The notes below the pieces were generated by a model. That model searched no databases. It saw only the letters and a program-made list of their open reading frames with translations, and was not told where the DNA came from. Positions 1 through 64,000 of a DNA stretch of 64,000 nt are shown piece by piece. The translations under genes and the position numbers were made by a program. The stretch spans positions 984,178-1,048,177 of the forward strand of contig OZ244590.1 of assembly GCA_965218205.1 (NCBI GenBank), read 5' to 3'. Origin of the DNA: Spirochaetia bacterium (GTDB taxonomy: Bacteria; Spirochaetota; Spirochaetia; WTKD01; G963693115). The number at the start of each line of letters is the position of its first letter. Positions within the stretch are counted from its first letter, which is position 1.

Positions 1-31
1 GATATGACCTAACTATTGTTGTGTACATAGC

Positions 32-733
32 ATGAAAATCCATATTATTAGTTTGTTTCCACAACTAGTAGAACATTATTTTTCTACCTCTATTATTGGT
101 CGTGCAAAGGAAGCAAATATAATTGAGGTCAATGTTATCCATTTACGTGATTTTGCATATGATACACATAAAACATGTGATGATGAACCGTATGGAGGAG
201 GGTATGGCATGATTCTTAAAGCAGAGCCTCTTGCTGCTGCACTTGATTCAGTGTTACCCCCAAAGCAATGGTATCATAAGGATATGTCTCAACATGCTCC
301 ACTGGTGGTGTTTCCTACGCCTGTAGCTCCTCTTTTTACTCAGAGTGATGCACAATCTCTTGCATTGGAGAATGAACTTGTATTTATATGCGGAAAATAT
401 GAAGGCATTGATCAACGTATTATTGATGCATATGTAGACAAAGTTTTCTCTATTGGTGAATATGTACTTTCTTCTGGAGAGATTGCTAGTATGGTAATTC
501 TTGATGCAACCTTACGTTTAATAAAAGGAGTAATACGCGAAGAATCTGTACAAGATGAGAGTTACAGGGAAAATTTGCTAGAGTATCCACAATATACTCG
601 TCCTGCTGAATTTAAGGGACTGTCAGTGCCTGAAGTACTATTATCAGGAAATCATAAGAAAATTGCCCAGTGGCGTGAAGAACAAAAATACATACGCACT
701 AAAAAATATCGTCCCGATCTTCTTTCTTCATAA
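32..733 (+). CDS. trmD: tRNA (guanine37-N1)-methyltransferase
   Basis: 233 aa; N-terminal 'MKIHIISLFP' and the SPOUT-type TrmD signature match over the full length; length typical. Confidence 0.88.
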   Translation: MKIHIISLFPQLVEHYFSTSIIGRAKEANIIEVNVIHLRDFAYDTHKTCDDEPYGGGYGMILKAEPLAAALDSVLPPKQWYHKDMSQHAPLVVFPTPVAPLFTQSDAQSLALENELVFICGKYEGIDQRIIDAYVDKVFSIGEYVLSSGEIASMVILDATLRLIKGVIREESVQDESYRENLLEYPQYTRPAEFKGLSVPEVLLSGNHKKIAQWREEQKYIRTKKYRPDLLSS

Positions 734-812
734 TATTTAAGCATACATACTTGCATGTAATTGTGTGTTCACTGTATGTGAGACTGTGTATAGGACTGTA
801 TATAAAATAAGG

Positions 813-850
813 CTTTTTTGCTCCTTTGTCGCATTTAATCCTTGAACTCG
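813..850. repeat. Conserved 38-bp intergenic repeat, copy 1 (cttttttgctcctttgtcgcatttaatCcttgaactcg)
   Basis: Near-identical (37/38) to 13766-13804; both copies lie in noncoding DNA downstream of a + strand gene and upstream of another. Confidence 0.6.
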
Positions 851-870
851 TGATTTTCATATTCTATAGC

Positions 871-899
871 TTGATTATATTTTATATTTTATATATACT
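871..899 (+). promoter_or_regulatory. Candidate sigma70 promoter upstream of the aldehyde dehydrogenase gene
   Basis: TTGATT, a 17-nt spacer, then TATACT; followed at 962-967 by a GGAGGA RBS before ATG 974. Confidence 0.35.
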
Positions 900-973
900 A
901 GTAAACATAGTAAATTAAAATAAAGCCTTAACTAATATCTACATAATATCTATTATAGAGGAGGAATTGAAAA

Positions 974-2431
974 ATGTTTGATAAAAATAAAATAAGAAAT
1001 TTTGTTAATGGTTCTTTTATTGATGCTAGTGCATCGGATGTACATACGCTATACAGCCCTGTAGATGGGTCAATAATAGCGAAGGGGCATTATTCTTCTT
1101 CAAAAGATATTGATGATGCTGTTACCGTTGCGTCAGATGCACAAAAAAAATGGGCGCTATTAACACATAAAAAACGTGCTGAAGTAATGTATAACTATCT
1201 TTTTCTATTAAAAAAACATAGGGAAGAGCTAGCTGAAATATGTCATATTGAAAATGGAAAAACTATGGGAGAGGCACTTGCTGGTGCCGATAAGGCCATT
1301 GAGTTATGTGAGTTTGCAGCATCAATGCCACAAATAATATCTGGTGAGGTACAACAAGTGAGTAAAGGGGTAGTATGTGCTACTCATAGAGTACCGATTG
1401 GGGTTGTTGCTTCGATAACTCCATTTAATTTTCCTATTATGGTACCACATTGGACAGTGCCAAATGCCCTTGCTCTTGGCAATGCTGTTATTCTAAAGCC
1501 TTCGGAGCTTACCCCTTTGTCTGCACTAAAGAGTGCTGAATTATGGAAAGAAGCAGGGCTTCCTGATGGATTACTCAATGTTATGGTAGGAGCAAAAGAA
1601 ACAGTCGAAGCTATTTGTGATCATCCGAAAATTGATGGTGTAACATTTGTAGGATCAACTCCTATAGCAAAAATTGTGTATCAGCGTTCTTCTCAATCAC
1701 TAAAGCGAGTCATAAGCTGTGGCGGTGCAAAGAACTATATTTTACTCAGTGAGCATGCACATCCGCAGTCGGCACAAGACATTGTAGCAGCATTTTCTGG
1801 CATGTGCGGTCAACGTTGTATGGCAGCATCGGTACTTGTTACTATTGGTACACTTGATACGCAGTTGTCTGCTATTGTTTCTGCAGCAGAGAAACTTATT
1901 CCAGGAAGAGATACTGGTGCTATGATAAGTAAACAATCTATAGAGAAGGTGTCAGCGTATCTTGATGAAGCACAAAGTCTTGGAGCAAAAATACTATTGG
2001 ACGGAAGAAAGGTAAAGAGTGAAGGGCATGAGCATGGGTATTATATTGGTCCTTCTATTATTGATTGGCGGGGAAATGAAGATAAAATGCCTCTTGAAGA
2101 AATTTTTGGTCCTACTTTGGAAATACTAGAAGCAGATTCACAGGAATCAGCATGTGCAATACAGCGAAAAACACCGTATGGAAATGCAGTTTCAATATTT
2201 ACGCAAAATGGAAGAGAAGCAGTAGAAGCAGTACAGCAATGTAGTGCAGGAATGATAGGGGTAAATATTGGCATCCCTGTTCCTCGAGAACCCTTTTCTT
2301 TTGGTGGTATCAATGATTCTCGTTTTGGGCAAGGCGGTATTACAGGAAAGCCTATTGTAGATTTTCTGAGTGATGTAATAAAAGTAACTACTAAATGGAA
2401 TCCTGAAGACAAAAAAGATTGGATGAGTTAG
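974..2431 (+). CDS. mmsA: CoA-acylating methylmalonate-semialdehyde dehydrogenase (aldehyde dehydrogenase family)
   Basis: 485 aa ALDH fold; catalytic Cys in 'GQRC'; general-base region reads 'RVISCGGAKN' without the usual Glu, the pattern diagnostic of MSDH (IolA/MmsA) rather than a generic ALDH. Confidence 0.7.
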   Translation: MFDKNKIRNFVNGSFIDASASDVHTLYSPVDGSIIAKGHYSSSKDIDDAVTVASDAQKKWALLTHKKRAEVMYNYLFLLKKHREELAEICHIENGKTMGEALAGADKAIELCEFAASMPQIISGEVQQVSKGVVCATHRVPIGVVASITPFNFPIMVPHWTVPNALALGNAVILKPSELTPLSALKSAELWKEAGLPDGLLNVMVGAKETVEAICDHPKIDGVTFVGSTPIAKIVYQRSSQSLKRVISCGGAKNYILLSEHAHPQSAQDIVAAFSGMCGQRCMAASVLVTIGTLDTQLSAIVSAAEKLIPGRDTGAMISKQSIEKVSAYLDEAQSLGAKILLDGRKVKSEGHEHGYYIGPSIIDWRGNEDKMPLEEIFGPTLEILEADSQESACAIQRKTPYGNAVSIFTQNGREAVEAVQQCSAGMIGVNIGIPVPREPFSFGGINDSRFGQGGITGKPIVDFLSDVIKVTTKWNPEDKKDWMS

Positions 2432-2465
2432 AAATAAATCTATTAAAAACAATGAAGGAGAGTGT

Positions 2466-3536
2466 ATGGCATCTACATATGAACCATTGACACAAATGGT
2501 AAAAAATTTTCCAACACAGTTTTGGAATGATTCTTGTTCTTTATCTGAACTTAAGTATGCTATAGCAAGAGGAGCTACTGGAGCAACGACTAATCCAGTA
2601 ATAGTAAAGACTGTGCTTGATACTGAATTTGCTAGTTACAAAAGTGAGCTTACAAAAGCTATAAGGAATAATGCTTCTGCTACAGAGGATGATATTACAT
2701 GGCATATGATTGAGTATGCTGCAAAATTGGGAGCAAAGCAATTTGAGAAAATGTTTGATCCTCAAAAGGGAGTGGGACGTCTTTCTATACAAACTAATAC
2801 AAAGTATTATAGAAATGCTCAAAAATTAGTGGAACAGGCACTGCATTTTCATACTCTTGCTCCAAATATGCAAGTAAAATTGCCTGCTACAAACGCTGGT
2901 ATAGAAGCTATTGAGGAAGTAACTTACAGAGGAGTCAGTATAAATGCTACTGTATCTTTTACTGTTTCACAGGCTGTTGCTGTTGCTGAGGCAGTGGAAC
3001 GGGCTTTTGCACGGAGAGCACAGGAACAAAAGAGTAATAGTGAAATACATCCAGTATGTACATTGATGGTGGGAAGATTGGACGATTGGTTGAAAATAGT
3101 AGTTGCAAAGAAAAATCTTACTGTAGATCCAGAGGCACTTGAATGGTGTGGGGTGGCAGCTATGAAGCAGGCATATAAGTATTATCAAGAAAAAGGATAT
3201 GCAACAAAATTATTATCTGCAGCATATAGGAATCATCACCATTGGTCACAATTTATTGGTGGAGATGTAATTCAGACTATTCCTTGTGGATGGCAAAAGC
3301 GTTTTAATGCAAGCAAAGTGCAAGTAACAGCAAGAATGGATGATGAAGTACCACATACCTATCTTAAGCAGTTATCTGCAATTTCCGAATTTAAGAAAGC
3401 GTATACTGTAGGTGGTATAAAGAATCATAACTTTGATAGTTATGGGGCAACAGTGCGAACCCTTGTACAGTTTGCAAATGGATATGATGATTTAGTAAAG
3501 ATAATTCGAGCTCATATGTTACAAATGCCTTTTTAG
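2466..3536 (+). CDS. Transaldolase-family protein
   Basis: 356 aa; 'GATGATTNP' and the 'VKLPAT' Schiff-base lysine motif characteristic of transaldolase/FSA. Confidence 0.7.
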   Translation: MASTYEPLTQMVKNFPTQFWNDSCSLSELKYAIARGATGATTNPVIVKTVLDTEFASYKSELTKAIRNNASATEDDITWHMIEYAAKLGAKQFEKMFDPQKGVGRLSIQTNTKYYRNAQKLVEQALHFHTLAPNMQVKLPATNAGIEAIEEVTYRGVSINATVSFTVSQAVAVAEAVERAFARRAQEQKSNSEIHPVCTLMVGRLDDWLKIVVAKKNLTVDPEALEWCGVAAMKQAYKYYQEKGYATKLLSAAYRNHHHWSQFIGGDVIQTIPCGWQKRFNASKVQVTARMDDEVPHTYLKQLSAISEFKKAYTVGGIKNHNFDSYGATVRTLVQFANGYDDLVKIIRAHMLQMPF

Positions 3537-4480
3537 TGATAGTATTCGGTAGTATAGAGTATAGTTATAGTATGTTTTTGGCTAAAGAAATAAAAGAAGT
3601 AAAAATAGGAATTGCTCCTATAAATTGGTCAAATGATGATCTTCCTGAACTTGGTGGGCATATTTCCTTTGAGACATGTATTAAAGAAATGCAAGAAGCG
3701 AGGTTTGAAGGCTGTGAAGTAGGGAATAAATTTCCACGTGACCCTTATGTATTAAAAGATATGCTTGCTGAAAGAAATCTTCAAGTGTGTAATCAATGGT
3801 TTAGTTTTACTTTGAGTACAGAGCCACTTTCTATAGTGAAAGAACGGTTTATTGCGTTATTAGAATTTTTACGTGTATTTGATGTTACTGTAGTAGGAGG
3901 AGGGGAGGTTGGTACAAGTATACAAGGGAAAAATCTTCCTTTATTTGAAGCGAAGCCAAATAACTCTTTAGAACAATGGCGAGATATTACTGTAGGATTG
4001 GAAGAGTTAGGAAAAATTTCAAAAGAAGAATATGGTATATCGCTGTGTTTTCATCCTCATCTTGGTACTTGTATACAGACTATGGAAGAGATAGAGCTTT
4101 TGCTCGATAGTACAGATCCAGATATTGTGTTTATCAATTATGATTGTGGGCATATATATGCGAGTGGTGATGATCCTCTTGCCTGTTTGCAGAAAATAGG
4201 GAATCGTGTGCGTCATGTACACTTGAAAGATGTGAGAAAAAACATTCTTGATAAAGTAAAAGACGAGCATTTATCGTTTCTTGATGGAGTAAAGAGAGGA
4301 TTGTTTACTATCCCTTCTGATGGTGATATACAATGTATTCCTCAAATTATACAAGAGTTAACGAAATTACGCTATAAAGGATGGATAGTGATAGAAGCAG
4401 AGCAGGACCCTTCACTTGCTCCTCCTTTAGAGTTTGCAAAGCGTAGTCGAGAGTTTATTTATCAACACACTGGATTATAA
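3536..4480 (+). CDS. Sugar-phosphate isomerase/epimerase TIM barrel, inosose dehydratase (IolE)-like
   Basis: 'KIGIAPINWSNDDLPELGG' matches the IolE N-terminal signature; the true start is probably the internal ATG near 3572 (MFLAKEIK). Confidence 0.6.
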   Translation: MIVFGSIEYSYSMFLAKEIKEVKIGIAPINWSNDDLPELGGHISFETCIKEMQEARFEGCEVGNKFPRDPYVLKDMLAERNLQVCNQWFSFTLSTEPLSIVKERFIALLEFLRVFDVTVVGGGEVGTSIQGKNLPLFEAKPNNSLEQWRDITVGLEELGKISKEEYGISLCFHPHLGTCIQTMEEIELLLDSTDPDIVFINYDCGHIYASGDDPLACLQKIGNRVRHVHLKDVRKNILDKVKDEHLSFLDGVKRGLFTIPSDGDIQCIPQIIQELTKLRYKGWIVIEAEQDPSLAPPLEFAKRSREFIYQHTGL

Positions 4481-4564
4481 TTTATTTATCATTATTCTTT
4501 TTTCTTACTTTATCAAAATGTATGGCTCTATGTACTGGTAGCTGCGAGTGCAGTAATTTCAGGT

Positions 4565-5266
4565 ATGTCTAAAAGTGGGTTTCAAGGCATCAACCTTATT
4601 CCTTCTTTGGTACTTATGTACTTTTTTGGAGTAAAAGAGACTATTGCTTTTTCTTTGTTATTTTTTATTATTGGTGATATATATGCAGCATTTCATTATC
4701 GGAAATCTGTAGATATTTCCATTTTTGTTGTATTTATTCCATGGGCTATAGTTGGGGTAGCTATATCTGGTATATTTGGCATGTTTGTATCAGAGAAAGT
4801 ACTTACCCTTGTAATTGTAGCTATTATCATATACTTGCTTATTATCACTATTTTACAAGAATCTCGACAGAAAGAAGGTATAGTGTATACAGAATCTTCT
4901 TCTCCGTTTGTGTTGCTGTTCTATGGTGTGTTTGCTGGAGTTGCTTCTACATTGGCTAATTTTGGAGGTACGGTTATTGCTATCTACCTGCTTAAAAGAA
5001 AGCTCTTAAAACGGTATATTATTGGTACAGGAGCTTTTGTATTTCTTAGCATGAATATACTAAAAACAGGGATATTCTATTTTATGTGGGAGGCATATAC
5101 TTTAGAAACAGTATTATTGGCTATAGGGTTTTGGCCTTGGTGTATTGTAGGAGCAGTATTAGGAAGAAAAATATCAGATAAAATTCCAGAGAAATTGTAT
5201 CGTTGGGTGTTGATTACATTAATTTCTTTCTCTTGTTTGATACTGCTCTTAAAAGAATATACTTAA
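4565..5266 (+). CDS. TauE/SafE-like membrane permease; N-terminus apparently lacks an ATG
   Basis: 8-TM-like hydrophobic profile; the frame stays open back to 4481 and encodes a further TM segment 'LYVLVAASAVISG' with no in-frame ATG. This suggests a non-ATG start or a 5' truncation. Confidence 0.45.
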   Translation: MSKSGFQGINLIPSLVLMYFFGVKETIAFSLLFFIIGDIYAAFHYRKSVDISIFVVFIPWAIVGVAISGIFGMFVSEKVLTLVIVAIIIYLLIITILQESRQKEGIVYTESSSPFVLLFYGVFAGVASTLANFGGTVIAIYLLKRKLLKRYIIGTGAFVFLSMNILKTGIFYFMWEAYTLETVLLAIGFWPWCIVGAVLGRKISDKIPEKLYRWVLITLISFSCLILLLKEYT

Positions 5267-5299
5267 GCAATGCTATTTGTGATATACTTATTATAGTGA

Positions 5300-6802
5300 A
5301 TGCTAGAGCTTAGAAATATTAGTAAAACATTTCCTGGTATAAACGCATTGAGTAATGTTACGCTTACTGTTCGTAAGGCCTCTGTACATGTAGTATGTGG
5401 AGAGAATGGTGCAGGAAAATCTACTATTATGAAGATTCTGAGTGGAGTATATCGTCCTGATTCGGGAAATATATTTTTACATGGAAAAGAAATTTTTATC
5501 AGAACTCCTATAGATGCAGAGAAATATCGTATATCTATGATATTTCAAGAATTAAATTATATTCCAGAAATTACTATTGCTGAATTTTTATATCTAGGGC
5601 ATTGGCCTACAACATTTCTTAAGACTATTGATTGGAAAGCAATACAAGAGAACGCAAAACAAATTCTTAAAAATGAGCATATTCCTTTTTCTTTTGACAC
5701 TAAATTAAAAGATATTTCTATTTCTACTATTCAATTACTTGAAATAATAAAAGCTACTGTTATTGGTAATTCTGATATTATCATTATGGATGAGCCAACT
5801 TCTGCTATTACGAATAATGAGGTGGAGCTTTTGTTTAAGAAGATAGACACTCTTACATCACAAGGAAAGAGTATTATATATGTATCTCATAAGATGGAAG
5901 AAATTTTTCAAATTGCAGACGATATTAGTATATTACGAGATGGGTTTCTTGTTTCAAGTGGAAATAAAGCGAGCTTTACAATGGATAGTGTTATTACCCA
6001 TATGGTAGGACGAGAGATATCACGTGAATATCCTAAAAAAGAAGTGTTGCAAGGGGATATGCTTTTGGAAGTAAAGGATATTTCAAATGAGGCGTTTCAC
6101 TCTGTTTCTTTTTCGTTAAGAGAAGGTGAGATTATAGGCTTTGCTGGTTTGATAGGAGCAGGCAGAACAGAAGTAGCTAGAGCTCTCTTTGGGTTGGATG
6201 CATATGCTCATGGTGCTGTGTATGTGAGAAATCAGCCTGTGAGTATACGTAATCCTATTGATGCTATTGAACGAGGCATAGTTATGCTCTCTGAAGATAG
6301 AAGACGGTTTGGGCTTATTCCTATAAGAAGTGTAAAAGAGAATATCACATTGTCATCTTTACAGCAGTATATACATCATGGGAGGCTTCATAAAAAAGCA
6401 GAAGAAAAAGATGTGAATAATTTATGTGAAAAAATGAATATCAAAACCTCATCTATTGATGTAAATGTTGATGTGCTCAGTGGAGGTAATCAACAGAAAG
6501 TAGTGTTTGCAAAGTGGTTGCTACAAGATCCCAGTATTTTTATCATGGATGAACCTACAAGAGGGATAGATGTTGGTGCAAAATATGAAATGTACACATT
6601 GATGCAAGAACTAGTACAGCAGAAGAAAGGCATACTTATGATCTCTTCGGAACTTCCAGAGTTGATGGGTATGTGTGATAGAATTTATATACTTCATGAA
6701 GGAACTATCACTGGACAAATACAGAAACATGATTTTAATTCTGAAACTATTATGAAATATGCTACAGGATTGGAGAGAACTGCAGTAGAGGAATATGTAT
6801 GA
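5300..6802 (+). CDS. Sugar ABC transporter ATP-binding protein with two NBDs (RbsA/MglA type)
   Basis: 500 aa; Walker A 'GENGAGKST', 'LSGGNQQK' signature and a duplicated ATPase domain. Confidence 0.9.
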   Translation: MLELRNISKTFPGINALSNVTLTVRKASVHVVCGENGAGKSTIMKILSGVYRPDSGNIFLHGKEIFIRTPIDAEKYRISMIFQELNYIPEITIAEFLYLGHWPTTFLKTIDWKAIQENAKQILKNEHIPFSFDTKLKDISISTIQLLEIIKATVIGNSDIIIMDEPTSAITNNEVELLFKKIDTLTSQGKSIIYVSHKMEEIFQIADDISILRDGFLVSSGNKASFTMDSVITHMVGREISREYPKKEVLQGDMLLEVKDISNEAFHSVSFSLREGEIIGFAGLIGAGRTEVARALFGLDAYAHGAVYVRNQPVSIRNPIDAIERGIVMLSEDRRRFGLIPIRSVKENITLSSLQQYIHHGRLHKKAEEKDVNNLCEKMNIKTSSIDVNVDVLSGGNQQKVVFAKWLLQDPSIFIMDEPTRGIDVGAKYEMYTLMQELVQQKKGILMISSELPELMGMCDRIYILHEGTITGQIQKHDFNSETIMKYATGLERTAVEEYV

Positions 6803-7770
6803 AAAAGTTTGTTTTATATGTTCAAAAGATAAGCAGAGAGTATAGTATCTATATTGTATTATTGGTACTGTTTATACTTTGTACTTTTTTGAATGAAAAT
6901 TTTCTTACAGTAGGAAACTTAACTAATATTTCTCGTCAAATATCAGTGACAACAATATTGGCATTTGGAGCTACTATTTTAATTATTGGTGGTATGCTTG
7001 ATTTATCCTGCGGTTCTGTTCTTGCTTTGTCAGGAACTATCTCGGTATATGTGTATACACAAGGAGGAACACTGCTATCAGCGGTGTTTGTTGGGATATT
7101 GGTAGGAGTGCTGTGTAATTTTGTGAATGGTATCTTAGTACAGGTATTTCATGCTCCGCCTTTTATTGCAACACTTGCTATGCTCACTATGGCAAGAGGA
7201 GCTGCCTTACTCTTTACAAAAGGAAGAGATATATATCAAATTGGTAATTATACAGTATTAGGACAAGGAAGTATTGGAATTATTCCTATTCCTGTGATAG
7301 TCATGCTAGCTATTATGGGACTAACATGGTATATGTTATCTCATACACGGTTTGGGAGATCTCTGTATGCAATAGGAGGAAACGAAGATGCAGCAAGGGT
7401 ATCAGGTATCAATACAGGCAAAATTAAGATAATGGCATATCTTATAAATGGAGTTTTTGTTGCTATAGCTGGTATGTTATTTATGGCAAGAATAAATGTA
7501 GGAAGCCCTAATGGTGGTGTTGGCTATGAGTTTGAAGCATTGACTGCCGCTATTATTGGAGGAACAAGTTTTTCGGGAGGCATTGGGTCTGCTTCTGGAA
7601 CACTTGCAGGAGCATTTATAGTTGGATTCTTAAACAATATTATGAATTTATTAGGGATTGACTCATATTTACAGCAAACAATAAAAGGAGCAATTATCGC
7701 ATTAGCGGTGATATATGATATATATGCAAAAAATAAAAGAGTATCTAAAAAATTAGGAAAACAGGTATAA
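6799..7770 (+). CDS. Sugar ABC transporter permease (RbsC-like)
   Basis: 323 aa polytopic membrane protein; overlaps the ATPase stop by 4 nt, indicating translational coupling; RbsC/branched-chain permease family pattern. Confidence 0.85.
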   Translation: MKKFVLYVQKISREYSIYIVLLVLFILCTFLNENFLTVGNLTNISRQISVTTILAFGATILIIGGMLDLSCGSVLALSGTISVYVYTQGGTLLSAVFVGILVGVLCNFVNGILVQVFHAPPFIATLAMLTMARGAALLFTKGRDIYQIGNYTVLGQGSIGIIPIPVIVMLAIMGLTWYMLSHTRFGRSLYAIGGNEDAARVSGINTGKIKIMAYLINGVFVAIAGMLFMARINVGSPNGGVGYEFEALTAAIIGGTSFSGGIGSASGTLAGAFIVGFLNNIMNLLGIDSYLQQTIKGAIIALAVIYDIYAKNKRVSKKLGKQV

Positions 7771-7827
7771 TTATAGTAACGCTCATAAAGTAAATTAAGA
7801 ATATAATATACTATATATAGTATTTTC

Positions 7828-8886
7828 ATGTATAAGGAGGTTTATATGAAAAATATAGTTTCTATGGTAGTGATAGTAGCGGTCTTTCTGATAGTTGCTA
7901 TTAGTTCTGTATCTTGTGTTCGTAATGATGCAAAACAGAAAAAGGAAGCACAGGAAGCACAGGAAGCACAGGAATCATCTCGTCAATCTGTTAAGAGTGA
8001 TGCTATGCAAAAAACATATCGTGTAGCTTTTATTGCAAGAGCACAACAAGATTCGTTTGCCGCTTGGTTGGTTAATTCACTGGAGCGTGTTGCTAAGCAA
8101 GAATATCCTGATATAAAACTTGATATTTTTGATAGTCAAGCTGATGACGCAAAAGAGAATGCGTTTATTGAAAATGCACTTACTAATAAGTATGATTTGA
8201 TTATAGTACAGCCAAATAATACTGAAGCTCAGCGTCCCTATATTGAAAAAATTGTCGCTGCTAATATTCCTGTAATAACGACTAACCCTCGAATTGATGT
8301 TGCTGGAGCAAATACGGTGGACGCTGATCCGTATGAACAAGCTGCTATCAATGCAAGAGTGGCACTGCAGCAGATTCCTCAAAATGCCAATGTGGTCATT
8401 CTTAATGGCCCTCCAGGAAATACACATGCTATTAAAAGAAGAGAAGCGTGGCAAAGAGAGTTTTTAGACAAAAGAAATGATGTGACAATAGTAGGGGAAC
8501 AAATTGCAAATTGGAATAAAGATGAAGCCATACGATATATGGAAGATTGGGTGCAAGTAAATCCTAAAATTGACGCTGTCATTTCTATGAATGATAATAT
8601 GGCAGCAGGTGCTATTGAAGTGATAAAGGATAATAAAGCGTATGAGAATATATTAGTGTATGGAGTTGATGGAACAGTTGAGGCTGCATTGCTTATACAA
8701 GAGGGAAAGTTTACTTCTACGTCTTTACAAAATGCGTATACGTTAGCAGAAGTAAATCTTCAGGCAGCTCATGATTTATTGACAGGAAAAGTTGAAAGAT
8801 TAGACATAGATATAAAATGTCCACTATACGATAGTAGTAATGTTGATGAACTTATTCAGATACATAAAGAAGCAGGAGCTTTATAA
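7828..8886 (+). CDS. Periplasmic sugar-binding lipoprotein (RbsB-like substrate-binding protein)
   Basis: Signal peptide with lipobox 'ISSVSC'; EAQEAQEAQE linker; type-I periplasmic binding fold motifs. Confidence 0.75.
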   Translation: MYKEVYMKNIVSMVVIVAVFLIVAISSVSCVRNDAKQKKEAQEAQEAQESSRQSVKSDAMQKTYRVAFIARAQQDSFAAWLVNSLERVAKQEYPDIKLDIFDSQADDAKENAFIENALTNKYDLIIVQPNNTEAQRPYIEKIVAANIPVITTNPRIDVAGANTVDADPYEQAAINARVALQQIPQNANVVILNGPPGNTHAIKRREAWQREFLDKRNDVTIVGEQIANWNKDEAIRYMEDWVQVNPKIDAVISMNDNMAAGAIEVIKDNKAYENILVYGVDGTVEAALLIQEGKFTSTSLQNAYTLAEVNLQAAHDLLTGKVERLDIDIKCPLYDSSNVDELIQIHKEAGAL

Positions 8887-8915
8887 TATCATATTTTAAT
8901 TGCTAGGAGGAGTAT

Positions 8916-9941
8916 ATGCAATCATTAGTATTAGAAAAACAACATGTATTATCGTTGAGAGATTTTGATGTACAAGAAACGCTTGGAGCTACTGATGTAA
9001 GAATTCAGATAAAGGCCTGTGGCATATGTGGGAGCGATGTACATTATTTCAAAGAGGGAAGGATTGGTGATTTTATAGTACGAGAGCCAATGATACTTGG
9101 ACATGAGGCTTCGGGAGTGGTCATTGAAGTAGGAGAGCAGGTGCGTTCTGTAAAGGTAGGAGAGAGAGTATGCATGGAACCAGGTATACCGAATTATATG
9201 TCAACGGAATCTTTGGAAGGAAACTATAATCTTGATGATGAGGTACGTTTTTGGGCAACTCCTCCTGTGCATGGAGTGATGAGGGAGAGTGTGGTGCATC
9301 CAGAAGCATTGACCTTTAAGCTGCCCGATAATGTCAGCTTTCATGAAGGAGCAATGATTGAGCCACTTGCAGTAGGGGTTGAAGCAGCAAAAAGAGCACA
9401 TGTGTGTCCTGGCGATATAGCACTTGTTACTGGAGCTGGCCCTATTGGAATTTTAGTCGCATTGAGTGCGCTTGCAAGTGGCTGTAGTAAAGTGATCATT
9501 TCTGATCTGTCTGATATAAAACTGAACATTGCATCTCAGTTTGAAGGAATAGTAATAGCAACTCCTACTGAGCTTAGTGAGACAGTAAAGAGAGAAACAG
9601 AAGGAAAAGGAGTGGATATATTGTTTGAGGCAAGCGGTAGTACAGTACTGTTTCCTGATATATTTAGGCGGTGTAAAAAAGCATCTCGTGCAATTCTTGT
9701 GGGAATGCCAAGCTCTCCAGTATCGCTTGATGTTCCGCTTATACAAACAAGAGGGATAAAAATTGATACTGTATTTCGATATGTAAATTGTTTTAAGCGT
9801 GCGTTACAATTAGTTTCATCAAAAAAAGTACAAATAACAAGCCTTATCAGTAAAACATTTTCTTTTGCAGACTCGGTTGAGGCATATCACTTTGCTGCAG
9901 AAGGGAGAGAAGATATAGTGAAAGTGATGATAGATTTTTAA
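8916..9941 (+). CDS. Zn-dependent alcohol/polyol dehydrogenase (sorbitol dehydrogenase-like MDR)
   Basis: 'GICGSDVHY' zinc-binding motif and 'VTGAGPIG' Rossmann motif; 341 aa. Confidence 0.8.
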
Positions 9942-9961
9942 GAAGCGATAAAAGGAACGAT

Positions 9962-10957
9962 ATGAAAAAAATTGCTCTCATAGGTGCTGGTTTTATTGGA
10001 AATATTCATGCTCAGAGTCTTGTTTGTCATCCAGAGGTGGATTTTAAGTATGTATTTGATGTTGATGCTGAACGAGCAAAGCAATTTGCACAGCAATATA
10101 ACATAAAAGCTGTTGATATTACTACGATTATGGAATCTGATGTTGATGCTGTGCTTATAGCTTCGTCTACAAATACACATGCAGATATTTGTAAGCTAGC
10201 AGTAAAATATGGCAAAGGGATATTATGTGAGAAGCCTATTGATTTACAATTAAAGAAAGTTCGTGCTATATGTGACATAGTAGAAAATTCTGGTGTTCCT
10301 AATATGGTAGATTTTAATCGTAGGTTTGATGCGAGTCATAGTGCGTTAAAGCAAGCCCTCATGCAAAAAAAAGCAGGGAATATTGAGATTATTCAAATAA
10401 CAGCCCGCGATCAATCTCCTCCTTTGTTGGAATATGTGAAAACATCTGGAGGACAGATGCGTGATCAAACAATACATTTTTTTGATTTACTGTGTTACCT
10501 GAGTGATGATTATCCTGTTGAAATATATGTTATGGCAGATGCTTTGATAAACAAGGAAATTGGAGTTGCAGGAGACACAGATACTGCTGTTATTTCACTT
10601 CGTATGTCATCAGGGGCTTTGGCACTTATAGATTGTAGCAGACGTTCTCCTTGTGGATATGATGAGCGAATTGAGGTTATGGGATCTAAAGCTATGTTGG
10701 AGTCTAAACGTCAAATGCATCGGCATTTTGCACAGTATGAAGGCAACTATGTCAAAAGTGATGGTTTTTATGATAGCTGGTATGAAAGAATAAAAGATAC
10801 CTACTACAATGCACTGGATATGTTTGTACATGTGTTGCATGGAAAAAAGACTTCAGTACCAATTCCTGATTTTAAGGATGGGTTACATACACAGATTATT
10901 GCAGAGTCAGCGACTAAATCGTTACGGTTGGGGCGACCTATAAAAATACAGTATTAA
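9962..10957 (+). CDS. Gfo/Idh/MocA family oxidoreductase (possible inositol 2-dehydrogenase)
   Basis: N-terminal 'IALIGAGFIGNIH' Rossmann motif and the 'CEKP' motif; 331 aa. Confidence 0.75.
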   Translation: MKKIALIGAGFIGNIHAQSLVCHPEVDFKYVFDVDAERAKQFAQQYNIKAVDITTIMESDVDAVLIASSTNTHADICKLAVKYGKGILCEKPIDLQLKKVRAICDIVENSGVPNMVDFNRRFDASHSALKQALMQKKAGNIEIIQITARDQSPPLLEYVKTSGGQMRDQTIHFFDLLCYLSDDYPVEIYVMADALINKEIGVAGDTDTAVISLRMSSGALALIDCSRRSPCGYDERIEVMGSKAMLESKRQMHRHFAQYEGNYVKSDGFYDSWYERIKDTYYNALDMFVHVLHGKKTSVPIPDFKDGLHTQIIAESATKSLRLGRPIKIQY

Positions 10958-10963
10958 GCTGTA

Positions 10964-11737
10964 TTAAGTGAGGGAAACACGGAGTATATCTTCTATAAAT
11001 TGTTCTACTGGTATCAATCCCGATAGCTTTTTTGTATATAGCCATTCTGCTGCTCTTACTGCTCCTAAAGCAAAGCCTGAGCGTGTACGTGCTCTATGGC
11101 TGAGTGTAAGTGTATCAAAACTACTGTCAGCAATTACTTCGTGGTAACCAGGCTCTCTTCCTACTCTTTGTGAAACAATAGCAAGCTGTGATGGATCGAT
11201 AGGAGTGCCGTTAGGGATGTCTATGGTGATGGCAGTTTTTCGATCTAGTGTATCAAGTATTTTTTTTGCAGTAGAAAGTGCTGTCCCAGAAGGGCGATCA
11301 ATTTTTTGTGCATGATGTGTTTCTTGTATAGTTATGTCGTACTCTTGAACATTGTTTAAGAATTGAGCGAGTATTTCAGAAGTTTTCATAAATATATGTG
11401 CACCAATAGAAAAGTTTGAACCGTACAGATACGCAATGGAAGATTGTTGTACTATTGATTGAATGTGAGACATATCTTGTGACCATCCTGTAGTACCAAT
11501 AATTGCAGGTATGGTATTCTGTGTATATATATGAGCATTTTCTACAATGGAGCTTGCCGTTGAAAATTCGATAGCTATGTCTATAGTTTCTTTTTCAAAA
11601 TTAATAGCGTTTAGATGAGTGCAGGTGGCATCTGATGCGTACGGATCAACTGTGTGGACTATGCTATGATTATGTTGTAGAGCTTGTTGCTCTATCTCTT
11701 TTCCCATACGACCATATCCTACAATAAGAATATTCAT
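10964..11737 (-). CDS. dapB: 4-hydroxy-tetrahydrodipicolinate reductase
   Basis: 257 aa; 'MNILIVGYGRMGKEI' N-terminus and the DapB C-terminal domain pattern. Confidence 0.8.
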   Translation of the reverse strand: MNILIVGYGRMGKEIEQQALQHNHSIVHTVDPYASDATCTHLNAINFEKETIDIAIEFSTASSIVENAHIYTQNTIPAIIGTTGWSQDMSHIQSIVQQSSIAYLYGSNFSIGAHIFMKTSEILAQFLNNVQEYDITIQETHHAQKIDRPSGTALSTAKKILDTLDRKTAITIDIPNGTPIDPSQLAIVSQRVGREPGYHEVIADSSFDTLTLSHRARTRSGFALGAVRAAEWLYTKKLSGLIPVEQFIEDILRVSLT

Positions 11738-11751
11738 ATGTTCTCCTTTTT

Positions 11752-12762
11752 TTATGTTTTTCTTTCTTGTATAAGCGTCATTGCAGAGCTAATAACAATT
11801 TCGTCAGTAGTACAGCCTCGTGATAAATCGCTTACGGGAGCAGCAAGCCCTTGTATTATTGGTCCGTAGGCAGAAGCAGAGCCGAAGATTTGAGTGCTTT
11901 TGTAGCTTATGTTTGCACTGGCAAGATTAGGAAAAATAAGAGTGTTGGCTTGTCCTGCTACCGATGAATGAGGAGCTTTGAGCTGTGCTACCTCAGGACG
12001 AAGTGCAGCGTCCATCTGTAGCTCACCGTCAATGAGTAATGTTGGGTGATTTTTCTGCATCTCTGTGGCTGCTTTCTGTACGACATCTACTTCTGGATGT
12101 TTAGCAGATCCTTTTGTAGAAAAAGACAGAAACGCTATTTTTGCTTCTGTTTCAAGATATACCCTACATGTATCTATTGCAGCGAGAGCTATCTGTACTA
12201 ATTCTTCTGAGTTAGGATGTGGGATAATTGCACAATCTGAGAATACAAGGCATCCTTGTTCTCCTAAATGAGTATTGGGATGTTCAATAATAAAGGCAGA
12301 GGAAATAAGTTTTAGTCCAGACGCTACTCCAATTACCTGTAATGCTGCACGTAACACATCAGCAGTCGAAGTGATAGCCCCTGCAATCATTGCATGGTAC
12401 TCTTCTTTTGCTACGAGTGCGGTTGCAAAGTAAAGAGGGTTTTTCATGGTAGCATATGCAGTTTCTTCATCAACATTTTTATGTTTTCTTTTTTCATAAA
12501 AGAAATGAGCATAGTCTTCTAGTCTTGTATCTGTTGCACTGTCAATTATTTCTGTCTTGTGTTCATTGAGGTGAATTGAGTAGCTCTCTACTGTTTTTGA
12601 AATGGTGTCTTTATTTCCTATGAGGCAGATATGTGAGACTATGTTCTTTTTTTGTAACAGAGCAGCTGCTTTTAATACACGTTCGTCACTACTTTCAGGG
12701 AGTACAAGACTCCTCTGCATTGACTGGGCTTTTTGTATTATTTTTTCGCTAAATTGTGTCAT
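11752..12762 (-). CDS. pta: Phosphate acetyltransferase
   Basis: 336 aa; Pta/PtB family over the full length ('SFSTKGSAKHPEVD', 'GPIIQGLAAPVSDLSRGC'). Confidence 0.8.
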   Translation of the reverse strand: MTQFSEKIIQKAQSMQRSLVLPESSDERVLKAAALLQKKNIVSHICLIGNKDTISKTVESYSIHLNEHKTEIIDSATDTRLEDYAHFFYEKRKHKNVDEETAYATMKNPLYFATALVAKEEYHAMIAGAITSTADVLRAALQVIGVASGLKLISSAFIIEHPNTHLGEQGCLVFSDCAIIPHPNSEELVQIALAAIDTCRVYLETEAKIAFLSFSTKGSAKHPEVDVVQKAATEMQKNHPTLLIDGELQMDAALRPEVAQLKAPHSSVAGQANTLIFPNLASANISYKSTQIFGSASAYGPIIQGLAAPVSDLSRGCTTDEIVISSAMTLIQERKT

Positions 12763-12800
12763 ATATCACTTTATTATAGTATATTTTATATAATAATTAT

Positions 12801-13745
12801 ATGAGGGATACCCGTACTTTAAAGTGTTGTATTGCTGGACTTGGGAGATTTGGTATGTTCTGGTTTGAGCTATTGTACAAGCACAGAAAGGTGTTGCATG
12901 AGATGGGAAGTACTCTTATACAGAGAGGGGATGCTACTACTGTAGATGCAAGTGTGTCCCATAATGCTTATGCATCAGTGAGCAATATTGAGTTTTTGTT
13001 ATATGATCCTGCATTTTCAAAAGAGATGCACACTACAGTACAGAAGATATGTGACACATATACAGCGACAGAGGAAGATGAGGCTACCTATACAGAATTG
13101 CATGCCCCTGTTACTACTGAGATAAGTATTGCTACAAAAGATACGCTAGCTTTGGCTGATGTTATATTTTTATGTATGCCCATATCGGTATTAGAGACAC
13201 AAGCAACAGAGCTTCTTTCCTATTGTAATGAAAATGTTATTGTATTTGATACATGTTCGGTAAAAGAAAAGCCCGTACAGTGGATAAATGCTGCACGCAA
13301 AGCAACACAATATTTTATGGCTACTCATCCTCTGTTTGGGCCAGATTCATTTGCGGATGAGCGTAGTAGAAAAATAGTGCTTAGTGCTGTCCATATGACT
13401 CATCATCTTCTTGTAGCGTGGGAAGTATATTTTACCGCTATAGGATTACATTGTTTACAGTTAAGTCCTGCCGAACATGACAAACAGATTGCGTACACAC
13501 AGGGGCTTACTCATCTTGTAGGTCGTATCTTAAAACATATTCCACAACAGTCGTGTGCTGTTAGTACTAAGGGATTTTTGTCTTTACAAGAGATTATTTC
13601 ACAGACCTGCAATGATTCTGCCGAACTGTTTCTTGATTTGCAGGTACACAATCAGTATTCTGCAGAAGTATGGAATGCTTTTTCACATGCGTATGAGACA
13701 GTGCTTGATACACTGCATAAAAGTGAGAAGGGGAGTAAAGGGTAG
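12801..13745 (+). CDS. tyrA: Prephenate/arogenate dehydrogenase-like
   Basis: Rossmann 'CIAGLGRFGM' N-terminus and the 'THPLFGP' catalytic motif of TyrA-family dehydrogenases. Confidence 0.6.
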   Translation: MRDTRTLKCCIAGLGRFGMFWFELLYKHRKVLHEMGSTLIQRGDATTVDASVSHNAYASVSNIEFLLYDPAFSKEMHTTVQKICDTYTATEEDEATYTELHAPVTTEISIATKDTLALADVIFLCMPISVLETQATELLSYCNENVIVFDTCSVKEKPVQWINAARKATQYFMATHPLFGPDSFADERSRKIVLSAVHMTHHLLVAWEVYFTAIGLHCLQLSPAEHDKQIAYTQGLTHLVGRILKHIPQQSCAVSTKGFLSLQEIISQTCNDSAELFLDLQVHNQYSAEVWNAFSHAYETVLDTLHKSEKGSKG

Positions 13746-13765
13746 CACAGTGGTGTTTTAGTTTC

Positions 13766-13804
13766 CTTTTTTTGCTCCTTTGTCGCATTTAATACTTGAA
13801 CTCG
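13766..13804. repeat. Conserved 38-bp intergenic repeat, copy 2 (ctttttttgctcctttgtcgcatttaatActtgaactcg)
   Basis: Matches 813-850 with one mismatch and one extra T in the T-run. Confidence 0.6.
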
Positions 13805-13824
13805 CAGAAGCATGATTTCCTTTT

Positions 13825-13854
13825 TTGCATTTATACTATAAAGTATGATATAAT
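13825..13854 (+). promoter_or_regulatory. Candidate sigma70 promoter for the unknown 400-aa gene
   Basis: TTGCAT, an 18-nt spacer, then TATAAT; the downstream GGAGGG RBS sits 6 nt before ATG 13939. Confidence 0.4.
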
Positions 13855-13938
13855 TTGTAATTGGGTAAGAGAGTATGGTTTAATCTAATATTGATTATCC
13901 ATGCTAGCCCCATTATTAATATTTTCGGAGGGTAGAAT

Positions 13939-15141
13939 ATGGCGTGGCCTGGTGACATAGAAGAAAATAGAATTATTTGTAAGCCATTTAATAATACAGA
14001 AGGAAACTCGCCTGTTACTCTTTTAAAAATTGAAGGAGATCAAAAAGAAAAATTATTGGAGAGGTTAAACTTAATGACTTTAGAAGAAGAATCCCCTATA
14101 AGAAAGGTATCCTCTTCCTATATGTTACCGTTAATTTCGGCAGCAGGGTTTTATGTTGGATCAAGTGCAAAATTAGGTTCTTCTCTTTTTATGGCTACTA
14201 CTGATCCTTCAAATTTAATGCGTATTGGAGGAGGAGTTGGGAGTCAGTTTATGTCAGCAGGTGGAAAAATTATGAAACAAGCTCCTTTTGTTCCAGCTAA
14301 ATTAGCAACTTTTTCTATATCTGCTTCTTTGGTTGCATTCCAGGCAATGGCAATTATAAGTATTCAGAATAGTTTTAAGGTAGTAAATGAAAAATTGGAT
14401 TCTATTAAGAACATAATTACAAGAATGGAAAAAAAAGATAATGCAAAGGAGATTGGTAAATTAGAAAGTGCTATAAAAAGAATCTCTATTTTAGAGAAAC
14501 AGTATGCAATAAATCATCATTTTACAAATGATATGATGGTAAGATTATGTTTGTTAGAGAATGAAATAAATCCTATGCTTGAGGAATATCATTGGTTATA
14601 TGGTAGTCAAAAATTGAATACAGAGGATGTTATACACTATGTAAACGGACAACAAAGAGATGCTAATATTTTGTTAGCAGCTTCTATTGTTGATATGCAA
14701 ATATCACTTTTGCTAAGTAAGTTACATGTGCAGGAACAACCTAATTATATAAAAATATCTAATGATGATTTTGAACAAAAAATTAATTTTTATAAAAATA
14801 TTTGGAACACAATTCTTGTTCTACCTAATAAAATAAAGGATATGACAGAAGAGATTAAAGAAAGCGTAAAGGCAATGAATGGTTGGCAGAGGAATATGCC
14901 TGAGTGGTTGGGTGGAAAGAGCCGAGAAAGAAAGGATTTAGAATATAAAGCAGAATATTTATCAGAACAAGAAAATGAACTATCAGAAGACAGCAAAATA
15001 CGTGAAGAACAAATTGGTAACATAAAAAAATCTTTGAAACCAACAAGTAGCAATCAACTCCTTTATTTTCCAGATGAAACTGGAGAGTATGTGTGTTATA
15101 GTTGTACAAGTGATATTCAGTTTAAAGAGCCAAGTAAATAA
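13939..15141 (+). CDS. Hypothetical protein with a Gly-zipper hydrophobic segment and C-terminal coiled coil
   Basis: 400 aa; good RBS; no signal peptide; residues ~60-150 are rich in small residues with GxxxG-like runs ('IGGGVGSQFMSAGG'); the rest is K/E-rich helical; no family I recognise. Confidence 0.5.
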   Translation: MAWPGDIEENRIICKPFNNTEGNSPVTLLKIEGDQKEKLLERLNLMTLEEESPIRKVSSSYMLPLISAAGFYVGSSAKLGSSLFMATTDPSNLMRIGGGVGSQFMSAGGKIMKQAPFVPAKLATFSISASLVAFQAMAIISIQNSFKVVNEKLDSIKNIITRMEKKDNAKEIGKLESAIKRISILEKQYAINHHFTNDMMVRLCLLENEINPMLEEYHWLYGSQKLNTEDVIHYVNGQQRDANILLAASIVDMQISLLLSKLHVQEQPNYIKISNDDFEQKINFYKNIWNTILVLPNKIKDMTEEIKESVKAMNGWQRNMPEWLGGKSRERKDLEYKAEYLSEQENELSEDSKIREEQIGNIKKSLKPTSSNQLLYFPDETGEYVCYSCTSDIQFKEPSK

Positions 15142-15231
15142 ATCCGACAAATGAGTATCACAACAAAGCCCCACAAACATACGCACTAACAACAACTGTA
15201 TTTGTGCTACTATAGTAAATGTACTATTGTT

Positions 15232-16776
15232 ATGCGAAAAAATATACGGTGTTTCTTTTACTGCTTTCTCATTTTCTCGGTATTGTTGACTGCTTCTTGT
15301 TCAAACAATAGAAAGAAGAACAGCAATATAGTGAAGGATATAACTCCACGAAGTACAGACAATATACCGATTATTGAATCTACCATTCATAGATCAAATG
15401 AAAATGTTCCTCAAGAGGCTTCTGAGGCAATAGTTTCTTCCGAGACAGTATTCTCTAGTTTGGTGCCGAGAGATTATTCAATTATTGGTGTTAAGTGGGC
15501 AAACTTGGATGTAGATGATATTGAAGAGGCGGTAGTGGTTGTTACAAAAAAAAGGCAGAACTCTGTAAATGTGTTGATAGCTAAGTTCAATACAAACACT
15601 GAAAGATATTTTTTTCTGTGGCAAGAAACTACCACCATTATTAGAAACAGTTTTATTTCGTTACATATCTATGATATAAATGATGATGGAAGAAAAGAAA
15701 TTATTATAGAAGGGAGTAACGAAAACTTACAGCAACAGCTAACTGTATTTTATTTAGATGCTCCTAGCTATAATCTTAGAAACTATCAAAACATATTTAC
15801 TATATCAGGAGTAGGAGGGGGAGATATTGAGTTGCAATTACCTCAAGATTCATTTTCTTCTGTAAATATTATCGTGTACCAAATTGATGAAACAAAAGAG
15901 ATAATTGAAAAAAAATCGTATGTATGGAACGATGGTATTTCTAACTTTGCTCTTTTACGCAATGAGGTATTTTCTTTTGAAGATCAAGCAAAGGAGCGTG
16001 TAAACACATTGAATACACGAGATACTCAAGTATGGCTTACTTTTCTGAACGGGTTATGGGTCTACGAAAAAGATACTCAACATAGCAGTGGTGTTGGAAA
16101 TGAGCAAATGCATATGCTCTATTTTTCTAATAACGCTCCTGAGCTAAGTGTGATAAAGAATGACTCTATGCGGTTTTATCAATGGAGTAACAGAGCATCA
16201 AGGATGTTTCGTGCTAATATTGGCATACAAGTGCAAGTTTCTAATATAGTGTTGCCAGATATTTTTGCTTCTTTATCAATAGAAGTATTATCAGAAAAGC
16301 AAATAAGCATAGCACTTGAAAAAGATGAATATAGTGAAGTTATTAGAGGTGTTTTTACACAAGTGAATGTAAATGATATTATTGAGGAAAAGTATGCTCT
16401 ATTTTCTCTTTTTGAACAATATGGTATAGCAAGGAAATTGAAGCAAATTCAAGAATGGGTTATTGGAAATAAGGAAGATAGTAATACAGATAATGCCTAT
16501 GTGTTCTCCCAAGATTCTGTTTCCATTTTTGTTGTCAATAACAATAACTCGTATACCTATAGAATTTTCAATATAGCAAATGAGTTTTTTATGGAGCTAA
16601 AGCATGATGAGCTTTATAGGTTTTATAAATTTACCAATGTTCATGAAATAGATTTTAATGATGAAGAATCGTCCTTTGCTCTGCTATTACAGCCCTATGT
16701 TATTACAAGTAGTAAAGCCTACCCACTTGATAATGCTAATGATATTCTTCTTAAGAAAAGTGAAAGCGATAGCTAA
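15232..16776 (+). CDS. Hypothetical lipoprotein
   Basis: Signal peptide plus lipobox 'LLTASC' starting at ATG 15232 (the track ORF begins 30 nt upstream); ~515 aa with no recognisable domains. Confidence 0.55.
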   Translation: MRKNIRCFFYCFLIFSVLLTASCSNNRKKNSNIVKDITPRSTDNIPIIESTIHRSNENVPQEASEAIVSSETVFSSLVPRDYSIIGVKWANLDVDDIEEAVVVVTKKRQNSVNVLIAKFNTNTERYFFLWQETTTIIRNSFISLHIYDINDDGRKEIIIEGSNENLQQQLTVFYLDAPSYNLRNYQNIFTISGVGGGDIELQLPQDSFSSVNIIVYQIDETKEIIEKKSYVWNDGISNFALLRNEVFSFEDQAKERVNTLNTRDTQVWLTFLNGLWVYEKDTQHSSGVGNEQMHMLYFSNNAPELSVIKNDSMRFYQWSNRASRMFRANIGIQVQVSNIVLPDIFASLSIEVLSEKQISIALEKDEYSEVIRGVFTQVNVNDIIEEKYALFSLFEQYGIARKLKQIQEWVIGNKEDSNTDNAYVFSQDSVSIFVVNNNNSYTYRIFNIANEFFMELKHDELYRFYKFTNVHEIDFNDEESSFALLLQPYVITSSKAYPLDNANDILLKKSESDS

Positions 16777-17810
16777 TTATCCTTGTATTTAAGAAAGCCT
16801 TCAATGCCAATGGTTCGTAATTCTTTTATTTGACTCTGTACATCTTTACTCTGTGAAAGAGGTATGATTATCTGATAAAAGATAGTATTTTGTACTGTTG
16901 ATGTACTCATAATAGGGTATGCTCCCTCAAACATAGCGTCACGAAGAAGTGCTGTAAGTTTATTATAATAATTGTTTGCTTTTTCTTTATTTTGGAATGA
17001 TGACACTTGATACCCAAGTTCAGGTGCTGATGATAAAGGTATGTCTCCTGCTATTTCATTGCTTGATGAGGATAAGGAATTGTTTATTTCTAAATCTAAA
17101 AAAGAAAAAAAATGTGATGGGATTGGTAGTGTAGTGATTGTGTTTTGTAGTAATTGATATTCTATGGATGTTTTATATTTGTCTTGTAGTATCGTAAGGG
17201 CATATTCTTTACTGCTATGATTGTTTATTTTTAGTGCTAGTTTATACATAAAATAGTATATTGACGCTGGCAATAAAATAGCTTCATTTTTTTTTATGGT
17301 AGTGTGTATGTACTCTAATGCAGTACTATATTTTTTTTCATAAATATAGATTGCTATGTTTAAGGTAGTGAGTGGTATGATAATATTGGAGATATTGTAT
17401 CTCTCTTGTAATAGTGCAATATTACGTTTTGCTAGATTGATATTTCCTGTTTGATATTCTTGTATACTTGCCATCAGTAAGTGTTTGGGTAAGCGAGTAA
17501 TTTCAAAAGCAGAGTAGTACAAAAGTGCTGCAGTTTGAAAATCATAGCGTAATGTTGCTATTTTAGCAAAATGGATATATATTGAATAATGAATGAGAGA
17601 TGGGGGATATTGTTCTAGTACAGTGTAGAAAAAATTATAGGTCTCTTGTATGCTTTCCATAGAAGGATAGTGAGTGCTTACAAAGGATAATAGTTCTTGT
17701 TTACTAGGGGTGGGGTTATTTTCTATCCATTCACTTGTAGCATCTGCACTAAATAATAGTGTAGTATGAAACAATAACAAAATAATGGTACATAGAATTG
17801 ATTTATACAC
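16773..17810 (-). CDS. TPR-like / SPOR-domain protein (peptidoglycan-binding, divisome-associated)
   Basis: Signal peptide; C-terminal 'YQVSSFQNKEKANNYYNKL...YQIIIPLSQSKDVQSQIKELRTIGIEGFL' fits the SPOR repeat pattern. Confidence 0.5.
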   Translation of the reverse strand: MYKSILCTIILLLFHTTLLFSADATSEWIENNPTPSKQELLSFVSTHYPSMESIQETYNFFYTVLEQYPPSLIHYSIYIHFAKIATLRYDFQTAALLYYSAFEITRLPKHLLMASIQEYQTGNINLAKRNIALLQERYNISNIIIPLTTLNIAIYIYEKKYSTALEYIHTTIKKNEAILLPASIYYFMYKLALKINNHSSKEYALTILQDKYKTSIEYQLLQNTITTLPIPSHFFSFLDLEINNSLSSSSNEIAGDIPLSSAPELGYQVSSFQNKEKANNYYNKLTALLRDAMFEGAYPIMSTSTVQNTIFYQIIIPLSQSKDVQSQIKELRTIGIEGFLKYKDN

Positions 17811-17824
17811 TATATAAAAAAATG

Positions 17825-18148
17825 TTAGTTGATCTTATTGTCAGTAGGGACAGTATTTTTTGTTTTTTTATTTGTTTTTTTCAGATTTTTTTCTTCTTGA
17901 ACGAGTCGTTTTGTTTCTTTTTTTATGCTTTTGTTTAGAATATTACTGGCATATTTTCTTGAATATGAGAAAATAAAAGGCACTGCTATAATTGTTCCAA
18001 TGATAATACCAATGTATAAAAGCAACACTCCCGGTACATTGTGAAGAGTATAGAATAAAAAAGAAATTGTTGTTGTATACTTAAAGTTGATAATAGCAAA
18101 TAAAAGTGCTAATGTAATAATAATTATGATAAAAATAAATATAGTCAT
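17825..18148 (-). CDS. LapA/DUF1049-like small membrane protein
   Basis: 107 aa; two N-terminal TM helices followed by a Lys-rich tail. Confidence 0.4.
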   Translation of the reverse strand: MTIFIFIIIIITLALLFAIINFKYTTTISFLFYTLHNVPGVLLLYIGIIIGTIIAVPFIFSYSRKYASNILNKSIKKETKRLVQEEKNLKKTNKKTKNTVPTDNKIN

Positions 18149-18171
18149 GCTAACTCCATTATAGTATAAAA

Positions 18172-19899
18172 TTATTCTAAAATATAGTTTTTAATAAACA
18201 GACGTAATGTATTCCAATCGTTATTTTTTGGGAGCAAAATATACGCTCCATAATTATTAGAAGAAATGGTTTGTGAAGAAGGAATAGGTATTTCTTTATT
18301 ATCATTTTCGCTATTTTGAGAAGCAAGAAGTTTTGTATATGTTTGGTATAAAATATTAGAAGTACTGAGTGTGAGTTTTTTATGTAATGGAAGATCTTTA
18401 TTTTTTGTGATAATGCTAGCAATTTCGAATATACTGAGATTTGTGCTTATATATGGTTTTATGTCGCCTACTATTTGCATAAGTGAGATCATAGAGGAAA
18501 ATATATCCATGCTGCTTATTTTGTTTCGTATGCCTTCTAGTAGTAGTTGTTGTCGCTTAGATCTGCTGAAATCATTGGTTGTGTTTCTTGAACGTGCAAT
18601 ACGTAATGCTTCAATGCCATTGAGTTGGTATTCTCCTTGTGTATAATGTACATAGGACCATTTTCCATTTTCTTTAATTCTATAACTTGGATCTATTAAA
18701 TCTTCTTCTAAATATATATTTATTCCTCCTATTTTGTCAATGACAGAAATGAATGCATACATATCAATGCTTACATAATGATCTATTTTTAATCCAATAA
18801 CTTTTTCTATAATTTTTAGAAAATTTGATTTGGTATAAAATTTATAATACCAATTTAGCTTGTTGCCCATAAAATAAATATCCCTAGGGATACTGAGAAG
18901 TTTAATACCTTTTTTTGGATGAATATGTGCTAGCATTAAAGTGTCAGAAAGATTATTGTGAGTGCCAATAATAAGAATATTTTTTGTTTCCTCTGGGAGA
19001 GTACTATTTTGTATTGCTGTTTCTTGTTCTATAGAAAAAGAGATATTTCGTATTGGAACGTCGTCTTTATCCATCATCCATAGTTGTCCATTACTACGTT
19101 GCAAGGCAATAGCTCCAATTTTACTTTGTGGATATGGATGCTTCATGTCTGTATTCACATCAAAATAGTAATAGTCATTATCAGTGCGCCAATCTTGTAA
19201 TATATATACATGTTGTTTTTTCAAAGAATTTTGTATTTTTTCTGCAGAAACTATAGTTTTAAGTATGGTGAGATAATTGTAGTTGGCAGTTTCTTGTTTG
19301 GTAATATATGAGCTATCAAGTATAACAGAAGTAACATATGCAGTCCTTTGTTCTGGGGTATCTGATTTAGAATAGGGTATGCCATTTACTATCAATGTAT
19401 AATAGAGTGTATTGAGCACAATTTCGACAATAGGTTCATTGATGAAATTGTATAGTATTGTTGTATGAGTATACTGTGAAGGAGTAGTGTGTTGTACTGA
19501 CAGGTTAAAGTTGTTGATACGTTGTTGTAGTGTATGCTCTGTAAGGGCTGTCTTAAATTGTTGTAGAAACTGATCAGATAATTGTAAATGTAGTTCAATA
19601 GTTTCTTTGATGTTGTTAATACTGATTTTTAGTTCATCAAAATGTAATGGGACATATTTTATGTCTGTAAATGCACTTTGTATATTAAATGCAGTGATTG
19701 TGTTGGTATTGGCATGAAACAAGGGAGTATAGAGGGCAACAATGCTATTGTTAAAAAGGTACACTATTTTATTGTTTTTTTGATAAAATGATAAGCCTAT
19801 TTCTTTGTTTATTGTCTTAAATGAAGGTGTTTCTAAAAAATCTGCTAGTACTACTTCGTGTAGTTCTGTTTGATATGATTTGTACATTTCATCTACCAA
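18172..19899 (-). CDS. LytR-CpsA-Psr (LCP) family protein with a long N-terminal extension
   Basis: The C-terminal half carries the LCP signature ('YVSIDMYAFISVIDKIGGINIY', 'LNGIEALRIARSR'); 575 aa. Confidence 0.6.
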   Translation of the reverse strand: MVDEMYKSYQTELHEVVLADFLETPSFKTINKEIGLSFYQKNNKIVYLFNNSIVALYTPLFHANTNTITAFNIQSAFTDIKYVPLHFDELKISINNIKETIELHLQLSDQFLQQFKTALTEHTLQQRINNFNLSVQHTTPSQYTHTTILYNFINEPIVEIVLNTLYYTLIVNGIPYSKSDTPEQRTAYVTSVILDSSYITKQETANYNYLTILKTIVSAEKIQNSLKKQHVYILQDWRTDNDYYYFDVNTDMKHPYPQSKIGAIALQRSNGQLWMMDKDDVPIRNISFSIEQETAIQNSTLPEETKNILIIGTHNNLSDTLMLAHIHPKKGIKLLSIPRDIYFMGNKLNWYYKFYTKSNFLKIIEKVIGLKIDHYVSIDMYAFISVIDKIGGINIYLEEDLIDPSYRIKENGKWSYVHYTQGEYQLNGIEALRIARSRNTTNDFSRSKRQQLLLEGIRNKISSMDIFSSMISLMQIVGDIKPYISTNLSIFEIASIITKNKDLPLHKKLTLSTSNILYQTYTKLLASQNSENDNKEIPIPSSQTISSNNYGAYILLPKNNDWNTLRLFIKNYILE

Positions 19900-19919
19900 G
19901 AGCTCAATGGTATCAGTTT

Positions 19920-20216
19920 CTAGTACTGCTTCGTTGTTTTTGTTTGATTGGAGTTGTAATTCAAAAAATTCTGTTCTAGCTCTAAAGCGTTAGAAACAGC
20001 AGAGGAAGAGTTTATAATTTGATGTAATGTATTAAAAATGAGTTCAAGTTCTTTTTCTGTTGTGTTTATTTTCTTTATCAGGGTGTTTATGGTAAAAATA
20101 CTAATAACAATGAGAACGATACAAACAAAGAAAAGAAATGTGTACCAAAGGCCTTTGTGTTTATGGGATTTTTGTGGTAACATTTCATTTTGATATGAAT
20201 GATTAAAGTGTGTCAT
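19920..20216 (-). CDS. Small bitopic membrane protein
   Basis: 98 aa; a single TM ('LWYTFLFFVCIVLIVISIF') plus a coiled-coil tail; its start overlaps the folD end by 14 nt. Confidence 0.35.
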   Translation of the reverse strand: MTHFNHSYQNEMLPQKSHKHKGLWYTFLFFVCIVLIVISIFTINTLIKKINTTEKELELIFNTLHQIINSSSAVSNALELEQNFLNYNSNQTKTTKQY

Positions 20217-21135
20217 ATGCTGTATTTTGTTCTGCTAATTGCACTGTATTTTTCATAAGTGAAGCTATTGTTACTGCTCCTACTCCTCCGGGCACGGGGG
20301 TTATGTATGAGCATTTATGTTGTAGTGTGTCAAAATCGGCATCACCGACTAGTATATACTCTTTTGTTGTGTTGTGCAGTGCTTGTCCTTCTTTATCTAG
20401 GTGTATTCTGTTGATACCAACATCAATTACTACTGCATCTTTTGCTACCATATGTTCCTTTAAGAAGAAAGGTATGCCTATGGCTACAATGACAATGTGA
20501 GCCGTTGAACATATTGAGGTAATATCTTTTTCACTTGTCTTAGAGTGACACAGACTTACTGTAGCGTTTCCGTACGCTTGTTTTAATGAAAGAAGAATTG
20601 AAAGTGGCCTTCCTACAATGGAGCTTCTTCCAATGATAGCAATATGTTTTCCTTCAGTGCTAATATTATAGTACTTAAAAAATTCAATAACAGCATTTGC
20701 TGTACAAGGGATAGGTACATCAGTGGCATTTTTTTGTAATTTACCAATGTTTATTTCATGAAAGCCATCTACATCTTTTGTAGGAAGTATAGCTGATAAA
20801 ATGGCATCACTATCAATATGAGCAGGAAGTGGTAATTGTACAAGTATGCTATGTACCTTTGGATCTGTATTAAGTGTATGAATGAGCTCTACTATTTCGG
20901 AAGTTTGTGTGCTTTCAGGAAGTAATATTACATCTCCATCAATGCCTAATTCTTTACATTTTTTTGCTTTCATATGTACATATATTTTGCTAGCAGGATT
21001 GTCTCCTACTAATATTACGCGTAAACAGGGAGTAATACCTTTGTTTTTTAGCTGACTAAGTCTTGGAAGAAGGGCTTTATATATATGTTCGGCTACATCT
21101 TTGCCTTTTAGGATAGTATCATGAGTATGTGCCAT
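20203..21135 (-). CDS. folD: Bifunctional methylenetetrahydrofolate dehydrogenase/cyclohydrolase
   Basis: 310 aa; FolD pattern over the full length ('GRSSIVGRPL', 'PVPGGVGAVT'). Confidence 0.88.
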   Translation of the reverse strand: MAHTHDTILKGKDVAEHIYKALLPRLSQLKNKGITPCLRVILVGDNPASKIYVHMKAKKCKELGIDGDVILLPESTQTSEIVELIHTLNTDPKVHSILVQLPLPAHIDSDAILSAILPTKDVDGFHEINIGKLQKNATDVPIPCTANAVIEFFKYYNISTEGKHIAIIGRSSIVGRPLSILLSLKQAYGNATVSLCHSKTSEKDITSICSTAHIVIVAIGIPFFLKEHMVAKDAVVIDVGINRIHLDKEGQALHNTTKEYILVGDADFDTLQHKCSYITPVPGGVGAVTIASLMKNTVQLAEQNTAYDTL

Positions 21136-21200
21136 TTAAATATTATACTACAATATGCTATGCTTAAAGTAAAGTACAATAAAAAATATATAGAGGTGGT

Positions 21201-22433
21201 ATGAGTAGTATAGTATTAGGAGCACAATGGGGAGACGAAGGGAAAGGCAAAATAGTAGATGTGTTATCTTCACATTTTAACTGGGTGATACGTTTTTCAG
21301 GCGGAGCAAACGCTGGACACACTATTGTAAACAAGGGGGTGAAATATGTATTTCATTTATTGCCTTCGGGTATTTTACATAAAAATACACAGGTACTCTT
21401 AGGTCCTGCTACGGTTATCGATCCTGAGCAGTTATTCTATGAGTTAGAACAGCTAAGCAACGCTAATATTGATTGGAAAGGTCGAATATTTATATCTGAT
21501 AGAGCTCATCTTATACTTCCATCGTATAAAAAGGAAGATAAAAAGCTAGAAGAGAAACGAGTATATAAAATAGGAACTACCCAAAAAGGTATTGGTATTG
21601 CGTATGCTAAAAAAATGCTGAGAACGGGTATTCGTATAGCGGATATGCATGATCCTGCTATTATACGTATGCTATCTAAAAGAGACAGAGCCTTTGTAAA
21701 AAAGTATGCTTCTTTTTTGAGTAGTATTGCAGTAAATCATTACTATATTTTACAAAATTTTACTACTACTGACAAGATATTATTTGAAGGAGCACAGGGA
21801 GTACTGCTTGATTCAGATTACGGAACATATCCGTATGTCACTTCTGGACCTACTGGTATAAATGGGGTAACTACTACGGGGTTTCCTATCAAACAAGCAA
21901 AGAAAATAATTGGAGTAGCAAAGGCCTATAGTACACGGGTAGGAGAAGGTCCTTTTCCTACAGAATACCGAAAAGATGAAGCGCAATTACTTAGCCTCAT
22001 TCAAACGAGAGGAAATGAAAAAGGAAGTACTACAGGAAGATTACGTCGATGTGGACATTTAGATTTAATCAGCTTAAAATATGCCTGTAAAGTATCGTGT
22101 ATTAACTCTTTGATATTGACGCATGTTGATGTCTTGGATGTTTTTGACACAATAAAAGTATGCGTAGGATACGAAATTGAGAATGATTTTTACGACTATA
22201 CTCCTTCTAGTAAAGCAGATATGGAAGCAATACATCCTGTTATGCGAAATTTTGCAGGATGGAAAGTAGATACAAGCAATATACGGAAATGGGAACATCT
22301 CCCTAATAATGCACTTTCATTTATTTCTTTTTTAGAGTCATATCTTGAAGTACCTATTGACGCTGTTTCTGTAGGAGCGGATAGAGATCAAATGATATTT
22401 AAGGATTATCATACATTTACAGATAATTTATAA
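21201..22433 (+). CDS. purA: Adenylosuccinate synthetase
   Basis: 410 aa; 'GAQWGDEGKGK' P-loop and the PurA pattern throughout. Confidence 0.9.
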   Translation: MSSIVLGAQWGDEGKGKIVDVLSSHFNWVIRFSGGANAGHTIVNKGVKYVFHLLPSGILHKNTQVLLGPATVIDPEQLFYELEQLSNANIDWKGRIFISDRAHLILPSYKKEDKKLEEKRVYKIGTTQKGIGIAYAKKMLRTGIRIADMHDPAIIRMLSKRDRAFVKKYASFLSSIAVNHYYILQNFTTTDKILFEGAQGVLLDSDYGTYPYVTSGPTGINGVTTTGFPIKQAKKIIGVAKAYSTRVGEGPFPTEYRKDEAQLLSLIQTRGNEKGSTTGRLRRCGHLDLISLKYACKVSCINSLILTHVDVLDVFDTIKVCVGYEIENDFYDYTPSSKADMEAIHPVMRNFAGWKVDTSNIRKWEHLPNNALSFISFLESYLEVPIDAVSVGADRDQMIFKDYHTFTDNL

Positions 22434-22442
22434 ATAGAGAGA

Positions 22443-22777
22443 TGGAGGTGGCGGGAATTGAACCCGCGTCTTAAAAGGGCAAAGTAGCACCTCTACAAGT
22501 TTAGTTTGCTGTTGGTTTTTGCAAAAAACGAAATGGCAAACACATTTTTTTCTTGCTCAGTCAAATAAAGTGTCCTCTCTCAGTCTTTGACATACAGAGA
22601 GAGTAGAGTCCCTAAGTGAACAGAAAGCCGTCTAGGAACATCAACGGTTCTGTAGCAACATAGTACTATGCTGCTAAAGCTAAATTGTTATCTGCATTTA
22701 TTGCAGTGTGGTAATTAGGTTACCAATCCACTTGCCATGATACTAATACTTCTTCCAATCGAGTCCTGTTCACCCCC
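22443..22777 (-). ncRNA. ssrA: tmRNA (transfer-messenger RNA)
   Basis: Minus-strand RNA begins GGGGGUGAACAGGACUCGAU and ends with T-arm GGGUUCAAUUCCCGC plus acceptor CACCUCC-A. The acceptor 5'-GGGGGUG pairs with CACCUCC and contains a G3.U pair. Tag ORF is GCA GAU AAC AAU UUA GCU UUA GCA GCA UAG = ADNNLALAA*. smpB lies ~900 bp away. CCA is not encoded. Confidence 0.85.
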
Positions 22778-22809
22778 TTTTTTTATAGTATACTACATAC
22801 ACATATATT

Positions 22810-23670
22810 TTATAAGAAATTGAGAATATGTTCTAGTACTGTTTGTGTAGAACATGCAATAATATCTTTTTTGTTACTGGTAATAAACTCATCCCATTGA
22901 ATATCATTTCCTTGCCAATCGCATATAATTCCTTTTGCTTCTTTCACAAGAGGATATATTGCTGCTACATCCCATATATGAGTACTAGGATCAATAACAA
23001 GCTCTGCGTGAGCGGTAATAAGAAGATAGTATGCAAATGCATCTGCCCATGTTCGTGTTATTATGTTTGCGTCATGTGTAAATATATGTTGTACTAATTT
23101 TGGGGCTTTTTTATACACTTTCCCCCAATCGTAAGAAAGGTACAGTGGAGAACTATGCGTTTCTTTCTGTGCGGATAACACATGTGTTGTGAGCAATGTA
23201 TTGTTTTCCCATATGCCTTTGTCTTTTATAGCACATATAACTGTTTTGTATGTGGGAATAGATACACAGCCAATGATGGGCTGCATTATTTCAAAATCAA
23301 ACAAAGCAAGTAATGTGGTAAAAAGAGGAACACCATGAATAAAGGCTTGTGTTCCATCTATAGGATCAATAATCCAAGCATAACGATTTTTTTCATACTG
23401 TGTCTGTGTAGTAGTGTCAGTACCAAACTCTTCTCCTATAATGGTGTGCTGTGGATATTGTGTGGAAATTGCATTTCGAATTGTCTGTTCTATTTCTTTA
23501 TCAGCTATCGTAACGGGACTGTTATCTGTTTTATATGTTACTTTATGTTTATTTGAAGAGCGAAATGTATGAAAGTAGTGTAATACAGTGTCTATAGTAG
23601 ACTGTAATGTTGATTGAGCAAATTGAGCTGCTTCTCTCATATCTATGGGAGCTGTGTTGTTATTCTTCAT
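22810..23670 (-). CDS. Inositol monophosphatase family protein
   Basis: 286 aa; 'WIIDPIDGTQAF' metal-binding motif. Confidence 0.8.
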   Translation of the reverse strand: MKNNNTAPIDMREAAQFAQSTLQSTIDTVLHYFHTFRSSNKHKVTYKTDNSPVTIADKEIEQTIRNAISTQYPQHTIIGEEFGTDTTTQTQYEKNRYAWIIDPIDGTQAFIHGVPLFTTLLALFDFEIMQPIIGCVSIPTYKTVICAIKDKGIWENNTLLTTHVLSAQKETHSSPLYLSYDWGKVYKKAPKLVQHIFTHDANIITRTWADAFAYYLLITAHAELVIDPSTHIWDVAAIYPLVKEAKGIICDWQGNDIQWDEFITSNKKDIIACSTQTVLEHILNFL

Positions 23671-24146
23671 TATTTTTTTCCTCTCATCATATCTGCTGAT
23701 GCTTGTTGTGCTTCACGTTTAAGGGTGCGTTCTTTTATACTTTCTTTCTTTTGAAATAATTTTTTCCCTTTTGCTAATCCTAGTGCAATTTTTATAAGTC
23801 CATTTTTTGTATATGCTTCTATAGGAACAAGGGTAAGTCCTTTTTCATTTGTTTTTCGCTGTATTTTATGAATTTCTTGCTTATGGAGTAAGAGGGTTCT
23901 TATGCGTATTGGATCGTATGTTTCGGAAGGAGCAAAGGCATAAGGAGAAATGTGCATATGATATAACAAAACACTGTTATGCTTAGAGATACGAGCATAA
24001 CAGTCAGTGAAATTGAATTGCTTCTTTTTTATAGATTTTACTTCAAAGCCATAGAGAACTATACCGCATTCATAGGTTTCGATGATGGAATATAAAAATG
24101 TAGCTTTTTTGTTTTTTAGTAATGGTATGATTTCAGTTTTTTTCAT
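23670..24146 (-). CDS. smpB: SsrA-binding protein
   Basis: 158 aa; SmpB pattern 'GIVLYGFEVKSIK...LLLHKQEI'; co-located with the tmRNA gene. Confidence 0.88.
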   Translation of the reverse strand: MKKTEIIPLLKNKKATFLYSIIETYECGIVLYGFEVKSIKKKQFNFTDCYARISKHNSVLLYHMHISPYAFAPSETYDPIRIRTLLLHKQEIHKIQRKTNEKGLTLVPIEAYTKNGLIKIALGLAKGKKLFQKKESIKERTLKREAQQASADMMRGKK

Positions 24147-24154
24147 AGCAATCT

Positions 24155-25888
24155 TTATTTAAGAGGTACGAGGATAATACGAAAAGAAGTATACTCGCTT
24201 GCCCAATCAGGACTCATTGCGTTGTTTCTACTGAGGAAAGCATCTAAGTCTTCGTATGTTTTTATGTTCTTACTGTAGTTTCCTCCTAATACTATTTTTT
24301 CTCTTCCTAAGGCAGGGGTATAGTCTGCGTTATATTGAGGGAGAGGACTGTACCAGCTATCAGTCCATTCCCATATATCATCGTATAAAGAAAGAAGACT
24401 CGTATCAATGGTAGCTCTATCAATTTCTACATCATAGTTATTTGATCCAATATACTGTTGTGCTACTCTCCACTCAAATTCATTAGGGAGTTTTGCTCTA
24501 TATTGAATATTGTTTTCTCTGAGTACTGTATTAAACCATTGTGTATACGCATGTGCATCATACCAAGTAATATGTGTTACTGGTGAAGCATCCTCATAGG
24601 TATGATAATTAGAGAGGCTAAGATGATTATCACTATGTTCGGGACTGAGTGTTTGTGTTGAAGCAGTTTGCCAGAAAGTATTGTTTTTTAGAAATTCGAT
24701 ATACTGTTGTACGGTAACTTTTGTACTTTGCATATAAAAATTTCCACTTTGAATGGATAGGCTTTTTTTCTGATTGTTTTTTACTGCTTCCTTAAATTCT
24801 AGCACTTGAGAGTTTGCCGTATCTATAGACGATTGGTATATATCTTGGTATTCTAAGTGAGAATGAAGCGTGTATTCAAGGGGTTTATACGGAATGAAAA
24901 TAAATTCATCACCTAAAATAGATATTTTTTTTGCTCTATTTCTTTCTGATTTTATTGCTTGATTGCTGTTTGTCTGCTGTGCTTGTGTAATAGAATCAGA
25001 TATAGGGTTTGCTACATACAACTCTATCATTGTTGCCATATCTTGCATGCTTATATTGTAAGCTCCCTGTATATCAGAAAGAGGATTTTTTTCTATCACT
25101 GCTTGTTTGAGTGAAGGATGTTGTTCCATACTATCTGTAATATTTTTTTGATATACATGTTTGTTTTGTAGATAAGGAAGTGAAAAATATATGAGCTGTA
25201 ATAGTAATGTATAGCTACTCTCAGGGGGCGATAGTATGGGATCAGTATACGCTGCTTTTTCTTTGCTTGTGTCTCTATTTGTGCTTAGGAGAGGGAGTAA
25301 TTCTTCTATTGTAGTATTGAGGAGAGGAGGAATCGTATATTTTCTTGTCGATATGGTATTTGTATACGAAGCTATACGAGGGATAGTGTATTCTATTATT
25401 GCTTTTCTGTCTTGTAATGCAAGTGTACTCTGTATGCTATGACGAAATATATTTGAGAATAGAGTACGCTTATTGTATTGAATAGTGTTTGTAGTAAATC
25501 CTAATTTCTCTATACGAATACTGTGCTTGATATTTTCTATGCGTGTTGTAATAGGTGTAGCTCCAAGATAATACTCATCTATGTATACTGCTGCATTGGT
25601 AGGGGTGCTAGTAATATGTATCTTACTTGTAGTAGGATGAAAGATAAATATAAATGCTATAAATAGTATGGTTATGCATACTATAAAAAAACAAAGAGGA
25701 ATGTATACAGTAGGGTGAACACCAAAGATAGGTGTTAGTGTTACTGTATCTTCAGGAATAGGTTCATACATAGTAGAAGGCGATTTTTTTTTGAGATGTT
25801 TATGGTTATTCATAGTTGTATATGTTATACTATAACAAATTAGGGAAATAAATACAAAACATAGAATAATGGCATCGGTTGCAGACAA
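24155..25888 (-). CDS. Membrane-anchored PEGA-domain / formylglycine-generating-enzyme (SUMF1/FGE) domain protein
   Basis: N-terminal TM, a PEGA-like beta domain ('ITSTPTNAAVYIDEYYLGATP') and a C-terminal FGE-sulfatase fold ('THITWYDAHAYTQW', 'WEWTDSWY', 'GGNYS'); the start may be the internal ATG near 25813. Confidence 0.6.
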   Translation of the reverse strand: MSATDAIILCFVFISLICYSITYTTMNNHKHLKKKSPSTMYEPIPEDTVTLTPIFGVHPTVYIPLCFFIVCITILFIAFIFIFHPTTSKIHITSTPTNAAVYIDEYYLGATPITTRIENIKHSIRIEKLGFTTNTIQYNKRTLFSNIFRHSIQSTLALQDRKAIIEYTIPRIASYTNTISTRKYTIPPLLNTTIEELLPLLSTNRDTSKEKAAYTDPILSPPESSYTLLLQLIYFSLPYLQNKHVYQKNITDSMEQHPSLKQAVIEKNPLSDIQGAYNISMQDMATMIELYVANPISDSITQAQQTNSNQAIKSERNRAKKISILGDEFIFIPYKPLEYTLHSHLEYQDIYQSSIDTANSQVLEFKEAVKNNQKKSLSIQSGNFYMQSTKVTVQQYIEFLKNNTFWQTASTQTLSPEHSDNHLSLSNYHTYEDASPVTHITWYDAHAYTQWFNTVLRENNIQYRAKLPNEFEWRVAQQYIGSNNYDVEIDRATIDTSLLSLYDDIWEWTDSWYSPLPQYNADYTPALGREKIVLGGNYSKNIKTYEDLDAFLSRNNAMSPDWASEYTSFRIILVPLK

Positions 25889-26882
25889 AAAAACACATAT
25901 ATTAAAGCAATTTTCAACATTTCTTGTTGTAAAAGTAGAAGCGTTTCTTTCTCGAAGAAAAACAAAAAAGCGTATTGCAAAGATAAAACAAAAGAAGCGT
26001 GGGGTGTTACGAGATTGGTTATACTCTTTTTTATGGGCTGCTGGGGTGGTACTTATACTAAATCAATATATTTTACAGGGGTATCGTATTCCATCTGGTT
26101 CAATGATTCCCACTTTACTGCTACAAGATAGAATATTTGTAAATAAACTACAATATGGTCCAGAGCTTTTACCAGGTATCTTTCGTTTACCTCGTTTGCG
26201 TTCTCCAGAAAGATTTGAAGTGGTTATTTTTGAAAGTCCCGATTATATTAGCAAAGGGACTACATTTGAAGTTCTGCAACGAATTTTGTACATGGTATCA
26301 CTGTCTCTTGTTGATATTAACCGAGATAAGCAGGGAAACCCAAAGGTACAATTTCTTATAAAACGTTTAATGGCATTGCCTGGAGATCAATTAAAAGTAG
26401 AAAATGGCACTTTATATTTTAAGTTGGCAGGTACTCATACATGGCAGGATGAAGTTACCTTGAGAAATACTTTGTATACATATAAACATTCGCATATCAA
26501 TACGCAGTATATACTTAATAATGAAAAAGAAGGAGTGAGTATTGATAAAAAGCAGTTAAGAAAGGATGTACGAACATATGTAAAAGATAGATTTTTACTG
26601 CATAAAAATATTTCTCTTTCACAAAATTATCCTCGTATAGAATTTGAGCAGGTAGTATCAAAACTATATCGAGAAGTAAACCCTTCTGTATATCATCAAA
26701 AATATTCCTATACAAAGTATTCTGAAGGATGGACTGTTCCTAACGATTACTATTTTTTTATGGGGGATAATAGAGATAATTCTCTTGATAGTAGATTTTA
26801 TGGTGCTGTCCCACAACGTAATGTATTAGGAGAGGCTTTTATTATTTATTGGCCTTTCTCTCGATTTTCAAGAATAGAGTAA
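25869..26882 (+). CDS. lepB: Signal peptidase I
   Basis: Boxes B 'IPSGSMIPTL', D 'KRLMALPGD' and E 'GDNRDNSLDSRFYG' are all present. Confidence 0.85.
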   Translation: MASVADKKTHILKQFSTFLVVKVEAFLSRRKTKKRIAKIKQKKRGVLRDWLYSFLWAAGVVLILNQYILQGYRIPSGSMIPTLLLQDRIFVNKLQYGPELLPGIFRLPRLRSPERFEVVIFESPDYISKGTTFEVLQRILYMVSLSLVDINRDKQGNPKVQFLIKRLMALPGDQLKVENGTLYFKLAGTHTWQDEVTLRNTLYTYKHSHINTQYILNNEKEGVSIDKKQLRKDVRTYVKDRFLLHKNISLSQNYPRIEFEQVVSKLYREVNPSVYHQKYSYTKYSEGWTVPNDYYFFMGDNRDNSLDSRFYGAVPQRNVLGEAFIIYWPFSRFSRIE

Positions 26883-26886
26883 TACT

Positions 26887-27546
26887 ATGGAAACGAGATA
26901 TTATGTACAAAAAAGAAAAAGTTTTCTAAAAAGAATACTATATGTATATTTGTTTCTTATCATTACTCGTATCTTAGTTGTTGAGTTTGGTGTTCAAATA
27001 GTGCAACAAAAAAATACAGTGAGCAGTCCTTTATTTTCTAACGATAAGAATGCTAAAATACTTACTCTATCTTCACCTTATACTTTTTCATTATTTGGCT
27101 TCATTACTATGATGAGATCCCCGCCACCTCAGAAAGGAGATATTGTACTTATTGAATCTATGGATTATAAAAATCAAAACATAGGAAAGAAAATAGTGTT
27201 CTCTTTTCTTGAGATATGTACTGTAGGAATTATCAAGCAACAGAAATACACGTTTGTGAAAGTAGTGGGAGTATCATCTCAAACAATATATTATTCTGCT
27301 AAAACTGTTTTTGAAAGTAAGCAAGAAGCAGAGCAAGCAGGTGGGGATATTCCATTTTTTGATATGATAACAAATGTAACATTATCAGACGATGAAGTGT
27401 TTGTTATGGGAAACAAAGAGTATTCTGTTGATAGTCGTATGTTTGGTGCAATGAAAGTGTCAGATATAAAAGGAAAGGCTGCTTTCCTTTTAGCGCCTTA
27501 TTGGAAGCGTATTGGATTAGTAGCAAAAGATACTTCACTTCGCTGA
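26887..27546 (+). CDS. Signal peptidase I-like paralog, probably catalytically degenerate
   Basis: S26-like boxes C/D/E ('KGDIVLIES', 'VFVMGNKEYSVDSRMFG') but no SGSM catalytic Ser box; N-terminal TM anchor. Confidence 0.45.
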   Translation: METRYYVQKRKSFLKRILYVYLFLIITRILVVEFGVQIVQQKNTVSSPLFSNDKNAKILTLSSPYTFSLFGFITMMRSPPPQKGDIVLIESMDYKNQNIGKKIVFSFLEICTVGIIKQQKYTFVKVVGVSSQTIYYSAKTVFESKQEAEQAGGDIPFFDMITNVTLSDDEVFVMGNKEYSVDSRMFGAMKVSDIKGKAAFLLAPYWKRIGLVAKDTSLR

Positions 27547-28616
27547 TGGGAAAGTGGAAATCATTATTTATTCCAATATTTTTATCATCCCGTTCGCTTG
27601 AGTGTCTTATACAAGATGCTCATACATTTGTAAATCGTTGGAGTGCACAGTGTTCTCAAGTACAAAACATATATGTTCTTATATACATACAAGAACATAT
27701 AGAGCATAATATATACACACATGATATACAAGAAGCTATGAAAGGTATATTACAATCTCTCTGTAATAGCTGTCCTTTATTAGAAGAATGTAGTGTTGAA
27801 ATCAAGTTTTCTTCTCATGCTGTAAAACATATGTCTGCTTTTGCACAAACAAAGTGTGTATATCATATTATTGAGCTTTGTTCACACCTATCGTTAAATC
27901 ATATACATATCTTTTTTCGTTTTATTTTGTATGACATGTTGTTTCGATGGCTGTATCAGCATAATTACTTGAGTGCAATACATAATGCTTTTACATTGTT
28001 TTCTGTACATACATATAGTTACGCTTTGGAGCTAACGGCAAACAATGTTAGCACTGCTCTTTCAACATTGGCATCGTATGATATGTATACGAAGATAAAG
28101 CATATTTCTGTTGATTGGGGATCTATATCGTATGATGCTGGTAATGCAAAAGAAAGAGTATCTATCGTACAGAAAGCACAGGAGTTTGGGTTCATATCGT
28201 ATCAATATTGGCATTTCTATAGAGAAGAGAAAAAATATAGTTCGGGATACCTTGATAGTTGTTACTATATGCTTCCCTATTTAGGTATAAAATATAATAA
28301 AGGAAGAAAAAAGACAGTATCATGGATGCAAGGAAAAAAAGAAAGCACTCATTCTTTTTTTTCATCAGCAATAGGCACATATACAGATTTTTTGAAATGG
28401 AGAAAGATAAGTGCATGGGAAGAATTATCTCTTCGTTGTATAAATAGTAGTTATGGCATTGTATATATACCTCATTATCTGTGCCATGTACTAGGAAATA
28501 GTGAATTACAATTATTTAAGAAAAAGGAAGGGTTTCGAGTAATTGTAGATGAAGATAGTATGCCATATCATGGGAGAAATGATTATATACATAACGGAGA
28601 ATTTTGGAGTCGTTAG
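27546..28616 (+). CDS. Hypothetical Cys/His-rich protein
   Basis: ~356 aa from ATG 27546, which overlaps the upstream stop; many Cys/His residues; no recognisable family. Confidence 0.4.
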   Translation: MGKWKSLFIPIFLSSRSLECLIQDAHTFVNRWSAQCSQVQNIYVLIYIQEHIEHNIYTHDIQEAMKGILQSLCNSCPLLEECSVEIKFSSHAVKHMSAFAQTKCVYHIIELCSHLSLNHIHIFFRFILYDMLFRWLYQHNYLSAIHNAFTLFSVHTYSYALELTANNVSTALSTLASYDMYTKIKHISVDWGSISYDAGNAKERVSIVQKAQEFGFISYQYWHFYREEKKYSSGYLDSCYYMLPYLGIKYNKGRKKTVSWMQGKKESTHSFFSSAIGTYTDFLKWRKISAWEELSLRCINSSYGIVYIPHYLCHVLGNSELQLFKKKEGFRVIVDEDSMPYHGRNDYIHNGEFWSR

Positions 28617-28708
28617 ATGGTATTGCATAGAAAGAAATAAAAACACAATAATAGTGTATTGTGTTATAATAAACATGATATAATACATAATAATAAAAGG
28701 AGATGTAT

Positions 28709-31700
28709 ATGGATGAAAGAATAAGTAGCATGAAAAAAATCGGGGGGGGGGGGGGGGTACACTCTCGATATAAGCAAAACATAACTCTCGTTGCACTGTT
28801 TTTAGTGCTAGCAATAGTTACCCTCGTACTCGTAGGATGTTCGGAGGGCAGTAGCAGTTCCTCATCAGGGGGAGGAGGAACTTCACCAGTAACCCCGACC
28901 CTTGCATCACTGTCCAATGTGCAGATACAGCCAGCAGGCAATGACGGGACGCTCTCGTTACGTTGGCAAGCCCCAAGCGATGCCACGCATGTAGTAGTAA
29001 ACGCTACCTCTACTGCACCAGCACAAGTCATACAAGTGCGTGTTCCTGCAATAGAATATCGTGCATTGTTTCAACAAGGACAATCGTATAAACTCAAAGG
29101 CTTGCAAGCCCTCACCAATTACACTGTAGAGATAGAAGCCCAGAAAAACACGGAAGTATCACCAAAAACAACCCGCTCTGTGACAACACTAATAGATACT
29201 ACTACCCCACAGGACACATTGACACAGGTAGGACTGGAGAAGTCGGGGGATGGCATAAAGATAACATGGGACAAAGAGCGACTAGCAGTAGGCAAGACAG
29301 ACATAGCAGAAGCAACAATAGTGGTAAAAAGCACGACTGGTGCTACAGTGCTTGCACAAGCTACCGTGCAGAACCTACAACAAGGGGAAGTTACGCTTCC
29401 AAACATCTCCACGCTTGCAGGCATATCCTATGATATAGAAATACGCTACAAAGACAGAAATGACAACACAAGCAGTCCTGCAACAGTACTAGCAGGCGTG
29501 CAAGCATCAGCACTCTCACAAACAGTAGCAGCACTACCAGAGGCAGAACTTACAGTAACAGCAAACGATAAAGACAATAGCCCAGCCGATGAAAGCCTGC
29601 TTATTAAGTGGGGGAGCTTTGCCTTTGGAACAGGCAACACAGCAAAAAGCCTCTTAGTACGAGTAACAGCAACTGCAACACAGACAGTAGTAGCAGAGGA
29701 GACAATAAACAAAGATACCAGTGCAACCAATGTCAGCGGAGCAACCGCACAAAACAAAGAATACGCCACTGTGTATGTAGCAAAAGATGGCATAGCACTC
29801 ACAAAACTCTACGGCACACTTACATACAAAGTAGAAATCTATGTCTCTCAAAACGGAAAATACTCCACTGCAGTGTCAAAAGAACAAGCAACAACCGACA
29901 AAACAACAAAGCCCGCGACCAATGTAAGTGCCGTAGGAGGAGCAACAAGCATAGTAGTAAGCTGGCAAGCACCCAATGTACGAGACTATGCAGGAGTGAC
30001 TATAACAGCAACAGAGAAAGATAGCGATAAAGTAGCAAAGACAGTAACAATAACAGACAGAGCAGTACGCAACACACAGATACCAGGCCTCAAAGCCACC
30101 ACCGAGTATACAGTGGCAGTAGTATCGATGGACTATGCAGGCAACAAAGGAACAGAAGCAACAGCCACAGTAGATACAGTAACAGATAGCACCGTTCCCG
30201 ATCCAGTAACAAACATACAAGCAAGCTATCCCTTCGTATCAGCAACAAAAGTAGGTGCACAGATAACATGGACAGCACCCGATGCAACAAAAGCCAAGAA
30301 CAAAGACATAAAAGAATACAGCATAAGCATACAAGAGAAAGGCATAGACACCACAGTACTGAACGAGAAAAAAATACCCTATCCCACAACATCGCTCTCT
30401 GTCGAAGCACTCAGTCAAGGCAAAACATACACAGTAACAATACAAGCAATAGACTATGCAGAAAACAAAAGTAGCCAAGAAACACAAGACATAACAACAC
30501 CCACCCCACTCACAGCACCCTCAGCAGAACTCTTTCAAAGCAAGCCCGCCCTCGTTACAACAGGAGCAATACAAATAAAAGCAACCTTTAGGCAAGCACC
30601 TGGATTAAATAAGTACTACACCCTGCGTATGTACGACAGCACTACACTGGTAGCAGAAAAAAGCATAACAGGAATAGCTACCACCATTAGCTTTGGCATA
30701 GCAGATGGCATAGAAGTATCAGCAACACAAGCAACTGCAAAACAATATAGCTTTACGTTTCTCACAGTAGAAAATAACAGAGTAAGCCCCCCAACAACAC
30801 TCACAGACAAAGTAGCAGTATACGATGTAATATCCACTGTCCCGCCCGCACCAGAAAGTCTCACTCTGCTTATTGCAGAATCAACAGCAACAAGCGATAC
30901 CGTACAGTACGAGTTTCAAGCAGGAACAATTACCGACAACCATAAAGCACCCAATGACAGCAAACTCAAACCAGCAAACATACAGTACAAAGTATACATA
31001 GTAGCAGGAGACCAGAGTACTAAAAGCATAGCAGAAATAAAAGCAATAACAGGAGTACAAACACAAAGTATAGCAGGAAGTAGCACTTTACGAGGAACAT
31101 TTATAGGAACAAAAGGAGCAGTATACACCATAGGCATAGAAGCAATAAACAGCCTGAACCCCTCTACCACAAAGAAAGCACAAAGCAAAGACCCCGCACT
31201 GATACAAACACTAGAACTGAGCACCATCCCCAGATCAAAAGCAACAGCCCCCTCTACCTCGTCCTTAGCAAACAAGCTGGTAGTATCACAATCAACAAAC
31301 ACAACAGGAACAATAAAGCTAGTACTCACACAATTAAGCACAATAACAGGAGCAAAAAACAAAGACGGCACAACAGTAACCAGCAATGATGAGCTAGTAT
31401 ACACCGTGTATGGCTTACAGAAAGACACAACCCCAACAGTAGCAGAAGTACAAAGAGGCAGAAAAGTAACTATAGGCACAGCAAGGAACGGAGTGTACAC
31501 AGTACCAGCGCTTAGCAGTATAGGCGTGACATCCCCAACAGTAGCAATAAAAGGAGCAACAAAGTATCACTTTGTAGTAGAAGTAGCCATAAAAACAGAC
31601 CCAAGCAAAAAAGCAGTATCGACAGTGGCAACAGTAACAACCGCATCACAAGCGACAGATCCCGCAGAAGTAAGCAACATACAAGTAAAAGGAGTAGAAG

Positions 31701-33367
31701 GAAGGAATGCAAAGCTATCGTGGACAGCCCCCAGCCTTACTGCAAGCCATAAAACAGACACAGGAGATACCCTAGCAGTAGCACAAGTATCGTACAAAGT
31801 ATACAAAGTAGCAAAAAGTGGCAGTACACAAAGGACAATAGCAGAGATAATAATAGCAGCAGGAGGAAGCCCCACAACAACAGCAGCAGGAACAACCAAC
31901 AGCACTCTGACAGGATTGACAGTAGGCACCACTTACGAAATAGTAGTACAAGCAGTAAACAGCACCGATCCCAACAAAGAATCAAGAGGAGTCCGCAAGG
32001 AGTTTATCGCAAAAGAAGCCTATGGAGCACCAGGAAAGCCCACCATACAAGCAAATGCACAAGGAGCTACCATAGTACTTACCATAACAGCCCCAACCGT
32101 AAAAGGAACAGCAGAAGACGGAACAACTACTCTCAGAGATAATCAAATAGATTACAAAGTATACTATATAGCCTCAAATACAAACATAAATGGAGCAACA
32201 GTAAAAACACAGGCACAAGCAGCAAGCGATGCACAAGTAGGAGCAGAAAAAGACGATGTGCCAACAGGAGCAACAAGCTATACAATACGCAACCTACGAT
32301 TGAATACAAAGTACTATATCACCGCAGTAGCAGTAAACAGCCTCAAAAAGACAAAGGTATCAGCAGAAGCAACAGCAGTCTCTGCCAGCACCCCAACAGT
32401 AGTGATAGGAAACACTACAAAGGTTTCAGCAACAGTAGGCACAGCACTCGCACAAAATACAACGAGAGTACTTACCAGCATTAGTCCTAGTGGACTATCA
32501 TTTACCTGTGATGAAAGCACAGTAGATAACGATAACAGCACCCTCAAACAAGAAACAGGCCTAACAGTAACATTTGCAAAAAATACCAATACAGTAACGA
32601 TAACAGGCACAGCAAATAAATCAAATATACATGATACTGCTATAACTGAGTATAACTATGGAGTAGTGGAATGTACCATTACCTCTGCGGGAGCAAACTC
32701 GGGACAAAAGGTACTTGCGACTATCAATGTAGAGACAGGGCTGGTGAAACTCCCAAGCGAAGTAGCGAGCTATTACAGACCAACAACAAAGACAGCACTG
32801 CAAGCTATTATCACTGCAGAAAAAACAAGACAAGGTTCAGGAGGAAACAATAACCCTAGCCCCAACCTCAACATGATAGATACGAGTGCTATTACTGATA
32901 TAAGTCAATTATTTTATCAAGATAAGACTTTTAACGGAGACATAACACAGTGGAATACCAGCAATATAGAGAATATGTTCCGTATGTTTGGGAAAGCAAA
33001 GGCTTTTAATCAAGATATAGGAGCTTGGGATACAAGTAAAGTTACTAGTATGGGTAGTATGTTTGTTGATGCAAGTGCTTTTAATCAAAACATAGGAAAC
33101 TGGAATTTGAGTAATGTAAAGGATGCGAGTGTTATGTTTTTTCGAGCAAGTGCTTTTAATCAAGACATAGGAAATTGGAATATTGGGAGTAGTTTGATTA
33201 GTGCTGGTGCTATGTTTGAGGATGCCACTAAATTTGATCAAGATTTATCATCATGGAAATTGTGTAAACTTCAAATTCAAGCAAGAAGTATGTTTAATGG
33301 TTCAGCTATGGCTGGCAAAACAGCACAGTACCCAAAGGTTAAAGGCGATGCAGCGTGTTCATCATAG
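28709..33367 (+). CDS. Giant surface lipoprotein: multiple Fn3/Ig-like repeats plus C-terminal DUF285/TIGR02167 26-residue repeats
   Basis: AAGGAG RBS 6 nt before ATG 28709 (track ORF starts 28703); signal peptide with lipobox 'LVLVGC'; about 8 tandem ~95-aa modules each with a 'W.AP' Fn3-like motif; C-terminus has 5 repeats of 'AFNQDIGNWNxSxVxxMxxMF'. Confidence 0.8.
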   Translation: MDERISSMKKIGGGGGVHSRYKQNITLVALFLVLAIVTLVLVGCSEGSSSSSSGGGGTSPVTPTLASLSNVQIQPAGNDGTLSLRWQAPSDATHVVVNATSTAPAQVIQVRVPAIEYRALFQQGQSYKLKGLQALTNYTVEIEAQKNTEVSPKTTRSVTTLIDTTTPQDTLTQVGLEKSGDGIKITWDKERLAVGKTDIAEATIVVKSTTGATVLAQATVQNLQQGEVTLPNISTLAGISYDIEIRYKDRNDNTSSPATVLAGVQASALSQTVAALPEAELTVTANDKDNSPADESLLIKWGSFAFGTGNTAKSLLVRVTATATQTVVAEETINKDTSATNVSGATAQNKEYATVYVAKDGIALTKLYGTLTYKVEIYVSQNGKYSTAVSKEQATTDKTTKPATNVSAVGGATSIVVSWQAPNVRDYAGVTITATEKDSDKVAKTVTITDRAVRNTQIPGLKATTEYTVAVVSMDYAGNKGTEATATVDTVTDSTVPDPVTNIQASYPFVSATKVGAQITWTAPDATKAKNKDIKEYSISIQEKGIDTTVLNEKKIPYPTTSLSVEALSQGKTYTVTIQAIDYAENKSSQETQDITTPTPLTAPSAELFQSKPALVTTGAIQIKATFRQAPGLNKYYTLRMYDSTTLVAEKSITGIATTISFGIADGIEVSATQATAKQYSFTFLTVENNRVSPPTTLTDKVAVYDVISTVPPAPESLTLLIAESTATSDTVQYEFQAGTITDNHKAPNDSKLKPANIQYKVYIVAGDQSTKSIAEIKAITGVQTQSIAGSSTLRGTFIGTKGAVYTIGIEAINSLNPSTTKKAQSKDPALIQTLELSTIPRSKATAPSTSSLANKLVVSQSTNTTGTIKLVLTQLSTITGAKNKDGTTVTSNDELVYTVYGLQKDTTPTVAEVQRGRKVTIGTARNGVYTVPALSSIGVTSPTVAIKGATKYHFVVEVAIKTDPSKKAVSTVATVTTASQATDPAEVSNIQVKGVEGRNAKLSWTAPSLTASHKTDTGDTLAVAQVSYKVYKVAKSGSTQRTIAEIIIAAGGSPTTTAAGTTNSTLTGLTVGTTYEIVVQAVNSTDPNKESRGVRKEFIAKEAYGAPGKPTIQANAQGATIVLTITAPTVKGTAEDGTTTLRDNQIDYKVYYIASNTNINGATVKTQAQAASDAQVGAEKDDVPTGATSYTIRNLRLNTKYYITAVAVNSLKKTKVSAEATAVSASTPTVVIGNTTKVSATVGTALAQNTTRVLTSISPSGLSFTCDESTVDNDNSTLKQETGLTVTFAKNTNTVTITGTANKSNIHDTAITEYNYGVVECTITSAGANSGQKVLATINVETGLVKLPSEVASYYRPTTKTALQAIITAEKTRQGSGGNNNPSPNLNMIDTSAITDISQLFYQDKTFNGDITQWNTSNIENMFRMFGKAKAFNQDIGAWDTSKVTSMGSMFVDASAFNQNIGNWNLSNVKDASVMFFRASAFNQDIGNWNIGSSLISAGAMFEDATKFDQDLSSWKLCKLQIQARSMFNGSAMAGKTAQYPKVKGDAACSS
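28742..28757 (+). repeat. G16 homopolymeric tract inside codons 5-10 of the giant lipoprotein gene, next to an A7 run
   Basis: Sixteen consecutive G encode GGGGG; a tract this long is hypermutable by slipped-strand mispairing. Confidence 0.9.
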
Positions 33368-33581
33368 AGCATACCTATGGCAAGAAGGTATAGGTATGTC
33401 ATATATAGCATACTATGTAATATAAAGAGCAATAGAGACAGGAGGATGAGTGGAGCATTCTATTGGATGCTCTACTCAGTACTTGTACTTTTCTAAAAAT
33501 TCCCAAAAAAACTTGTCTCACTCTATGAAACAACATGATATACTACAAGTACAAAATGTATCAATGGTAGTGTTTACTGTT

Positions 33582-34421
33582 TTAGTTAGGACTCTCTTTA
33601 GAAGTACAACTATTCTTCCATGTAGGTGGTGTATATTTGTTTCTGCTAGTCTTAAAGGCATCTTTACAATATATAACTTTGTCTACATTCCATTTAGATA
33701 AGTTTTTATTAAATGGAGAAGTACTTACAAAAGTATCAGTCATGTCAGTTACTTTATTTACATTCCATTTACTAATATCGTCATTAAATTTAGTGGATGC
33801 TCCAAATAAAGATTTCATATTTGTTATATTGCTAGTGTCCCAACCTGAGATAATTCCATTAAAATTTCCATAAATATTATTTTTGTTGTCTGATGATAAA
33901 ACATTTTTCAAGGATGTCATTTTACCAATATCAATATGGAGTAAATTAGGAGTATTATTATCAATAGTACTATCATCATTAGTATCCATTATATTCTTTA
34001 TGTACTTATCTAATTCTTCAGGTGTGCTAAAGGATCTTGTATACTGTAATTTCAACTTAAACTGTCCTTTTTGTTCATTGCCTTTTCGTATAAGGTAAAT
34101 AACAAAATCTTTAGTCAAGTCATTAAAATTGCTATCTCTATTGTTATCTGGCGTACCTGATAATTGCACTCCATTATCTACTTTCTTAAGTGAAAGTCCA
34201 CTAGGCAAAGGTTTATCTGTAGTATATGTATCTGACTTATTATATCCATCAAAAGTCATTGTAGATATACTGCTAATAGTCTCATTTATAGAAAGTGTAA
34301 ATTCTGGTAATTTTGATAAAATTGACCCTGAGCTTGATGTTGTGTCACTTTCACAACTTACCAATAAAATACTTGTAACACTAATTACAAGAGTAAAAAA
34401 TAATAATTTTGTTAGTTTCAT
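33582..34421 (-). CDS. DUF285/TIGR02167-repeat lipoprotein
   Basis: Lipobox 'ILLVSC'; the C-terminal half has 'WDTSNITNMKSLFGASTKFNDDISKWNVNKVTDMTDTF' repeats homologous to the neighbouring giant protein. Confidence 0.7.
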   Translation of the reverse strand: MKLTKLLFFTLVISVTSILLVSCESDTTSSSGSILSKLPEFTLSINETISSISTMTFDGYNKSDTYTTDKPLPSGLSLKKVDNGVQLSGTPDNNRDSNFNDLTKDFVIYLIRKGNEQKGQFKLKLQYTRSFSTPEELDKYIKNIMDTNDDSTIDNNTPNLLHIDIGKMTSLKNVLSSDNKNNIYGNFNGIISGWDTSNITNMKSLFGASTKFNDDISKWNVNKVTDMTDTFVSTSPFNKNLSKWNVDKVIYCKDAFKTSRNKYTPPTWKNSCTSKESPN

Positions 34422-34570
34422 TTTGAAACCTCCTTGTTTAATTTTTTAGTAGTATAGTTACTATAATATTTTTTTGTATCTGTGTTGATGATAAAAGTAT
34501 TTACTAATTTCTTTAATTGATAGAGCAAATTGATGTAGTCTAATTTTATTACACAGCTTAGTCTCTTAAA

Positions 34571-35125
34571 TTATATAGCAGTGTCTGTTGCCTCTACATC
34601 ATATCCTTCTTCGTAGGCAAAATTTTCTAAAGATATCTTTTCTTCTTCTGTAATTATTTCATTTATAAGATATTCATTAATTACTTCTTGTGCATACTTT
34701 TGTTTCTCATATGCTGTTTTAGGATTTTTATTTCTTACCTTTTTTATCAAATCATCTTTATGATGTTCTATGATTTTATCTGCATTAATTTCTTTTGCCA
34801 CATTATTACCTTTCTCAGACAAGGATATTGGGCTGTTGCTTTGAACAAAAGATGCTACTTTTATTTCTTTTGAACCCAAAATAGTCCCTATTGCTTCTAG
34901 TATTTTCCATGGAATATCTCCTATTTTATTATTGAGAGATTTTATGTCATTATTAAGAGATTTCATATCATTTTTTATTTCAGTAATATTTTTTTCATTA
35001 TTAGCTATTTTTTCCTTATATTTCCCAGTCATTATAAAATAAGAAATTACTGGGACCAGTACACCGATGCTACTTATAATAATTGTTATAATAAATTTTA
35101 CAGTTTCACTCATAATAAAACACAA
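34571..35125 (-). CDS. Hypothetical N-terminally anchored coiled-coil protein
   Basis: 184 aa; TM at residues 8-30 followed by Asn/Lys-rich repeats ('KSLNNDIKSLNNKI'); AT-rich. Confidence 0.35.
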   Translation of the reverse strand: MCFIMSETVKFIITIIISSIGVLVPVISYFIMTGKYKEKIANNEKNITEIKNDMKSLNNDIKSLNNKIGDIPWKILEAIGTILGSKEIKVASFVQSNSPISLSEKGNNVAKEINADKIIEHHKDDLIKKVRNKNPKTAYEKQKYAQEVINEYLINEIITEEEKISLENFAYEEGYDVEATDTAI

Positions 35126-35197
35126 TAATCTTACTTAATTATAACATATGTATTAGATATATATATCAACATAACAGGCACTTTTAAAGTATACAAT

Positions 35198-35226
35198 TTG
35201 ACATGTATATACTGCTACTCTATACT
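35198..35226 (+). promoter_or_regulatory. Candidate sigma70 promoter for carAB
   Basis: TTGACA, a 17-nt spacer, then TATACT, about 118 nt upstream of the carA ATG. Confidence 0.45.
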
Positions 35227-35343
35227 TACTATAGAGACTTACTTAAAAGGTTGCCAATTATTACTTTGAGGCTTATGTTATACTCTCATCCCTTAGTAAT
35301 GTAATTGTGGTGATAGGATAAATAGAAAAGAAGGTATGTATTC

Positions 35344-36525
35344 ATGCAAAGAGAAGCTATATTATTACTTGACGATACCATGTTTTTTCGTGGAATTTCT
35401 TTTGCATATCCTGCATATACATTGGAAAAGCTTGAAGAAAATATAAAAAAACAAAATTTTCATGGAATAGGAGAACTCATATTTACTACATCTATGTCTG
35501 GATATGTAGAGTATATGACTGATCCTTCGTATACAGGACAAATTATTTGTTCTACCTATCCACTTGTAGGAAATTATGGGGTAGAGGATGAATGGTCAGA
35601 ATCGAGTAATACAGTACATTCCAACTATATTTCTCTTTCTGCACTTGTTGTACATGAACTATATAGAGGCCCAGTGATAAATAATAGAAAAACGCTTGAA
35701 GCATGGATGTTAGAACAGTCTGTTCCTGGATTAGAAAAAGTAGATACAAGAGGGCTTACAAAATATATACGAGACAAAGGTGCAAAAAATGCAGCAATAG
35801 TATCTTTAGATCCTAACAATGCGGGCGAAATACAAAGAGCTGCTCAGTTGTTATCTCAATTACCTCCTATGGAAGGACGAAATTTAGTTTCTTCTCTTGC
35901 TACTCAATGGCAAGAATATAGTCCACATGGAGAAGAAATATGCACAGTAATAGTATATAATTGTGGAACAAAGAACAATATTATACATCTTTTGAGAGAA
36001 AAAAATTGTAAGGTTATCGTTGCTCCAAATAATGCCAGCTCTGAAGAAATACTTGCAAGAAATCCCGATATGGTATTAATATCAAATGGTCCTGGTGATC
36101 CTGCTGTGTTGAATGAACAAATAAAGGTTATTTGCAATCTTCATGAAAAAACAGTGCTGTGCGGTATTTGTTTAGGAAATCAATTATTAGGACTATCCCT
36201 TGGTGCAAAAACATATAAAATGGTGTTTGGGCATCATGGGGTAAATCATCCAGTACAAGATATGCTAAGTTCGAAATTATATATAACCAGTCAAAATCAT
36301 GGCTTTGCACTTGATGAGAAAAGTTTACCACAAGGATCGGATATATGGTTTAGAAATATAAACGATAACAGCGTGGAAGGTTTTTTTAATCAGCAAAAAA
36401 AAGTATACAGTGTTCAATTTCATCCTGAAGCATGTCCAGGACCAACAGACGCAAGTTGGATATTTGATTTTTTTATTCAAAAAGCAATACTACTTAAAAC
36501 GCAAAAACATAAAAATGAAATATAG
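35344..36525 (+). CDS. carA: Carbamoyl-phosphate synthase small (glutamine amidotransferase) subunit
   Basis: 393 aa; the class-I GATase triad region 'CGICLGNQLL' and the CarA N-domain. Confidence 0.9.
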   Translation: MQREAILLLDDTMFFRGISFAYPAYTLEKLEENIKKQNFHGIGELIFTTSMSGYVEYMTDPSYTGQIICSTYPLVGNYGVEDEWSESSNTVHSNYISLSALVVHELYRGPVINNRKTLEAWMLEQSVPGLEKVDTRGLTKYIRDKGAKNAAIVSLDPNNAGEIQRAAQLLSQLPPMEGRNLVSSLATQWQEYSPHGEEICTVIVYNCGTKNNIIHLLREKNCKVIVAPNNASSEEILARNPDMVLISNGPGDPAVLNEQIKVICNLHEKTVLCGICLGNQLLGLSLGAKTYKMVFGHHGVNHPVQDMLSSKLYITSQNHGFALDEKSLPQGSDIWFRNINDNSVEGFFNQQKKVYSVQFHPEACPGPTDASWIFDFFIQKAILLKTQKHKNEI

Positions 36526-36560
36526 AATTTTATTTTTGTAATAGGATGGAAAAATAATAT

Positions 36561-39500
36561 ATGCCTAAAAGAGAAGATTTAGAGAAAATACTTATTATTG
36601 GTTCTGGTCCTATTATTATTGGACAAGCATGTGAATTTGATTATTCGGGAAATCAAGCAGTACGAGCATTAAAAGAAGAAGGCTATACTGTTGTTCTTCA
36701 TAATCCTAATCCTGCCACTATTATGACAACACCAGGAAATGCACATATAGTGTATTTTGATCCTTTAGAACCTGAATATCTTATAGATATATTAAAAAAA
36801 GAAAAACCTGATGCTATTCTTCCTACTATGGGGGGACAAAATGCCCTTAACCTTATTATGTCTTTTGAAGAAGGACAGCTTGAAAATGATTATAATGTTG
36901 AGTTGATAGGGGCAGGGCTAAAAAGTATCTCTCTTGCTGAGGATAGAGGCTTATTTAAGAATCTTATGACTACTATAGGATTACAAAGCCCTGTTTCGGC
37001 ACTTGTAAAGTATGAAAGAGAAGCTCTAAAAGTAATTGATAAGGTAGGCTTTCCTGTTATTATCCGTCCTAGTTTTACATTAGGGGGACAAGGGGGGAGT
37101 ATTGCTTATCATCAGAAAGAGTTTTCAGAGAAACTTGAAAAAGCCTTGCGTCGTTCGCCTGTAGGTACTGCATTAGTGGAAGAATCTCTTCTTGGCTATC
37201 AGGAGTTTGAGTTTGAAGTGATGCGAGATAAAGAAGACAACGCTCTTGTTGTATGTGCTATTGAGAATATCGATCCTATGGGGGTACACACTGGTGATAG
37301 TATTACTGTTGCACCTGTACAGACATTGTCTGATGCTGAGTATCAGGTATTGCGAAGTGCTTCTATTGATATTCTTCGTGCAGTTGGGGTGGAATGTGGA
37401 GGATCAAATGTACAGTTTGCGTACAATCAAGCTACAAAACGACTATTAGTCATTGAAATGAATCCGAGAGTATCGCGTTCTTCTGCTTTAGCAAGCAAAG
37501 TTACGGGGTTTCCTATTGCGTGGTCTGCCGCTAAACTTGCGGTAGGGTATACCTTGAATGAGATAACAAATGAAATTACTAAAAATTCCACTTCATTTTT
37601 TGAGCCTGCCCTTGATTATTGTGCTGTAAAGATTCCTCGTTTTGAGTTACAAAAATTTCCCATACATGAATTAAATACGCAAATGCGTTCTATAGGAGAA
37701 AGCCTTAGTTTTGGTGCTAATTTTTGTGAAGCATTGAATAAAGCAATAAGAGCAATAGAAATAGGCTATGATGGTATAGAAGAGGAGTCTCTGTCTCATG
37801 AAGAGTTACAAGAAAAATTGCAGACATTGTATCCAAAGCGTATTTTTGCCATCTATACCAAATTGTTACGAGATGGAGAAGAATGTATTCAAAGTGTAAG
37901 TGAGCTTACTGGGTATCATCCTTGGGTATTGTATCAGCTGTTAAGGATATCGAATGTAGAAAAAAAATTAAAAGAATTGTCAAAAGATATACAGAGTGGT
38001 AATGTTTCGCAAGTATGTATAGATACAATACGCACAGCGAAATACATGGGGTTTCTTAATGAGAAAATTGCCACATTACTTGGAGTAGAAATAGAACGCA
38101 TCGAAGAAATGTTGCGTGCTTATTCTATAAAAAAAGTATATCGTTGTGTGGATACATGTGCAGCTGAATTTAAGGCGAGTACTCCTTACTATTATGGAAG
38201 CTATATTGGAAGCACAGAGTATGTTCCTGATAGTGATAAAAATATAGTGATACTTGGTAGTGGTCCTAATAGAATTGGGCAAGGCTTAGAGTTTGATGCT
38301 TGTTGTACTTTAGCTGCTTTTGCGTTTCAGAGACGAGGTGTTTCGGTAACTATTATAAATAGTAATCCTGAGACAGTCTCTACAGATTATAATGTATCTA
38401 ATAGTTTGTTTTTTGAGCCTCTTTCTGCTGAAGATGTATACGATGTGTTACAAGAGAAAAACACAAAAGATATGGTAGTACAGTTGGGAGGGCAAACTCC
38501 TATTACTATTATCAAAAAATTACAGTCAAAGGGTATTGAGCCTATTGGTACGAGTATTGATTCTATAGATATTGTTGAAAGCAGAAAACGCTTTCTTGAC
38601 TTATTGTATGAAATACAAAAGGATGTTGATATAGATGTTATCCCAGGTGCTATAGTACATACTATTACAGAGGTAGCAGGTACTGCAGATACTATTGGGT
38701 TTCCTGTTCTTATTCGTCCCTCCTATGTTTTAGGAGGGCAATCTATGGTAGTTGTATATTCTCAAGAAGAACTACAACGATATATTTCTGATAATAGTAC
38801 TCATTTACAAGACAATGATTTGCTTGTTGATAAATACTTAGAGAATGCAATAGAGTATGATGTGGACATTGTTAGTGATAGTGAATCTGTGTACATTGCA
38901 GGAATACTACGACATGTTGAACATGCTGGAGTGCATTCTGGCGATTCTGCATGTGTCTTTGAGCCGAAGGTATTGCAAGATGAGATAGCTCATAAAATCT
39001 ATGCTGCAAGTATTGCAATAGTCAAAAAACTATCAATTAAGGGATTATTGAACATTCAATTTGCTAGTGTAGGTGATACGCTATATGTGTTGGAGGCTAA
39101 CCCACGTTCTTCACGTACTGTTCCTTTTATTTCAAAAACATCAGGAGTAGATATTGTTGATATGGCAGTTGCAATATGGACAGGAGAGAAATTGGATGAA
39201 CAACCAGTATTTAAGGAACGAGTAATGGAAGGCTACGAAAATCTTGCGGTTGGATATAGTGTAGAAGGGTATGCTATAAAAGAATCAGTCTTTAGTTTTG
39301 ATAGATTTGATAATATTGATCCTGCATTAGGTCCTGAGATGAGATCCACAGGAGAAGCAATAGGATTGGGGGATAGTTTTGGAGAAGCCTTTGCAAAGGC
39401 AAGTATGGTAGCTTCTACTCACTTGCCACGAACAGGTACTGTGTGTATGTCTATTGCAGGAAAGTACAAATATAGTGTATTGGAACAAGCACGGCAATGT

Positions 39501-39845
39501 ATTGATTTAGGATTTGATATTATTGCTACTCCCGGTACAGCAAAAGTATTTCTTGAAAATAATATACCATGTAAGGTAATATCTCGTGTATTTGAAGCAA
39601 AACGCAATGAATCAACTATTATTGATGAACTACAAAAAGGAAATGTAGATCTCATCATAAATATCTTAAAAAGTGTCGATGCTCATTCTTTCTTAGATGA
39701 TAAAGATATACGTAATGCTGCTTTACGTTATAGAATACCGTATATTTCAACCATCCCTGCATTAAATGCAGCTATTGAAGGTATAGAATTTCTTAAGAAA
39801 AACAAAGTGAGTGCAAGAAAACTACATTATGATAGTAGTCTATAG
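36561..39845 (+). CDS. carB: Carbamoyl-phosphate synthase large subunit
   Basis: 1094 aa; duplicated ATP-grasp halves and an MGS-like C-terminus. Confidence 0.95.
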   Translation: MPKREDLEKILIIGSGPIIIGQACEFDYSGNQAVRALKEEGYTVVLHNPNPATIMTTPGNAHIVYFDPLEPEYLIDILKKEKPDAILPTMGGQNALNLIMSFEEGQLENDYNVELIGAGLKSISLAEDRGLFKNLMTTIGLQSPVSALVKYEREALKVIDKVGFPVIIRPSFTLGGQGGSIAYHQKEFSEKLEKALRRSPVGTALVEESLLGYQEFEFEVMRDKEDNALVVCAIENIDPMGVHTGDSITVAPVQTLSDAEYQVLRSASIDILRAVGVECGGSNVQFAYNQATKRLLVIEMNPRVSRSSALASKVTGFPIAWSAAKLAVGYTLNEITNEITKNSTSFFEPALDYCAVKIPRFELQKFPIHELNTQMRSIGESLSFGANFCEALNKAIRAIEIGYDGIEEESLSHEELQEKLQTLYPKRIFAIYTKLLRDGEECIQSVSELTGYHPWVLYQLLRISNVEKKLKELSKDIQSGNVSQVCIDTIRTAKYMGFLNEKIATLLGVEIERIEEMLRAYSIKKVYRCVDTCAAEFKASTPYYYGSYIGSTEYVPDSDKNIVILGSGPNRIGQGLEFDACCTLAAFAFQRRGVSVTIINSNPETVSTDYNVSNSLFFEPLSAEDVYDVLQEKNTKDMVVQLGGQTPITIIKKLQSKGIEPIGTSIDSIDIVESRKRFLDLLYEIQKDVDIDVIPGAIVHTITEVAGTADTIGFPVLIRPSYVLGGQSMVVVYSQEELQRYISDNSTHLQDNDLLVDKYLENAIEYDVDIVSDSESVYIAGILRHVEHAGVHSGDSACVFEPKVLQDEIAHKIYAASIAIVKKLSIKGLLNIQFASVGDTLYVLEANPRSSRTVPFISKTSGVDIVDMAVAIWTGEKLDEQPVFKERVMEGYENLAVGYSVEGYAIKESVFSFDRFDNIDPALGPEMRSTGEAIGLGDSFGEAFAKASMVASTHLPRTGTVCMSIAGKYKYSVLEQARQCIDLGFDIIATPGTAKVFLENNIPCKVISRVFEAKRNESTIIDELQKGNVDLIINILKSVDAHSFLDDKDIRNAALRYRIPYISTIPALNAAIEGIEFLKKNKVSARKLHYDSSL

Positions 39846-39876
39846 GAGTAGATGCTTGTATCGTTTTTTACTTGTT

Positions 39877-41469
39877 TTATTGTATGGTATTTTGTAGAGC
39901 ATTAAAGTAGTATTCTACTCCATCCATAAGGGCATCCCATGATGCTTCAATGATATTTTCGTTTACCCCAATGGTTTCCCAGTCATGTGTTCCATCCGAA
40001 AAAGATATAAACACACGAACTTTTGCGGAAGTGTTATTTTCAGGATCAATCACTCGTACTCTATAATCAATAAGTTTTATACTGTTAATGGTAGGCAAAT
40101 CATGATCCAAAGAATGTCGTAACGCAGTATCAAGTGCTTCAACAGGGCCATTTCCTGTAGCAGCTCCCATAAGTTCTTTTCCTTTATACTGTACAAAAAT
40201 TCTGCACACTGTCTGGGCGGGATTAGTAAAGCTCTTAAACTGTTCAATGTGGTAGTTTTTTAATTGTATCATTGATTTCATTTTTTTTAACGCTCTTAGG
40301 ATGATAAGCTCAAATGATGCCTCTGCCGTTTCGTATTCATACCCATCTTGTTCGCGTTGTTTTAATTCCTGTATAATACCTTGTACAATAGGATCATTTT
40401 TTGAAAACTCACCGTGCTTTTGTAAATATGCTACTATGGTGGATTTTCCTGCAAGTTCAGAAAGTAAGATACGGCGTTCATTTCCTACTTTTTTAGGCGA
40501 GATATGTTCCATAAGCTCTTTGTTTTTTAATACCACATCTGCATGTTGTCCTGCTTTATGGCTAAATGAAGCACGCCCTACAAATGGATCGCGAGGATTA
40601 GAGATAATATTTGCTTGTTCTGCTACAAAGCGTGATAATGAAGTGAGATGAGTTATTTCGCTTGCACAATGAGCAGTGTAGCGAGTATCTTTTAGCACTA
40701 AATTAGGTATTATAGTGCAGAGGTTTGCATTGCCCGATCTTTCTCCCCAGCCATTGATAGTTCCTTGTATATGTATTGCTCCTTCTTCAAGACATATGAG
40801 GCTATTTGCAGTAGCAACACCGCAATCGTCATGAAAATGCCCACCAAGTGGTGCGATCGTTTGTTTTGGAAGATTGCTCATAATGTACTGTACTTCATGA
40901 GGAAGCGTTCCTCCATTGGTATCACAGAGTACCAGTAAATCAGCACCTGCTTCAGTTCCTACTGTAAGTACTTCAATAGAGTACTCACTATCCAGTTTAG
41001 AGCCATCAAAAAAATGCTCTAAATCAAGAATTACCGTTCTCCCATGCTCTTTGAGTATTCGTACTGATTCAAACGTTGCTTCAAGATAGGCTTCTTTTGA
41101 TGCACGAATAACATCGTTCACATGTGCAATCGATGACTTTGCCACTATAGTGACTATTTCTGTTTCGGCATTCAGAAGAGCATTTATATGATTATCATGT
41201 TTTATATCAGATGATATATTCGTACTTGGTTTTGCTGTAGAACCAAATGCAGCGATTTTTGCATGTTGTAAATTGAGTTTTTTTACTTGGATAAAAAACT
41301 CATTTTCTTTTTCACTGGAAAGAGGAAATCCTCCTTCAATGTAATCTACTTGAAATTCATCAAGTTTTTGAGCTATTTTGAGTTTATTTTCTAAAGTATA
41401 ATTGATTTGCATGCCTTGCATGCCATCACGTAGGCTGGTGTCATATATTTCTATATTTTTACTCTGCAT
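39877..41469 (-). CDS. cimA: Citramalate synthase / LeuA-family paralog with C-terminal LeuA-dimer domain
   Basis: 530 aa; 'YDTSLRDGMQ' and 'HFHDDCGVATANS' DRE-TIM metallolyase motifs; length and C-terminal regulatory domain are typical of CimA. Confidence 0.65.
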   Translation of the reverse strand: MQSKNIEIYDTSLRDGMQGMQINYTLENKLKIAQKLDEFQVDYIEGGFPLSSEKENEFFIQVKKLNLQHAKIAAFGSTAKPSTNISSDIKHDNHINALLNAETEIVTIVAKSSIAHVNDVIRASKEAYLEATFESVRILKEHGRTVILDLEHFFDGSKLDSEYSIEVLTVGTEAGADLLVLCDTNGGTLPHEVQYIMSNLPKQTIAPLGGHFHDDCGVATANSLICLEEGAIHIQGTINGWGERSGNANLCTIIPNLVLKDTRYTAHCASEITHLTSLSRFVAEQANIISNPRDPFVGRASFSHKAGQHADVVLKNKELMEHISPKKVGNERRILLSELAGKSTIVAYLQKHGEFSKNDPIVQGIIQELKQREQDGYEYETAEASFELIILRALKKMKSMIQLKNYHIEQFKSFTNPAQTVCRIFVQYKGKELMGAATGNGPVEALDTALRHSLDHDLPTINSIKLIDYRVRVIDPENNTSAKVRVFISFSDGTHDWETIGVNENIIEASWDALMDGVEYYFNALQNTIQ

Positions 41470-41498
41470 ATAGTATCCTCGTATGTTAAAAAGCTATG

Positions 41499-43010
41499 TT
41501 ACTCTTGTTGTAATTCATAATGGTTTATTGCATGTATAAATGCTTGAACACTTGCTTCTAATATATTAGTAGAAGAAGCTCGTCCTATACATTCACGATT
41601 ATTTATGCTTGTTACCGCTACTGCTTCACCAAGTGCATTTGTTCCTGGACTAATTGCTGTCACATGATATTCTTCAAGAACGATGGTGTACTCCACTAAA
41701 GAAGATATAGCACTGAAGATAGCATCAATAGGACCATCTCCTGAGGCTTCTGCTTTTTTTATAGTTCCTTTGTAGCTAATGCTCACCACTGCTTTAGGGT
41801 CCGTCCCTGGTGTAAGAAACATAGAAAAATCTTCAATTTTGAAAAATTGACTCTGATTATTTTCTATAAAGCTACTTGCTATTACAATAAGGTCGGTATC
41901 ATAAATTTCTTTTTTCTTATCAGCTATTTCAAGGAATTTTTGATATATTTCTTGTATCTGCTGTTCTTCTACATGAATATTAAGATATTGTAATCTATTG
42001 CGTAACCCATGTAATCCTGAATGTCTTCCTAGTACAATATTTTTGCTTGTGCGTCCAACATAGTCAGGAGTAAGAATTTCATATGTACTTCTATGTTTTA
42101 GTATTCCGTCTTGGTGAATGCCTGCCTCGTGAGCGAAAGCATTTTCTCCTATAATAGCTTTATTTCGAGGAATAGGAAATCCAATAGTAGAGCTTACTAG
42201 TTTTGATATAGAGAAGATTTTTTTATGATCGACATGTGTTTCTACTCCCCAATAGTCTTTTCTAATACCTAATCCAGTTATCACCTCTTCCATAGCAGCG
42301 TTTCCTGCACGTTCTCCAATTCCGTTTACGGTAACTTCGGCTTGACGAGCTCCAGCCTTAATAGCACTAAGAGTATTTGCTGTTGCTAATCCTAAGTCAT
42401 CGTGACAGTGTATAGAAATAGTGATAGCATCTATATTTTTTACATGCTCTTTTAAGTAATGTATGTAATCATACACTTCTGTTGGGGTAGCATAGCCTAC
42501 TGTATCAGGAATATTTACTACATCTGCACCAGCTTCAATTACCGCTTGCACTATTTGTGCTAAAAAATCTTTTTCTGTACGCAATGCGTCTTCGGGAGAA
42601 AACTCTACTTCTGCACAGCGTTTTTTTGCATATGCTACTGCCCATGTTGCAATATCAATTATTTCTTCTTTTGATTTTTTTAGTTTATATTGTCGATGAA
42701 TGGGGGAGCTAGCAAGGAAAGTATGAATACGAGGTTTTGCTGCTGGTTCTAATGCCTTTGCTGCTTGATCAATGTCTTTTTGTACTGCTCTTGCAAGACC
42801 AGTGATAGTAGCATTTCTCACCTGTTGAGAAATAAGCTGTGTAGCATTGAATTGTTTTGGTGAAGATATAGGAAAACCAGCTTCTATAACATCAATGCCC
42901 ATATCAGCAAGAGAATGAGCAATTTTTACTTTTTGTTCAATATCCATTGAGGCTCCGGGAGATTGTTCTCCGTCTCTCAAGGTTGTGTCAAATACTTTTA
43001 CTTGTTCCAT
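41499..43010 (-). CDS. leuA: 2-isopropylmalate synthase
   Basis: 503 aa; 'FDTTLRDGEQSPG', 'HCHDDLGLATANT' and the LeuA dimerisation domain; AAGGAGG RBS. Confidence 0.8.
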   Translation of the reverse strand: MEQVKVFDTTLRDGEQSPGASMDIEQKVKIAHSLADMGIDVIEAGFPISSPKQFNATQLISQQVRNATITGLARAVQKDIDQAAKALEPAAKPRIHTFLASSPIHRQYKLKKSKEEIIDIATWAVAYAKKRCAEVEFSPEDALRTEKDFLAQIVQAVIEAGADVVNIPDTVGYATPTEVYDYIHYLKEHVKNIDAITISIHCHDDLGLATANTLSAIKAGARQAEVTVNGIGERAGNAAMEEVITGLGIRKDYWGVETHVDHKKIFSISKLVSSTIGFPIPRNKAIIGENAFAHEAGIHQDGILKHRSTYEILTPDYVGRTSKNIVLGRHSGLHGLRNRLQYLNIHVEEQQIQEIYQKFLEIADKKKEIYDTDLIVIASSFIENNQSQFFKIEDFSMFLTPGTDPKAVVSISYKGTIKKAEASGDGPIDAIFSAISSLVEYTIVLEEYHVTAISPGTNALGEAVAVTSINNRECIGRASSTNILEASVQAFIHAINHYELQQE

Positions 43011-43050
43011 ACTACCTCCTTAGATTGTATGTGTCCTTAACAATGCAATG

Positions 43051-43087
43051 AATAATAAAAAAGCCGTCCATGAAGAACGGCTTTTTT
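43051..43087 (-). terminator. Intrinsic terminator hairpin immediately upstream of leuA, the attenuator terminator
   Basis: Minus-strand RNA reads GCCGUUC-UUCAU-GGACGGC (a 7-bp stem including one G.U) followed by UUUUUUAUUAUU, about 50 nt before the leuA ATG; flanked by A6 and T6, so it can also fold on the + strand. Confidence 0.6.
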
Positions 43088-43106
43088 ATCCTTCTTCCTT
43101 CTATCT

Positions 43107-43157
43107 TTATGAGATAAGAAGAAGAATTACTGATTGTATTGTTATATTTCTTTCCAT
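43107..43157 (-). CDS. Putative leu/ilv leader peptide MERNITIQSVILLLIS
   Basis: 16 codons, including three consecutive CUU Leu codons and four Ile codons. It sits between a consensus promoter and the terminator, and the downstream GAAGGAAGAAGG segment can pair with either the Leu codons or the terminator's left arm. No clear SD sequence. Confidence 0.4.
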   Translation of the reverse strand: MERNITIQSVILLLIS

Positions 43158-43185
43158 AAAAATACCATTTTGTATCTTTTTTTCT

Positions 43186-43214
43186 ATTATAAATAGAAAA
43201 AACAAATATGTCAA
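43186..43214 (-). promoter_or_regulatory. Consensus sigma70 promoter driving the leuA leader
   Basis: Minus strand reads TTGACA, a 17-nt spacer, then TATAAT, a perfect match to consensus. Confidence 0.6.
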
Positions 43215-43286
43215 GTGTAACGGAAACTCGTGTGCAACCTCAAAGACTCAGTGCAATATTTTTGCATTTGCTTTATACTATGAGTA

Positions 43287-44870
43287 ATGTCTATGTTTTA
43301 TTCTCAAGAGGAGACAAAACAATTTCTTAGTACCCATACTATTGTGCCAGTAGCTTCTCTTATACCCATGAACTTTGATAGTTCTCTTTCTATTTTTCTT
43401 AAGGTAAAAGGAAACTTCTTGCTTGAATCGGCTGAAAGTGCCGAATCGATGGGACGATATTCTTTTATTGCAATAGAAGCACAGAGAAAATTTATACTAC
43501 AAGAAACAAGCGTGGAAGATTGGAAAAAAAATAGCATAAATGGGGAATTTGATCGTATAGCAATAAAACATATGAGAAATCCCCTTGATTACATAAGTGA
43601 ACAAATGAAATTATTTCATGTTGATTCTGATAGCTACTATACATTACCTCCTTTCTGGGGAGGGCTTTTAGGCTACTTTGGATATGAAGGCATTCAATAC
43701 TTTGAAACAATAGAGAACTTACAAAAGAAAAGTTTATTGGATATGCCGCTAGGAATTTTTATTATTCCGCAGCAATTACTTGTAGTAGATCATCTTAAAA
43801 GACAGCTTTGGATTATTTCTTATATTGAAAAGCAGGAGCTTGAACAAAGTGGTATATCTTTTGAAAATACCTTTACTGCTATTACAAAAAAACATGAAGA
43901 GATTATTGAAAAAGTAACAGCACCATTACCCTATATTGCGTGGGAATATGAAAAAAGTATTCGAGAACGATCAGCACGTGTACATACTATAAAAAAATTA
44001 AATACGCTAGAAAGACTGAGTGTACTAGAGGATATGTTAGAACCACAATATCATACAAGTGAAGATGCATTTAAAGAAAATGTTCGATATTGTGTAGAAC
44101 GAATTTATGCAGGAGATATTATTCAAGTAGTGCCTTCTCGTCAAATCTCTATTCATTTTCAACATAAGGATGAAGTCTTATTTTATTTGAGACTGCGTAA
44201 TGTAAACCCATCTCCTTATATGTTCTTTCTTCGCTTTGATGATTTTACCATTATAGGAAGTTCCCCCGAAAGTATGGTGTCTCTTGATGAAAATAGAACT
44301 ATGAGCATTAAGCCAATTGCAGGTACTATTCAAAGAGGGAGTACAAAAAAAGAAGAAGCTCTGTTACGTACTACTCTTATTTCTGATGAAAAAGAACGTG
44401 CTGAACATCTTATGCTAGTTGATCTTGCAAGAAATGATCTGCATCGTATTGCGGTTCCAGGTACAGTTACTGTTCCTGATTTTATGCAGATACAGGCTTT
44501 TTCCCATGTGTTCCATATTGTGTCAAATGTGAAAGGAGAGCTACTTCCTGAATGTAATGGCTTTGATTTGATTAAAGCAAGTTTTCCTGCTGGAACTTTG
44601 AGTGGAGCTCCTAAGATAGAAGCTATGAATATTATTGGAAGAATAGAATCGTATATGCGAAATGTATATGGTGGTATGATAATGGTAATGGGGTTTAATG
44701 AGTACATAGATTCTTGCATTGCTATACGTACCACTGTAGTTCATAAAAATCGTGCATATTTGCAAGCAGGGGCAGGTATTGTAGCTGATTCCAACGAAGA
44801 GAAGGAATGGCAGGAAACAGAGCTAAAACTTGGTGCTTTGCTTCAGAGCTTTGTGGATATACGCGAATAA
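43287..44870 (+). CDS. trpE: Anthranilate synthase component I
   Basis: 527 aa; chorismate-binding domain with 'LMLVDLARNDL' and 'GAGIVADS' motifs. Confidence 0.88.
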   Translation: MSMFYSQEETKQFLSTHTIVPVASLIPMNFDSSLSIFLKVKGNFLLESAESAESMGRYSFIAIEAQRKFILQETSVEDWKKNSINGEFDRIAIKHMRNPLDYISEQMKLFHVDSDSYYTLPPFWGGLLGYFGYEGIQYFETIENLQKKSLLDMPLGIFIIPQQLLVVDHLKRQLWIISYIEKQELEQSGISFENTFTAITKKHEEIIEKVTAPLPYIAWEYEKSIRERSARVHTIKKLNTLERLSVLEDMLEPQYHTSEDAFKENVRYCVERIYAGDIIQVVPSRQISIHFQHKDEVLFYLRLRNVNPSPYMFFLRFDDFTIIGSSPESMVSLDENRTMSIKPIAGTIQRGSTKKEEALLRTTLISDEKERAEHLMLVDLARNDLHRIAVPGTVTVPDFMQIQAFSHVFHIVSNVKGELLPECNGFDLIKASFPAGTLSGAPKIEAMNIIGRIESYMRNVYGGMIMVMGFNEYIDSCIAIRTTVVHKNRAYLQAGAGIVADSNEEKEWQETELKLGALLQSFVDIRE

Positions 44871-44902
44871 ATAGAGTATAATAATGCATATAGCGAGGTT
44901 GT

Positions 44903-45487
44903 ATGATAATAGTAATAGATAATTATGATTCGTTTACCTATAATATTGTAAGTTATTATCAAGGGAAAAAGAAAGATATACGAGTCATACGTAATGATGA
45001 GCAGAGTATTGAGCAAATAGTATCACAGAATCCAGAATGTATTATTCTTTCCCCTGGACCTAAATCTCCTACAGAAGCAGGAGTATGTCTTCGTTTAATA
45101 CAGCATAATGCTACTATGAAATCACCAATACCTTTGTTTGGAGTATGTTTAGGATGTCAAGCCTTAGCACAAGCATACGATGCACATATCATTACTGCAA
45201 AAAAAATGTATCATGGCAAAGTATCGAGTATAGAACATGATGGAAAAGGAGTGTTTAGTGGTATAGAAAATCCTATTGTACAAACACGATACCACTCTCT
45301 TGTTATTGATAAAGCTACATTGTCTTCTGAGTATGAAATAAGTGCTGTAAGCGAAGATGGTGAGATTATGGGAATTCGGCATACACGGTTGCCTTTTGAG
45401 GGAGTGCAGTTTCATCCTGAATCTATTGCGTCAGTGCATGGGACTACTATACTTGATAATGCTTTATCCTACATGAAGCGTACATGA
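44903..45487 (+). CDS. trpG: Anthranilate synthase component II (glutamine amidotransferase)
   Basis: 194 aa; 'MIIVIDNYDSFTYN' N-terminus and 'GVCLGCQAL' GATase motif. Confidence 0.88.
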   Translation: MIIVIDNYDSFTYNIVSYYQGKKKDIRVIRNDEQSIEQIVSQNPECIILSPGPKSPTEAGVCLRLIQHNATMKSPIPLFGVCLGCQALAQAYDAHIITAKKMYHGKVSSIEHDGKGVFSGIENPIVQTRYHSLVIDKATLSSEYEISAVSEDGEIMGIRHTRLPFEGVQFHPESIASVHGTTILDNALSYMKRT

Positions 45488-45506
45488 GTATATGGAGGCA
45501 TAATAT

Positions 45507-45662
45507 ATGACTTGGAAAGAAATAGTATGGAATACCATAAAATGGATATTCATAATTATTTGGTATATATTCAAAATATCACTTATATTATTCATAATAG
45601 GTGTTTCTGCATTTATAATAATAGTAGATAGAATAAATAAATTTAATCGTTCGGGGAGATGA
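45507..45662 (+). CDS. Small Trp-rich hydrophobic ORF between trpG and trpD (51 aa; MTWKEIVWNTIKWIFIIIWY...)
   Basis: GGAGG RBS 8 nt upstream; 4 Trp in the first 19 residues; predicted single TM; absent from the track because it is under 60 aa. Confidence 0.4.
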   Translation: MTWKEIVWNTIKWIFIIIWYIFKISLILFIIGVSAFIIIVDRINKFNRSGR

Positions 45663-45748
45663 AAATATGTATACCGAAACATTTATTAAATTAAAAAAAA
45701 GTTATTTTGTACAAAACGGGAATAAAGAGAATAGGGAGTACTATTACT

Positions 45749-46810
45749 ATGTTGAGAGATTGTATTGAAAGTATACTTGAACAAAAGAATATAAGTCTCG
45801 TTCAAGCAAAGGCTATTATGGATCAGATAGCAAGTGGTGCATTATCGCCTGAAGAAATAGCTATGTTTCTTACTGCTATGAGAATGAAGCAGGAAAGTGC
45901 AGATGAGATTGCAGGGGTAGTAATGAGTGCAAAAGAGCATGCTATTTCTTTGCCACTGGTAGCAAAATATGATACATTATGTGATATTGTAGGTACAGGG
46001 GGTGATGGAAGTAATACTATCAATATTTCTACTCTCAGTGGTTTTATTGCAGCAGGGGCAGGAGCGAAGGTTGCAAAGCATGGAAACAGAGCAGTATCTT
46101 CAAAATGTGGAAGTGCAGATGTACTTGAAGCTCTTGATATAAATATTCAGGCATCAAAAGAAACAGTAGCACATATGATTGATAAGGCAGGTATGGGGTT
46201 TATGTTTGCTCCTCTGTATCATCCAGCAATGAAATATGTTGCTCCTGTTCGTAAAGCATTAAAGATACGTACTTTGTTTAATATATTAGGACCACTTATC
46301 AATCCTGCATCTGTTCCAAATATACTTTTAGGAGTATACAGTCGTGAAAAAATGGAGCTTATGGCACATGCTCTTCTCCGTTTACATACTGCTCATGCAA
46401 TGGTGATATGGTCTCATGACAATACCGATGAAATAAGTGTGAGTGCAGACACAGAAGTCATGGAAGTAAAAAATCTTGAAATAAAACGCTACACTATTCA
46501 GCCAAAAGAGTATGGGTTTCATTATCAAAAAGAGAGTGATATACAAAAAGTACAGCAGGAAATACAAGGAGGAACTGCTACCGATAATGCACAAAAAATA
46601 GTACAGGTGCTGCGACAAAAGAGCATAGGTATAGTAAGAGATATTGGTATAATAAATGCAGCAGCACTGTTGTATGTCTCAGGACTATGCTCTTCTATTG
46701 AAGAAGGCATTGACAAAGCAAATAAATCTATTGATAGCGGAAAAGCCTTGCAGTGTTTAGAGAACATGCAGATGATAAGTAAAGGCAATATGCAAAGTAA
46801 TGCTATTTGA
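45749..46810 (+). CDS. trpD: Anthranilate phosphoribosyltransferase
   Basis: 'CDIVGTGGDGSNT' PRPP-binding motif; ATG at 45749 (the track ORF starts at a TTG at 45707). Confidence 0.85.
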   Translation: MLRDCIESILEQKNISLVQAKAIMDQIASGALSPEEIAMFLTAMRMKQESADEIAGVVMSAKEHAISLPLVAKYDTLCDIVGTGGDGSNTINISTLSGFIAAGAGAKVAKHGNRAVSSKCGSADVLEALDINIQASKETVAHMIDKAGMGFMFAPLYHPAMKYVAPVRKALKIRTLFNILGPLINPASVPNILLGVYSREKMELMAHALLRLHTAHAMVIWSHDNTDEISVSADTEVMEVKNLEIKRYTIQPKEYGFHYQKESDIQKVQQEIQGGTATDNAQKIVQVLRQKSIGIVRDIGIINAAALLYVSGLCSSIEEGIDKANKSIDSGKALQCLENMQMISKGNMQSNAI

Positions 46811-46862
46811 AAAAATACTATTTTTACACTGTTAATACTACAATATCCTGTATACTTAAATA

Positions 46863-47597
46863 ATGAATACTACTGTTTCTCCAATAAGCATTTCAACATT
46901 ACTTTTATTGTTTATTCCTATAAGTATATCACTTACTATTCTCTTTCGTAAAAAAGTTGCATTTGGTAATACACTCTATGCTTTTTTACGTATGATAGTA
47001 CAGCTTATCATTGTTGGGTTTACATTAACCTTTATTTTTGCCTCAAACAATGGGTTTTTTGTGATAATAGTACTATTAGTCATGATATTGTTTTCTAGCT
47101 GGATATCCATCAGAACTCTTCATAAAGGGAAAAAGCATATATTTCCCTCTGCTTTTTTAGCTATTCTTATTGGTGGCGGTTTTCATGTATTTTTTATGAC
47201 TCAAATAATTATACGCATTCGTCCCTGGTTTTATCCTACCTCAATGATACCTTTAGCAGGAATGATATTCTCAAGTTCATTAAATGGTATTAGTCTTTTT
47301 ATTGAAAGATTTCAAAGAGAGAGAAATAATGGTGTATTAATACATCAAGCTGAAAAATTTGCATTTCATGCTGCACTTATTCCTGCAATAAATAATTTTT
47401 TTGCGGTAGGGCTAGTATCGTTTCCAGGACTTATGACAGGACAAATATTGTCAGGCATATCTCCTTTTGTTGCAGTAAGGTATCAGATTGTAATACTTAC
47501 AATGATTGTAAGTTCACAGATTCTTGTCATACATTTATTTTCACGGTTTATTAGAAAAAAACATGAGCTATGTTTGTGCACAGAGGATAGAGTGTAG
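46863..47597 (+). CDS. fetB: FetB/YbbM (UPF0014) family ABC-type permease
   Basis: 'RMIVQLIIVGFTLTFIF' and 'AALIPAINNFFAVGLVSFPGLMTGQILSGISPF' closely parallel the E. coli FetB motifs; no cognate ATPase is adjacent. Confidence 0.7.
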   Translation: MNTTVSPISISTLLLLFIPISISLTILFRKKVAFGNTLYAFLRMIVQLIIVGFTLTFIFASNNGFFVIIVLLVMILFSSWISIRTLHKGKKHIFPSAFLAILIGGGFHVFFMTQIIIRIRPWFYPTSMIPLAGMIFSSSLNGISLFIERFQRERNNGVLIHQAEKFAFHAALIPAINNFFAVGLVSFPGLMTGQILSGISPFVAVRYQIVILTMIVSSQILVIHLFSRFIRKKHELCLCTEDRV

Positions 47598-47614
47598 TAT
47601 ACTATACTTATAGT

Positions 47615-49099
47615 ATGATGAGTAAGATTAAATACAAGGCATATACATTTGATGATGTTCTTCTGCTCCCATCATATAGCGATGTTGTTCCTTCCGAAAT
47701 TTCCCTTAAAACACAGATAACGAGAAATATTTCCTTAGAAATTCCTTTAATATCCGCAGCTATGGACACAGTTACAGAAACTAAAATGGCAATCGCTCTT
47801 GCCGAACAAGGAGGAATTGGTATTATTCATAAAAATAATACTATACAAGAACAATCTGCAATGGTGTCTGCAGTAAAAAAGTATATCTCAGGAGTAGTCA
47901 GAAACCCAGTTACTATATCATCGTATAAAAAGGTGTCAGATCTCATGGATATAATACAGAGGCATCATTTTACTGGTATGCCTGTTGTCGATGATGGAGT
48001 ACTAAAAGGCATTGTAACGAGCAGAGATATTCGCTATGCTCAAGATTTTTCAGTTTCTATCGCTTCAATTATGACAAAAAGAGAACGGCTTATTACTGCT
48101 ACAGGTTCTACTTCTTTGGATGATATAAAGCATTTAATGTATAAACATAGATTGGAAAAAATCATACTTATTGATAGCAATTCTCAAGATACTTTGCGAG
48201 GGCTGGTTACTATGAAGGATATTGAAAAATCTATTTATTTTCCTTTTGCCACTAAAGATAAAGCAGGAAAGTTAAGGGTAGGGGCTGCTCTTGGGACCTC
48301 ACCCGATACAGAGGAACGAGCAGAAGCCTTAGTTGAGGCAGGAGTTGATATTTTAGTAGTAGATAGTGCTCATGGACATTCAAAAGGAGTGCTGGAAACT
48401 ATTCAATATTTGCGTAATCGCTTTAGTTCTGTAGATATTATTGGAGGAAATGTCTCTACTCCTGAAGCTGCTATAGCGTTGCAGAAAGCAGGGGTTGATG
48501 CTATAAAAATTGGTATGGGACCTGGCTCCATATGCTCAACAAGGATTATTGCAGGAATAGGAGTGCCTCAGATTACTGCTCTGCTTACTATTTATGAGAA
48601 AATGAAAGATTCTAATATTCCTCTGATTGCTGATGGAGGAATTCGTTATTCTGGGGATATTGCAAAAGCATTTGCAGCAGGAGCAGATACCGTGATGCTA
48701 GGGAGTATGTTTGCAGGTACAGAAGAATCTGCAGGAGAAATTGAAATATTTAATGGAAGAAATTTTAAGGTATATCGAGGTATGGGATCTTTAGGAGCTA
48801 TGAATAAGCTGGGTGATAGAAATCGTTATTTTCAAGATAAAATTGTAAGTACTAAAACAGTGCCTGAAGGAGTAGAAGGAAGAGTACCGTATAAGGGAAA
48901 TATTTCATCGGTTATACAACAGCTTGTAGGGGGAGTACGACAAAGTTTAGGTTACACAGGATGTAAGTCTATTTATGAGATGAAAGAAAAAGCTGAGTTT
49001 GTAGAAATAACAAATGCAGGCATGCGTGAAAGTCATGTTCATGATATACAGATAACAAAGGAAGCACCAAACTATGTGCGTGATTCTTTTTGCCCATAA
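47615..49099 (+). CDS. guaB: IMP dehydrogenase
   Basis: 494 aa; TIM barrel with a CBS pair, 'GIGPGSICSTR' catalytic Cys loop. Confidence 0.92.
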   Translation: MMSKIKYKAYTFDDVLLLPSYSDVVPSEISLKTQITRNISLEIPLISAAMDTVTETKMAIALAEQGGIGIIHKNNTIQEQSAMVSAVKKYISGVVRNPVTISSYKKVSDLMDIIQRHHFTGMPVVDDGVLKGIVTSRDIRYAQDFSVSIASIMTKRERLITATGSTSLDDIKHLMYKHRLEKIILIDSNSQDTLRGLVTMKDIEKSIYFPFATKDKAGKLRVGAALGTSPDTEERAEALVEAGVDILVVDSAHGHSKGVLETIQYLRNRFSSVDIIGGNVSTPEAAIALQKAGVDAIKIGMGPGSICSTRIIAGIGVPQITALLTIYEKMKDSNIPLIADGGIRYSGDIAKAFAAGADTVMLGSMFAGTEESAGEIEIFNGRNFKVYRGMGSLGAMNKLGDRNRYFQDKIVSTKTVPEGVEGRVPYKGNISSVIQQLVGGVRQSLGYTGCKSIYEMKEKAEFVEITNAGMRESHVHDIQITKEAPNYVRDSFCP

Positions 49100-49155
49100 T
49101 GGTAAATGGTATTTCTATTTTCTATAATAATATGTAATAAGATCGTATAAAAAGT

Positions 49156-50775
49156 ATGCAAACAAAACAGGATAGTATTCTTATTGTTGATTTTGGTTCT
49201 CAATATACTCAGCTTATTGCAAGACGAGTGCGAGAACAAAATATATTCTCTATTGTTGTTCCTTATACATATAACAAAGAACAAATACATTCGCTTGTTA
49301 TCAAGGAGAATATGACAATAAGAGGGATTATTCTATCAGGAGGCCCTGGCTCTGTTGTTGAACATGATCATCCTGCTATACCACAGTATGTATTTGAATA
49401 CGAACTTCCACTGCTTGGTATTTGTTATGGTATGCAAGCCTTAGTGTTACATGAGCATGGTACTGTCCAATCTTCTGTATCAACACAGTCGCCTCATACA
49501 TCAGATGGAAACAATGGGGAATATGGAAAAACCGATATTTTTTTTGATACGAAAAGTAAGATTTTTTCAAGCATTGTTCAGAAACACAATCATGTTTCTC
49601 AGTCCATTACTGTATGGATGAGTCATGGAGATAGTGTTGATGCACTTCCTAGTGGATATACTATACTGGCTCGTACAGAGAACGGTGTTATTGCAGCAAT
49701 ACAGCATAAGACAAAAGCAATTCTTGCATTACAGTTTCATCCCGAGCTCAGCCATACACAGTATGGCGAAACTATATTAGCGTACTTCTTGTTTGATATG
49801 TGTCATTGTTCAAGAACATGGAATATCGCAACATTGATTGATGATTACATTACTGATGTTCAACGCACAGTACAGGATAAGCAGGTGCTTTTAGCTATTT
49901 CTGGTGGAGTAGATTCTGCAGTACTTGCGTTATTACTCCATAAAGCGTTGGGCAATAAATTGCATTGCTTTTTTGTTGATAACGGCTTGCTCCGCAAGAA
50001 TGAAGCACATATGGTACTACATACTCTATCTGATACTATGGGCTTAACTGTCAAAAAAATAGAAGCACAGCATTTGTTTTTACAAGCACTAGAACACAGT
50101 AGTGATCCAGAAGAAAAAAGAAAAATAATTGGGAGAATGTTTATACAAGTATTTGAGCAAGAAGCGAAAAGCATTCCTTCTTTAGATTTTCTTGCACAAG
50201 GGACAATATACCCTGATTGTATAGAGTCTGCCCGTTCTCAAGCAAACACAGCACATGTAATAAAATCTCATCATAATGTAGGGGGGCTTCCAGAGAGGCT
50301 TTCTCTACGATTATTGGAGCCACTGAGTAATCTGTTTAAGGATGAAGTAAAAAAGCTAGGGAAAGCATTAGGATTAGATGACAGTATTTTATACAGGCAT
50401 CCTTTTCCTGGTCCAGGGTTAGCGGTACGAATTCTTGGAAAAATAGATGAACATAAAATTCAGAAATTGCAAGCTGCTGATTCTATTTTTATTGAGGAAC
50501 TTCATGCGTATAATTTATACCACTCGGTAAGTCAAGCGTTTGCTGTATATATTCCCGTAAAAAGTGTCGGGGTAGTGGGAGACAGAAGATCGTATGAAGA
50601 TATCATTGCATTGCGAGCAGTTGAGACAGTGGACTTTATGTCAGCACGATGGGCTGCATTACCACAGAAATTTCTTGCTCATGTTTCTAATAAAATAGTA
50701 AATTCAGTACAGGGCGTAAGCAGAGTGGTATATGATATATCAGATAAACCACCAGCTACTATAGAATGGGAATAG
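49156..50775 (+). CDS. guaA: GMP synthase (glutamine-hydrolysing)
   Basis: 539 aa; GATase domain 'GICYGMQ', the 'SGGVDSAV' PP-loop and a C-terminal dimerisation domain ending '...IEWE'. Confidence 0.92.
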   Translation: MQTKQDSILIVDFGSQYTQLIARRVREQNIFSIVVPYTYNKEQIHSLVIKENMTIRGIILSGGPGSVVEHDHPAIPQYVFEYELPLLGICYGMQALVLHEHGTVQSSVSTQSPHTSDGNNGEYGKTDIFFDTKSKIFSSIVQKHNHVSQSITVWMSHGDSVDALPSGYTILARTENGVIAAIQHKTKAILALQFHPELSHTQYGETILAYFLFDMCHCSRTWNIATLIDDYITDVQRTVQDKQVLLAISGGVDSAVLALLLHKALGNKLHCFFVDNGLLRKNEAHMVLHTLSDTMGLTVKKIEAQHLFLQALEHSSDPEEKRKIIGRMFIQVFEQEAKSIPSLDFLAQGTIYPDCIESARSQANTAHVIKSHHNVGGLPERLSLRLLEPLSNLFKDEVKKLGKALGLDDSILYRHPFPGPGLAVRILGKIDEHKIQKLQAADSIFIEELHAYNLYHSVSQAFAVYIPVKSVGVVGDRRSYEDIIALRAVETVDFMSARWAALPQKFLAHVSNKIVNSVQGVSRVVYDISDKPPATIEWE

Positions 50776-50777
50776 CG

Positions 50778-51824
50778 TTATTCAGCTTCAATAAAATCTG
50801 CAGGGATAAGATAATCTAAGTTTGCATGACGAGGATCTTTTTTTGGGAGTGATGTTATTCTCTCTATGCCGATGTTAGTAATATCTATATTGATAATTTT
50901 CCAGCTATTTGCTTTTTTTTCTAAAAAAAATGTATAGTTTCGTATTTCTTTTCTTTGATTATCATATACTTTTGATACTAATGCTGCTACTGTTGCTTTT
51001 GTGCTTGTTCGTTGTACTTCATCAATAGAAAAGGCTGTGTCTATGAGAAACATATAATCTTCTTGATATGATATATTTTTGATAAATGAAAGAAGCTCCT
51101 TGCGTTGCTGATGGTATGCAAGTGTATTGAATTGCCTTGTATCTTGTACTATATTGAGATAAAATGAATACAGGTCTACAGTACTAAAAAACTCATCCCA
51201 GTTGGTGCTTATAGCAGATTGCAATGCTTTTTTTACTGCATCTTCAGGATAATAGAATGCTTGTGATATTCTCCCTTCATGTGTATTCTCATTTCCAAAT
51301 TCAGTTTGAGTAGTGTTTTCAAAGAATGTGGTATCTTTTACTATTGAAATGAGTATCGGATCAGATGCTGCTTGTATGCTTTTATTATTGAAAGGATGAG
51401 GAAAAAAACGTACTGTAATGGTAAATGTTCCTGTAGAGCGAAACTCTAGGTAATTATCAAGCATAATATCAAAGGAGTACTGTTTTTCTTGGCTAAGGGA
51501 TACTGTGGTATATCCTGTATCTCCATGTGTATAAGGAGGAGTAGTATTATGTAATTGTAAGTAATAGAATTGTGTACTAAAAGGAACAGGGAGCTTTAAG
51601 TTATCATATGCTTCCACTTTGATATTGTACATTCTATTGTGTGCTATTTCTATATCTAGTGGAAATGGTGAATGCAATGTTACTGTAATTTTTTTAGATT
51701 CATTTTCTAAGAACACTACTTTTTCTGGCTCTATTTGTATGGATATATTATTTTTTTGTTGTTGAGAATGCACGACTATAGGGAATAATACTACAAAAAA
51801 TAGCATGAGAACAGTATATTTCAT
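50778..51824 (-). CDS. Hypothetical secreted protein
   Basis: 348 aa; N-terminal signal peptide; no recognisable domains. Confidence 0.45.
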   Translation of the reverse strand: MKYTVLMLFFVVLFPIVVHSQQQKNNISIQIEPEKVVFLENESKKITVTLHSPFPLDIEIAHNRMYNIKVEAYDNLKLPVPFSTQFYYLQLHNTTPPYTHGDTGYTTVSLSQEKQYSFDIMLDNYLEFRSTGTFTITVRFFPHPFNNKSIQAASDPILISIVKDTTFFENTTQTEFGNENTHEGRISQAFYYPEDAVKKALQSAISTNWDEFFSTVDLYSFYLNIVQDTRQFNTLAYHQQRKELLSFIKNISYQEDYMFLIDTAFSIDEVQRTSTKATVAALVSKVYDNQRKEIRNYTFFLEKKANSWKIINIDITNIGIERITSLPKKDPRHANLDYLIPADFIEAE

Positions 51825-51902
51825 ACAGTTATATATATCGGTATATTTATGCCGTAGCTTAAGATAAGCTTAAAAAATATCTTTGTATTACAATAAAACT
51901 AG

Positions 51903-54900
51903 ATGGACTTTTCTCATTTTATAGCAGAGCTCAATAAGCAAGCACAAGAGACACTTGAACATATTAGACATGCCTTTCCTTCTTTTACAAAAGAGGAGAA
52001 GAGTATAACTTTGCAGAGTGCTCATAGTAGTTATTTTTCTTATTGGCTACAACAAGCACAGCAGTTTTTTAATAAGAATATGCTTATAGTAACACCTACC
52101 GATGAACAAGCATATTTAATGGCACAAGACTTTCATCTGTTTGGAAAAGAAGTGTCTGTTTTGCCATCATGGAAAGGAGCTATAGGCAGTGGCATAGCTC
52201 AGTACTCCTCAATTTGGGCAGAGCGTGCAACAAGTTTGCATGCCATTGCTCATAATAATCCATCTATAGTGCTATGCAGTGTACGATCTTTTTTTCAAAT
52301 GCTCCCTTCAAAAGAAAATATAAAGAGCATGTCACTGTTTGTGCAAAAGGAACAATCTTTAGATAGTACTGAACTTATTGATACATTGAATGCATGGGGA
52401 TATACAAGAGTTTCGCAAGTTGAGAGCTTTGGGGAGTTTGCAGTGCGAGGAGAAGTGATAGACATCTGTAGTGATATGTATAACAAAAAAGGGGTAGGCA
52501 TTCGTATAAACATAGCATATGATGTTGTAGAACAAATTCGAGAATTTTCACTGAGCAGTCAGTTAAGCACTCATAGCAAAACGAGTATTCATCTTCACCC
52601 TCAGAGAGAGTTTTTGTGGCAACGCGATATGCAACATATACAACAAGATGAAAATGTAAACAGGTACAAGCAATGCATAAAACAGGCATTTCCAGAGATA
52701 AATACAAAGTCGCTTGATATGCTTGTGGAAAAGATTGAAACTACAGGATATGAAGATAGGCAGTATCTCTATTATCCTTTTTTGCAAGATACTTATTCGC
52801 ACATTACTCGGTATTTTGATGAAGCTCCATTGGTGGTATACACACAGTATGAAATGTACCAGAGAGAACAACAACGATTTTGGGATGAGCTTGAACAAGC
52901 ATTTCTTTCTTTTGGACGCGTCTATCCTATTCCACGTGCTTCACGTTTGCGTTCTCTCTTAGATGATGTGTGTGCTATAGATAGCTCAATCATGGTGTAT
53001 GCCACAGCAAAGCAAAAAGATAGCATACGTATTGCAGATGCACCAAATAAGCATTTTGCTTCAAACATGACATATTTTATAAAGTATTGTCAAAAAATGT
53101 GTAATAAAGACACAAATAAAGTATTTGTATGTGCTGAAAACGAGGATAGAGTAAAGCAATTGAGGTATTTATGCACAGAAAAGCTCAGTGATTTAGAAAA
53201 TTTCTCAATCATCTGTGCAGATTTTTCTCATGGATTTTCTCTTACCCATACTACTACAGAGCATGAGTTACAGGTATTTACTGAAATTGATATTTTTGGA
53301 AAACGGATGGTAAATGTTGATTCTCAAGCAACTCAAGCAATTTTCTCTATGGATCAAATGCAGGTAGGTGAGTATGTGGTGCATATTCTCTATGGCATAG
53401 GTGCGTTTAATGGGATAGTGCGCCGTACTATTAGAGGAATAGAGCGAGATTATATACACCTTGAATATGCAAAAAAAGAAAAGCTGTTTGTTCCCATAGA
53501 GCAGATGAATATGGTGCAACGGTATATTGGGCAAAATGCTGAGCAGGTGCAGCTTGATAGTCTGGGTTCGGATAGCTGGCAAAAGAGAAAGAAAGCAGTA
53601 CAAAAGAAAATCGAAGATATGTCTCATGAGCTGTTAGAGTTATATGCAAAGCGCAGTAGCTCACAAGGAATAGGGTTTTCAAAGATTGATTGGGAGGAAC
53701 AATTTTTACAAGATTTTGTACACGAAGACACAAAAGATCAGGCGAGTGCATGGGAAGAAATTAAAGCGGATATGCAAAAATCTGTGCCTATGGATAGACT
53801 GCTTGTAGGGGATGTGGGGTTTGGCAAAACAGAAATTGCTTTTCGTGCAGCGTTTAGAGCAATAAGCAACGGTATGCAAGTAGTCATGTTAGTGCCAACA
53901 ACGATTTTAGCAGAACAGCATTATGAGACAGCCTTAGAGCGTTTTAAGAATTTTCCTGTAACAATAGAAATGCTTTCTCGCTTTGTCTCTAAACAAAAGC
54001 AACAGCAAGTGATACAGAGAGTAAAAAATGCTGATATTGAATTTCTTATTGGAACGCATAGAGTGATACAGAAAGACATAGTGTTTGCAAAATTAGGCTT
54101 AGTGATTGTAGATGAGGAGCATCGCTTTGGTGTGAAAGATAAGGAGCGTATTAAACAGCTAAAGTACAATGTAGACTGTTTAAGCATGAGTGCTACTCCC
54201 ATCCCTCGTACTCTCTATCAGTCGCTTGTGCAGCTAAGAGATTTATCTTCACTGCATGTAGCTCCAAAACTAAGAAAGCCAATTCAAACTCATATAGAAA
54301 AATTTAATGAAGACACAATAAAACAAGCTATTTATAAGGAGCTTGAAAGGGATGGGCAAGTGTTTGTGCTTCATAATAGAGTAAAAACACTTGATAAAAT
54401 GAAGCTGTTACTTGAAATGCTTGTGCCTGAAGCAACGGTGCTGACTGCAAGCGGGCAGATGAACCCTCTTGCGTTGGAAGAAACAATGTATCAGTTTACG
54501 CATGGGGCAGCCAATATACTGGTATCAACTACTATCATTGAAAATGGTATTGATATACCACGAGTGAATACAATTATTATTGATAGGGCAGATTTTTATG
54601 GAATTTCTCAACTGTATCAGCTAAGAGGAAGAGTGGGGCGTAGCGATAGACAATCGTATGCGTATCTGTTATATCCCGATGACCTCACTCTATCGGATCT
54701 TGCTCTAAAACGCTTAACTGTGATAAGTGATAACACAGAGCTAGGATCGGGCTTCAATATTGCCATGAGAGATTTAGAAGTGCGAGGGGCTGGTAATCTT
54801 TTAGGGAAAGAACAGAGCGGGAGTATCCATGCTATTGGATATGAGTATTACATGCAGTTGCTTGATAAAACTATGAAAAAGATGAAGCATCAGGATAGCG

Positions 54901-55334
54901 AAGAAGAAATTGAACCAGTATTAGAAATAGAATTTGGAGGCTTTATCCCCGATACCTATATCGCTGAACCCTCGCTAAAAATGTCCTTGTATAAGCAAAT
55001 TATAAGTACTAATACGATAGAAGAACATCAACAGTTACTGTCTGATATTACCGATAAATATGGAGCTATCCCCCTTGAAATGCAAGGTTTGCTTTCTTTG
55101 TCAACATTACGTATTATATGTAAAAAACTTAAAATTACTCAGTTGCGTGAACGCTCTCACAACATTGAGTTACATTTTCAAAAATTATCCTTGCTGCCTG
55201 CTGCTAAAATACAACAGTATGTGCAAGATAAAAAAATGAAAATACATCCTACGCTTCCTAATGTATTGTTGCTTCCTTGTGATGGATTAACGAAAGAGCA
55301 AATATATCAGCATATATGTAGCTATTTTTTATAG
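51903..55334 (+). CDS. mfd: Transcription-repair coupling factor
   Basis: 1143 aa; SF2 helicase motifs 'GDVGFGKTE', 'DEEHRFG' and the Mfd domain order. Confidence 0.9.
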   Translation: MDFSHFIAELNKQAQETLEHIRHAFPSFTKEEKSITLQSAHSSYFSYWLQQAQQFFNKNMLIVTPTDEQAYLMAQDFHLFGKEVSVLPSWKGAIGSGIAQYSSIWAERATSLHAIAHNNPSIVLCSVRSFFQMLPSKENIKSMSLFVQKEQSLDSTELIDTLNAWGYTRVSQVESFGEFAVRGEVIDICSDMYNKKGVGIRINIAYDVVEQIREFSLSSQLSTHSKTSIHLHPQREFLWQRDMQHIQQDENVNRYKQCIKQAFPEINTKSLDMLVEKIETTGYEDRQYLYYPFLQDTYSHITRYFDEAPLVVYTQYEMYQREQQRFWDELEQAFLSFGRVYPIPRASRLRSLLDDVCAIDSSIMVYATAKQKDSIRIADAPNKHFASNMTYFIKYCQKMCNKDTNKVFVCAENEDRVKQLRYLCTEKLSDLENFSIICADFSHGFSLTHTTTEHELQVFTEIDIFGKRMVNVDSQATQAIFSMDQMQVGEYVVHILYGIGAFNGIVRRTIRGIERDYIHLEYAKKEKLFVPIEQMNMVQRYIGQNAEQVQLDSLGSDSWQKRKKAVQKKIEDMSHELLELYAKRSSSQGIGFSKIDWEEQFLQDFVHEDTKDQASAWEEIKADMQKSVPMDRLLVGDVGFGKTEIAFRAAFRAISNGMQVVMLVPTTILAEQHYETALERFKNFPVTIEMLSRFVSKQKQQQVIQRVKNADIEFLIGTHRVIQKDIVFAKLGLVIVDEEHRFGVKDKERIKQLKYNVDCLSMSATPIPRTLYQSLVQLRDLSSLHVAPKLRKPIQTHIEKFNEDTIKQAIYKELERDGQVFVLHNRVKTLDKMKLLLEMLVPEATVLTASGQMNPLALEETMYQFTHGAANILVSTTIIENGIDIPRVNTIIIDRADFYGISQLYQLRGRVGRSDRQSYAYLLYPDDLTLSDLALKRLTVISDNTELGSGFNIAMRDLEVRGAGNLLGKEQSGSIHAIGYEYYMQLLDKTMKKMKHQDSEEEIEPVLEIEFGGFIPDTYIAEPSLKMSLYKQIISTNTIEEHQQLLSDITDKYGAIPLEMQGLLSLSTLRIICKKLKITQLRERSHNIELHFQKLSLLPAAKIQQYVQDKKMKIHPTLPNVLLLPCDGLTKEQIYQHICSYFL

Positions 55335-55364
55335 AATACAAAAACATATATAATAGAAAAAAGA

Positions 55365-56159
55365 ATGCGAAAGAATATCCCAGAGAACTATAGCTATGTG
55401 TACCCTGCTCTTTCTGAAAGAAAAGAATCGTCTCACTATGCAATACAATCAAATAAAACCTATGCAGTACGTGCAAGCCGAACAACAGATGCACAGAAAA
55501 AAGCATACAATAGAGGGATGCAAGACTATGGCATGTCCTCGCCATTTCTTAACGCTGACAGTTTACAGAAAAAAATTAGCATGCGAAAGAAACAGTCTTA
55601 CACAACATGTGTTCTTGACATTGGGTTTGGAAATGGGAGTACGCTCTACAATGCAAGCACTGCTTTTTTAGATACCTTGTTTATCGGTATTGAAGTATAC
55701 GCTGCAGGCATAGGTGCTTTATTAAAAGAAGTATTGACGCATACTGTAGAAAATATTCTTATATATCATGATGACGCTATTAAAGTATTATATAACGAAG
55801 TGGAAAATGAGAGTATTGATGCTATACATGTATTCTTTCCTGATCCTTGGCATAAAACAAAGCACAATAAACGAAGAATGGTAAACAAGCAGTTTATGTT
55901 GCTTGTATATCAGTTATTACTTCCTCGTAATGGAATATTTTGGTTTATAAGTGATAATCCAGAGTATGTCCAAGAAGTGCGTACGATAGCACATGCTATT
56001 AACACAGCATATGCACAAACACATGGTATACAGTGGACTATGCTTGATTATGATGCAAACAAGGAGAGACTTTACAGTGGGGAAAAACAAACTAAATTTG
56101 AGCAAAGAGCCCACAGGCTCGGCAATCCAGTACAGTCTCTTGTGTTGCAAAGAGTGTAG
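55365..56159 (+). CDS. trmB: tRNA (guanine46-N7)-methyltransferase
   Basis: 'VFFPDPWHKTKHNKRR' TrmB signature; the real start may be downstream. Confidence 0.8.
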   Translation: MRKNIPENYSYVYPALSERKESSHYAIQSNKTYAVRASRTTDAQKKAYNRGMQDYGMSSPFLNADSLQKKISMRKKQSYTTCVLDIGFGNGSTLYNASTAFLDTLFIGIEVYAAGIGALLKEVLTHTVENILIYHDDAIKVLYNEVENESIDAIHVFFPDPWHKTKHNKRRMVNKQFMLLVYQLLLPRNGIFWFISDNPEYVQEVRTIAHAINTAYAQTHGIQWTMLDYDANKERLYSGEKQTKFEQRAHRLGNPVQSLVLQRV

Positions 56160-56181
56160 TAGAGTATAGCAAACTGTGTTG

Positions 56182-58212
56182 CTACTTCTCTTTCTGTGCA
56201 TACCGTAAAAATTCCATGCTATATCTCCCTCTTCCTTCTGTGCTGTTTCTTAGTACTGTTGAAAATCCAAATAATGTACTAAGGGCAGACTCTGCATGAA
56301 TAATACTTATGTTTCCCTTTGTGTCAACATTGTGAATAATGCTGTTTCGTACATTGAGAGGTTGCATTGCATCTCCTACAAAATCAGTAGGAACAGTAAT
56401 AATTACTTTCATAATAGGTTCCATGCATACTACAGTAGCTTTGTGAGCAATAGTATAAAAAGCCTGTGCAGCAGAATAACGAAGTGACATTTCGGCTATA
56501 CTTTCGTTTCCTTCATAGGATATATCAAGAATATGCACATGGGTGTTTACCATAGGATACCCAAAAGCCACACCGCTTTTCATTGAATCTTCAATGCTGT
56601 TTTCGACATATCGTAGCCAAATATCAGCAACAGAGTTGGGTACTGCATTACTTATGATATTGCCCTCTTGTTCTGCTGCTCCTACTTGGAGTTCTATGCT
56701 TGCCTTAATGCTAAGATCTGTTTGTCCGGGAATATGATCTAGTGTGTACACTTCACTGTATTGAGAAGTAACCGCTTCTTTGTAATTGACAGTGGGATGC
56801 CCTTGACGAACAGGGAGTTTATAATCATTTTGTATTTTTGTGGCTAATACTTCTAAGTGGAGTTCTCCCATGCCAGAAATAAGTATTTGTCCCGTATTTT
56901 CATCTTCTTTATGATGAAAACTTGGATCTTCAATCTCTAATTTTTGCAACACTTCTAATAGTTGTTCTCTATCTGAGAGAGTTTGCACTTCAAGCGTGGT
57001 AGAGATAACAGGAGCTATGTTCTGAATGCCTTCTAGCATATATGCATCATGAGTAGAATCGCTAAAGCTATGTCCTGTGATAAATGATTTAGGGCCAATA
57101 AGCACTGCAATTTCTCCTGCATGTAACTCTTCGCACTGTGTTGATTTATTGGCATGCATCTTTAAGATACGCAAGACACGTTCTTTTTTTTGTGTGTTAG
57201 TGTTGATGACAGTGCTTCCTTTCTTAAGTGTGCCTTTGTATATACGAACATAATGCATAAGCCCATAGTCCTTATCGACAACAGACTTAAACACAAAGCC
57301 AAGAAGGGCATTTTTATACTCTTGCAACGGTTTAGTAGCGTTTCCGCTGGGAGACATTGCATGTAAAAGAGGGGGCGGTGTCTCTTGTGGGTAGGGCAGG
57401 TACTGGACAACAGCATCAAGGAGCGGTTGAACACCAATATTTTGTAAGCTAGAACCACAGAGCACTGGTAGCAGAGCATGCTCTTGCACTGCTTTTCGTA
57501 AGGTTTGAGTTAGCTCTTGATTGCTAATGGCCTCCTCGTTAAGAAATTTTTCGGTAAGCACATCCGAGTATTCTATAATTTTCTCTCTTAAGTGATTGTG
57601 CCATGTTTCTGCTTGTTCTTTATAGCTGTCTCTAATATCCTGTGTGCTATAGATGACTCCGTCACTGTTTTTGTCCCAGAGTATCTCTTTCATTTTAAGT
57701 AAGTCTATAATGCCCTCAAAATCTTTTTCGCTCCCAATGGGAATGTATAAAGGAAGAGCCTCACTGCTGAGTTTTGCTTGAATATCTTTAAGGACTGCGT
57801 AAAAATCTGCCCCAAGCCTGTCTATTTTATTGATATATGCAATTCGTGCTACATGGTAGTGTTCTGCCTGATGCCATACCGTTTCTGATTGTGGCTCAAC
57901 TCCCGAGACAGCACAGAATATACCAACAGCTCCATCAAGCACACGAAGTGAACGCTCTACCTCAATAGTAAAGTCTACATGACCAGGAGTATCAATAATA
58001 TTGATACTATGCTCGTGCCAATCAATAGTAGTACACGCAGAACTGATGGTAATACCACGATTCTGCTCCTGCTCCATCCAGTCCATCTGAGCCGTCCCAG
58101 TATCAACCTCGCCAATTTTGTGCGTCTTTCCTGCAAAAAATAACATGCGTTCGGTAGTAGTAGTCTTTCCCGCATCAATATGAGCAATAATGCCTATGTT
58201 GTGAATATTCAT
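56182..58212 (-). CDS. fusA: Elongation factor G paralog
   Basis: 676 aa; 'AHIDAGKTT' G1, 'DTPGH' G3 and 'NKID' G4 motifs plus EF-G domains III-V; not next to rpsG/tuf, so likely a second copy. Confidence 0.85.
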   Translation of the reverse strand: MNIHNIGIIAHIDAGKTTTTERMLFFAGKTHKIGEVDTGTAQMDWMEQEQNRGITISSACTTIDWHEHSINIIDTPGHVDFTIEVERSLRVLDGAVGIFCAVSGVEPQSETVWHQAEHYHVARIAYINKIDRLGADFYAVLKDIQAKLSSEALPLYIPIGSEKDFEGIIDLLKMKEILWDKNSDGVIYSTQDIRDSYKEQAETWHNHLREKIIEYSDVLTEKFLNEEAISNQELTQTLRKAVQEHALLPVLCGSSLQNIGVQPLLDAVVQYLPYPQETPPPLLHAMSPSGNATKPLQEYKNALLGFVFKSVVDKDYGLMHYVRIYKGTLKKGSTVINTNTQKKERVLRILKMHANKSTQCEELHAGEIAVLIGPKSFITGHSFSDSTHDAYMLEGIQNIAPVISTTLEVQTLSDREQLLEVLQKLEIEDPSFHHKEDENTGQILISGMGELHLEVLATKIQNDYKLPVRQGHPTVNYKEAVTSQYSEVYTLDHIPGQTDLSIKASIELQVGAAEQEGNIISNAVPNSVADIWLRYVENSIEDSMKSGVAFGYPMVNTHVHILDISYEGNESIAEMSLRYSAAQAFYTIAHKATVVCMEPIMKVIITVPTDFVGDAMQPLNVRNSIIHNVDTKGNISIIHAESALSTLFGFSTVLRNSTEGRGRYSMEFLRYAQKEK

Positions 58213-58261
58213 ATATTATAAGTGTAGTATAATACCAGCTTGGAGTGTTGGGAGGAGGCTT

Positions 58262-59737
58262 TTGTTATTAAATGATTGTGTAAATAATTTAATGGTGTGG
58301 TATAATGAGAATATGGAAGAGATTGAAGTAAAAAGTGTTAGTGAATATGTTGAAAAAGTGAGTGAAATTTACAAAGACGATGATTTTGTTCCTCACGATG
58401 AAGATGATGAATATAAAAAGATGCTATTTTTTAGAGGGCATGCAGATGAAGATTATAAACTTTTGCCGAGTATTTTTAGAGAAGGGCGGAAAAAAAGAGA
58501 TGAGAAAAGCATTTTAGATGAGTATAAATGTCATTTACCAAGATATACAAACATTAAACATTTAGATTTTGAAAAGGATAGAATGGAAATTTTAGCAGAG
58601 ATGCAACATCAAGGTATTCCTACACGGTTGCTAGATTGGTCTCTTTCCCCCCTCATAGCTCTTTATTTCGCTTTAAAGGAAGAAAGTGCTAGTAATGAAA
58701 ATGATGCTTGTGTGTGGGTATTTAATTATTGGAGACACTACGAGGAAGAAATAAATAATAAAGCAAAAGAAATGGTGATAAAAAAATTTTTTGATGATTC
58801 GGGAAAAGAGGGTGAAAAAAAGCTTCAAGATAGGTATATGGAAAAATTAATTTCTGAGTGGGAAAAAGCAGGTGAAAAAAATAAACAGAAGCAAGAACAG
58901 ATTACAGAAAAGATGAAAAAAGATTTTGAAAAACAAACTGAAAGTTTTCAAATAGAAAAGGAAAAGGAATTTGAATCATTATCACGTGAAGTAAGAAGAC
59001 AAAATAAAAAAAATTTCGAAAAATTTATGCAAGATAGTGTACAAAAAGGGAAAATGTCATTTGAAGCACATATGGAAGATATTATGGATAGTTTGCAGAA
59101 AGAGCATGAGAAAGACTTAGACTCTATTGAAGAAATTATATCTTCTGCTGAAAAAAAAGAATCTTCACAGATAGAACAATTTATTGAAACAAAAGAAGGA
59201 AAAAATGTATTGAAACAGTTACGAAATGAAATAGCGGTAGGGGTTAAAAATGATAATAAAAATATTTTAAACTCTTACATATTTTCTATACGTTCTGTAT
59301 CCACGCTAGGACGTGCTTTATTGGCTGATATTGATAGTGGTAGTGATGTAAATCATGTTTATGATACCTTATACTCAATGAGAGGAGAAAATAGAATGCC
59401 TCCTAAAGGGCTATTTTCTGATATTCTTACATGTCCAGTTGGTTTTATCCCATTATACCAGAATGATAGATTGATACATCAATCATCAGTGTTTACAATA
59501 CACGGAACAGATATAAAGTCTTTAGAGGAACAAAAGACTCAGGATGGGAAGCCATATACAGAAAAATACCTAAGAAAAATATGTATTCCTTACAGTTCAA
59601 AGAAAAAAATGTTAGAAGAATTGCATATGCTCTTTATAAATGATTATACTATTTTTCCTGATTTTGAAGGAATGAGTAAGCAATTTAGAGAAGCAGGGAG
59701 TTTATATCATTATCGTGTACAAAGTAGTCAAATCTAA
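58262..59737 (+). CDS. FRG-domain protein whose domain is interrupted by a ~200-aa Lys/Glu-rich coiled-coil insert
   Basis: N-terminal half 'LFFRGHADEDYKLLPSIFR...EMQHQGIPTRLLDWSLSPLIALYFA' and C-terminal 'NDRLIHQSSVFTIHG' fit the FRG (PF08867) signature; the middle residues ~170-380 are KEKEFE-type low-complexity helix. Start is ambiguous: TTG 58262 with AGGAGG 3 nt upstream, or ATG 58292/58313. Confidence 0.6.
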   Translation: MLLNDCVNNLMVWYNENMEEIEVKSVSEYVEKVSEIYKDDDFVPHDEDDEYKKMLFFRGHADEDYKLLPSIFREGRKKRDEKSILDEYKCHLPRYTNIKHLDFEKDRMEILAEMQHQGIPTRLLDWSLSPLIALYFALKEESASNENDACVWVFNYWRHYEEEINNKAKEMVIKKFFDDSGKEGEKKLQDRYMEKLISEWEKAGEKNKQKQEQITEKMKKDFEKQTESFQIEKEKEFESLSREVRRQNKKNFEKFMQDSVQKGKMSFEAHMEDIMDSLQKEHEKDLDSIEEIISSAEKKESSQIEQFIETKEGKNVLKQLRNEIAVGVKNDNKNILNSYIFSIRSVSTLGRALLADIDSGSDVNHVYDTLYSMRGENRMPPKGLFSDILTCPVGFIPLYQNDRLIHQSSVFTIHGTDIKSLEEQKTQDGKPYTEKYLRKICIPYSSKKKMLEELHMLFINDYTIFPDFEGMSKQFREAGSLYHYRVQSSQI

Positions 59738-59772
59738 TCACTCTAATGGAAAGTATACTATAATGGATTAAT

Positions 59773-60447
59773 ATGAAAAATAAAAATAGATATATATCTG
59801 ATTCTGTATGGGAAGAAATTGAGCATCATTTTTTAGATAAGAATACAGATAAAGAAAATACTAAAATAAAATTTATTTATAATGATGTAGTTAATTATCT
59901 TAATGAGCAAAATGAAACTATTACAGAGTTACAAAATAAAGCAAAACATTTTCTTACACTGAATATTACTCTTTGTACAGCATTTTTTGTATATCTCTTA
60001 AAAGATGATAGTGATATTTTAGCTAATTGGAGAAGTGTTGTAGGATTGTTTGCTATCTTGAATATTATATCATCAGTATTATTTGTGTGTGTACTATTCA
60101 TAAAAAGTTATCCATACACATATAATTCCCTTAAAGATTATGTTATTTTTAAATGGTATGAAGGATCTGAATATGATATTATTTACGCAAGATTAGTAAC
60201 ACTGCATAGGAAAGCAGAGAATAATAAACAAATTATTATAAAAGATACGAATTTTATAGGGATAGGTATTGTATGTACTATACTGTCTGTAATATCTCCC
60301 ATAGCTTCCATTTATTGGGATATATTGTCATCTAAAATACTACATTCAATATTCTTCTTAATAACTACTGCGATATTCCCAGTAATTGCTTTATCAATCT
60401 CTGTTTTTAGGTCTAGCATCATCATCTGTAGAGCCAGTCTTCATTAA
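59773..60447 (+). CDS. 4-TM membrane protein co-oriented with the FRG gene
   Basis: 224 aa; ~55-aa cytoplasmic N-terminus, then four hydrophobic helices; 36-nt gap after the FRG gene; very AT-rich. Confidence 0.5.
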   Translation: MKNKNRYISDSVWEEIEHHFLDKNTDKENTKIKFIYNDVVNYLNEQNETITELQNKAKHFLTLNITLCTAFFVYLLKDDSDILANWRSVVGLFAILNIISSVLFVCVLFIKSYPYTYNSLKDYVIFKWYEGSEYDIIYARLVTLHRKAENNKQIIIKDTNFIGIGIVCTILSVISPIASIYWDILSSKILHSIFFLITTAIFPVIALSISVFRSSIIICRASLH

Positions 60448-60630
60448 GTTTAATTCTCTCTTTAGCCTTTCAAGCTGACCTTTCATGTTTAGTAATTTTT
60501 TATGTTCCTCAGAATGACTACCATAAGATTCCTCAAGAAGAATTATTGATCCTGATTCTAATTCTAATTGTTGTATTTCTTTCTCTAATTGTTGTATTTC
60601 TCTCTCTAATTGTTGTATTTCTTTTCTCAT
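60394..60630 (-). CDS. Small heptad-repeat ORF (MRKEIQQLEREIQQLEKEIQQLE...), antisense to and overlapping the 3' end of the 4-TM gene
   Basis: 78 aa; its N-terminus is encoded by three perfect tandem 21-bp repeats; overlaps the + strand gene by 54 nt, so one of the two ends may be miscalled. Confidence 0.3.
   Translation of the reverse strand: MRKEIQQLEREIQQLEKEIQQLELESGSIILLEESYGSHSEEHKKLLNMKGQLERLKRELNLMKTGSTDDDARPKNRD
60563..60625. repeat. Tandem 21-bp repeat x3 (tctaattgttgtatttctYtY)
   Basis: Three head-to-tail copies with 1-2 mismatches at unit ends, preceded by a partial copy. Confidence 0.85.
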
Positions 60631-60739
60631 GTATACATGATACTATAGTAATATCAAAATGTCAACAACATTGGCAGAATGGAAATTTTTCACACCCAAA
60701 CTAAACAATAACGCCATAATACACTATAATATAAAATAA

Positions 60740-62668
60740 ATGGTATTTCACGCTCTCGCAATACATATACTAGAGCAATCTATACAGGCACTCTATGCTC
60801 CCTTGCTACAGGAAAGCAATGCCACTGTAGATAACGCTACGCTCTCTACTATTATGGGTATTCCCCCTAGCATAGACAAAGGAGACGTGGCTTTTCCTAT
60901 GTTCTTTCTTGCAAAGATTGCAAAGAAAAGCCCAAAAGATATAGCCGTACAGCTTGTTGAGTATATTATGAGCCAAAAAGACACACAAAATAGCAATAGC
61001 TATAATAATTCTCCAAAAAATTCCCTGCAGCTATTACAGAAAGTGCAAGCTGATGGGGCATATGTCAATGTATTTTTTCAAAGGACAGCTATTACTGCAC
61101 TGGTACTACAGGATATTGAGCAACAAGGACAGCAGTACGGAGCGACACTCCATTCGACAGCACACACCTATATTGATGCACAGCATAGCACTGAACCTAT
61201 GCTAAAAGGCAAACGCATAATGATAGAATATTCTGCCCCCAATACCAATAAGCCCTTACACATAGGGCATTTGCGTAACAATGTACTAGGAGAATCTATA
61301 AGTCGTATACTAGCCTTTTCTGGAGCAGAAGTGCAGCGAGTCAATCTTATCAATGACAGAGGCGTGCATATTTGTAAATCCATGCTCTCGTATCAGATGT
61401 TTGCACATGGAGAAACCCCTGCACAAGCACAGCAAAAGCCAGATCATTTTGTAGGAAGCTACTATGTAAAATACAGTAAGTGGGCAGAACAGCATCCTGA
61501 GAAAGCAGAGCAAGCAATAAATACCATGCTACAGCAGTGGGAGCAAAACGATCCTGAAACCCGAGCATTGTGGAAACAGATGAATACATGGGCGTTGGAA
61601 GGCATATTTGAAACCTACAAAGCTACTGATATTCATTTTGATACAATTTACTATGAAAGTGAAACCTACCAGCGAGGAAAAGAAGAAATTCTTAAAGGGT
61701 ATAAAAAAGGACTTTTTTATAAAGATGAGAAAGGAGCTATATGCCTCTCGTTAAAGGAAATAGGCCTTGATGAAAAAGTGCTGTTACGCTCCGATGGTAC
61801 AAGTGTGTACATTACCCAAGATGTAGGCACTGCCCTACAACGATACGAAGATTGGAGCTTTGACACACACATGTATGTTGTTGCAAATGAACAAACATAT
61901 CATTTTCAAGTATTATTTTATTTGCTCAGCACACTAGGCTTTGCTCCTGCCTGTAATAATGCTATGCAGCATCTCCACTATGGTATGGTACATCTTCCCG
62001 AAGGAAAAATGAAATCAAGAGAAGGGAAGGTCGTTGATGCCGATGATCTTATTGCTACTGTGTCTTCACTTATCAAAGAAGAAATATATGAACGCAACAG
62101 GCACGATGAGTTTGAAGATGTAGAAGCAGTGGTACATAACATAGCATTAGGAGCTATCCATTATTACCTGCTTCATGTAAATGCCAAAAAAGATCTATTG
62201 TTTAACCCTGCATCTTCTATATCGTTTCAAGGAAACACAGGCCCCTATCTACAATATACTTGTGCAAGAATCACCTCACTCTTACGAGAGTATAATCGCC
62301 AGCACAACCTAAAGCACAGTCAAAATTCCAGCACAGACACAGAGACTGCTGAAGCACCCGCCCCCCAAGATATGCAAAGCCTCTCCCAAAACTATAGCAT
62401 GCAAGATGAAGAGTGGAAGCTCATCATAAAGATGGATAATTTTGCCTCCATCATTACGCAAGTAATAGAAAAACACGACCCTTCACTCCTAGCGAAATAT
62501 GTGTACGAGCTTGCAAGCGATTTTGCACGATATTACCATAGTGTTCCCATTGTGAAAGAACAGAACCCTGACACACAGTCATTGAGATTGAGAATATGCA
62601 CAGCACTCTTACAGGTGATGAAAAATGCACTGCATCTATTGGTCATTCCCTATGTAGATAAAATGTAA
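60740..62668 (+). CDS. argS: Arginine--tRNA ligase
   Basis: 642 aa; 'HIGHLRN' class-I motif; ArgS anticodon-binding C-terminus ending in Met; carries a low-complexity insert (residues ~520-560). Confidence 0.88.
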   Translation: MVFHALAIHILEQSIQALYAPLLQESNATVDNATLSTIMGIPPSIDKGDVAFPMFFLAKIAKKSPKDIAVQLVEYIMSQKDTQNSNSYNNSPKNSLQLLQKVQADGAYVNVFFQRTAITALVLQDIEQQGQQYGATLHSTAHTYIDAQHSTEPMLKGKRIMIEYSAPNTNKPLHIGHLRNNVLGESISRILAFSGAEVQRVNLINDRGVHICKSMLSYQMFAHGETPAQAQQKPDHFVGSYYVKYSKWAEQHPEKAEQAINTMLQQWEQNDPETRALWKQMNTWALEGIFETYKATDIHFDTIYYESETYQRGKEEILKGYKKGLFYKDEKGAICLSLKEIGLDEKVLLRSDGTSVYITQDVGTALQRYEDWSFDTHMYVVANEQTYHFQVLFYLLSTLGFAPACNNAMQHLHYGMVHLPEGKMKSREGKVVDADDLIATVSSLIKEEIYERNRHDEFEDVEAVVHNIALGAIHYYLLHVNAKKDLLFNPASSISFQGNTGPYLQYTCARITSLLREYNRQHNLKHSQNSSTDTETAEAPAPQDMQSLSQNYSMQDEEWKLIIKMDNFASIITQVIEKHDPSLLAKYVYELASDFARYYHSVPIVKEQNPDTQSLRLRICTALLQVMKNALHLLVIPYVDKM

Positions 62669-62766
62669 TCTTTCTTGCTTTGACACACTTTTATATAAGA
62701 CATTTGTGTATTTTTACTATAAATTACTACATAATTGTATTTTTCTGCTGTTTTATAATGTAATAA

Positions 62767-62796
62767 TTACATCTATGTAATATTTAATGGTATAAT
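62767..62796 (+). promoter_or_regulatory. Candidate sigma70 promoter for the glutamate synthase gene
   Basis: TTACAT, an 18-nt spacer, then TATAAT; AGGAG RBS at 62815-62819. Confidence 0.35.
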
Positions 62797-62827
62797 AAAA
62801 ATGCTTATAATTCTAGGAGTATACAGT

Positions 62828-64000
62828 ATGAATAATAGCACAAAACAAAAAAAGAAACAACCAGAACCTCGATATGCATATCCACAAGATAAGGATTTGC
62901 ACAATGTTAGTCTTGAAAAAGACAGCTGTGGAACAGGATTTATTGTTCATCTAAAAAAACAAGCCTCGCATACATTAGTACATGATGCTCTTACTATGCT
63001 CAAGCGTATGGATCATAGAGGAGCAAGAGGGGCAGAAGTCAACTCTGGTGATGGAGTTGGCATTATGATTTCTATCCCGCACGAGCTCTTGCAGGAAAAA
63101 ACAAAAGCATTAGGAATGAGCCTGCCAACTGAGTCAGGAGGGTATGCTACAGGCAATATTTTTCTTCCACAAAATAAGGAGCATAGGCAGGAATGTAAAA
63201 AGCATTTTTCAATGCTTGCCAATACATATGGAGTTGCTATCATTGGATGGAGAACACTGGAAGTAGATAATAGCTCGTTAGGGAAATCGGCAAAAGCCTG
63301 TGAACCTGTTGTTGAGCAAGTCTACCTTGTTGCTAAAAAAGAAATATCTTCTCAGTTGCAAAAACTTAATTTTCAACAGAAAGTGTATCTTTTGCAAAAA
63401 AAAGCAAGCAATAGCATTCGTGGTTCTCATTATGATCCCCATAAATCATTCTATATTTGTTCATTATCTTCTGAGACTATTGTATACAAAGGAATGCTTA
63501 CTACAGAGCAATTACAAGAATACTATCTTGATTTACAACATGAACACTGTAAAGCATATCTTGCTCTTGTACATTCCCGTTTTTCTACCAATACCTTTCC
63601 TAGCTGGGATAGAGCACAGCCTTTTCGTATGATGAGCCATAATGGAGAAATAAATACTCTGCTGGGCAATCAAAACAAAATGAATGCACGTCAGCAGATA
63701 ATGGAAAGTGCATCTTATGGTGAGTTGTTGTCTGATATATATCCTATTATAGCACAAGACACTTCTGATAGTGGTGCATTTGATAGTACTATGGAGTTTC
63801 TCTATAACAATGGGTTTTCTCTTGATAAGATTGCATGTATGATGATACCCGAAGCATGGCAGCATGATGATCTTATGACAGAAGAAAGAAAGGCAATGTA
63901 TCAAGCATATAGCTGTGTTATGGAGCCATGGGATGGTCCTGCTTGCATTACATTTACTGATGGTCGTTATGTTGGAGCAGTCATTGACAGAAACGGATTG
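62828..64000 (+). CDS. gltB: Glutamate synthase large subunit, N-terminal part (class-II amidotransferase domain); runs off the window end
   Basis: 'DSCGTGFIVHLK' Ntn catalytic Cys and 'KRMDHRGARGAE' motifs; open to position 64000. Confidence 0.8.
   Translation, partial: MNNSTKQKKKQPEPRYAYPQDKDLHNVSLEKDSCGTGFIVHLKKQASHTLVHDALTMLKRMDHRGARGAEVNSGDGVGIMISIPHELLQEKTKALGMSLPTESGGYATGNIFLPQNKEHRQECKKHFSMLANTYGVAIIGWRTLEVDNSSLGKSAKACEPVVEQVYLVAKKEISSQLQKLNFQQKVYLLQKKASNSIRGSHYDPHKSFYICSLSSETIVYKGMLTTEQLQEYYLDLQHEHCKAYLALVHSRFSTNTFPSWDRAQPFRMMSHNGEINTLLGNQNKMNARQQIMESASYGELLSDIYPIIAQDTSDSGAFDSTMEFLYNNGFSLDKIACMMIPEAWQHDDLMTEERKAMYQAYSCVMEPWDGPACITFTDGRYVGAVIDRNGL

Follow-up and report, generated by a model that had tools for sequence, protein, structure and literature searches.

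The leuA-cimA operon of a Spirochaetia metagenome-assembled genome is preceded by an element that is very probably a ribosome-mediated (leader-peptide) transcription attenuator, as judged from its sequence and from comparison with related loci. The element lies on the minus strand at positions 43057-43214 of the window, the whole 64-kb stretch of DNA that we analyzed. It contains a promoter, a short ORF with consecutive Leu codons, and an RNA leader with three mutually exclusive helices (1:2, 2:3, and 3:4), the last of which is an intrinsic terminator. An earlier note, made from the DNA alone, had described this arrangement as the textbook topology of E. coli leu/ilv attenuation and had guessed a spirochete host; all the elements are indeed present in the right order, and the source of the window agrees with the guess.

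A promoter, a leader ORF, and a terminator precede leuA-cimA

The features of the locus, in the direction of transcription, are as follows.

43209-43214, minus strand: -35 hexamer TTGACA; all 14 loci compared have a -35 box of the TTGAC/TTGAT type
43186-43191, minus strand: -10 hexamer TATAAT, after a 17-nt spacer; no other promoter in the 64-kb window matches the consensus perfectly
43158-43179, minus strand: small 5'-UTR hairpin predicted by folding, AAGAUAC...GUAUUUU, its 3' end adjoining the leader AUG
43107-43157, minus strand: putative leader ORF of 16 codons, MERNITIQSVILLLIS, followed by a TAA stop; counterparts of 14-29 codons in 13 relatives
43112-43127, minus strand: segment 1, AUU CUU CUU CUU AUC U, the candidate regulatory Ile/Leu codons and, by folding, the 5' arm of the 1:2 helix
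43088-43106, minus strand: segment 2, AGAUAGAAGGAAGAAGGAU, pairing with segment 1 or, via 43090-43097, with segment 3
43072-43080, minus strand: segment 3, CCGUUCUUC, 5' arm of the terminator and part of its loop; antiterminator partner of segment 2
43057-43087, minus strand: intrinsic terminator (3:4), consisting of A6, GCCGUUC, a UUCAU loop, GGACGGC, and U6; -16.6 kcal/mol
43015-43021, minus strand: leuA Shine-Dalgarno sequence AAGGAGG, read directly in the sequence
41499-43010, minus strand: leuA, 2-isopropylmalate synthase, the predicted first regulated gene (NF002086, 689 bits, cut-off 532)
39877-41469, minus strand: cimA, citramalate synthase, the predicted second regulated gene (TIGR00977, 550 bits, cut-off 450)

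The -35 (43214-43209) and -10 (43191-43186) hexamers, with their 17-nt spacer, match the consensus at 12 of 12 positions, as the first reading of the sequence had claimed. This is the sole perfect TTGACA-17-TATAAT in the window, where shuffled sequences lead one to expect 0.03. The leader ORF runs from ATG (43157-43155) to TAA (43109-43107) and would encode MERNITIQSVILLLIS. Its key codons, ATT CTT CTT CTT ATC (43127-43113, ILLLI), are the three consecutive Leu codons between Ile codons that had been pointed out before and can be read directly in the sequence; CUU is a common codon, accounting for 28% of Leu codons. The leader ATG lies 28 nt from the -10 box, leaving a 5' UTR of ~21 nt, which agrees with the distance of ~22 nt given earlier if one counts from a typical transcription start. 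The small 5'-UTR hairpin is specific to the lineage of the window and one relative, L001, which keeps the hairpin despite substitutions in the loop. We also considered a 35-codon, TTG-extended ORF as the leader and dropped it, as its start codon falls inside the -35 box.

In the terminator, GCCGUUC (43081-43075) and GGACGGC (43069-43063) form a 7-bp stem with one G-U pair, closed by the UUCAU loop; the A6/U6 extension brings the stem to 13 bp, with the U-run at 43062-43057. The GC stem and U-run were thus correctly identified in the earlier note, but its placement of them ~50 nt before the leuA ribosome-binding site was not quite right: the U-run ends 35 nt before that site and 46 nt before the leuA ATG (43010). 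A purpose-made scan found this hairpin to be the only canonical intergenic intrinsic terminator in the window; another terminator scan returned 0 sites, overlooking the hairpin. The hairpin is not the 3' end of another gene, since its neighbors on the two sides, leuA and trpE, both point away from it. A trp leader on the plus strand was rejected: neither a promoter nor an ORF with Trp codons suits one, and only ~70 nt separate the leu promoter from the start of trpE. Both leuA and cimA score above their NCBIfam cut-offs, bearing out the proposed pairing of leuA with a cimA-like citramalate synthase, and the next gene after cimA is a convergent carB.

The leader folds into three mutually exclusive helices

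The purine stretch GAAGGAAGAAGG (43101-43090) had been proposed to be complementary both to the Leu codons and to the left arm of the terminator, and both helices do fold. In the minimum free energy structure, AUUCUUCUUCUUAUCU (43127-43112) pairs with AGAUA...GGAAGAAGGAU (43106-43088) to give the 1:2 helix, at -13.8 kcal/mol. With segment 4 absent, GAAGAAGG (43097-43090) pairs instead with CC-UUCUUC (43080-43072), giving the 2:3 helix, at -6.6 kcal/mol. Eight nucleotides of segment 2 are common to the two helices, and the codons that pair with these shared bases encode I-L-L-L. RNA folding, suggested in the earlier note as a check, thus yields three helices (1:2, 2:3, and 3:4) of which each excludes its neighbor, and the fold of the whole leader has a z-score of -6.6 relative to 200 shuffled sequences.

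The terminator, at -16.6 kcal/mol, is favored at equilibrium over the antiterminator, at -6.6 kcal/mol, so read-through must be decided kinetically, as it is in classical attenuators. When we folded the full-length RNA at equilibrium with a ribosome mask on segment 1, the terminator formed in every state; since attenuation is kinetic, this result neither refutes nor supports the model.

The architecture is conserved among spirochete leuA loci

We compared the window with 13 leuA loci of the same LeuA clade, gathered by protein search and contig look-ups, whose LeuA proteins are 53-99% identical and which include Alkalispirochaeta sp. All 14 loci share the attenuator architecture, with the element directly upstream of leuA and in the same orientation. 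Their promoters match 9-12 of the 12 consensus positions, and their terminators range from -13 to -29 kcal/mol. In every locus the 1:2 and 2:3 helices have 6-13 bases of segment 2 in common, and in most loci these shared bases pair, within the 1:2 helix, largely with Ile/Leu codons. Across the 14 loci, the 2:3 helix ties up 4-13 bases of the terminator 5' arm, and the antiterminator of the 12 low-GC loci is short, at -6.1 to -10.7 kcal/mol. The 1:2 helix of locus L171 is weak.

Leader peptides encoded upstream of leuA in the 14 loci. The peptides include MERNITIQSVILLLIS, MYKKVSTLKIILLIL, MYRFTVKYSILLLFSVT, MLFCTQKNTLIILLR, and MISNKFNLRLTILISS, as well as MKYNRILTILFAFLL, MKLMKLIILTLIIILN, MKNFAHILLLIISP, MRVVCIVRNSDLLLLAPR, MNHTPITKYTNIKIILLL, and two of 29 residues. 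Their N-termini are unrelated, and at least three Leu codons are found in each of the 14.

The micro-ORF and its Leu run, for which the earlier note had called for a search of orthologous leuA regions, are therefore kept in 13 further loci, in peptides that are otherwise little alike. Together, Ile and Leu make up 100 of 248 leader residues (40%), as against 17% in the long ORFs of the window; Leu is constant, Ile frequent, and Val rare. In 13 of the 14 loci the Leu frame starts with ATG and stays open until a stop that falls ahead of segment 2 or within it. It is the frame that has been kept open, as both other frames carry stops over the same span in many loci.

The original proposal had named the lack of an evident Shine-Dalgarno sequence as possible grounds against translation of the leader ORF. 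That lack is confirmed, with no Shine-Dalgarno sequence upstream of the leader ATG in either the window or L001, but a comparison of spacing points elsewhere. A distance of 7-13 nt separates the -10 box from the start codon in 10 of the 14 loci, a spacing that suggests leaderless or near-leaderless initiation, in which the AUG may sit at, or a few nucleotides from, the transcription start without a Shine-Dalgarno sequence. Locus L171 has AAGAGGAA upstream of its leader start. Locus L166 has ATA where its sister L169 has ATG, and its homologous frame contains no canonical start codon.

A covariance model built from these loci recovered two of them, L172 and L173, that were not in its seed, and found the element as a single copy in the window. 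It detected the element in 0 of 159 non-spirochete leuA loci. LeuA-based scans of genome and metagenome contigs returned, besides L001, relatives of ~50% identity, mostly Planctomycetota, none of which carries the element.

Sequence changes preserve the alternative pairings

The terminator has 98% of the cells in its alignment paired and four compensatory pairs, and none of 500 shuffled alignments is as good. For the core of the antiterminator, aligned in 12 sequences, 97% of the cells are paired, compared with 22-67% when the partner is slid. Covariation within this 2:3 core is thin: it comes to a single compensatory pair, and 11 of 500 shuffled alignments do equally well. The family core of segment 2 is GAAGGAU, and in loci L168 and L171 the two sides change in a coordinated manner, from GAAGGAU/GUCCUUC to GAGGAU/GUCCUC. 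Changes in segment 3 (G to A, C to U) are still compatible with both of its pairing partners.

We judged the 1:2 helix by folds of each locus and by comparing native with chimeric duplexes, as MAFFT alignments that included segment 1 misplaced short motifs. Extensions of the helix remain complementary despite changes in sequence (AUU/AAU, UUACU/AGUAA, and UAAUU/AAUUA). Native pairs of segments are more stable than chimeras made across lineages (permutation p = 0.013 and 0.0001), a difference that is confounded by GC content and relatedness.

A model for attenuation of leuA-cimA

From these features we infer that the ORF is translated, that ribosomes stall on it in response to amino-acid supply, and that the choice between the 2:3 and 3:4 helices is made kinetically. 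Transcription would start from the consensus promoter, with a ribosome translating the 16-codon leader ORF as RNA polymerase advances. If charged tRNA-Leu, and probably tRNA-Ile too, were ample, the ribosome would reach the UAA, where it would abut or cover segment 2, or segment 1 would re-pair with segment 2 after release. In both cases segment 3 would be left to pair with segment 4, and the resulting terminator would release the transcript 46 nt before leuA. If tRNA-Leu or tRNA-Ile were uncharged, the ribosome would stall at AUU-CUU-CUU-CUU-AUC, masking segment 1. The freed segment 2 (GAAGAAGG/GAAGGAU) could then pair with the newly made CC-UUCUUC, removing five of the seven core bases from the 5' arm of the terminator, and the polymerase would read on into leuA-cimA.

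The mixed Leu and Ile codons had been taken to fit the operon. Leu codons are universal in the 14 leaders, but Ile codons vary in number, and loci L162 and L170 have only one each. Joint control of leuA-cimA by Leu and Ile thus goes no further than plausible, and control by Ile appears less certain than control by Leu.

Alternative explanations

The switch between terminator and antiterminator could instead be set by a tRNA, a small molecule, or a protein that binds RNA, with the ORF a by-product of a U/C-rich segment 1, an explanation that we regard as unlikely. It would sit well with the absence of a Shine-Dalgarno sequence in the window leader and of a canonical start codon in L166, and a pyrimidine-rich segment 1, which pairing with GAAGGAU needs, is alone enough to yield Leu, Phe, or Ser codons. 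Caution is also urged by Streptomyces coelicolor, in which, as PMC1262725 summarizes, the ilvB and leuA leaders look like attenuators but, once mutated, did not act as classical ones. However, the start codon keeps to 7-13 nt past the -10 box at 10 of the loci, for which an untranslated RNA would have no reason. In all but one of the 14 loci the Leu frame is the one that is open, beginning at an ATG and ending ahead of segment 2 or within it, and stops are frequent in the other frames. Codons at the N-terminal end are free to vary, as those of a leader peptide would be, and the RNA is small (~100 nt), has, apart from the three helices, no conserved fold of the ligand type, and matches no T-box, ppGpp/ykkC, or other riboswitch model.

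It is quite improbable, in our judgment, that the unit from promoter to terminator is mainly an independent sRNA gene or a constitutively terminated leader, acting in trans or dampening leuA without sensing amino acids. A strong promoter with a strong terminator ~130 nt downstream would give an abundant short RNA, the sub-threshold Rfam matches are to sRNAs and leaders (BTnc231, GibS, and Phe_leader), and attenuator-derived sRNAs with functions in trans are known, rnTrpL being an example (PMC6614838). Those matches, though, are driven by the terminator and fall far below gathering scores (32 vs 80 bits and 26 vs 115 bits); the element adjoins leuA in the same orientation in 14 of 14 loci, even where the upstream neighbor differs; and a plain sRNA leaves unexplained a conserved antiterminator that overlaps both the Leu codons and the terminator. 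A role in trans besides attenuation is possible. It is exceedingly improbable that these features came together by chance in AT-rich intergenic DNA, or that they form a bidirectional terminator for the neighboring genes, even though the A6 and U6 flanks make the hairpin terminator-like on the plus strand too and the covariance model gives the reverse complement 34.9 bits. No gene ends in the region, leuA and trpE being transcribed away from it; read on the plus strand, the stem has a C-A mismatch in place of the G-U pair and is weaker; a perfect promoter is expected 0.03 times per window; and the architecture recurs in 13 further loci. We consider this reading effectively refuted by the comparative data.

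Relationship to known attenuators

The element closely resembles in layout the E. coli/Salmonella leu leader (leuL, RF00512) and the trp/his/thr/phe class, sharing with them a promoter-proximal leader ORF and 1:2, 2:3, and 3:4 helices, and with leuL consecutive Leu codons within segment 1 and an intrinsic terminator ahead of leuA. It differs from leuL in having no Shine-Dalgarno sequence, in being much shorter, in its weaker antiterminator, and in sharing neither sequence nor covariance-model membership. E. coli leuL uses rare CUA codons and precedes leuABCD, whereas the window element uses the common CUU and precedes leuA-cimA. The E. coli ilvGMEDA and ilvBN leaders bring about multivalent attenuation through Leu, Ile, and Val codons; like them, the spirochete leaders mix branched-chain codons ahead of an operon serving more than one branched-chain amino acid. 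Multivalent control of the spirochete operons would differ in its constant Leu, frequent Ile, and rare Val codons, and the link to isoleucine is through citramalate synthase rather than the threonine-deaminase route.

Leu-rich leader peptides also precede branched-chain genes in AT-rich, low-GC Gram-positive bacteria, namely Lactococcus (RF01743) and S. aureus, whose ilv-leu leader encodes a leucine-rich attenuator peptide (PMC5794164); phylum and operon content differ from those here. Leader-peptide attenuation is therefore not confined to Proteobacteria. The actinobacterial LEU element, also upstream of leuA, folds as a pseudoknot, with its Leu run base-paired to the Shine-Dalgarno box of leuA; unlike the window element it has no clear terminator, and its mechanism is not settled (PMC1262725). 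Mycobacterial polycysteine leaderless short ORFs are described as unmasking a ribosome-binding site, that is, as translational control (bioRxiv 10.1101/834739). They resemble the window element in placing a sensory short ORF at or near the mRNA 5' end without a Shine-Dalgarno sequence, and in a ribosome stall at cognate codons that remodels the downstream RNA, as proposed here; the window element differs in its intrinsic terminator, which implies transcriptional control, and in a leaderless start that is suggested by spacing.

No Rfam family, the Thr, His, and Trp leaders included, reached its gathering score in the leader region of the window (E <= 10), where all matches were sub-threshold and terminator-driven, or in 12 relatives. 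The best match to a leader family was Phe_leader (RF01859), whose 1:2 hairpin and terminator align to the window leader with 35.3 bits (gathering score, 55); the leu/phe leader RF01743 gave 20 bits against 70. Leu_leader (RF00512) had no match in the window leader even at E <= 10. T-box models likewise had none at E <= 10 in the window leader, and in the relatives none that reached gathering score. Six Spirochaetes genomes yielded no T-box (PMC2494555), and the literature that we searched contained no leu attenuator in spirochetes, although an earlier description is still possible. The window element opens no new mechanism, but would extend classical leader-peptide attenuation to Spirochaetota, from which T-boxes are reported absent.

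Operon content and a possible spirochete family

The 14 loci and the working covariance model define a compact, conserved RNA family, and the model could serve RNA-family catalogues and the annotation of leuA-cimA regulation in uncultured spirochetes. More tentatively, the loci may represent a Spirochaetia-wide family of Leu/Ile-sensing attenuators, with the sensor ORF on a leaderless or near-leaderless mRNA and 70S-type initiation coupled to the terminator decision, that co-regulates leucine synthesis and isoleucine synthesis by the citramalate route; on the sequence comparison we hold this to be possible but somewhat doubtful. If the ORF is truly leaderless, it would link leaderless initiation to terminator-based attenuation. 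The presence of leuA and cimA together under a Leu/Ile-rich leader suggests that the two pathways are coordinated.

The surroundings of the element vary. The upstream neighbor is divergent in seven loci, according to gene tables, and in L001, according to an ORF listing; it is co-directional in L169, and four loci show no upstream gene. Downstream, a second LeuA-like gene follows leuA in 10 of the relatives whose gene tables extend far enough. In locus L170, the one relative with leuA alone, the leader carries an unmixed LLLL run, a hint that the choice of codons may follow the content of the operon.

A predicted attenuator in the leuA-cimA leader

The hairpin that an earlier note on this DNA had assigned to a transcription attenuator lies within the 5' leader of leuA-cimA. 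Because its upstream neighbour, a trpE-like gene followed by trpG and trpD, is divergent and leuA-cimA lies downstream, no gene ends at the hairpin. Both downstream ORFs score above their NCBIfam cut-offs, the first as a 2-isopropylmalate synthase (NF002086, 689 bits, cut-off 532) and the second as a citramalate synthase (TIGR00977, 550 against 450), as the note had proposed; a convergent carB lies beyond them. Its placement of the DNA in a spirochete also held, the nearest named homologues of the window LeuA in a protein search being spirochaetal.

Read directly from the minus strand over 42850-43400, the promoter matches the sigma70 consensus at 12 of 12 positions with the claimed 17-nt spacer, and a perfect TTGACA-N17-TATAAT occurs once in the 64-kb window, against 0.03 in shuffles. 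The claimed 16-codon ORF with three Leu codons between Ile codons was likewise found, as was a purine segment whose folds pair it either with the Leu codons or with the terminator left arm. Successive pairing regions of the leader RNA are numbered as segments 1 (Ile/Leu codons), 2 (purine stretch), 3 (terminator 5' arm and part of the loop) and 4.

Features of the leuA leader in the window
43214-43209, minus: -35 hexamer TTGACA, 17-nt spacer to the -10 hexamer
43191-43186, minus: -10 hexamer TATAAT
43157 (ATG) to 43109-43107 (TAA), minus: leader ORF, 16 codons, MERNITIQSVILLLIS
43127-43113, minus: ATT CTT CTT CTT ATC codons within the leader ORF
43106-43088, minus: purine stretch AGAUAGAAGGAAGAAGGAU, directly after the leader stop codon
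43087-43057, minus: terminator hairpin A6-GCCGUUC-UUCAU-GGACGGC-U6
1:2 helix, minus: AUUCUUCUUCUUAUCU with AGAUA...GGAAGAAGGAU, -13.8 kcal/mol
2:3 helix (antiterminator), minus: GAAGAAGG (43097-43090) with CC-UUCUUC (43080-43072), -6.6 kcal/mol, shuffle p about 0.02
3:4 helix (terminator), minus: GCCGUUC with GGACGGC plus an A6/U6 extension, -16.6 kcal/mol
43021-43015, minus: leuA Shine-Dalgarno AAGGAGG
43010, minus: leuA ATG

The 7-bp GC stem and U-run were as described, but their distance from leuA was not: the hairpin ends 35 nt before the Shine-Dalgarno and 46 nt before the ATG, rather than about 50 nt before the ribosome-binding site. With a perfect stem of 5 bp or more, a minimum of 3 G-C pairs and a following U-run as criteria, a strict scan found this hairpin, missed by a simpler scan, as the sole canonical intergenic intrinsic terminator in the window. 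With terminators this rare in 64 kb, the genome may rely mostly on other termination modes.

The 176-nt leader folds at -44.5 kcal/mol (z = -6.6), a stability equalled by none of 200 shuffles. Its minimum-free-energy structure combines the 1:2 helix and the terminator; the 2:3 helix was folded on a transcript ending before segment 4. Of the 7 core bases in the terminator 5' arm, the 2:3 helix takes 5; it also shares 8 segment-2 bases with the 1:2 helix, where their partners are the I-L-L-L codons. The mutually exclusive terminator and antiterminator structures for which the earlier note suggested looking are thus present, though the terminator wins at equilibrium, even with segment 1 masked, so antitermination would need to be kinetic, like that of classical attenuators. 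With textbook ribosome footprint sizes, a Leu codon in the A site would leave 43101-43088 (minus) free and a ribosome at the leader stop codon would touch the edge of segment 2, a geometry compatible with attenuation.

Segment 2 (GAAGGA) also resembles a Shine-Dalgarno sequence, and segments 1 and 3 (UUCUUC/UCCUUC) an anti-Shine-Dalgarno sequence (43088-43101 and 43072-43080, minus). Segments 1 and 3 could, in principle, pair with the leuA AAGGAGG (43015-43021), a pairing absent from the full-length fold.

Conservation among related leuA loci

LeuA-based scans of genome and metagenome collections returned L001, a locus whose LeuA is 99% identical to that of the window, and about 160 relatives at about 50% identity, mostly Planctomycetota. 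Closer relatives (53-78% LeuA identity) came from a protein search, and their contigs were then examined. The same architecture lies directly upstream of leuA in 13 of 13 loci (L001, L161, L162/L163 counted as one, and L164-L173), with a sigma-70 promoter (9-12 of 12), a short ORF, a GAAGGAU-like segment 2 and a terminator with (G/A)UCCUUC across its 5' arm and loop. The micro-ORF and its Leu codons, whose conservation the earlier note had put forward as a check, recur in all 13, save for the start codon of L166.

Leader peptides of the related loci
L001: MERNITIQSIILLLIS
L161: MYKKVSTLKIILLIL
L162: MYRFTVKYSILLLFSVT
L164: MLFCTQKNTLIILLR
L165: MISNKFNLRLTILISS
L167: MKYNRILTILFAFLL
L168: MKLMKLIILTLIIILN
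L169: MKNFAHILLLIISP
L170: MRVVCIVRNSDLLLLAPR
L171: MNHTPITKYTNIKIILLL
L172: MNGMLNMTTILLSLLGLIIIGGRGVGVGG
L173 (Alkalispirochaeta sp.): MSLFPAMALHLLPILGLIIIGTRYMRVEG

The leader N-termini are mutually unrelated, every leader has at least three Leu codons, and Ile and Leu account for 40% of leader residues (100 of 248), compared with 17% in the long ORFs of the window. In many loci, stops interrupt each of the other two frames over the leader span; it is thus the Leu frame of segment 1, itself pyrimidine-rich, that stays open, starts with ATG and ends ahead of or inside segment 2. The exception, L166, has ATA in the homologous frame where its sister L169 has ATG, and a TTG-initiated ORF, MQAYYFLLFLHE, in another frame; the ATA could be a start codon of a non-canonical kind, a sign that the leader is decaying, or an error of assembly. 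The two sister leaders (L166, 2350-2420; L169, 1260-1320) have the frame ...ILLLIISP* in common, and L166 carries ATA ATA there, with no canonical start.

Per-locus folds gave the three mutually exclusive helices in 14 of 14 loci, the window included. In a 12-sequence alignment spanning segment 2 through the U-tract, pairing in the terminator is 98.1%, with 4 compensatory pairs, a score reached by 0 of 500 shuffles. For the 6-bp antiterminator core, pairing is 97.2% and drops to 22-67% with the partner slid; the core has one compensatory pair (A-U to G-C in L168 and L171, GAAGGAU/GUCCUUC to GAGGAU/GUCCUC) and three pairs that vary on one side yet stay paired, and 11 of 500 shuffles score as high. 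Substitutions in segment 3 fit both its partners: G to A (L166, L169, L170) is compensated in segment 4 and pairs with a U of segment 2, and C to U (window) forms a G-U pair with both. The 1:2 helix differs in sequence by lineage and keeps its complementarity (AUU/AAU in L161, UUACU/AGUAA in L165, UAAUU/AAUUA in L168, AUCCUUA/UAAGGAU in L167). Because MAFFT aligned segment 1 too poorly for column-wise covariation, we compared native duplexes with cross-lineage chimeras; the native ones were more stable for segments 1 and 2 (p = 0.013) and for segments 2 and 3 (p = 0.0001) by permutation, a comparison confounded by GC content and relatedness.

A covariance model built from segment 2 and the terminator found one copy in the window (56.8 bits), the next match being the reverse complement of the same element, and recovered the non-seed loci L172 and L173 at 27 and 33 bits. 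It had no match among 159 non-spirochete leuA loci, in agreement with a regular-expression search. No Rfam family reached its gathering score in the window or 12 relatives, and no T-box was found; the best match, Phe_leader (35 against 55 bits), aligned through the 1:2 hairpin and terminator.

One relative of the leuA-cimA operon, L164 (GCA_031769215.1, contig JAUZWB010000728.1, 2330-5623), lies inside the assembly of the scallop Ylistrum balloti, and its LeuA carries a scallop annotation (XP_060085203.1, '2-isopropylmalate synthase-like'). The locus has a sigma-70 promoter of bacterial type, a leader ORF and an intrinsic terminator, and the contig most probably comes from a spirochete symbiont or from contamination.

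Translation start of the leader ORF

The earlier note would have doubted translation of the leader ORF had no Shine-Dalgarno been evident, and none precedes the window AUG. Across the family, 10 of 14 loci have the start codon 7-13 nt from the -10 hexamer, a spacing that fits a leaderless start; the distance is 16 nt for L161, 23 nt for L171 and 28 nt for the window and L001. Transcription usually starts about 7 nt past the -10 box, so most family mRNAs would begin at the AUG or a few nt away from it, suggesting that the sensor ORF may be translated in a leaderless or near-leaderless way. The only Shine-Dalgarno-like sequence before any leader in the family is AAGAGGAA in L171. Mycobacteria have documented sensory short ORFs that are leaderless; these are described as acting on a ribosome-binding site, not on a terminator (bioRxiv 10.1101/834739).

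In L171 (160-195), AAGAGGAA lies within a 6-codon ORF, ATG AAG AGG AAT ACC ATA TGA (MKRNTI*), that begins 6 nt past the -10 box and whose stop overlaps the leader ATG (ATGA); translational coupling from this leaderless mini-ORF may occur. In the window and L001 only, a 5' UTR hairpin (43158-43179, minus) abuts the leader AUG and holds another ATG, opening an 8-codon ORF (MVFLWKEI*) kept in L001. The insert of about 20 nt that carries it is absent from the relatives, in which the AUG is mostly 7-13 nt past the -10 box.

Amino-acid sensing and known systems

Apart from a clear translation start for the leader ORF, every attenuator feature testable in sequence was found, which supports an element that would work like a classical attenuator. 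The reading with the best support, which we think likely, is ribosome-mediated attenuation with charged tRNA-Leu and probably also charged tRNA-Ile as the signal. Of the mixed control proposed earlier, the leucine part has good support, since every leader has Leu codons and these lie within segment 1; the isoleucine part is plausible, though less well supported. Most leaders have Ile codons next to the Leu run, and among relatives with gene tables that extend far enough, 10 carry a second LeuA-like (cimA-type) gene after leuA; L162 and L170, however, have just one Ile codon each. L170, the sole locus without cimA downstream, has a pure LLLL run, a single case that is suggestive only.

The topology matches that of the enterobacterial leu/ilv/trp class. 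Leader peptides control branched-chain amino-acid genes in S. aureus (PMC5794164), Listeria (PMC5864092), Corynebacterium (PMC11857589, PMC10272879) and Lactococcus (Rfam RF01743). Actinobacterial leuA is preceded by a different element, LEU (PMC1262725). As summarised there, ilvB and leuA of S. coelicolor have leaders that look like attenuators but did not behave classically on mutation, which calls for caution. For spirochetes, the literature searched gave two relevant items: T-boxes were absent in six genomes (PMC2494555), and in Leptospira an unrelated ilvB motif has been put forward as a weak riboswitch candidate (PMC8632094). No spirochete leu attenuator was found in that literature, though an earlier description is possible. 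The mechanism itself is textbook; the element adds a conserved, apparently uncatalogued leader family, with a possible leaderless twist, in an under-studied phylum.

Neighbouring features

The divergent operon (43287-46810, plus, and 46863-50775) has trpE-like, trpG and trpD genes; next come a UPF0014 protein, guaB and guaA, without trpC/F/B/A there. Its trpE-like gene falls under the NCBIfam cut-offs (444 against 518) and has no leader or terminator ahead, with only some 70 nt between it and the leu promoter. Just 5' of the -35 hexamer, a block at 43221-43256 (minus; ...TTGCAC..N..G(T)GCAC.CA.GAGTTTCCGTTACAC) matches L001 2750-2800 and could be an UP element or regulator site. Farther upstream the two are unrelated, L001 having a different divergent ORF of 199 aa in place of the trpE-like gene, so synteny breaks off about 45 nt ahead of the leu promoter. 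Elsewhere in the window, a protein of 1554 aa (28703-33367, plus), which has fibronectin type III repeats and, at its C-terminus, a DUF285 domain ('Mycoplasma protein of unknown function'), adjoins a second DUF285 protein of 279 aa (33582-34421, minus).

Follow-up and report, generated by a model that had tools for sequence, protein, structure and literature searches.

The site between the EF-G and argS genes of an uncultured Spirochaetia lineage is a variable, cargo-swapping hotspot, as seen in two genomes, and the first gene of the cargo in our window (the whole 64,000-nt stretch of DNA that was analysed) encodes what is, by its profile matches, an unusual long-insert version of an already catalogued anti-phage candidate, PDC-S15. 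With modest confidence, we favour the reading that this stand-alone FRG protein is an NAD+-using defence enzyme and the main gene of the hotspot cargo, and that the two genes beside it are incidental. A three-gene defence system is not supported. The features of the site are the following:

56182-58212, (-) strand: EF-G gene, flank of the island
58314..60692, no strand: variable low-GC island (29.0% GC), with conserved flanks on both sides
58251-58258, (+) strand: GGAGG ribosome-binding site of gene 1
58262-59737, (+) strand: gene 1, FRG-family (ART-like) protein of 491 aa with a TTG start (Pfam PF08867, PADLOC PDC-S15)
59773-60447, (+) strand: gene 2, membrane protein of 224 aa with hydrophobic segments at residues 60-76, 94-110, 161-177 and 193-209
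60394-60630, (-) strand: gene 3, heptad-repeat ORF of 78 aa, convergent with gene 2 and overlapping its 3′ end by 54 nt
60740-62668, (+) strand: argS gene, flank of the island

Three ORFs lie between EF-G and argS, and their positions, as given in an earlier note on this DNA, were confirmed. The same note had described about 2.4 kb of AT-rich sequence between the two housekeeping genes, and this was borne out, as the stretch has 29.0% GC compared with 40.1% in EF-G and 40.6% in argS. Windows of equal size have a mean of 35.4% GC (sd 3.1), and just 1.2% of the others are as low as the island. The protein encoded by the EF-G flank clears the EF-G equivalog cutoff, and ‘paralog’, as the earlier note called it, is a tentative label.

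A synteny scan of GTDB with ArgS found one related genome, a Spirochaetia MAG (locus L001), and comparison of the two sites showed the stretch to be a variable island. Nucleotide identity between L001 and the window is ∼96% up to position 58313 and returns from position 60693. The flanks are 95–97% identical, whereas the two FRG alleles, both located between EF-G and argS, share just 44% identity. Downstream of them the cargo is wholly different; in the MAG it encodes a 67-aa peptide, a UvrA-like protein and two ThiF-like proteins. The island of L001 is likewise AT-rich (23–30% GC). A search of the window for leftovers of the cargo of L001, and of L001 for those of the window cargo, found none. 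Near-identical flanks together with a strongly diverged FRG allele and different cargo identify the EF-G/argS site as a variable hotspot.

Low GC and orphan genes would also be expected if the island were what remains of a phage or another mobile element after decay, in which case its genes would serve the element itself (in superinfection exclusion, in host takeover or as a toxin module) and the FRG protein would be a phage-borne ART-like enzyme. Such an origin agrees with the frequency of FRG homologues in viral contigs, i.e. 202 FRG loci in IMG/VR and a match of gene 1 to phrog_4962 (E = 2e-42). However, neither the island nor the sequence beside it has an integrase, a tRNA, att-like repeats at the flanks or genes for phage structural proteins, and in both genomes this chromosomal position holds an intact FRG ORF in which every invariant residue is kept. 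Moreover, the explanation overlaps with the one we favour, since prophage-borne genes of the FRG type are commonly defence genes. We therefore regard a decayed element as unlikely.

The assignment of gene 1 to the FRG family is firm. The earlier note had recognised FRG signature blocks in the protein, and the Pfam model PF08867 matches it with 77.1 bits (cutoff 25; E = 2.1e-21) over residues 55–145, covering model positions 3–93 of 94. Fourteen PADLOC models of PDC-S15 also match, the best being PDLC04938 (E = 1.7e-47, 160 bits, in two stretches). Invariance was judged over 109 aligned FRG members, gene 1 included, and with numbering from the TTG start all 12 family-invariant residues are present in gene 1 (R58, G59, R73, H116, T121, R122, L123, D125, R403, Q407, F411 and G415). 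The public gene call begins at M11 and gives a protein of 481 aa. FRG proteins are widespread, with 704 matches in our homologue search in addition to the viral loci, and are predicted NAD+-using conflict enzymes; close relatives of gene 1 were not found in metagenome and viral scans, and the exact sequences of genes 1 and 2 have no entry in genomic-context look-ups.

What sets gene 1 apart is the interruption of its FRG fold. We built a short-FRG profile of 280 nodes from 107 ordinary FRG proteins of ∼280 aa, and this profile covers nodes 4–276 on gene 1 in two pieces, dividing the gene as follows:

58316..58756, (+) strand: N-terminal half of the FRG fold, residues 19-165, matching profile nodes 4-135 (E = 4e-52)
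58757..59254, (+) strand: KE-rich helical insert, about residues 166-331, unmatched by the short-FRG profile
59255..59716, (+) strand: C-terminal half of the FRG fold, residues 332-485, matching profile nodes 136-276 (E = 3.8e-33)

The N-terminal half carries the FRG motif (R58, G59) and QHxGxPTRLLDW (H116...D125), and the C-terminal half carries RxxxQxxxFxxxG (R403, Q407, F411, G415). The Pfam FRG model covers the N-terminal half only, hence what the earlier note took for a C-terminal block is the other half of the FRG fold. From the invariant Asp to the invariant Arg there are 277 residues in gene 1, compared with a family median of 99 (5–95% range 86–135), so that ∼165 extra residues are placed, all of them, at one point between the FRG halves. 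The earlier description of FRG blocks split by a KE-rich helical insert, a form unusual for the family, was therefore correct, with the insert at about 165 residues. The insertion point falls in the most variable region of the FRG family.

In the AF2 model of gene 1 (pTM 0.72) both FRG halves are modelled confidently. The pLDDT is mostly >85 in the N-terminal half, and in the C-terminal half it is ∼84–96 over residues 380–470 (481-aa model) and 72–78 at the N-terminal end of that half. Secondary-structure elements of the two halves correspond one-to-one with those of P0003, a short homologue. E and K each account for 16% of the insert, which is predicted to be helical throughout, with long helices of pLDDT 47–78; its hydrophobic periodicity of 3.3–3.7 residues was reached by 2 of 2000 shuffles. 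Both FRG halves thus belong to one fold of ∼280 aa, in which a short helical linker has been enlarged by ∼165 residues into long amphipathic helices. Since every invariant family residue is kept, the enzyme core is probably intact. The insert is 25% identical to P0002, and among the top matches one other protein has such an insert, namely the allele at the same EF-G/argS site in the related MAG.

ZorA of the Zorya system was considered for gene 1 and rejected. Its matches are weak (E at least 1.6e-4) and confined to the KE-rich insert (residues 177–353); ZorA consists of a membrane domain of MotA/ExbB type and a long tail, whereas gene 1 has no TM domain, and the matches most likely reflect compositional coiled-coil similarity.

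The earlier note had called the FRG domain uncharacterised, but published analyses already count Frg among the members of the ADP-ribosyltransferase (ART) superfamily and predict an NADase or antiviral effector (PMC9503650, PMC12522546), and the Aravind group lists it among possible signal-generating ART domains (PMC9503650). Our fold search tends the same way. ARTs are the top structural neighbours, and Foldseek with the gene 1 model ranks cholera toxin A1 and Arr first, at scores below significance; a profile search of PDB sequences gave no relative, and none of the solved ARTs matches in sequence. From the structure search of the predicted model and the literature, the ∼280-aa FRG protein appears to be a divergent ART-like fold. 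It would resemble members of the superfamily (cholera/LT-A, pertussis S1, TreX, RES, DarT) in a split beta-sheet core built from N- and C-terminal halves. Reading of the motifs suggests that the Arg of the FRG motif, on the first strand, and an invariant Gln that precedes a late strand are placed similarly to the R...[QE] positions of ARTs; a canonical ExE motif is absent. We know of no characterised ART with a long helical insertion between its two halves.

PDC-S15, a single-gene candidate, is one of the 145 PDC candidates (bioRxiv 10.1101/2024.01.29.577857), and the publications that mention it seem to be genome or phage-susceptibility surveys. Gene 1 shares with PDC-S15 proteins (FRG proteins of ∼270–300 aa) the HMM matches across both halves and the invariant residues, and both are stand-alone, gene 1 within a variable low-GC island; the extra ∼165-aa helical insert distinguishes gene 1 and one other top match. 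The locus had been put forward as a candidate for a novel module, and in this respect gene 1 does match an already named PADLOC entry, but PDC-S15 is itself a candidate. PDC candidates were nominated by their embedding in RM, BREX or DISARM. Gene 1 is not so embedded, and its neighbours in the island include neither RM nor BREX genes, nor any other gene of a recognised defence kind. Elsewhere the neighbours of FRG genes vary and are defence-island-like (Eco57I RM, ThsB TIR, CHAT, PemK), with no conserved partner. The conflict or defence role that the earlier note proposed for gene 1 is plausible.

On the reading we favour, the protein of gene 1 would use NAD+, and upon phage infection it would hydrolyse NAD+ or ADP-ribosylate a target, with the result that phage replication stops. 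The expanded helical stalk would be a regulatory, oligomerising or sensing part. The near-orphan 4-TM protein of gene 2 and the small coiled-coil protein of gene 3 are most likely independent lineage-specific cargo and not obligatory partners of gene 1.

As to gene 2, the four hydrophobic segments and a soluble N-terminus of ∼59 aa agree with its earlier description as a 4-TM protein with a soluble N-terminal region. It lies downstream of gene 1 in the same orientation, as had been noted, with a gap of 35 nt (59738–59772) instead of the 36 nt first given, and no terminator was predicted between the two genes. Hence genes 1 and 2 may be co-transcribed and may be functionally linked. Among 1.84 billion representatives, gene 2 has three relatives, all weak; searches of NCBIfam, PHROGs and Pfam and tblastn against phages gave nothing significant, and metagenome and viral scans for its family found nothing. 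The PADLOC model of PycTM scores E = 0.87 on gene 2 itself and E = 0.05 and 0.008, also weak, on its relatives P0122 and P0123. For these two relatives precomputed PF18967 matches are flagged as ‘weak’, and our own hmmscan at E ≤ 1 did not reproduce the PF18967 match. The PycTM-like similarity of this near-orphan is thus weak and transitive, and any kinship with PycTM is tentative.

These data bear on a two-gene signalling mechanism, a specific version of the idea in the earlier note, in which the FRG protein would sense infection through its insert, and an NAD+-derived molecule, or modification of gene 2, would open a PycTM-like effector and collapse the membrane, by analogy with Pycsar and Thoeris. 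The co-orientation and close spacing of genes 1 and 2 within the same low-GC island, the weak PycTM matches of two of the three gene 2 relatives, and the listing of Frg as a possible signal generator are all consistent with it. However, genes 2 and 3 are absent from L001, the locus of the sole other insert-bearing FRG allele, and no relative of gene 2 was found in ∼90 FRG loci. Over 42 distinct viral FRG loci, neighbours with at least two TM segments show no enrichment over the background of 40/718 (downstream 1/25, upstream 3/31), and the four closest short FRG homologues have no TM partner. The contigs of the gene 2 relatives (∼1 kb) show no FRG neighbour, an upstream C-terminal fragment there being not FRG-like, and a soluble N-terminus of the size found in gene 2 is small for a ligand sensor. 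With the PF18967 match also not reproduced, we consider such signalling quite improbable. The earlier proposal that FRG, 4-TM protein and micro-ORF form a new defence module is likewise not supported, as the pairing was seen once and multi-TM genes are not enriched beside FRG genes.

Comparison with known systems gives a similar picture. Gene 2 resembles the effector of Pycsar (PycC cyclase plus PycTM) as a small multi-TM protein located right after a soluble putative enzyme, but the island has no PycC cyclase and the partner of gene 2 is ART-like instead of a nucleotide cyclase. With Thoeris, and with further abortive infection systems based on NAD+, the island would share the predicted NAD+ chemistry, i.e. 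infection-triggered consumption of NAD+ or an ADPr-derived signal; unlike in Thoeris, there is no conserved sensor–effector pair. Pfam and PADLOC models detected no TIR, SIR2 or Macro domain in any island ORF, nor a cyclase domain or the CD-NTase signal generator that CBASS has. The statement in the earlier note that the island holds no cyclase, helicase or nuclease stands.

Gene 3 and the sites next to it are as follows:

60559..60621, (-) strand: three tandem 21-bp units, EIQQLER / EIQQLEK / EIQQLEL (TRF period 21, 3.2 copies, 91% matches)
60637..60665, (-) strand: sigma-70-like match TTGACA-17-TATCAT, 11/12, the best in the region, by consensus match only

Gene 3 looks coding from its in-frame codon log-odds of 0.42 bits per codon, which are like those of real genes, and it is called as a gene in a public collection, yet as a singleton; family searches gave low-complexity coiled-coil matches only. 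The 21-bp repeats, earlier described as perfect, are three units with 0, 1 and 3 mismatches. The sigma-70-like match, in a region where the total count of such matches is no higher than the shuffle expectation, ends 6 nt before the ATG of gene 3, and thus the transcript may be leaderless.

The position of gene 3 invites a further explanation, that genes 2 and 3 are a toxin–antitoxin-like pair apart from gene 1, with a membrane-toxic gene 2 controlled by the gene 3 transcript or by its coiled-coil protein. The overlapping convergent 3′ ends, the location of the strongest promoter-like site of the region on the gene 3 strand and the gene-like codon usage of gene 3 would fit such a pair, but neither gene has family matches, one being a near-orphan and the other a singleton, and gene 2 is with its 224 aa far above the size of type I toxins. 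This explanation is highly improbable.

A more ambitious reading, which we consider very unlikely, is that the stalk makes the ART-like FRG protein an infection sensor, which would act on the PycTM-like 4-TM protein either by ADP-ribosylating it directly or by way of an NAD+-derived molecule; gene 3 would then supply a small coiled-coil partner of the stalk with a regulatory role. If true, it would define a new ART-to-membrane-effector defence system. What the locus documents is a cargo-swapping hotspot between EF-G and argS, and a new multi-gene system is not established. For the FRG family, the insert marks the one point at which the fold accommodates a large insertion, and this point coincides with the most variable region, which makes it the natural candidate for a regulatory or sensing surface, and insert-bearing alleles are a useful handle for experiments.

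Between the genes for EF-G (above the TIGR00484 equivalog cutoff) and ArgS, the window carries an AT-rich island with three ORFs, all present as the earlier note had described them:

58262-59737, plus strand: gene 1, 491 aa, TTG start preceded by GGAGGAGG
59773-60447, plus strand: gene 2, 224 aa
60394-60630, minus strand: gene 3, 78 aa, convergent with gene 2 and overlapping it by 54 nt

The public call of gene 1 (P0001) begins at M11. The low GC of this interval, first judged by eye, was borne out by measurement: 29.0% in the island versus 40.1% in EF-G and 40.6% in argS, and among equal-sized windows over the 64 kb (mean 35.4%, sd 3.1) only 1.2% are as low. No integrase, tRNA or att-like repeats were found flanking the island. 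The other lowest-GC stretch of the window (28.6%, from ∼33.4 kb) contains the gene for a 279-aa DUF285 protein (33582-34421, minus strand), which adjoins the gene for a 1554-aa DUF285 (BspA-like) plus fibronectin-III protein (28703-33367, plus strand) with extreme AT skew (0.39-0.53) and a GC of 41-46%. At 22443-22777 (minus strand) lies a tmRNA gene whose tag peptide is ADNNLALAA.

The locus is a variant of a known candidate type, PDC-S15, in a variable hotspot, and the novel three-gene defence module proposed earlier found no support in the comparative evidence. Gene 1 had been taken for an FRG protein from its signature blocks, and the Pfam FRG model (PF08867) indeed matches residues 55-145 with 77.1 bits (cutoff 25). 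Moreover, 14 PDC-S15 models of PADLOC-DB match it, the top one in two stretches (E=1.7e-47), and PHROG 4962 matches it with E=2e-42. Judged by these profile matches, gene 1 corresponds to the already-named, unvalidated candidate PDC-S15. PDC systems are 145 candidates derived by ‘guilt-by-embedding’ within BREX, DISARM and RM loci and are explicitly untested (bioRxiv 10.1101/2024.01.29.577857); titles and abstracts in the literature revealed no functional study of PDC-S15. Among 5.8 billion proteins searched, gene 1 has 704 homologues, nearly all of 270-340 aa, and the 12 invariant columns in an alignment of 109 members are all kept in gene 1 (R58, G59, R73, H116, T121, R122, L123, D125, R403, Q407, F411 and G415, numbered from the TTG start). 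Within the homologue list (P0086-P0119 and P0103), some FRG proteins of ∼400-450 aa carry SET domain (PF00856) fusions and one carries a DnaQ-like exonuclease (PF00929), so the FRG core is joined to other modules elsewhere.

A short-FRG profile of 280 nodes, built on 107 short members, aligned to gene 1 in two parts, with nodes 4-135 on residues 19-165 (E=4e-52) and nodes 136-276 on residues 332-485 (E=4e-33). The two FRG blocks noticed earlier are therefore truly split, but the supposed C-terminal block makes up the latter half of a single ∼280-aa fold, of which the Pfam model covers the N-terminal half only. The invariant Asp and Arg lie 277 residues apart in gene 1 and 266 apart in P0002, the other insert-bearing FRG protein, compared with a median of 99 (5-95% range 86-135) in the other 107 members. 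The extra residues in gene 1 are all at one point; they are KE-rich (16% E, 16% K) and predicted helical, as had been described, and number ∼165 instead of ∼200. Their hydrophobic periodicity of 3.3-3.7 residues was equalled in 2/2000 shuffles. In the AF2 model (pTM 0.72) the insert forms long helices with pLDDT 47-78, and the flanking halves are mostly above 85. Both halves are modelled confidently, and their secondary-structure elements correspond one-to-one with those of P0003, a short homologue (model pLDDT 94), which suggests that the core of gene 1 is intact and that its helical linker is enlarged.

P0002 (463 aa, 44% identical to gene 1) is the only other protein among the top hits with the insert, and its gene occupies the same site in a related ‘Spirochaetia bacterium’ MAG (locus L001; order Mfd-TrmB-EF-G-[FRG...]-ArgS). 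Nucleotide identity between the window and L001 is ∼96% upstream of the FRG gene and through its first ∼17 codons (window 58262-58313, L001 9968-10020) and then falls abruptly to 60-80%, placing the left recombination/divergence boundary inside the 5′ end of the FRG gene; identity returns at 60693, 47 nt 5′ of argS. Amino-acid identity to P0002 is 62% over gene 1 residues 21-160, 25% over residues 161-355 (the insert) and 54% over residues 356-491; by contrast, ArgS is 97% identical. The L001 island (6.3 kb, GC 23-30%) carries 3′ of FRG (11619-16212) a 67-aa Cys-rich peptide including …CSGGVSYCCTRTCRG…, two ThiF/E1-like proteins and a 740-aa UvrA-like double ABC ATPase (PADLOC mad3, E=2e-40), and contains no gene 2- or gene 3-like sequence. 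This cargo looks like a RiPP/bacteriocin cluster whose immunity gene is of the UvrA type, or a conflict system built on E1. In the two genomes compared, neither of which has an empty site, the cargo differs. The EF-G/argS site behaves as a cargo-swapping hotspot, with exchange probably through recombination in the conserved flanks.

Gene 3 scores 0.42 bits per codon in frame, somewhat inflated by its 21-bp repeat, versus -0.3 to -1.8 in other frames and 0.19-0.39 for real genes in the window. The repeat itself is present, in three units (EIQQLER, EIQQLEK, EIQQLEL) that carry 0, 1 and 3 mismatches and are not all perfect as first reported. Purine skew favours the minus strand here, and the region's best promoter-like site (TTGACA-17-TATCAT) stops 6 nt before the gene 3 ATG. 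The public collection lists gene 3 among its gene calls, although as a singleton, and its matches are compositional coiled-coil only; on these sequence features it may well be a real gene. -10-like hexamers stand only 6-10 nt 5′ of the ATGs of gene 3 (60637-60665, minus), argS (60702-60730, plus) and gene 2 (59752-59772, plus), and no clear Shine–Dalgarno sequence is present at these three genes, which hints that leaderless or near-leaderless transcripts may be frequent in this organism.

Gene 2 has the predicted 4-TM layout, with a soluble N-terminus of ∼59 aa followed by hydrophobic segments at 60-76, 94-110, 161-177 and 193-209. The 5.8-billion-protein collection returned gene 2 alone, and HMMER, run without filters on 1.84 billion representatives, gave only three weak relatives (182-185 aa, E=6e-7 to 3e-4), which have the N-terminal region and three of the TM segments in common with it and lie on contigs of ∼1 kb with uninformative neighbours. 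Two of the three, P0122 and P0123, have precomputed ‘weak’ matches to PF18967 (PycTM), which a fresh hmmscan at E<=1 against the 2025 copy of Pfam did not return; the PADLOC PycTM model gave E=0.008-0.05 for these two and E=0.87 for gene 2 itself. The likeness to Pycsar membrane effectors, carried by the relatives' weak matches, is a lead and does not amount to membership.

The earlier note paired FRG with a 4-TM protein, and co-occurrence gave this no support: among 42 distinct IMG/VR loci out of 202 found, a co-oriented ORF with at least two TM segments stood downstream of FRG in 1/25 and upstream in 3/31, versus 40/718 in a background of raw ORFs. The four closest short FRG homologues have assorted contexts, some defence-island-like (including DUF4145, Eco57I-type RM with ThsB TIR, CHAT/VWA/PemK and dynamin-like GTPases), and none has a TM partner. 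At the P0005 locus (L087) the short FRG gene is flanked by a type IIG Eco57I-like RM gene and a ThsB-type TIR gene; at the P0020 locus (L090) the FRG gene is directly 5′ of two bacterial dynamin-like GTPase genes, beside the L11-L1-L10-L12 ribosomal protein genes. No relatives of gene 2 or gene 3 occurred in any FRG locus examined, scanning JGI metagenomes and IMG/VR gave none either, and we see no evidence for FRG and TM as a conserved pair. Signalling from gene 1 to gene 2 is conceivable because the two are co-oriented, 35 nt apart, with no predicted terminator, but such a model rests on a single occurrence and we consider it quite improbable.

Gene 1 is best interpreted as encoding a stand-alone, ART-like enzyme of PDC-S15 type. 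Structural neighbours of the modelled FRG fold, all with modest scores, include the ADP-ribosyltransferases pertussis S1, Scabin, KptA/Tpt1, CARDS, TccC3, exotoxin A, RES, Arr, DarT, diphtheria toxin, PARP3 and pierisin; we found no solved structure with a sequence relationship to FRG. This ART theme is consistent and agrees with publications that assign Frg to the ART superfamily and predict it to be an NADase or antiviral effector (PMC9503650; PMC12522546). We infer for gene 1 an NAD+ chemistry and a role in defence, in which its protein would, upon infection, consume NAD+ or ADP-ribosylate a target, and its enlarged helical linker would likely act as a regulatory, oligomerising or sensing element.
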